DNA from: a bacterium
GTDB lineage: Bacteria > Zhuqueibacterota > Zhuqueibacteria > Zhuqueibacterales > Zhuqueibacteraceae
NCBI GenBank assembly: GCA_044869275.1
Contig: JBIOXB010000160.1
Location: 1 to 19,524, forward strand
DNA length: 19,524 nucleotides
Direction of reading: 5' to 3'
Positions 1 to 19,524 of this stretch are shown one piece after another (the stretch's first letter is position 1; every line of letters begins with the position of its first letter). The notes beneath the pieces were generated by a model. The model was given only the letters and a program-made list of their open reading frames with translations. It was not told where the DNA came from and did not search any database. Position numbers and translations under genes: made by a program.

Positions 1-1
1 G

Positions 2-286
2 GGCCTTCACTTTGCGTGGGATGACAAAAAGGCTCGTTCAAATTTCAAAAGTCATGGTGTCGGTTTCGACGAAGCCAAAACAGTCTTTATTGACCCCTTG
101 GCATGTATATTTGTTGATGAAACTCATTCAATATTGGAAGAGCGAGAAATTATCATCGGCCATTCGTTACGAAACCAGCTTCTGCTCATTTGTTTTACAG
201 AGCGAGGAGAAGTTATTCGCGTCATAAGTGCACGTAAAGCTACTAACCAGGAGCGTTAAGATTATGAAGAGAACATATATCACTAA
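2..286 (+). pseudogene. brnT: BrnT-family RNase toxin, 5' end cut by the window edge, premature TAA at 257-259
   Basis: Frame 2 (not in the ORF track) translated by hand: GLHFAWDDKKARSNFKSHGVGFDEAKTVFIDP...EEREIIIGHS...LLLICFTERGEVIRVISARKATNQER*DYEENIYH*. The FxWD-K--N--KHG(V)xF and IRxISARKAT motifs are typical of BrnT. It could still be a slightly shortened functional CDS (2-259). Confidence 0.85.
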
Positions 287-542
287 ATTGCGTACTACAA
301 CTTCGGATGATATGCTTTCCGAATACAACTTCGATTATCGAAAAGCGCGTCCGAATCGTTTTACTGAGAAGATCTACAAAGACCGCCGTGTTGTAATACT
401 TGATCCGGATATTTCGAGAGTTTTTGCAACGGCGGAGTCTGTGAATACGGTGCTTCGCGCACTTATTACCACAATGCCGAAAGCCGGCAAAGGGAAAATC
501 ACTCGAAAGCCATCGCAAAAGGCAGTGGGCAAAAGGATTTGA
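264..542 (+). CDS. BrnA-like antitoxin (92 aa)
   Basis: ATG at 264, directly after/overlapping the toxin tail. EYNFDYRKARPNRF and VILDPDISRVFATAESVNTVLRALI match the antitoxins commonly paired with BrnT. Confidence 0.8.
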   Translation: MKRTYITKLRTTTSDDMLSEYNFDYRKARPNRFTEKIYKDRRVVILDPDISRVFATAESVNTVLRALITTMPKAGKGKITRKPSQKAVGKRI

Positions 543-603
543 AGAGAAATAAAGCGGCTCACTTCCGGCTTAAGCGGACGTGGCGGGCTGCGCATGATTT
601 TTC

Positions 604-801
604 ATGAAGTACTATCTCCGAACGGCAGTCTTGGATCAAAGTGTCTTGTGGGAGATGAGGGTCAGCGCGGAAACAGTATCGACCCAAGTCGTGTCCCACG
701 CTGGCGGGATCGTCGAGCCGATAACGGCGCGTGAGGTTGAAATCTTGCGTCTTATTGTGGCAGAAAAGAGGAACCAAGAAATTGCCGATCATGTTCAATA
801 A
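604..801 (+). pseudogene. LuxR/MalT-type HTH remnant (N-terminal half of the HTH)
   Basis: IVEPITAREVEILRLIVAEKRNQEIAD matches the LuxR C-terminal consensus (EPLT-RE-EVL-L-A-G-SN-EIA) but stops before the recognition helix. Confidence 0.7.
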
Positions 802-935
802 CGATGAGGCGATTTTCAAGCGAGAGTTTGATGAGTTTGCCGCACATTTATGACCTCAATGTAGTTGAACACAAAAGCGAAAGAGCACATGAGATTTTAG
901 AAAGAATTTTGTGTGCTTTCAATTTTGGGTCCACT

Positions 936-1931
936 CTACGTGTAAACAAAAATTTTTGACAAATACGCGACCAAGAAAACAGCTAACAAAATCGGCAAAA
1001 CCAGAATGACACTCATCGCCGCGGTGACGCTCTCCGGGCTGTTGGCCATGATGGTGTAAAGGCGAATCGGGAGCGTTGCGCCGCCGGCAGGGTAGACAAT
1101 AAGCGTTGCGCCCAGGTCGCCAAAGCAAAAAACAAACGCGAGGATCCATGCTGCGGCCATCGTTGGCGCAGTGAGCGGCAATAAAATTCTTGACCAGATT
1201 TGCGCGGTGGAAGCGCCGTCTATCATGGCTGCTTCTTCGCACGAAGGTGGAATCTGCTTGAGCGTTGCGAGAAACATGCGCTCAGTCAGAATCAGGAAAC
1301 GTGCGAGATAAGCGATGATCACGATGAGGATGCCGCTCGACAACATCGCGGGCGCAATCAACGGCAGGGTGATGTGCCGGAGGATTTGCTGGCGCGAAGC
1401 TTCCAGCCGCGCCGCCTCTTCGATCTCAACATGAACCTGCGCCAGCGCGGTTTTGATGAAGAGAATGGCAATCGGCAAAAACGCCAACGTCAATATCGTT
1501 GCGCCCCCCGCCAACGAATGGAGAAATGCCGAGGCCGGTTCGCCGAGACTAAACCATTTATGCAACAGGCCGCGCTTCCCGAGCACGCAGCTCCACGCCA
1601 CCGCCAAAATATACGGCGGCAGAAAGAGGGGAATGAGCAACACGGTGCTCAGCATGTTTCGGAATGGGCGGTCCGTTCTCGCCGATAAAAACCCGAGTGG
1701 AACGCCCAACAGCAATGTGCCGCCGACCACCATCATTCCCAGCGCGATGGTGTTGCCGAGCAGCTTGAACGTGCGCACTTCTTGAAATGACGCAGCGTAG
1801 TTTTGCAGCGTCAAACCTTGAGGGCTCCAAATCGAAGCGCCGAACATCCACACGAGAGGAGCAATGCCAATGATGAGAATGAAAGACAGTAGAATGAGTG
1901 CACTGCCTGGCTTTTTCAATTGCCGGTCCAT
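936..1931 (-). CDS. ABC transporter permease, FbpB/ThiP-like, apparently with a large in-frame internal deletion
   Basis: Hydrophobic protein with PLFLPPYI and two EAA loops (EIEEAARLEAS..LPL and SCEEAAMIDGAS..LPL) only ~60 aa apart. 331 aa is short for a two-domain permease. Confidence 0.8.
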   Translation of the reverse strand: MDRQLKKPGSALILLSFILIIGIAPLVWMFGASIWSPQGLTLQNYAASFQEVRTFKLLGNTIALGMMVVGGTLLLGVPLGFLSARTDRPFRNMLSTVLLIPLFLPPYILAVAWSCVLGKRGLLHKWFSLGEPASAFLHSLAGGATILTLAFLPIAILFIKTALAQVHVEIEEAARLEASRQQILRHITLPLIAPAMLSSGILIVIIAYLARFLILTERMFLATLKQIPPSCEEAAMIDGASTAQIWSRILLPLTAPTMAAAWILAFVFCFGDLGATLIVYPAGGATLPIRLYTIMANSPESVTAAMSVILVLPILLAVFLVAYLSKIFVYT

Positions 1932-2818
1932 TTCTTAAGAAACGGTTGTATTTCCTCCAGTTTCTGCGCGGTACGTTCATAATCGATTTGCATCGGCACA
2001 ATTTTATCGACACTGGTTACACCGGACACTGCAGCGATGGGATTGGGCAGCAGCGGCATTTGCGCGCACGATTGCGCGAGCTTGGCTTCGACTTCGCGTG
2101 TGAGTAAATAATCGATCAGTTTCTTGCCGTTCTCTTGATGCGGCGAATTTTTGAGGAGTGAGACCGTGTTGGGCACGATCAACGCGCCGAGACGATCTTG
2201 ATCGGGAAAAACCCTCTGCACCGGCTTGCCTTCTTTCATGGCTTCATAGGCGTCGTCGGTGTCGGTCAAGCCAAACGCGACGTGTCCGTCGGCAACGCGC
2301 TTGCGCACGTCACCGTTACTGGTGGCAATAATGACGCCGTTGGCTTTGAGTTTGGTAAAAAATTCTTTTGCAGTTGAATCACCCAGCGCCGAGAAGAGCG
2401 CGGCGGCATGAAACGAAGTGGTGCCGAAAAGTGGATTGGCAATCGCGCATTGGCTTTTCCACTTGGGATTGATCAAATCATCGATCGACTTCGGTGCTTC
2501 TTCGGACTTCACTAGATTCGTGTTGTAGAGCAACACCCTTGCCCGCGAAGAAAAGCCGATCCAATGGCCTTCGCGATCCTTAAAGGTCGCCGGGATTTCG
2601 GCGGCGTTCGGTGAAACGTAACCGGCGGTGAGGGCTTTATTTTTGAGCACGAGCGCCCGCACCGGATCGCCGCTCCAAAACACATCGCATTGCGGATTAT
2701 GTGTCTCCGCAATCAAACGATTGAGCACGCCGGTGCTTTTGGTTTCTTCGGTGTCGAACACCGGCTTGACGCGAATACCGGTGGCCTGCTCAAAATCTTT
2801 CAAAATTGGCTCGGAGAA
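1916..2818 (-). pseudogene. ABC substrate-binding protein (FbpA/FutA-like), 5'-truncated, no signal peptide
   Basis: FSEPILKDFEQATGIRVKPVFDTEETKSTG, RARVLLYNT, PKWK, IANPLFGTT and GLTDTDD motifs. Homology begins 7 nt after the upstream gene's stop, an in-frame TAG lies just upstream, and there is no leader peptide. Confidence 0.8.
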
Positions 2819-2825
2819 AAGAGGT

Positions 2826-3818
2826 TCAGTAGAAATCGAAGCTGAGGCCTATTCCTGCACTTGCGGCTTTCTTATACACCAGCACTGCAGCCGCCGCATC
2901 CTGCAGGGCCATGCCGGTGCTGTCGAAGACAATGATTTCATCGTCTGCAATGCGCCCCGGTTTTTTGCCGGCCACCACTTGACCAAGCTCGGCGTGGACG
3001 TCGCTCGTTTGGATCAATCCCTTTTGCACCGCATGATGGAGATCGCCGATCGCGGCACATTGTTGCAACACATCAACCACGATTTTGTTTGATATGAAGA
3101 GGGCCGGATCGAGTTCCTGTTTTTCTTCGCTGTCGGCGCCAACTGCTGCCACGAACGTCCCCGGCGCGATGAACTCGCGGTGGAGAAAGTATTGTCGGGA
3201 GGGAGTACAGGTCACGCAGATATCGCTTTTCCTTGCACACGTTGAAAGTTGCTCTCGCGAAATCGGTTCAATGCGTAGATCGTCGGAAAACTCATCGGCA
3301 AGCAGCCTGGCCTGGCGTTCATCCTGATCGAAAACAAAAGCTTGCTTCAAAGGTCGCACCCGCAGCAGCGCGCGCAGTTGAATTCTTCCCTGATTTCCAC
3401 AGCCACAGATCGTAACAATCCTGGCATCCGAGCGGGCGAGATATTTGGCTGCCACCGCCGTGGCCGCACCCGTACGTTGGATGGTGATCTCAATGGAATC
3501 CATCAGCGCCAGCGGATATCCATTCTCGCCATCGCTCAGGATAATCACGCCTTGAATTGTTGGCAGGCCAAAGCGTTGCGTATTCTGCGGAAAGTTGGCA
3601 TTCATCTTGGCCACGAAATAACTTTTTCCCTCTTCCAGAAACCCTGCTTTTAAGTGAAACCCGCCATCATGAGCGTGCATACCCAGAATTCCCGGCGGTG
3701 TCGTTTTCTTTTCACCGTGGAGTTTGAAGGCTTGTTCCACCACCGTAATGCACTCGTCGAGATTCAGGAGCTGTGCGATTTCATGCCTCTTCAGCAGAAG
3801 TGTTCCTTCGGTTTTCAT
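2826..3818 (-). CDS. Ornithine cyclodeaminase / mu-crystallin family protein (archaeal-type alanine dehydrogenase-like)
   Basis: RTGAATAVAAKYLAR, GCGNQG Rossmann motif, AVGAD..KQELD and FDSTGMALQD. The ATG at 3818 is preceded by GGAG; the longer ORF-track start runs through a non-coding hairpin. Confidence 0.92.
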   Translation of the reverse strand: MKTEGTLLLKRHEIAQLLNLDECITVVEQAFKLHGEKKTTPPGILGMHAHDGGFHLKAGFLEEGKSYFVAKMNANFPQNTQRFGLPTIQGVIILSDGENGYPLALMDSIEITIQRTGAATAVAAKYLARSDARIVTICGCGNQGRIQLRALLRVRPLKQAFVFDQDERQARLLADEFSDDLRIEPISREQLSTCARKSDICVTCTPSRQYFLHREFIAPGTFVAAVGADSEEKQELDPALFISNKIVVDVLQQCAAIGDLHHAVQKGLIQTSDVHAELGQVVAGKKPGRIADDEIIVFDSTGMALQDAAAAVLVYKKAASAGIGLSFDFY

Positions 3819-3854
3819 GGTTATTCTCCATGGCTCAAATTTGGAAAGATATGG

Positions 3855-3998
3855 CTTGACAATGTTAAGTTGGCTAAAAAAGCCTCTAGTCTTTGTCATG
3901 CTGTAGGCATCTTCCCATGAGGCTTGCACACAAACCTAGGGAGGATGCTTACAGCATGACAATTTAAGAGGGCGCGATTTTAATCTAACATTGTCAAG
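3855..3998 (-). ncRNA. 144-bp long-hairpin element, copy 1 (candidate cis-regulatory RNA or miniature mobile element)
   Basis: Terminal IR CTTGACAATGTTA...TAACATTGTCAAG; inner stem TGTCATGCTGTAGGCATCTTCCC / GGGAGGATGCTTACAGCATGACA. About 80% identical by eye to 6679-6821 and 36 nt upstream of the ocd-like ATG. The repeat is certain; the RNA call is inference. Confidence 0.55.
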
Positions 3999-4020
3999 AT
4001 AGTTGTTGAGGCTGAAAGTT

Positions 4021-4075
4021 GTGGCGCGACATTTATGTCGCGGAAGTTGTTTTCTCGACATAAATGTCGACTCAC
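4021..4075. repeat. REP doublet (REPIN-like)
   Basis: GTGGCGCGACATTTATGTCGCG and the inverted copy TCGACATAAATGTCGACTCAC. Each is a short palindrome with a GTGR foot, sitting immediately after the chrA stop. Confidence 0.75.
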
Positions 4076-5397
4076 TTAAAAACCAACCCTAAACGAGTAT
4101 ATCATTCCCATCAACCCGCTGCCGATGACGACGGCAATGAGGTTCCAATCCCATTTCAACATGCCGGCGAAAGCGATCGCGCTCACGATAACGGCAAACC
4201 AATCGACCACGCCCTCATTCGGAAAAAGAACATGAAAGCCGAACCAAATGGCGAGGTTGAGCACGACTCCGACGACTGCCGCGGTGATGGACGACAGTGC
4301 GGAGGTGAGATTTTTATTGCCGCGCAATTGCTCGATATGCGGCGCACCGAGAAAAATCCAGAGAAAGCAGGGCAGGAAAGTTGTCCAGGTGGTGATCAAT
4401 GCGCCGAGAGTGGCGGCAACTAACGGCGATAAACTGCCAGGATGGTGCCACGCACCGAGAAAACCGACAAATTGCAGCACCATGATGAGAGGGCCGGGCG
4501 TGGTTTCCGCCAGGCCGAGGCCATCGAGCATTTGTCCGGCATTGAGCCAATGATAGTCTTCCACCGCGCGTTGCGCAACATATGGCAGCACGGCATAAGC
4601 GCCGCCGAAGGTTACTTCGCTGCTTTGCTGAAAAAAATGCTTTGCTTGAACAAAGCGTTGTTCCAACCGTGCCAGACTCCCGCAAGCAGCACCGGCAGCC
4701 ACCACAGGGTCAAGCAGGTCGCGCTTACTTTCAGCGCGCGCGCCAACGAGGGTTTGGTGTGCAACGGCGACTCGTCCTGATCGTTAATGACAGATTGCGA
4801 TTCATCGCTTGGTTTGCCGTGATTGCCGGCCAGCAAGAATGTTTTCGGCCAAACTTTGCCGCCAATGAGGCCGATGATGCCGGCCATGAAAATAATCAGC
4901 GGAAATGGCAGCTCCAAAAAGTAGATCCCCACAAACGCCAGCGCGGCGAGCGTCCACATCGCTGCGTTTTTGAGCGCCTTTTTGCCGATGCGAATGACGG
5001 CAAATGCGACGATGGCCACGACCGCCGGCTTGAGGCCGTAGAAAATCGCGGCGATCCCCGCGAGCTTGCCATGCGTAACATATACGAAACTCAATCCCAA
5101 CAAAATAAAAATTGAGGGAATGACGAAAAGCGCGCCCGCTGCGATGCCGCCGGCGGTTTTGTGCAAAAGCCAGCCGATATACGTTGCGAGCTGCTGGGCT
5201 TCGGGGCCGGGCAGCAGCATGCAATAATTCAGCGCATGCAGAAAGCGCGTCTCACTGATCCATTTCTTTTTTTCGACGAGCTCGGTGTGCATAATCGCAA
5301 TTTGTCCGGTTGGGCCGCCAAAGCTGATGAAGCCGAGCTTCAGCCAAAAGCGCAATGCTTCGGCAAAAGTGGGAGGAGGCATCTTCTGTGTTCTCAT
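4076..5397 (-). pseudogene. chrA: Long-chain chromate efflux transporter ChrA, split by a 1-nt frameshift near 4616-4617
   Basis: The N-half has LKLGFISFGGPTGQIA and LLPGPEAQQLA; the C-half has [10 protein letters not shown] and [10 protein letters not shown]. The family motif FFSKAAxVTFGG reads AAA GCA GCG AA GTA ACC, i.e. one base is missing. Confidence 0.92.
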
Positions 5398-5454
5398 TTG
5401 ATGGGTTGAATCGACAAGTCATCAAACAAGGTGTAAGAATCCGCCTTCATACGA

Positions 5455-6432
5455 TTATCTCCTGTTTGATTTCTGGCTGGAAAAATAGGCATACAACGCA
5501 TTCAGAAGTGTTGCGCCAGCCTCGAGGGTTTTATGATCATCCTTGTAAGCTTTAGCAAGCGCCCGCACCGCTGCGTCAATTCCAGCAGCTTCGGGGCGGC
5601 CGAACTTTGCATCCTTGACGTCAATATCGTGAACGATCTCAGCCATGGTGGCAAGCGCTCTGTCTTTCAATTGAAATGCTTTGAGCAGGGTCTCAAACGT
5701 GCAATCCTCGCCGTGGTGGCTGAACTCGGCGCCGAAGACATCGAACGAAATGGCATTCTGTGGCAGCTTCGACTCCGGCGCAAAGACGAATTTTGCCTTT
5801 GGGTCAATGAAACGTTTGATCAGCCATGCCGAACACAGACGATCGATGTGGATATGCTCGCGCGTCGTCCATACTTTTCCCTGGAAGGTCTTGGGGGAAT
5901 GGCGTTTGAGGGGCCGCAGATGCTCACGTTGCGGCTCCACCGAGGCAAGATGATTTTTGATTTGCGCCAGCGTGTTTTGCACTTTCTTGTTGAGCAGCGT
6001 GCCGAAGAAATCAATTCCCTGAATCTCCGCGAATGACTCGTTTAGCAGCTTGGTCTCTTTCGTTAACGTTTTCAAGAGCGCGTGCGAAGGTTGCTGTGCT
6101 TCCTTCGCGCGGCGAATGCGCTCCAACAATTTTTCTGCTGCAGATTGCAGCGTGGCGTAATCTTCTTCGCGGCTGCGCTGAAACAGGGCTTGCAGCGCTT
6201 GATCTTCCTTCGCGTTGTGGGATTCCGAAACAAATACCGAAGCTTCACCGCTGGCATCTCTGATTTGTTGGCACAGCCACTGAAAATCTTCCAGTCGTTC
6301 CTTGCTAGACGGCAAAACATAGACGGAATTGCGATAGAGCACCGCGCCGGCCTTCTTGGTCAGCCGCCAAATTTTCACCCGCTCGCGCGAGCGCGGGGTT
6401 TGCAATTGGTGAACGAGAAAAAGCCATTTCAT
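5455..6432 (-). CDS. chrB: Chromate resistance regulator ChrB
   Basis: N-domain WLFLVHQL..RVKIWR..GAVLYRNSVYVLP; C-domain WTTREHIHIDRLCSAWLIKRFIDP and FSHHGEDCTFETLL. ATG 6432 has an AAGGA RBS; the gene is directly upstream of chrA. Confidence 0.93.
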   Translation of the reverse strand: MKWLFLVHQLQTPRSRERVKIWRLTKKAGAVLYRNSVYVLPSSKERLEDFQWLCQQIRDASGEASVFVSESHNAKEDQALQALFQRSREEDYATLQSAAEKLLERIRRAKEAQQPSHALLKTLTKETKLLNESFAEIQGIDFFGTLLNKKVQNTLAQIKNHLASVEPQREHLRPLKRHSPKTFQGKVWTTREHIHIDRLCSAWLIKRFIDPKAKFVFAPESKLPQNAISFDVFGAEFSHHGEDCTFETLLKAFQLKDRALATMAEIVHDIDVKDAKFGRPEAAGIDAAVRALAKAYKDDHKTLEAGATLLNALYAYFSSQKSNRR

Positions 6433-6443
6433 CTGATTTTCCT

Positions 6444-6478
6444 TGTAATGTTTATTACAAATATAAATAAACATTACA
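6444..6478. promoter_or_regulatory. Perfect 13-bp inverted repeat with 9-bp spacer, probable ChrB operator
   Basis: TGTAATGTTTATT-acaaatata-AATAAACATTACA abutting the chrB RBS; it also contains the internal palindrome TGTAAT-N4-ATTACA. Confidence 0.7.
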
Positions 6479-6678
6479 CGACAAGCAATGTCATTTTTGA
6501 TGCCATTGCCGAATGGATCGAAGATGCTCCGGTTCGGTTTCAATACACTTGCAGGCCTGGAAGGCGGTAAATCACTTCCCTACTTGAAAGAATCGTTCAA
6601 GTGAAATCGGGAAGAGACAAAAAACAGAAAGGAGGAAGATTAGGACAGTGCGGACGGAGAAAGACCTGCCGCGATTAG

Positions 6679-6821
6679 CTTGACAATGTTAAGTTGGAGA
6701 TGAAACCCCTATTATTTGTCATTTCGTAGAAATCTTCCCATGAGGCCTGCACTGAAACCTAGGGAAGATGCTTACAGCATGACAGATTGAGGTGATGCGA
6801 TTTTAACTTAAAATTGTCAAG
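6679..6821 (-). ncRNA. 143-bp long-hairpin element, copy 2
   Basis: Same termini (CTTGACAATGTTAAGTTGG...ATTGTCAAG) and core (ATCTTCCCATGAGGC.TGCAC..AAACCTAGGGA.GATGCTTACAGCATGACA) as 3855-3998, same orientation, ~250 nt upstream of chrB. Confidence 0.55.
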
Positions 6822-7055
6822 TTAGAACAGAGTAATTTTGCGTGGGCTGAACGGGTGGAAGCTTGAGCGCAGTTTTCACGATAATCGTGGGTGGAGAAAC
6901 TCCAGCAGAGGTCAACCCGAAGAAATCGATCTGCGGCACATATTTGCCGGGAGTGAAAATATGTCCGAATTGCATTACGAGCGCTGCTGGCATCTTATCG
7001 AATAGGAGGGAGCCTTCAAGAAAAGGCAAGAAGACTTGCACATCTCCTATTTCTT

Positions 7056-7138
7056 GTAAGCGGATTGAACGGATAAAGTGGATTTCAAAAACCTGTTATC
7101 CAGTATCATAATCCGTTCAATCCGCTTAATCCATTTAC
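7056..7138. repeat. Palindrome of 3+3 nine-nt GGAT units
   Basis: TAAGCGGATTGAACGGAT (7057-7074) is the exact reverse complement of ATCCGTTCAATCCGCTTA (7111-7128); GGAT/ATCC recurs every 9 nt. Confidence 0.85.
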
Positions 7139-7189
7139 CTGTCTTTCATGAGCAAAATAACACCCCCGAATTACATCCAGAATCACACC

Positions 7190-7350
7190 CTTCGGCTGTT
7201 GCGGCAGGTATGAGCAACCAGGAAATTGCCGATCGTCTGTTCATCAGTCTGCACACCGTCAAGCGTCACATCGCGACTCTCTATGGCAAGCTGGGGGTCA
7301 GTCATCGCACAGAAGTTGTGGCGAGGACGAACGAGATGAAACTGCTGTGA
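7190..7350 (+). pseudogene. LuxR/MalT-type HTH remnant (C-terminal part)
   Basis: AAGMSNQEIADRLFISLHTVKRHIATLYGKLGVSHRTEVVARTNEMKLL is a canonical LuxR HTH end. The preceding LRL codons are out of frame, and upstream is a non-coding repeat. Confidence 0.8.
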
Positions 7351-7370
7351 AAGAACTGTTGACAACACTC

Positions 7371-8060
7371 TCACACAATCTTAAACACATAACGCAGGCT
7401 CATGATAATTCCCAGCAGGATCATGGTTATACCGGCAAATACGCCAAGCCTATTTTTCATTAGTCTTTTCGCAAAAAACGAATTTTTAGAATACACTGTA
7501 CCACGTGAAATTAGCAAAGCAATGAACAGCAATGGCATACTTGAACCCATGCCGAAAAAAACCGGGTAAAGAATAACGGATTTGGCTGAAATCGCTAATG
7601 GAATCAACACACCCAAAAAAATCGCTGCTGACATCGGGCAAAATGACAGAGCGATGAGAATCCCCAAAATTAGACTTCCAACGATTCCTGATCTTGAATA
7701 TGTCTTCATCAAGCGCCCAGATACTCTTAGCATTTGCTGCCTGGGGAGCAGAATACCGGAAAGCATCATGCCGGCGATGATCAGCAGCAAACCTAAAAGC
7801 GGCCTCATATACGATTGCAGAAAATCCGCAACCAAGGGTATATTGATCATGCCGATCGATATGAGAGCTCCCAGTGAGGCAAAAGTAATCACTTCACCAA
7901 GAATGAAAAACAAAACGATCGTGATGCTTTTGATGGCGCTTTGCTTCCAGGCGTAGAGCAGCGAAACAGCGGCGGCATTTGTGCTGAGGGGGCATGGGTG
8001 GATTACGGTGAATGCGCCCAGACCGAATGAAGTAAGCGCGCCAAGCAAAAATGTAATCAT
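7371..8060 (-). CDS. ArsG-family / CcdA-DsbD-like transmembrane protein
   Basis: About six TM segments with HPCPLSTN and LSFCPMS cysteine motifs; ATGA overlap with the upstream ArsF-like gene. Confidence 0.8.
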   Translation of the reverse strand: MITFLLGALTSFGLGAFTVIHPCPLSTNAAAVSLLYAWKQSAIKSITIVLFFILGEVITFASLGALISIGMINIPLVADFLQSYMRPLLGLLLIIAGMMLSGILLPRQQMLRVSGRLMKTYSRSGIVGSLILGILIALSFCPMSAAIFLGVLIPLAISAKSVILYPVFFGMGSSMPLLFIALLISRGTVYSKNSFFAKRLMKNRLGVFAGITMILLGIIMSLRYVFKIV

Positions 8061-9703
8061 CTGAGGTCCTTCTGAAAATCAGCAAGCTCCGACCGCAGCA
8101 TTTCGGTGAATTCCTGCCTTTTGTCGGTGAGATGCCAGGCCTCGGTCACGATTTTCCGGCGAGACTCCCGTCCCTGGTTCAGCTCGATCAGAACCACAGT
8201 GCTGGTAAAAAGGTTGTATTTTTTTCTCAGTGCTTGATATTTTGGGAGCTCCATATTCAACAGACGAAACGCGATCTTCCCTTCCTGAAGAGCGTTTGAG
8301 AAATAGGTATCGAGTGTTTCTTTCGTATGTTCTTCCATGTCGCGGCAAAATGCACAACGTTGAGTGCGATGAAATTGCAGGACGAGCAACCCGTTCTGAA
8401 ATGGCAAGTCAAGCTCTTCAACCAGGTTCATATTTGAGGAAGCAATCGTGCTGTCAGATCCTTGGTTAAGCTCAGGCATAAAAAGCCTGACCAGGCTTAC
8501 GGCCACGAACAGCAGCAGGCTCCAGCGTAACGCCTTAATCCAAAAACCCTGACTCGATCTATTTTGCTTTGAGAAATGCTCTTTGATGCGCTGGCGGAAT
8601 TCATGTTTTATTCTGAAACCCGGCTGCGCTTTTCCCAGTTTTATCTCTCCGGCGAATGCGTAAATGTTTACAGGACAGGCATCGGGATTCTTGTTATCCA
8701 AACGCGCCGCTTGTAAAACGCCGGCTTCTACCAGGCGATTGGCTGCGGTTACGCCATCGGAAGGACAGCAGCCCTCCATTTCTCTGGCATCACTGCCGGT
8801 GATGATGAAATATTCCGAATCAGATGCGATGAGATTGAGCAGTCGTTGTTTCATCTCAGGCGGCGTTTCATCCAGCGCCGTCAAATCGCTTATTGCAGAT
8901 AGATTGGAATGTATGTCAATTATCGGCGCGTCCAGCAGACACATCGTTCCGCGCTCGCCGTAGGCCCTGACAAAATTTTCCGCCTCCTTCGCGCCCTCAG
9001 CCAAATCGCCTTCCAGCAAAATGCCGCCATCTGATTTGATTAGTCTATTCGCCGTGGTTTTTGAAGCTCGCGTGGGCATTCCCCGGCGGACAATGGCGCC
9101 ATCTGCCCTGATCAGACTTCTGAACGGCCCCGGATAGAGGAGGGCTGAAGATAACTCTTCAGAAACCTGAGGCAACGATACGGAAGCATAAAGTCTTTCG
9201 GTATCCGATGCAAACGTGTCACAATCAAAAAGAGCAGGTTCTGTCTTAAGGCGGGCAATGAGCTCGGGATTCCCTTTTGTCACCGCTACTGCTTTTTGGT
9301 ACACAGGAAGCTGATAAACATTCGCCGTCTTTTCGCACACGCGGACTTTTCCAAACAGCAGATGGCCATCATCATCAAGCGCTGCCAGGGCGCCGCCGCG
9401 GTAAAGCGCCGATCTGCCGGTGTCATAGCAAGCGCCTGCTTTTCCCTTGCAGGCAATGATCCTGAGACCCCGAGTGAGGTGATTTTGCGGATGAATAATG
9501 ATGCCAACAAATCCGGAGATGTCGAGAGTTTGAATGATAGAGAGTAGGTTCGATAAAGAGCATGCAATCTCAAGCATGCCCCTGGCCGGAAGAGCGTCAT
9601 AAGCAGCGGAAATCTCACTTTCATCAGGGCAATTCAGAGTCAAGCAATTGCCCAGGAATTCTTTTGTGCTTAATGTTCCCGGTGCCGTTATCATGTTTTC
9701 CAC
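8057..9703 (-). CDS. Fusion protein: ArsM-C-terminal-like repeats + TM helix + ArsF-like thioredoxin-fold domain
   Basis: N-part has KGKAGAC...ALYRGG..ALDDDGH..VRVCEKT and a second LLYPGPF..ADG..VRRG repeat; then TM helix LRWSLLLFVAVSLVRLF; C-part has FHRTQRCAFC..LQEGKIAF..VTEAWHL. GTG start with an AAGGGA RBS. Confidence 0.7.
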   Translation of the reverse strand: MENMITAPGTLSTKEFLGNCLTLNCPDESEISAAYDALPARGMLEIACSLSNLLSIIQTLDISGFVGIIIHPQNHLTRGLRIIACKGKAGACYDTGRSALYRGGALAALDDDGHLLFGKVRVCEKTANVYQLPVYQKAVAVTKGNPELIARLKTEPALFDCDTFASDTERLYASVSLPQVSEELSSALLYPGPFRSLIRADGAIVRRGMPTRASKTTANRLIKSDGGILLEGDLAEGAKEAENFVRAYGERGTMCLLDAPIIDIHSNLSAISDLTALDETPPEMKQRLLNLIASDSEYFIITGSDAREMEGCCPSDGVTAANRLVEAGVLQAARLDNKNPDACPVNIYAFAGEIKLGKAQPGFRIKHEFRQRIKEHFSKQNRSSQGFWIKALRWSLLLFVAVSLVRLFMPELNQGSDSTIASSNMNLVEELDLPFQNGLLVLQFHRTQRCAFCRDMEEHTKETLDTYFSNALQEGKIAFRLLNMELPKYQALRKKYNLFTSTVVLIELNQGRESRRKIVTEAWHLTDKRQEFTEMLRSELADFQKDLR

Positions 9704-9743
9704 CGTAGTCCCTTAAAACTTAAATCTGTGCTTTTTTAGCAAA

Positions 9744-9829
9744 GAAATTCAAAATCCAAAGCACAAAATTCAATGCCCCTTTTGGATTTTGTGCTTTGAC
9801 CTTTGGGTTTCCGGCTCGTCCGGCTTAGG
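9744..9829. repeat. Palindrome of seven-nt units followed by a mini-hairpin tail
   Basis: 9744-9773 vs 9782-9811 form a 24/30 inverted repeat (core CAAAGCACAAAAT/ATTTTGTGCTTTG); units AAATTCA/AAATCCA/AAGCACA; tail CCGG-CTCGT-CCGG-CTTAGG. Confidence 0.8.
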
Positions 9830-10949
9830 CCAGCAATCTTTGCTTTCTTACAACTTCAGCGAGAGTTACGGACAGCGCTTCAATATCATCTTGAGTTGTA
9901 TGGCGCCCCATGGAAATTCGCAGGGTCCCGAGCGCTTCCTGCTCTGAGCGGCCCAAGGCCAGGATAATTCGAGAAGGCCTGAGGTCATTGGAATGGCAAG
10001 CTGAACCGGCGGAAACGGCAAATCCTCTCAGGCTCATTTCCGCCACTAAATTCGTCCCACTTGTTCCCGGAAAAGAGATAGAAACCAGCCCTGGCAAGCC
10101 CTCATCCCGGGAATTCAATGTGAAGGTTTGCGCCTGTTCAGAAAGCTTTCTCAAGAAATGCCCGGACAGTTGCTGAAGCCTATGTGATTCTTCAGCGATT
10201 ACGGCATGACTCGATTCCAGAGCTTTTAAAGCGGCTGCCAATCCGGGAATGTTTTCCGTGCCGGCACGGAGTTGCCGTTCCTGACCACCACCGATGATCT
10301 GTGGAGCCAATTTATCCGTATTGGTCAGAACGCCACCCACGCCCCGCGGTCCGCCGAACTTATGCGAGGAAAAGGTGTAAAAATTCACCGGCACATTCTC
10401 TAAATCGACCTCGATGTGGCCCAGGGCTTGAGCACCGTCACAATGAAAAAGAACTTCCCTTTCCTGGCACAATCTACCGTAGGCTGAAATATCGTGAACC
10501 ACACCGGTTTCGTTGCAGGCATGAACTGCGCTAAAGAGAACCGTGTTCTTTTTTAAAGAGTCCCGAAGCCTGGCTAATGACAGCCGGCCATCTCCTTGCA
10601 GAGGCACAACCTCAACGCGCCTTTTATAATGTTCTCTTGCAAACCAGGCAGACGCATGAACATCGACAACAAGCAGAAGACGTCCTTTGGGATATTTTTC
10701 CATGACTCCGCGGATCACAAGATTATTGGCTTCGGTTGCCCCGGAAGTCAGAATCATTCCGGCTTTTTTCCAATGGCACAATTCCGTGAACCGCTGCTTC
10801 ATTCGTGCCATGGCGTTGTATGCCTCGTTTCCGGGAAGATGGGCCGAGGAAGGATTGCCAAAAAGCTCGGTTGAAGCTTTGGTGAATTCCTCCAAAGCCT
10901 CCGGAAAGGCCGGGCACGAGGAGGCATAATCAAAATAGCGTATAGTCAT
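9825..10949 (-). CDS. iscS: Cysteine desulfurase, group I (IscS/NifS family)
   Basis: YFDYAS, GNPSS, TSGATEANN, NETG, HCDGAQ, SSHKFGGPRGVG (PLP lysine), RAGTEN and SAGSAC (catalytic Cys). Confidence 0.93.
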   Translation of the reverse strand: MTIRYFDYASSCPAFPEALEEFTKASTELFGNPSSAHLPGNEAYNAMARMKQRFTELCHWKKAGMILTSGATEANNLVIRGVMEKYPKGRLLLVVDVHASAWFAREHYKRRVEVVPLQGDGRLSLARLRDSLKKNTVLFSAVHACNETGVVHDISAYGRLCQEREVLFHCDGAQALGHIEVDLENVPVNFYTFSSHKFGGPRGVGGVLTNTDKLAPQIIGGGQERQLRAGTENIPGLAAALKALESSHAVIAEESHRLQQLSGHFLRKLSEQAQTFTLNSRDEGLPGLVSISFPGTSGTNLVAEMSLRGFAVSAGSACHSNDLRPSRIILALGRSEQEALGTLRISMGRHTTQDDIEALSVTLAEVVRKQRLLA

Positions 10950-11121
10950 TGTTCTGAATCGCTCCCACCGTTTGAAGTGAGTGTAACCTCAACAGATTTA
11001 ACCTCAACGATTCATAGAAAGAACTTTGCGTGTCCTTTGCGTCTCTGTCCCAACTTATTCGGGATGCGCTCCTTCTTTTGGGTTGTCCCGTTGTCGGGAT
11101 TCGCGTTGCGATTGACCGGAT

Positions 11122-12735
11122 TCACGTATTGGCGACAGAGAAATCACAGAGACTGTTTTTGAATACCAACGCGCCTGAGGGGCAAGCACTGACGCATTTC
11201 TCAGCGGTTTTCTGAAGTCCATTGCCAAGAGATTCATGCAAAGGCACGTCGACTCTGACATCAAAACCCCGGCCAATGAAAGTCAAGCCCAGCTCCTCGC
11301 CCTCTTTCTCAGTGATACGAACGCATAATCCGCATTGCATGCATTTCCCGGGCTCGTAAACCACGAAAGGATGGTTTGTGACTCTGGTGAGATTTCTTCT
11401 CCCCGTGCCGGTGTACCGTTTCGGATCCGCGCCGTACCGCTCGGCATAGATCCGCAGACTGCAGCCCTCAAAACTGACGCAGCCACACTGCACACAGCGA
11501 TTCGATTCGCGCACTGCTTGCTCGGCAGTGAGGTGGTGACCACTTATGGGTTTTTCGCGCACCGCCTGCCGAAACCTCGCTCCTCTCAAGTCATCCATAG
11601 TTTGAGTGAATGCAGCCAGCTCGTCGTTTCTCAACCGTGCGATGCGGGATTGTGAGCGATTGTTCAATATCGGAATCAACTGACCATGGAGATAGTGATT
11701 TACGGAAATTGCCATCGCGCGACCATGCGCCACCGATCTTACGGCCATTTTGCCCGGATGCACCAGGCCGCCGCCGGCAAAAACGCCGCGTGCGCTGGTC
11801 TCATGAGTATCCGCGTTGATATGAATACCTCTTGCCAAGGTCGCCACTGCAAACCGTTGCAATTCCTCCGGCGGCAGCTCGCCGGTGGCAAGTATGACCG
11901 CATCGAATTCCTGCCTCAACTCTGCCAGGGAGAGCTGTTCGCCTATTGCCCGGCGCATTTCGAGTTGTGCGCCAAGCCTTCTTATGATTTCGATTTCAGC
12001 ATCGAGAATTGGGAGTGGCAGAATGTCGCGCGGGACGCCGTACCTCAGCATGCCGCCGGCTTCTTCATTCTTATCAAAGATGGTGCAGGCATGGCCTTCC
12101 TGAAGCAGGTAGTATGCTGCCGATAAACCCGCCGGCCCGGAGCCGATAATGGCCACTTTTTTTGCCGTGGGCGCTTTGCATTCGGGCAGATACGGCGAAC
12201 CGCTCTTGAGGTCTTCATCCGCAACAAAGCATTTGAGCGCGCAAATGGAAAGAGCAGAGTCGATCGTCCTTCTGCGGCAGCCATGTTCGCAAGGGGCCGA
12301 ACAGATTCGTCCCAAAACAGCAGGAAGCGCAATGTGTGCTTTTACCGTCACCAGGGCCTCGTGCATTCTGCCGGTTTCGATGTGCATGTTCATCAGAGGA
12401 ATATTCATGTGCGCGGGACACGTGCGCTGGCAGGGCCCCAGACAGTCGCCAACATGATCGCTCAGCAACAGTTCCAGCGCGGACTTTCTGGCATGATGAA
12501 CTTTTTCGCTGTCGGTTTCAATGACCATGCCGTCTGCAGCCGGCACTGAGCAAGAGGGCAGCAGTTTTTTGCTTTTGACCTCTTCCACAAGACACAACAT
12601 GCACGAGGTAAAATGGGGATAGCCCTCGAGATAGCACAACGTTGGAATAGAGACGCCGAGTTTTCTCGCCGCCTGGAGTAGATTGGTTCCTGCGGGAACC
12701 TCCACCATTTTTTGATTGATCTGCAAATGAACCAT
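11122..12735 (-). CDS. Fe-S flavoprotein: NuoG/HydA-type 2Fe-2S N-terminus + GltD/NfnB-like Fe-S and FAD domain + C-terminal 4Fe-4S
   Basis: IPTLC..SCMLC..SC, HVGDCLGPCQRTCP, GRICSAPCEHGCRR, VAIIGSGPAGLSAA, GGMLRYGVP, RCVQCGC and CMQCGLC..CPSGAL. ATG 12735 has a GAGG RBS and lies 1 nt after the upstream stop. Confidence 0.88.
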   Translation of the reverse strand: MVHLQINQKMVEVPAGTNLLQAARKLGVSIPTLCYLEGYPHFTSCMLCLVEEVKSKKLLPSCSVPAADGMVIETDSEKVHHARKSALELLLSDHVGDCLGPCQRTCPAHMNIPLMNMHIETGRMHEALVTVKAHIALPAVLGRICSAPCEHGCRRRTIDSALSICALKCFVADEDLKSGSPYLPECKAPTAKKVAIIGSGPAGLSAAYYLLQEGHACTIFDKNEEAGGMLRYGVPRDILPLPILDAEIEIIRRLGAQLEMRRAIGEQLSLAELRQEFDAVILATGELPPEELQRFAVATLARGIHINADTHETSARGVFAGGGLVHPGKMAVRSVAHGRAMAISVNHYLHGQLIPILNNRSQSRIARLRNDELAAFTQTMDDLRGARFRQAVREKPISGHHLTAEQAVRESNRCVQCGCVSFEGCSLRIYAERYGADPKRYTGTGRRNLTRVTNHPFVVYEPGKCMQCGLCVRITEKEGEELGLTFIGRGFDVRVDVPLHESLGNGLQKTAEKCVSACPSGALVFKNSLCDFSVANT

Positions 12736-12736
12736 A

Positions 12737-15103
12737 TCAATGAACCTCAACTGCAGCCTCGGGGCAGACGATTCTGCAACTATCGCATTTGGTGCACGTT
12801 GCTAGATCGATCGCGTGTTTTTCGTATGGTCGGAATGCAATGGCATCTGCCGGACACACCTGAGCGCATTTTGTGCAGCCGATGCAGTTGTCATTGATTG
12901 CATACGCAATCATATCCCGGCATTTGCCGGCAGGGCATTTGCCTTGTATGTGTGATTCATATTCGTGACGAAAATACTTCAATGTGGTCAGAATCGGGTT
13001 GGGCGCGGTTTTGCCCAAGCCGCACACACTTCCCTGTTTAACTTCTCCCGCCAGATGTTCCAATTCCTCCAAATCCGAGGCCTTTCCCTGCCCGGCGCAG
13101 ATGCGCTCCAAGATATCGAGCATTCTCCGCGTTCCGATCCGGCAAAAAGTGCATTTGCCGCAGGATTGATTCTGAGTGAACCTCAGGAAATAACGCGCAA
13201 TATCGACCATGCAGTCAGCATCATCCAGAACGAGCAGCCCGCCGGAACCCATCATGGCGCCGACCTCGAGCAATGCCTCAAAATCGATCGAGGTGTCCGC
13301 CAGCTCGGCGGGAATACAGCCGCCGGAAGGGCCACCAATCTGAACCGCTTTAAATCTCCGCCCCTCTGCGATGCCGCCAATTTCTTCCACAATTTCTCTG
13401 ATGGTCATGCCCATCGGCACTTCGATTAAGCCGCCGCGGGCAATTTTTCCGGCCAGAGAAAATACTTTGGTGCCTTTGCTTTTCTCGGTTCCCAATTCGG
13501 CAAACTTTGGCGCGCCATGCCGCAGGATCCACGGCACCACAGCATAAGTTTCCGTATTATTGACGAGCGTGGGCTTGCCCCATAAGCCTTCATGAGCCGG
13601 ATATGGCGGCCTGAGGTGCGGCATCCCCCGCTTGCCCTCGATCGATTCGATCAAGGCCGTTTCCTCGCCGCAAACGAACGCGCCGGCCCCTTCAGTTATT
13701 TTCAGTTTGAGCGAAAAACCGGTTCCGAGAACACTATCGCCCAACAGTCCCGCTTCTTCACATTTGGCAAGCGCCTCCCGGATTCGCCGGACTGCCAACG
13801 GGTATTCCGCGCGAATGTAAAAGTATCCCTCATGGGCCGCCACCGCATAGGCGGCGATGATCATCCCTTCGATGACACGGAATGGGTACGATTCGAGAAT
13901 CATACGATCCATGAATGCGCCGGGATCGCCTTCGTCGCCATTACAGATGACGTATTTCTGCTCTCCTTTGGCTGCGCGGACAATCGCCCACTTCTGTCCC
14001 GTTGGAAAGCCGGCGCCGCCGCGTCCTCTCAGGCCGCTCTGTTGGATTTCCGTGATGACGCGTTCCGGCGTCAATTCGCGCAGGCATTTTTCGACAGCCT
14101 TGAAGCCATCGCAGCGGCGATATTCATCCAGATCGATCGGGTCAAGAACACCGCTGTGTTCGGTTGCGATATGTTTTTGCCGGCTCAGGAATGCGGCCAC
14201 CGGTTGGTCGCGCACATTCAACGGATAGCGGGTCTCCGGCTTGTCCATGCCATCGAATACGAGGTTTTCCAGGCTTCTTGCTGCACGCTGGTGGAGCCGC
14301 TCGAACCAGCTTCTTGGCTGAAAGTGACGCTGTATGATCTGCTCCACATCATCTGGTCGGACACGGGCATAGTGTGTCGAGGGTTGATCTCCAAGGTTCA
14401 ACTCCACCAGGGGAGTCTGATGACACATCCCGACACATCCGACTCGCTTAACCTCGATTTGAATTCTATTCTTTTCAAGCGAGGCATACAAGGCTTGACG
14501 CACGGCCTCGCTGCCGCTTGCAACGCAGCACGAACCGAGCCCGATGCGAATCTCGCCGCTGACTTTTTGTTTTTTCGTTTTCCCGGAGAATTTTCTCGGA
14601 CGGCCGTTTCGTGATTCACGCAGTAAGAAGTCGTTCAAGCAGCGGTCCACGCTATCCGATGTGACGTGGCCGTAGATAATGTCATCGATTTGAACCACCG
14701 GCGCCAGAGTGCAGCATCCCAGACAGGCAACAGTCTGCACCGTAAACAACCGATCCTGATCCGTATCCTCGCCAGCCTTGATCTTGAGCTCGCTGCGAAT
14801 ATTATCATGAACGAGCTGTGCGCCCTTGACATAACACGCCGTCCCGATACACACATTGATCAAATGTTTTCCGGTTGGCCGATGTCGGAATTGGGAATAG
14901 AAGGTCGAAACCCCAGAGATTGCCGCCGGTGTGATGTCGCTGATTTCGCAAACACGCCGAAGCGCTGCTTGCGGCAAATAACCGTACTTTTTCTGAATCG
15001 CCTGCAGAATCGGAGTCACATTGCCGGCCTCATGCCCGATTTCCGCGACGATGGCATCGACCTCTGTCAGAGCAAGGCTATTGTTAGTATTCGCAGAATC
15101 CAT
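12737..15103 (-). CDS. NuoE-NuoF (HydC-HydB / BfuC-BfuB) fusion NADH-binding flavoprotein
   Basis: CIGTAC/CLGCC 2Fe-2S site, second thioredoxin-like GSCC..GCVGMC, GLRGRGGAGFPTG, CNGDEGDPGAFMDR, GAFVCGEETAL, SCGKCTFCR, and two C-terminal CxxCxxCxxxCP. Alternative TTG start at 15121. Confidence 0.93.
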   Translation of the reverse strand: MDSANTNNSLALTEVDAIVAEIGHEAGNVTPILQAIQKKYGYLPQAALRRVCEISDITPAAISGVSTFYSQFRHRPTGKHLINVCIGTACYVKGAQLVHDNIRSELKIKAGEDTDQDRLFTVQTVACLGCCTLAPVVQIDDIIYGHVTSDSVDRCLNDFLLRESRNGRPRKFSGKTKKQKVSGEIRIGLGSCCVASGSEAVRQALYASLEKNRIQIEVKRVGCVGMCHQTPLVELNLGDQPSTHYARVRPDDVEQIIQRHFQPRSWFERLHQRAARSLENLVFDGMDKPETRYPLNVRDQPVAAFLSRQKHIATEHSGVLDPIDLDEYRRCDGFKAVEKCLRELTPERVITEIQQSGLRGRGGAGFPTGQKWAIVRAAKGEQKYVICNGDEGDPGAFMDRMILESYPFRVIEGMIIAAYAVAAHEGYFYIRAEYPLAVRRIREALAKCEEAGLLGDSVLGTGFSLKLKITEGAGAFVCGEETALIESIEGKRGMPHLRPPYPAHEGLWGKPTLVNNTETYAVVPWILRHGAPKFAELGTEKSKGTKVFSLAGKIARGGLIEVPMGMTIREIVEEIGGIAEGRRFKAVQIGGPSGGCIPAELADTSIDFEALLEVGAMMGSGGLLVLDDADCMVDIARYFLRFTQNQSCGKCTFCRIGTRRMLDILERICAGQGKASDLEELEHLAGEVKQGSVCGLGKTAPNPILTTLKYFRHEYESHIQGKCPAGKCRDMIAYAINDNCIGCTKCAQVCPADAIAFRPYEKHAIDLATCTKCDSCRIVCPEAAVEVH

Positions 15104-15169
15104 TTTGGCATTGCGCAGCAAAAGTTAGAAAAGAATTCTGACTTTTTTAAGCGTCATCAGATAAATTAA

Positions 15170-15278
15170 GGCCAACGGATGGAAAAACGGCCAACGGGTT
15201 TAAACACCTTGTTTTTACTTGTAGTTTTATCAAATGACGATGCGCTTCATCCGTTGGTCGTTTTTTAATCCGTTGGGC
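15170..15278. repeat. 30-bp imperfect inverted repeat of CCAACGG units
   Basis: GGCCAACGGATGGAAAAACGGCCAACGGGT (15170-15199) vs ATCCGTTGGTCGTTTTTTAATCCGTTGGGC (15249-15278). Confidence 0.8.
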
Positions 15279-15393
15279 ATTTTTTTTGAATATAAAGCTG
15301 TCCCGTTTGCGGGACTTCAGTTTTCAGCTTGTCTGAAAATCTGGCGTAGTCTATTGAAAGTGAAATCGTTGCTTTAAAAGCAAAAAAACTTTG

Positions 15394-15513
15394 AACCGCG
15401 AATTAACGTGTCGGCGAGCTCACGTCGAGCCGCTAATGGCCGCTAATTCATTATTCGCGTCAATTCGCGCCCATTCGCGGTTGCCATTTTGGTTGCGGCT
15501 CGACCGCGTTGGG
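15394..15513. repeat. Palindrome of 3+3 ten-nt CGC(G/T)AAT units with a nested 24-nt insert and mini-hairpin tail
   Basis: Right arm ATTCGCGTCA ATTCGCGCCC ATTCGCGGTT; left arm CCGCGAATTA ACG[insert]CTAATGG CCGCTAATTC; tail GCGG-CTCGA-CCGC-GTTGGG. Confidence 0.8.
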
Positions 15514-15530
15514 GCTTTGAGTGTGTCGTT

Positions 15531-17201
15531 TCAATCATTGCTTATACAAAACAGGCTTTTGTCGCCGCGAATGTAAAGCTTGTTACCGACAAATGCCGGC
15601 GAGCTGACGGTCTTCTCGCCGATGGCGAAATCGCCGAGGCTCTTGAATTCTGCTGCAGCTTCAAATATGTGCATGACGCCGCTCCGGTCCAGTGCATAGA
15701 CCCGGTTGCCTGCAATAATCGGTGAAGCATAAAAGCCGCTATTGAATTCGTGAGCCCACAGTTCCTTGCCGCTTTTCGCATCCAGACAGGCGATATAGCC
15801 ATAGTTCGTGGGCAAAAAAACATACTTGTCCGTCGCCACGGGGCTGGCAGCATCGGGAAGTTCATCGTGGTATTCCCAGGCGATTCCCGCGCCATTCTCC
15901 TCTAAGCGGATTCCGAAAGCGCCGGAGTACTCATTCGCCACAAAAACCATCCCCTCAGCGTATGCAGGAGACGGGCCATGTTCGCCTGACAGGCACTTTA
16001 CTCCCCAGAGCTTCACCCCGGTCTTCGGGTCATAAGAATCTACATACTCGCTGTTGGTCACGATCAATTGCGGCCGGTTGCCGGTTTCGATGATGATGGG
16101 AGAAGACCACGAAATCAAATCGCGCTCGACGCGCCAAACCGTGTTTCCGGTCAAAGCCTCCAGGCCCAGCAGCCAGCCGTTCGAGTTTTGATCATATTGC
16201 ACGATGAGCAGGTTGTCGTGCGCTATCAGAGAGGAGGAATGGCCGTAGTGGTTGTCGGGTATTCCCAAATTCCGGGTCCACACCTGATTGCTGTTCATAT
16301 CAAAGCACACGACCTGGCCTGTCGCGAAAATGGCAAATACATATCGGCCGTTGGCGGCCATGGTCGGCGCGGCAAAACCGGTTTCTTTATTCAGTTTGAT
16401 TTCTTTTAGAGCGCCATCTGCATCGTTTGCCTGCCTTTGCCACAGCAATTCTCCACTTTCAGCCTCAAAACAATACACTTCAAGACTTTCCTCATTCCCT
16501 CCCGAAAGAAATATTCTGTCATCCCAAATAACCGGCGAAGAGTGGCCGGGTTTTGGAACCGCAGCTTGCCATTTGATGCCTTGTCCGCTTTCCACCTCCC
16601 AGGCGAGGGGCGCTTGGTCGACCAAGGCGATGCCGTTGCCGCCGGGCCCCCGGAAACCGGGCCAGTTCCTGAGAAAATCTTCTTCAGAGATAGGGGAAAC
16701 GGCTTTATCAAAACCAACGGTGGCAATATCATGGTAAGCGAATCCTGCAAAAATAATCGTGGTTCCCAACAAAACGATTCCGACGCCGATTATCCATTGC
16801 CGTGCTTTGGCGGAGGTATGCCAGGCTTCATTATCCGCAAGTTTCCCCGCTAGCGCCGGCAATGTCTTGCGAGCGCTGCTCATCGTTTTGAGGGCCGCAA
16901 GCAAGAGGATCACACCACCCAACAAAAAGTGAGCGCCGGTTTTCAGTTGCCACTGGCTGACGAAATACGCTTTTCGACTCAGTAAATTCAGCGCACGGAT
17001 TTGATTGCGCAGCTCCTGATTTGCCGGATCCTTTTCCAGTTTTTGCATGAGGGTTGCCAGCGCTTCGCTGTTGAGCGGATCGATTGCTTTTGTCTGTAGA
17101 TAATTGGCAATGATCAGAGCGCAGACAATCAAAGTGAAGGCTGCGGCGCCGTATGCCACGCCGCGGGCCACACTGTAAACGGTTTGCTGGCTAATTTGCA
17201 T
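15531..17201 (-). CDS. Membrane-anchored PQQ-binding-like (BamB-type) beta-propeller protein
   Basis: Three N-terminal hydrophobic helices, then WPGFRGPGGNG, repeated G-x-x-x-W tryptophan-docking motifs and SSPV/SSPI/ASP repeats. Confidence 0.88.
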   Translation of the reverse strand: MQISQQTVYSVARGVAYGAAAFTLIVCALIIANYLQTKAIDPLNSEALATLMQKLEKDPANQELRNQIRALNLLSRKAYFVSQWQLKTGAHFLLGGVILLLAALKTMSSARKTLPALAGKLADNEAWHTSAKARQWIIGVGIVLLGTTIIFAGFAYHDIATVGFDKAVSPISEEDFLRNWPGFRGPGGNGIALVDQAPLAWEVESGQGIKWQAAVPKPGHSSPVIWDDRIFLSGGNEESLEVYCFEAESGELLWQRQANDADGALKEIKLNKETGFAAPTMAANGRYVFAIFATGQVVCFDMNSNQVWTRNLGIPDNHYGHSSSLIAHDNLLIVQYDQNSNGWLLGLEALTGNTVWRVERDLISWSSPIIIETGNRPQLIVTNSEYVDSYDPKTGVKLWGVKCLSGEHGPSPAYAEGMVFVANEYSGAFGIRLEENGAGIAWEYHDELPDAASPVATDKYVFLPTNYGYIACLDAKSGKELWAHEFNSGFYASPIIAGNRVYALDRSGVMHIFEAAAEFKSLGDFAIGEKTVSSPAFVGNKLYIRGDKSLFCISND

Positions 17202-17248
17202 TTGTCTGAATATTTAGGATCGCCGATTAAATAACTTTCTCATTTCCA

Positions 17249-17317
17249 AACCGCGAATAGACGCTAATGAACGCGAATTTAAACGAATTAGCGTGCATTA
17301 GCGTTGATTAGCGGCTT
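17249..17317. repeat. Palindrome of 3+3 ten-nt CGC(G/T)AAT units
   Basis: CCGCGAATAG ACGCTAATGA ACGCGAATTT ... ATTAGCGTGC ATTAGCGTTG ATTAGCGGCT; same family as 15394-15482. Confidence 0.85.
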
Positions 17318-17335
17318 AAAAAATGGTCGAGTAAT

Positions 17336-18664
17336 TTAAGTGCCGATCCTTTGCAGGGTTACCTTCTGTGTATTCTCATACGCTATGCGTTCGTAGGGAC
17401 AATACTCAAAACATCTCGAACAGGAATAGCAAGACCCACGGTCGATTTCATAGTCTTTTCTGGGCCGCACAACTGACAGCCTTATGGGTTTGATGGCGAA
17501 CATTAATCCCAGGAATCCGCCCAGGAACCAACCGCCAGTGCGAAATTGTTTGCGGATCGCCATGGCCTCGTCAAAAAGCTCCTGCGTGGGTTTTTCCTGC
17601 GAACGGAATGTCCGGCTCTCGAGAGTCGTTTGCAGGACAAGGCCCATATCCTCCATTTGTATTTGTTCCGCCAAAGCGACGGTGGGATGCATCCTTGCCA
17701 ATAGCAGATCTAACCGTGAGAGCGCCCAGCCACTGGATAAGACGATGACGGGCAGCAGCAAGAATAAGACGCCCAATCTTTTGATGCTTTGTTCCCGGGA
17801 TTCCGGGAGCCTGCCGCCAACCGGTTTCCGAATCGCGCCCATTGGACATGCGTCTTCGCACAGGCGGCATTGCATACAAAAATTCGGTGTGGTAGACACA
17901 TGCCATTTTGCCAGTTTCGACATCCAGCCTAACAACACGCCATAGGGACACAAAAAGCGGCAGTAAGGGCGCGCAACAAAAACACTGAGCGCCACAAAAC
18001 CGGCCGAGTATACCATTGTGCCAAAATCATTGCTCATGCGAAAGATTGAGACGAAAGGATCATACCGGCAAATCAGAAAGGCCGAGCCGGTTGCGGCAAA
18101 AAGCAGAGTAAAACCCAAATACAGGTAAGGGATAACGCCCAATACTTCAGAGAGCCAAGCGGGAACCTTCACGGGCCGCAGCATCACCAAATCCTGCACG
18201 CCACCGAGTGGACAAACGCCCGCACAAAATCCACGTCCAAATAAGAGCGCAAAAACCAGAGGGATTATGAAAAAGGCGAGCACGCCTATGGGCAGGACAA
18301 AACCCGAGTTAAACAAGGCGGCTGTGACATTCTGCAGGGAGCCAACAGCGCACACGCACCCTTTGCGATAGAACCCAAAATAGACAACGGAGAAAATGGT
18401 CAGTAAAAAGATGGCGTGGCGCGAGCGCTTCTTCAATGCAAAATAACTTGCCAGGCCGATGGCGGCGGCAAGCAAAACCACATCAAGTATTTCGAGAAAT
18501 GCCGAGCGGGGAGCCGGTTGCTGCGTCAGGGGCTTTTGATATCCGCTGTCGAATTCCGGCCTGGGGAAGCGGTCCTGGGCAAAAATGAAATTGTTGAGAA
18601 ACAAGAAAATCAAACACGCGGCCAGCCAGGACAGCTTCGATGCTTTCAACTTGTCCAATCTCAT
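17336..18664 (-). CDS. Polytopic membrane 4Fe-4S binding protein (NapH/MauN/NosR-C-terminal-like)
   Basis: GRGFCAGVCPLG and RPYCRFLCPYG (CxxxCP motifs), two CxxCxxCxxxCP motifs and many TM helices. ATG 18664 is in ATGA overlap with the upstream stop. Confidence 0.88.
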   Translation of the reverse strand: MRLDKLKASKLSWLAACLIFLFLNNFIFAQDRFPRPEFDSGYQKPLTQQPAPRSAFLEILDVVLLAAAIGLASYFALKKRSRHAIFLLTIFSVVYFGFYRKGCVCAVGSLQNVTAALFNSGFVLPIGVLAFFIIPLVFALLFGRGFCAGVCPLGGVQDLVMLRPVKVPAWLSEVLGVIPYLYLGFTLLFAATGSAFLICRYDPFVSIFRMSNDFGTMVYSAGFVALSVFVARPYCRFLCPYGVLLGWMSKLAKWHVSTTPNFCMQCRLCEDACPMGAIRKPVGGRLPESREQSIKRLGVLFLLLPVIVLSSGWALSRLDLLLARMHPTVALAEQIQMEDMGLVLQTTLESRTFRSQEKPTQELFDEAMAIRKQFRTGGWFLGGFLGLMFAIKPIRLSVVRPRKDYEIDRGSCYSCSRCFEYCPYERIAYENTQKVTLQRIGT

Positions 18665-19209
18665 GCCCGACTCTTTTTGCCTTTTAATAAGTACGGACTG
18701 TCTGCCGGAACCCGCTTGAACGCGCCGGAGGAGCAAACCTGGGCGATGGAGCATTCGTTGCAATTCAGACAGCGATCATGCCGAACCTGAAGATACAGAG
18801 AGCCATTGCCAAAAGCGCCGCAACCCTTAACGCATTTCGCACAGCCGATGCACTTTTCCTCGATGATTTTGTATTCGTAATATGGGTTTTCGACAAACGT
18901 GCGCTGAATGGCGCCGGTCGGACAAAGCTGGTTTTCAGCGGCGGTATCCTGTATTTTCGAGCCGGCGCGGTGATAGCCACCACACAGTTTGCAATAGCCG
19001 CAAACCTGAAATGCATGTACGCACTTTACCGCTGAAATGGTGAGCACGCAATGCGTGGAGCAGCGCTCGCACTGCACGCAAATGTTCGGATCGATTTGCC
19101 AGACAGTGCTTCGTGATCGCAACCTGCCGGCAGCAAGAGCAGCAATTCCGCCCATGAATAATGCGGAAAGCGATCGCAATCCGTTGGTGAGGAAATCACG
19201 GCGCTTCAT
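18661..19209 (-). CDS. Twin-arginine-leader polyferredoxin
   Basis: MKRRDFL plus a hydrophobic stretch; 17 Cys including four CxxCxxC motifs; ATGA overlaps at both ends. Confidence 0.88.
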   Translation of the reverse strand: MKRRDFLTNGLRSLSALFMGGIAALAAGRLRSRSTVWQIDPNICVQCERCSTHCVLTISAVKCVHAFQVCGYCKLCGGYHRAGSKIQDTAAENQLCPTGAIQRTFVENPYYEYKIIEEKCIGCAKCVKGCGAFGNGSLYLQVRHDRCLNCNECSIAQVCSSGAFKRVPADSPYLLKGKKSRA

Positions 19210-19448
19210 ATTTTTGCTCTGGTCAATTCAGACTCTTTTTTGGCCGACAATGCCTGCGGCAAGCCGCATCCGGAGAAAACACGGCAGCCGTCGCAGATTC
19301 CTGCGTTGATGCACTCCTGGCTTGAGCGCTTTATCTGCTTTCTTACCAACAGGGTGCTACCAACCAGGCCGATAGCGATCAAGCTGATACTACGTGCACA
19401 TCTCCGCAAGAACTCTCTGCGACTTTGTGTTTGTTCGAAAAAAGACAT
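19206..19448 (-). CDS. Small twin-arginine-leader Cys-motif protein (80 aa), unknown function
   Basis: SRREFL, a hydrophobic helix and C-x5-C-x2-C-x5-C. AAGGAG RBS 6 nt before ATG 19448; the stop overlaps the ferredoxin start. Confidence 0.8.
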   Translation of the reverse strand: MSFFEQTQSRREFLRRCARSISLIAIGLVGSTLLVRKQIKRSSQECINAGICDGCRVFSGCGLPQALSAKKESELTRAKI

Positions 19449-19497
19449 GGGTTGCTCCTTCATTTTGACTTTCAAATTCTATGTTTTTCGTGACTAT

Positions 19498-19524
19498 CAC
19501 GACAACGTTAAGTCGGCCAGCCCT
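19498..19524. repeat. Possible left terminus of a third copy of the long-hairpin element (cut by the window edge)
   Basis: CACGACAACGTTAAGTCGG vs CTTGACAATGTTAAGTTGG, 15/19 identical, same orientation, again just upstream of a minus-strand gene. Confidence 0.4.

Follow-up and report, generated by a model that had tools for sequence, protein, structure and literature searches.

A conserved gene block grouping a truncated Nfn-type Bfu module with a NapH-like membrane protein, a ferredoxin, and beta-propellers

Layout of the locus

The window, i.e., the whole stretch of DNA analyzed, is the entire contig JBIOXB010000160.1 (19,524 nt), and its right edge is therefore an assembly break. Six genes on the minus strand occupy positions 11122 to 19448, the first of them starting 76 nt from the contig end. 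The genes closest to this end encode a small Cys protein (80 amino acids [aa]; 19206 to 19448), a ferredoxin (182 aa; 18661 to 19209), and a NapH/NosR-like polytopic membrane Fe-S protein (442 aa; 17336 to 18664). They are followed by the genes for a PQQ/BamB-like beta-propeller (556 aa; 15531 to 17201), a BfuC-BfuB fusion (788 aa from the likely ATG, 12737 to 15103, or 794 aa from a TTG at 15121), and BfuA*, a truncated NfnA (537 aa; 11122 to 12735). All six open reading frames (ORFs) that a first-pass annotation had proposed as co-directional genes are real, and the sequence shows both ATGA overlaps (19206-19209 and 18661-18664) as well as the 1-nt gap (12736). That annotation had counted four tight junctions; six genes form five junctions, three of which are tight and two wide. 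The labels assigned by automatic annotation, "glutamate synthase small chain," "NuoF," and "BamB," mask the block.

Both wide junctions contain repeats. The 134-nt gap between the NapH-like and propeller genes (17202 to 17335) is a dispersed repeat with 51 BLAST matches on other contigs of this genome, and two other runs of related strains, X3 and X7, have contigs with 4 letters in place of positions 17215 to 17354. The 409-nt gap between the propeller and fusion genes (15122 to 15530) holds dispersed repeats with 43 such matches, and contig joints skipping parts of it were seen. Across loci, the NapH-like/propeller junction measures at most 60 nt in 46 of 53 cases and the propeller/fusion junction in 30 of 44, and median gaps at three junctions are 3 to 9 nt. 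The repeat at 17202 to 17335 is an insertion that widens the NapH-propeller junction. Promoter and terminator scans of the sequence stayed at chance level (13 versus 9.5 and 18 versus 16.4, respectively).

A cysteine desulfurase gene had been noted after the block. A gene for a NifS-type cysteine desulfurase-like protein is indeed present on the minus strand (9825 to 10949), but it is not a core gene; it is the first gene of an accessory cassette that continues on the same strand with a Cys-rich, ArsF-like protein (8057 to 9703) and an ArsG-like membrane protein (7371 to 8060). The window thus has a variant tail.

Conservation of the block and its tails

We found 198 loci with the ferredoxin and tallied synteny on the best 80, counting for each gene those with enough flanking DNA and using profiles built from the same loci that were tallied. 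Within these best 80 of 198 loci, the NapH-like protein was found at 68 of 68, the propeller at 57 of 59, the BfuC-BfuB fusion at 50 of 54, a BfuA-like protein at 46 of 52, and the small protein at 77 of 79. In relatives, genes beyond the position of the right edge encode an NHL propeller (73 of 74 loci) and another membrane-anchored propeller (65 of 69), in agreement with the earlier suggestion that the operon extends past it; the six genes form the downstream portion of this conserved operon. No NHL gene was found in this genome, which is 94% complete and whose contig breaks at the expected place, and no contig of this genome overlaps the right end except through short repeats. A run contig from a related strain reaches approximately 2.7 kb beyond position 19489. 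The gene order is kept in records labeled KSB1, Bacteroidota, Planctomycetota, Verrucomicrobiota, and Lentisphaerota.

The gene-neighborhood check that the first-pass annotation had called for therefore came out in favor of a conserved block, with synteny across phyla and with the membrane arm accompanying the cytoplasmic module in individual genomes. The system is common. Among 133 genomes of this phylum, BfuA* occurs in 28, the NapH-like protein in 27, and the NHL propeller in 26; BfuA* and the NapH-like protein are both present in 26, both absent in 104, and present singly in 3, counts that are overstated because kin are not independent. In the family that includes Mariniphaga anaerophila (Bacteroidota), 108 of the 151 genomes sampled also encode the NapH-like protein. 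The membrane arm lacks a nearby BfuC-BfuB gene in 4 of 54 loci (L003, L017, L045, and L074), and in the genome of L003 (G022) this gene sits on another contig. Long ORFs checked at six loci included one NapH-like/propeller fusion (L027) and one propeller-NHL fusion (L029). Of three candidate NapH-propeller fusions, only L027 was genuine; the ORF called at L055 is too long, and L080 has two propellers. We found no description of this operon in the literature; members assigned to Nfn may be contained in clade 53 of the tree figures in the accessible part of PMC9304861, a clade that, according to the same source, includes Bacteroidetes.

The core is followed by different tails. A GT4 glycosyltransferase with an invariant CxxC, an ABC ATPase, and a MacB-type permease come after it in 22 of 28 carriers, and in 6 of 28, including this genome, the NifS/ArsF-like/ArsG-like cassette stands in place of the operon-type glycosyltransferase; 5 of these 6 have a glycosyltransferase paralogue (33 to 36%) elsewhere. 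In a tree of 58 rows (quick method, unrooted, no clade test), the cassette-bearing loci need four changes, at least three of them forced. L012 is a long branch in this tree. If the block were a pure electron sink, this would leave unexplained the genes for a glycosyltransferase-like protein and an ABC transporter of the MacB type that come after the core in most carriers of the KSB1 phylum. The block might also provide reductant for making or maturing a compound or cofactor, glycosylated or prenylated, for export by the ABC transporter. The tail of the 22 carriers would argue for this, together with a set comprising a radical SAM protein, a DUF116-polyprenyl synthase, a prenyltransferase, and a squalene-cyclase-like protein upstream in 4 to 6 of the best 80 of 198 loci. 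We consider such a role in envelope biosynthesis improbable, since the polyprenyl synthase occurs in only 4 of the 133 genomes, three of these four being carriers, and six carriers do without the operon-type glycosyltransferase. The terpenoid genes were accordingly rejected as a part of the system.

The product of the ArsF-like gene has invariant C92, C123, G-C312-C313-P, and C343, one membrane helix, and then a thioredoxin-type CxxC domain; NF040494 scores above its cutoff over residues 441 to 542. The ArsG-like protein contains HPCP and FCP motifs and reaches 147 bits with NF040495 (cutoff, 200). A thioredoxin-type CxxC domain adjacent to a Cys-Pro membrane protein is also found in ArsF/ArsG as labeled in NCBIfam; here, in contrast, one protein joins the ArsF-like domain to a Cys-rich cytoplasmic region that has no family name, a cysteine desulfurase gene comes before it, the ArsG-like protein stays below its cutoff, and no ArsE was seen. 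No Pfam family matched the Cys-rich region in 32 members, and an Atlas search with the N-terminal part of the protein gave a best score of 0.79, which is a lead only. A possible likeness of the region to the C-terminal part of arsenite methyltransferases found no confirmation. We rejected the idea that the cassette is dedicated to the module: it accompanies the module in 6 of the 6 genomes of the phylum in which it occurs, but a core gene was present at 0 of 49 metagenome loci, mostly short, that were found via the ArsF-like protein. A search without a positive control did not find the cassette in the 151 genomes of the Mariniphaga family.

Cofactor sites of the cytoplasmic module

The fusion combines NuoE/HydC (BfuC) and NuoF/HydB (BfuB). 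Its domains PF01512, PF10589, PF14697, and PF01257, which represent the FMN-binding, NADH 4Fe-4S, and C-terminal 2x[4Fe-4S] domains of BfuB and the thioredoxin-like [2Fe-2S] domain of BfuC, score above their cutoffs, and the SLBB domain PF10531 reaches 26.8 bits (cutoff, 27). The matches among known structures were StnB (8oh5_B; E value, 4e-214) and NfnB (9bov_B; 9e-212), and cluster ligands were assigned by alignment to these two proteins. The ligands of C1 (C91/C96/C133/C137), those of the B2 site (C637/H724/C729/C734), and the B3 cysteines are present in 51 of 51 aligned fusions, as are C654/C657/C700 of B1 and C199/C229 of B5; C660 of B1 was found in 46, C233 of B5 in 45, and the B4 ligands in 49 to 50 of the 51. 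We thus predict FMN, an NAD(H) site, clusters C1, B1, B3, B4, and B5, and a zinc site at B2. Bifurcating beta subunits are marked by Ala/Glu232, Met234, Phe367, and GGPSG (PMC7311640). Three such markers (Ala/Met in PGAFMDR, Phe in GAGAFVC, and GGPSG), with positions equated via the motifs, occur in the window protein and in the consensus. As judged from these alignments, the cluster ligands and marker residues expected of an electron-bifurcating Bfu enzyme are retained in the fusion.

BfuA* aligns with NfnA (9bov_A; E value, 2e-104) over NfnA residues 4 to 287 and approximately 435 to 677. The approximately 148 residues absent between these segments are the NADPH-binding subdomain: the spacing from G285 to F319 is at most 35 in 43 of 43 BfuA* sequences versus approximately 182 in NfnA, and no second GGG-type nucleotide motif was found in BfuA*. 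The C-terminal Fdh/NuoG-like domain is also absent, BfuA* stopping at NfnA residue ~680. The Cys and His ligands of the [2Fe-2S] cluster A1 (C34/45/48/62), the [4Fe-4S] cluster A2 (C465/468/471/518), A3, A6, and A7 (C106/C145/C149) are present in all 43 sequences, with Lys168 of A7 in 40 of 43, and the A4 ligand positions 475, 508, and 511 are not Cys. In the FAD pocket, compared with the reference residues of PMC12018979, the GxGxxG glycines and the acidic ribose ligand (D/E221) are found in 43 of 43 sequences, the Asp of the GD motif in 8, and the flavin-N5 Arg in 4; a new Cys165 appears in 40 of 43. The flavin occupancy of BfuA* is uncertain, because the FAD Asp is mostly replaced.

The module had been described as having no catalytic subunit. 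There is indeed no complete NADP(H) domain, and likewise no H-cluster, NiFe, or Mo/W-pterin domain in the window; the better description, however, is an Nfn-type BfuA from which the NADPH-binding subdomain is deleted and in which the FAD-type fold and five cluster sites are kept. Nor did a hydrogenase, formate dehydrogenase, or aldehyde oxidoreductase subunit, any of which the first-pass annotation had named as a potential partner just outside the window, emerge among the recurring neighbor families. This genome gave no FeFe-hydrogenase or AOR match.

The closest characterized relatives are the Nfn-Bfu enzymes NfnABC/StnABC of Caldicellulosiruptor (9BOV), Sporomusa (8OH5), and Thermococcus (9N5U) (PMC11829005 and PMC12018979). 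The BfuBC core with its cofactor ligands, sites A1, A2, A3, and A6, the Lys-ligated A7, and the FAD-type Rossmann fold inserted in the motif of the His-ligated cluster are common to both. In contrast to these enzymes, C and B are fused here, A has 537 aa versus 963 to 1178 aa, and BfuA* is without the NADPH subdomain, A4, and the Fdh/NuoG-like domain with A5; moreover, the N5 Arg is lost, Cys165 is gained, and the genes are grouped with those of membrane and periplasmic proteins. These relatives (NfnA/StnC and NfnB/StnB), together with the NiFe and Mo enzymes that this genome encodes on other contigs, would fit an ordinary NfnABC transhydrogenase lying beside unrelated membrane genes, or a partner of a hydrogenase or formate dehydrogenase encoded elsewhere. 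We regard this as very improbable and largely refuted at the sequence level: the NADPH subdomain is absent in all 43 sequences, the second nucleotide motif and the N5 Arg are missing, the membrane genes accompany the module, in conserved order, in different phyla, and the NiFe and Mo enzymes have other neighbors. The traits of Bfu Type 2 enzymes, i.e., absence of A3 and entry at A4, do not apply either, since BfuA* has the A3 ligands and has lost those of A4.

The membrane arm and possible routes of electrons

The NapH-like protein has a signal-like N terminus, CX3CP motifs at C147/C151 and C235/C239, additional invariant C103, C105, and C199, and, from hydropathy, a further hydrophobic hairpin between its [4Fe-4S] motifs C263-C273 and C412-C422. 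The two CX3CP and two [4Fe-4S] motifs are invariant in 49 of 49 NapH-like proteins, and NapH models score far below their cutoffs (NF007013, 49.6 versus 234; TIGR02163, 47.4 versus 213). A sequence likeness between the hairpin and the propeller anchor was rejected (E value, 0.59). The ferredoxin has 17 Cys, a predicted four [4Fe-4S] clusters, and an N-terminal RRDFL; RRxF is found in 64 of 68 homologues, and the protein is putatively exported. It did not match the NapG model, its remote match being WorS (9mqx_E; E value, 0.0017), and its role may be NapG-like. The small protein, which matched no Pfam or NCBIfam family, has a twin-arginine-like SRREFL motif (RRxF in only 10 of 22 homologues), one hydrophobic helix, and a C-x5-C-x2-C-x5-C motif with the four Cys conserved in at least 95% of 22 rows; it is likely a membrane-anchored metal or Fe-S subunit. 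A membrane protein with two CX3CP and two [4Fe-4S] motifs beside a twin-arginine multicluster ferredoxin recalls the NapGH and NosR/RdhC module, as described in the accessible part of PMC5928378. Unlike that module, the block has a NapH-like protein with three more invariant Cys, the inter-motif hairpin, and scores far under cutoffs; it contains no NapA, NosZ, or RdhA and is linked to an NADH/ferredoxin module instead.

We tentatively favor, at slightly less than an even likelihood, a new Bfu type in which electrons from NADH and ferredoxin pass via the NapH/NapG-like pair to periplasmic propellers, probably the NHL propeller with its conserved Cys-Cys encoded beyond the contig end, and an acceptor would be reduced there. 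The BfuC-BfuB fusion would bind FMN and NAD(H) and merge the electrons of NADH and reduced ferredoxin; its ligands and markers are in the sequence, and the activity would follow that of the family. Electrons may then take the route B1-A1-A2-A3-A6-A7 of NfnABC (PMC11829005), for which the ligands are present. Since no ligands remain for the A4 side route, the A7/flavin end would be the only open end. With the NADPH subdomain gone, this end would face another protein, and the NapH-like protein with its two cytoplasmic [4Fe-4S] sites would be the most likely partner. Through the NapH-like protein, electrons would cross the membrane and reach the twin-arginine ferredoxin, just as they pass from NapH to NapG. 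Our preference for outward flow comes only from the analogy with NapGH.

The accessible part of PMC5928378 describes NapH as a quinol dehydrogenase, an observation that speaks against a wire, and coupling may thus run via quinone. The Bfu module might then reduce quinone at the NapH-like protein, which would also act as the quinol dehydrogenase for the periplasmic ferredoxin, leaving no continuous Fe-S wire. The membrane segments of NapH are proposed there to oxidize quinol for NapG, both CX3CP motifs are retained here, and a quinone-reducing Bfu (Nuo-Bfu) is proposed in the part of PMC9304861 available. We nevertheless deem coupling through the quinone pool rather unlikely: the block has no proton-pumping subunits, so that placing NADH and ferredoxin electrons onto menaquinone would probably waste energy, and the invariant C103, C105, and C199 suggest further metal sites in the membrane part.

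As to the end of the favored outward route, the propeller in the window had been flagged as the electron endpoint. It has three N-terminal hydrophobic helices, and its propeller domain is predicted to face the periplasm. The model (pLDDT, 88.5) has BamB and YxaL as nearest folds, at 13 to 19% identity; the eight-blade-type fold with Trp docking motifs is shared with these proteins and PQQ quinoproteins, whereas the three membrane helices and the low identity set it apart. Family scores are low (TIGR03075, PQQ alcohol dehydrogenases, 53 bits versus a cutoff of 480; BamB, 61 versus 285), and no invariant set of residues of the metal or PQQ type was seen in its family. A PqqC search gave no match in five of five genomes but equally none in all 14 controls. 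A propeller endpoint may still hold, with a better candidate outside the window: the NHL family carries a GFxGCCNP motif, with C300/C301 in at least 95% of 69 rows. This Cys-Cys motif, encoded upstream in relatives, would most likely be the terminal site, with the PQQ-like propellers serving as scaffolds or binding the substrate.

Electrons might also run in the opposite direction, a periplasmic propeller enzyme oxidizing a low-potential substrate (e.g., an aldose or aldehyde) and the electrons being bifurcated inside the cell to NAD+ and ferredoxin, as in the tungsten enzyme WorABCSL. Bfu enzymes are described as reversible in the accessible part of PMC9304861, the remote match of the ferredoxin is WorS, and several extra PQQ-like propellers lie upstream in 51 of the best 80 of 198 loci. 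We consider this reverse flow unlikely, as no cofactor site for oxidizing such a substrate was found, the window propeller resembles BamB/YxaL and has no invariant polar ligand set, and the NapGH precedents go outward.

A more specific form of the outward reading is possible, although we hold it with clearly less confidence: NADH and ferredoxin would feed mid-to-low-potential electrons into a heme-free, all-Fe-S wire that crosses the membrane and ends at a propeller reductase in the periplasm. This reductase would have a new Cys-Cys site, of a metal-sulfur or redox kind, and the two tails (glycosyltransferase-like protein plus ABC transporter, or cysteine desulfurase plus thiol relay) would be interchangeable in maturing it. 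In Bfu Types 2 to 4, including WorABCSL and the predicted membrane-bound Nuo-Bfu and Mbh-Bfu, the third reaction is, as here, given to extra subunits, according to the accessible parts of PMC9304861 and PMC12318220. The block also encodes a subunit with a predicted four [4Fe-4S] clusters that is remotely WorS-like; unlike the block, Types 2 to 4 enter via A3 or A4, with a pterin, NiFe, or complex I module. The classification of Bfu types in the available part of PMC9304861 includes no NapH-like protein, exported ferredoxin, or propeller.

In the Bfu enzymes characterized in the literature found, as far as the accessible texts go, the third reaction ends in the cytoplasm, and the two proposed membrane-bound types are complex I or hydrogenase hybrids. 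If a Bfu enzyme exports electrons via a NapH/NapG-like pair, this would be a new route by which bacteria discard reducing power, or gain it, across the membrane, and it would bear on the role of the cytoplasmic clusters and CX3CP motifs in NapH/NosR-type proteins. The system is testable in a cultured carrier, Mariniphaga anaerophila DSM 26910 (locus L063).

Operon layout and conservation

The window takes up the whole of contig C160 in a genome (G000) of 6.7 Mb that is 94% complete, and the ORF listing places six genes, all on the minus strand, between 19448 and 11122. These encode a small cysteine protein (19206 to 19448), a ferredoxin (18661 to 19209), a NapH-like membrane protein (17336 to 18664), a propeller (15531 to 17201), the BfuC-BfuB fusion BfuCB (12737 to 15103), and BfuA*, a truncated NfnA (11122 to 12735); the first start codon lies 76 nt from the contig end on the upstream side. 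The sequence bears out the minus-strand block, the two ATGA overlaps, and the 1-nt gap described in the first-pass annotation, which had also counted four tight junctions; three of the five are tight, and the remaining two are wide. Both wide gaps contain repeats, with 51 (17202 to 17335) and 43 (15122 to 15530) BLAST hits on other contigs of the genome. In contigs from two other runs, 140 nt of the gap between the NapH-like and propeller genes is exchanged for 4 letters, and the median gaps at the same two junctions in other loci are 4 and 9 nt. A third intergenic repeat is dispersed in the genome (9704 to 9824; 114 BLAST hits on other contigs); some of the three repeats occur as inverted pairs, and they resemble REP-like or small mobile elements. 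At the G025 locus (L095, 10041 to 15016), an insertion of about 6 kb, including what we take from its motif to be a group II intron reverse transcriptase, separates the propeller from BfuCB.

The ferredoxin query returned at least 198 relatives, of which the best 80 were fetched for locus comparison; short-flank loci were excluded from the denominators, and the profiles were built from the same loci. Among these best 80 of at least 198 loci, the block order recurs where the flank is sufficient, with the NapH-like gene in 68/68, the propeller in 57/59, the small protein in 77/79, BfuCB in 50/54, and BfuA* in 46/52; upstream, relatives encode an NHL propeller (73/74) and a 475-residue anchored propeller (65/69). 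Conserved synteny had been named beforehand as a test, and the order holds across loci from several phyla; record titles among the relatives include Bacteroidota, Planctomycetota, Verrucomicrobiota, Lentisphaerota, KSB1, Aminicenantia, and Poribacteria. Within 133 genomes of the phylum, BfuA* was found in 28, the NapH-like protein in 27, and NHL in 26; BfuA* and the NapH-like protein were both present in 26, both absent in 104, and found singly in 3. Among 151 Mariniphaga-family genomes, 108 have the NapH-like gene. The ferredoxin had no match in 18 genomes of the same family (one of the same genus), which suggests a lateral gain in this genome or a loss in its kin. The NHL gene had no match in the contigs of G000, most simply as a result of a contig break.

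The cytoplasmic module

The 788-residue BfuCB protein is BfuC fused to BfuB, and each ligand of the C1, B1, B3, B4, B5, and His-containing B2 cofactor sites is retained in 45 to 51 of the 51 aligned fusions. It carries all three bifurcating beta-subunit markers that PMC7311640 describes, and its sequence agrees with each testable Bfu-family criterion in PMC9304861. BfuA* matches NfnA (9bov_A; E value, 2e-104) in two pieces, residues 4 to 287 and about 435 to 677. The equivalent strands flanking the NADPH subdomain are about 182 residues apart in NfnA, against at most 35 in all 43 BfuA* sequences (29 to 35 in 40). Ligands of A1, A2, A3, A6, and A7 are present in 43/43 sequences, as are the dinucleotide glycines and the acidic ribose ligand; the A7 lysine and a new cysteine adjoining A7 (Cys165) are each found in 40/43. 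The FAD aspartate is present in only 8/43 and the N5 arginine in only 4/43; the A4 ligands have been lost, and there is no Fdh/NuoG-like domain. Since the alignment shows the NADPH subdomain to be deleted, the earlier statement that the module has no catalytic subunit stands in a sharper form, namely, an Nfn-type BfuA minus its NADPH site. Because the electron path drawn in PMC11829005 runs FAD-A7-A6-A3-A2-A1-B1, we infer that the A7/flavin end would be the sole free end of BfuA*.

A partner subunit just outside the window had been named as a refuter; no hydrogenase, pterin, or AOR subunit was found among the recurring neighbors of the operon in the best 80 of at least 198 loci. FeFe hydrogenase and AOR had no match in G000, and its NiFe and Mo enzymes and complex I are encoded on contigs other than C160. 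An ordinary Nfn, or a catalytic partner encoded far away, appears very improbable.

The membrane arm and the proposed electron path

In all 49 aligned rows, the 442-residue NapH-like protein has a pair of CX3CP motifs and a pair of [4Fe-4S] motifs, together with three further invariant cysteines. It scores well under the NapH family cutoffs and is not a NapH member. The 182-residue ferredoxin has 17 cysteines, and its export is predicted from the RRxF motif (64/68 homologues); in the small protein, four cysteines are conserved and the twin-arginine signal is weaker (10/22 homologues). Three helices lie at the N terminus of the 556-residue propeller, whose structure model is confident (pLDDT, 88.5); its closest solved folds are BamB and YxaL (13 to 19% identity). 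The propeller's invariant residues are mainly Trp, Gly, Ser, and Pro, so that it seems not to be a catalytic quinoprotein. The NHL family retains a GFxGCCNP motif.

Our tentative first choice, which falls a little short of an even chance, is that electrons from NADH and ferredoxin pass outward to the NHL Cys-Cys site. By presumed bifurcation, BfuCB would merge the electrons of NADH and reduced ferredoxin; BfuA*, if docked as proposed, would conduct them to its own uncapped A7/flavin end; the NapH-like protein would carry them over the membrane; and the ferredoxin would hand them to the Cys-Cys site of the NHL propeller, the putative terminal site. The opposite direction, with a periplasmic oxidation driving electrons inward, is unlikely, and coupling of module and arm via quinone is somewhat less likely still. 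The block would work like a Bfu enzyme coupled to a NapGH-like pair. Judged by sequence, the module is a Bfu member that belongs to neither Nfn-Bfu nor Type 2 Bfu. The literature searched, outside which subscription papers mostly fall, yielded no description of the operon; new here are the A-subunit residue inventory, the genome-level co-occurrence, the repeat-derived gaps, and the two alternative tails.

Alternative tails and other genes

In most carriers of BfuA*, the core is followed by a 380-residue propeller, a GT4 glycosyltransferase with an invariant CxxC, an ABC ATPase, and a MacB-type permease. Provision of reductant for biosynthesis in the envelope is another conceivable role for the block, as doubtful as the quinone coupling. 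The window instead has a cassette (7371 to 10949) of NifS, an ArsF-like fusion, and an ArsG-like protein, which may handle sulfur or a metalloid. The operon-type glycosyltransferase is present in 22 of the 28 carriers and the ArsF-like gene in the other 6; among noncarriers in the 133 genomes, the former occurs in one (G107) and the latter in none. The cassette adjoins the core in G000, G022, G025, G036, G053, G095, and a planctomycete locus (L012), and such loci are scattered on a BfuCB tree built by a quick method. Two observations argue against a cassette role dedicated to the module: (i) 49 metagenome loci retrieved with the ArsF-like query contained NifS in 42 cases, an aquaporin in 9, and core genes in none, and (ii) a distant glycosyltransferase paralogue is found elsewhere in 5 of the 6 ArsF-like carriers.

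On many metagenome contigs (L115 to L163) the three-gene cassette is self-standing, often after aquaporin and PadR-like genes. Its middle protein joins a Cys-rich part with GCCP to an ArsF-like CxxC domain and matched 97 protein clusters, none with a Pfam annotation. In G000, the CxxC glycosyltransferase paralogue (contig C137, 54776 to 56119; 35% identical) neighbors sodium-symporter-like, TonB-receptor-like, and propeller genes; such paralogues occur without the operon-type gene in 25 of the 133 genomes. Terpenoid genes were rejected as core, being present in only 4 to 6 of the 80 loci (the best 80 of at least 198). In a few genomes, a conserved set of five genes lies upstream of the operon (L010, 1095 to 7336; L001, 1027 to 6827; L007, 3 to 5657), encoding a ferredoxin-like protein, a radical SAM protein, a DUF116-polyprenyl synthase fusion, and prenyltransferase-like and squalene-cyclase-like proteins, possibly an undescribed terpenoid pathway.

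Elsewhere in the window, a ChrA chromate transporter is split into two ORFs (4612 to 5397 and 4076 to 4705), possibly by a frameshift, with ChrB upstream (5455 to 6543). Also running in the same direction as the rest are genes (936 to 3929) for an ABC permease, a solute-binding protein, and a member of the ornithine cyclodeaminase/mu-crystallin family. On contig C59 of G000 (19429 to 28144), what we read from its sequence as a GltD-like flavoprotein gene is followed by genes that we read likewise as Rieske-like, cytochrome b-like, and nitrous-oxide-reductase-like.
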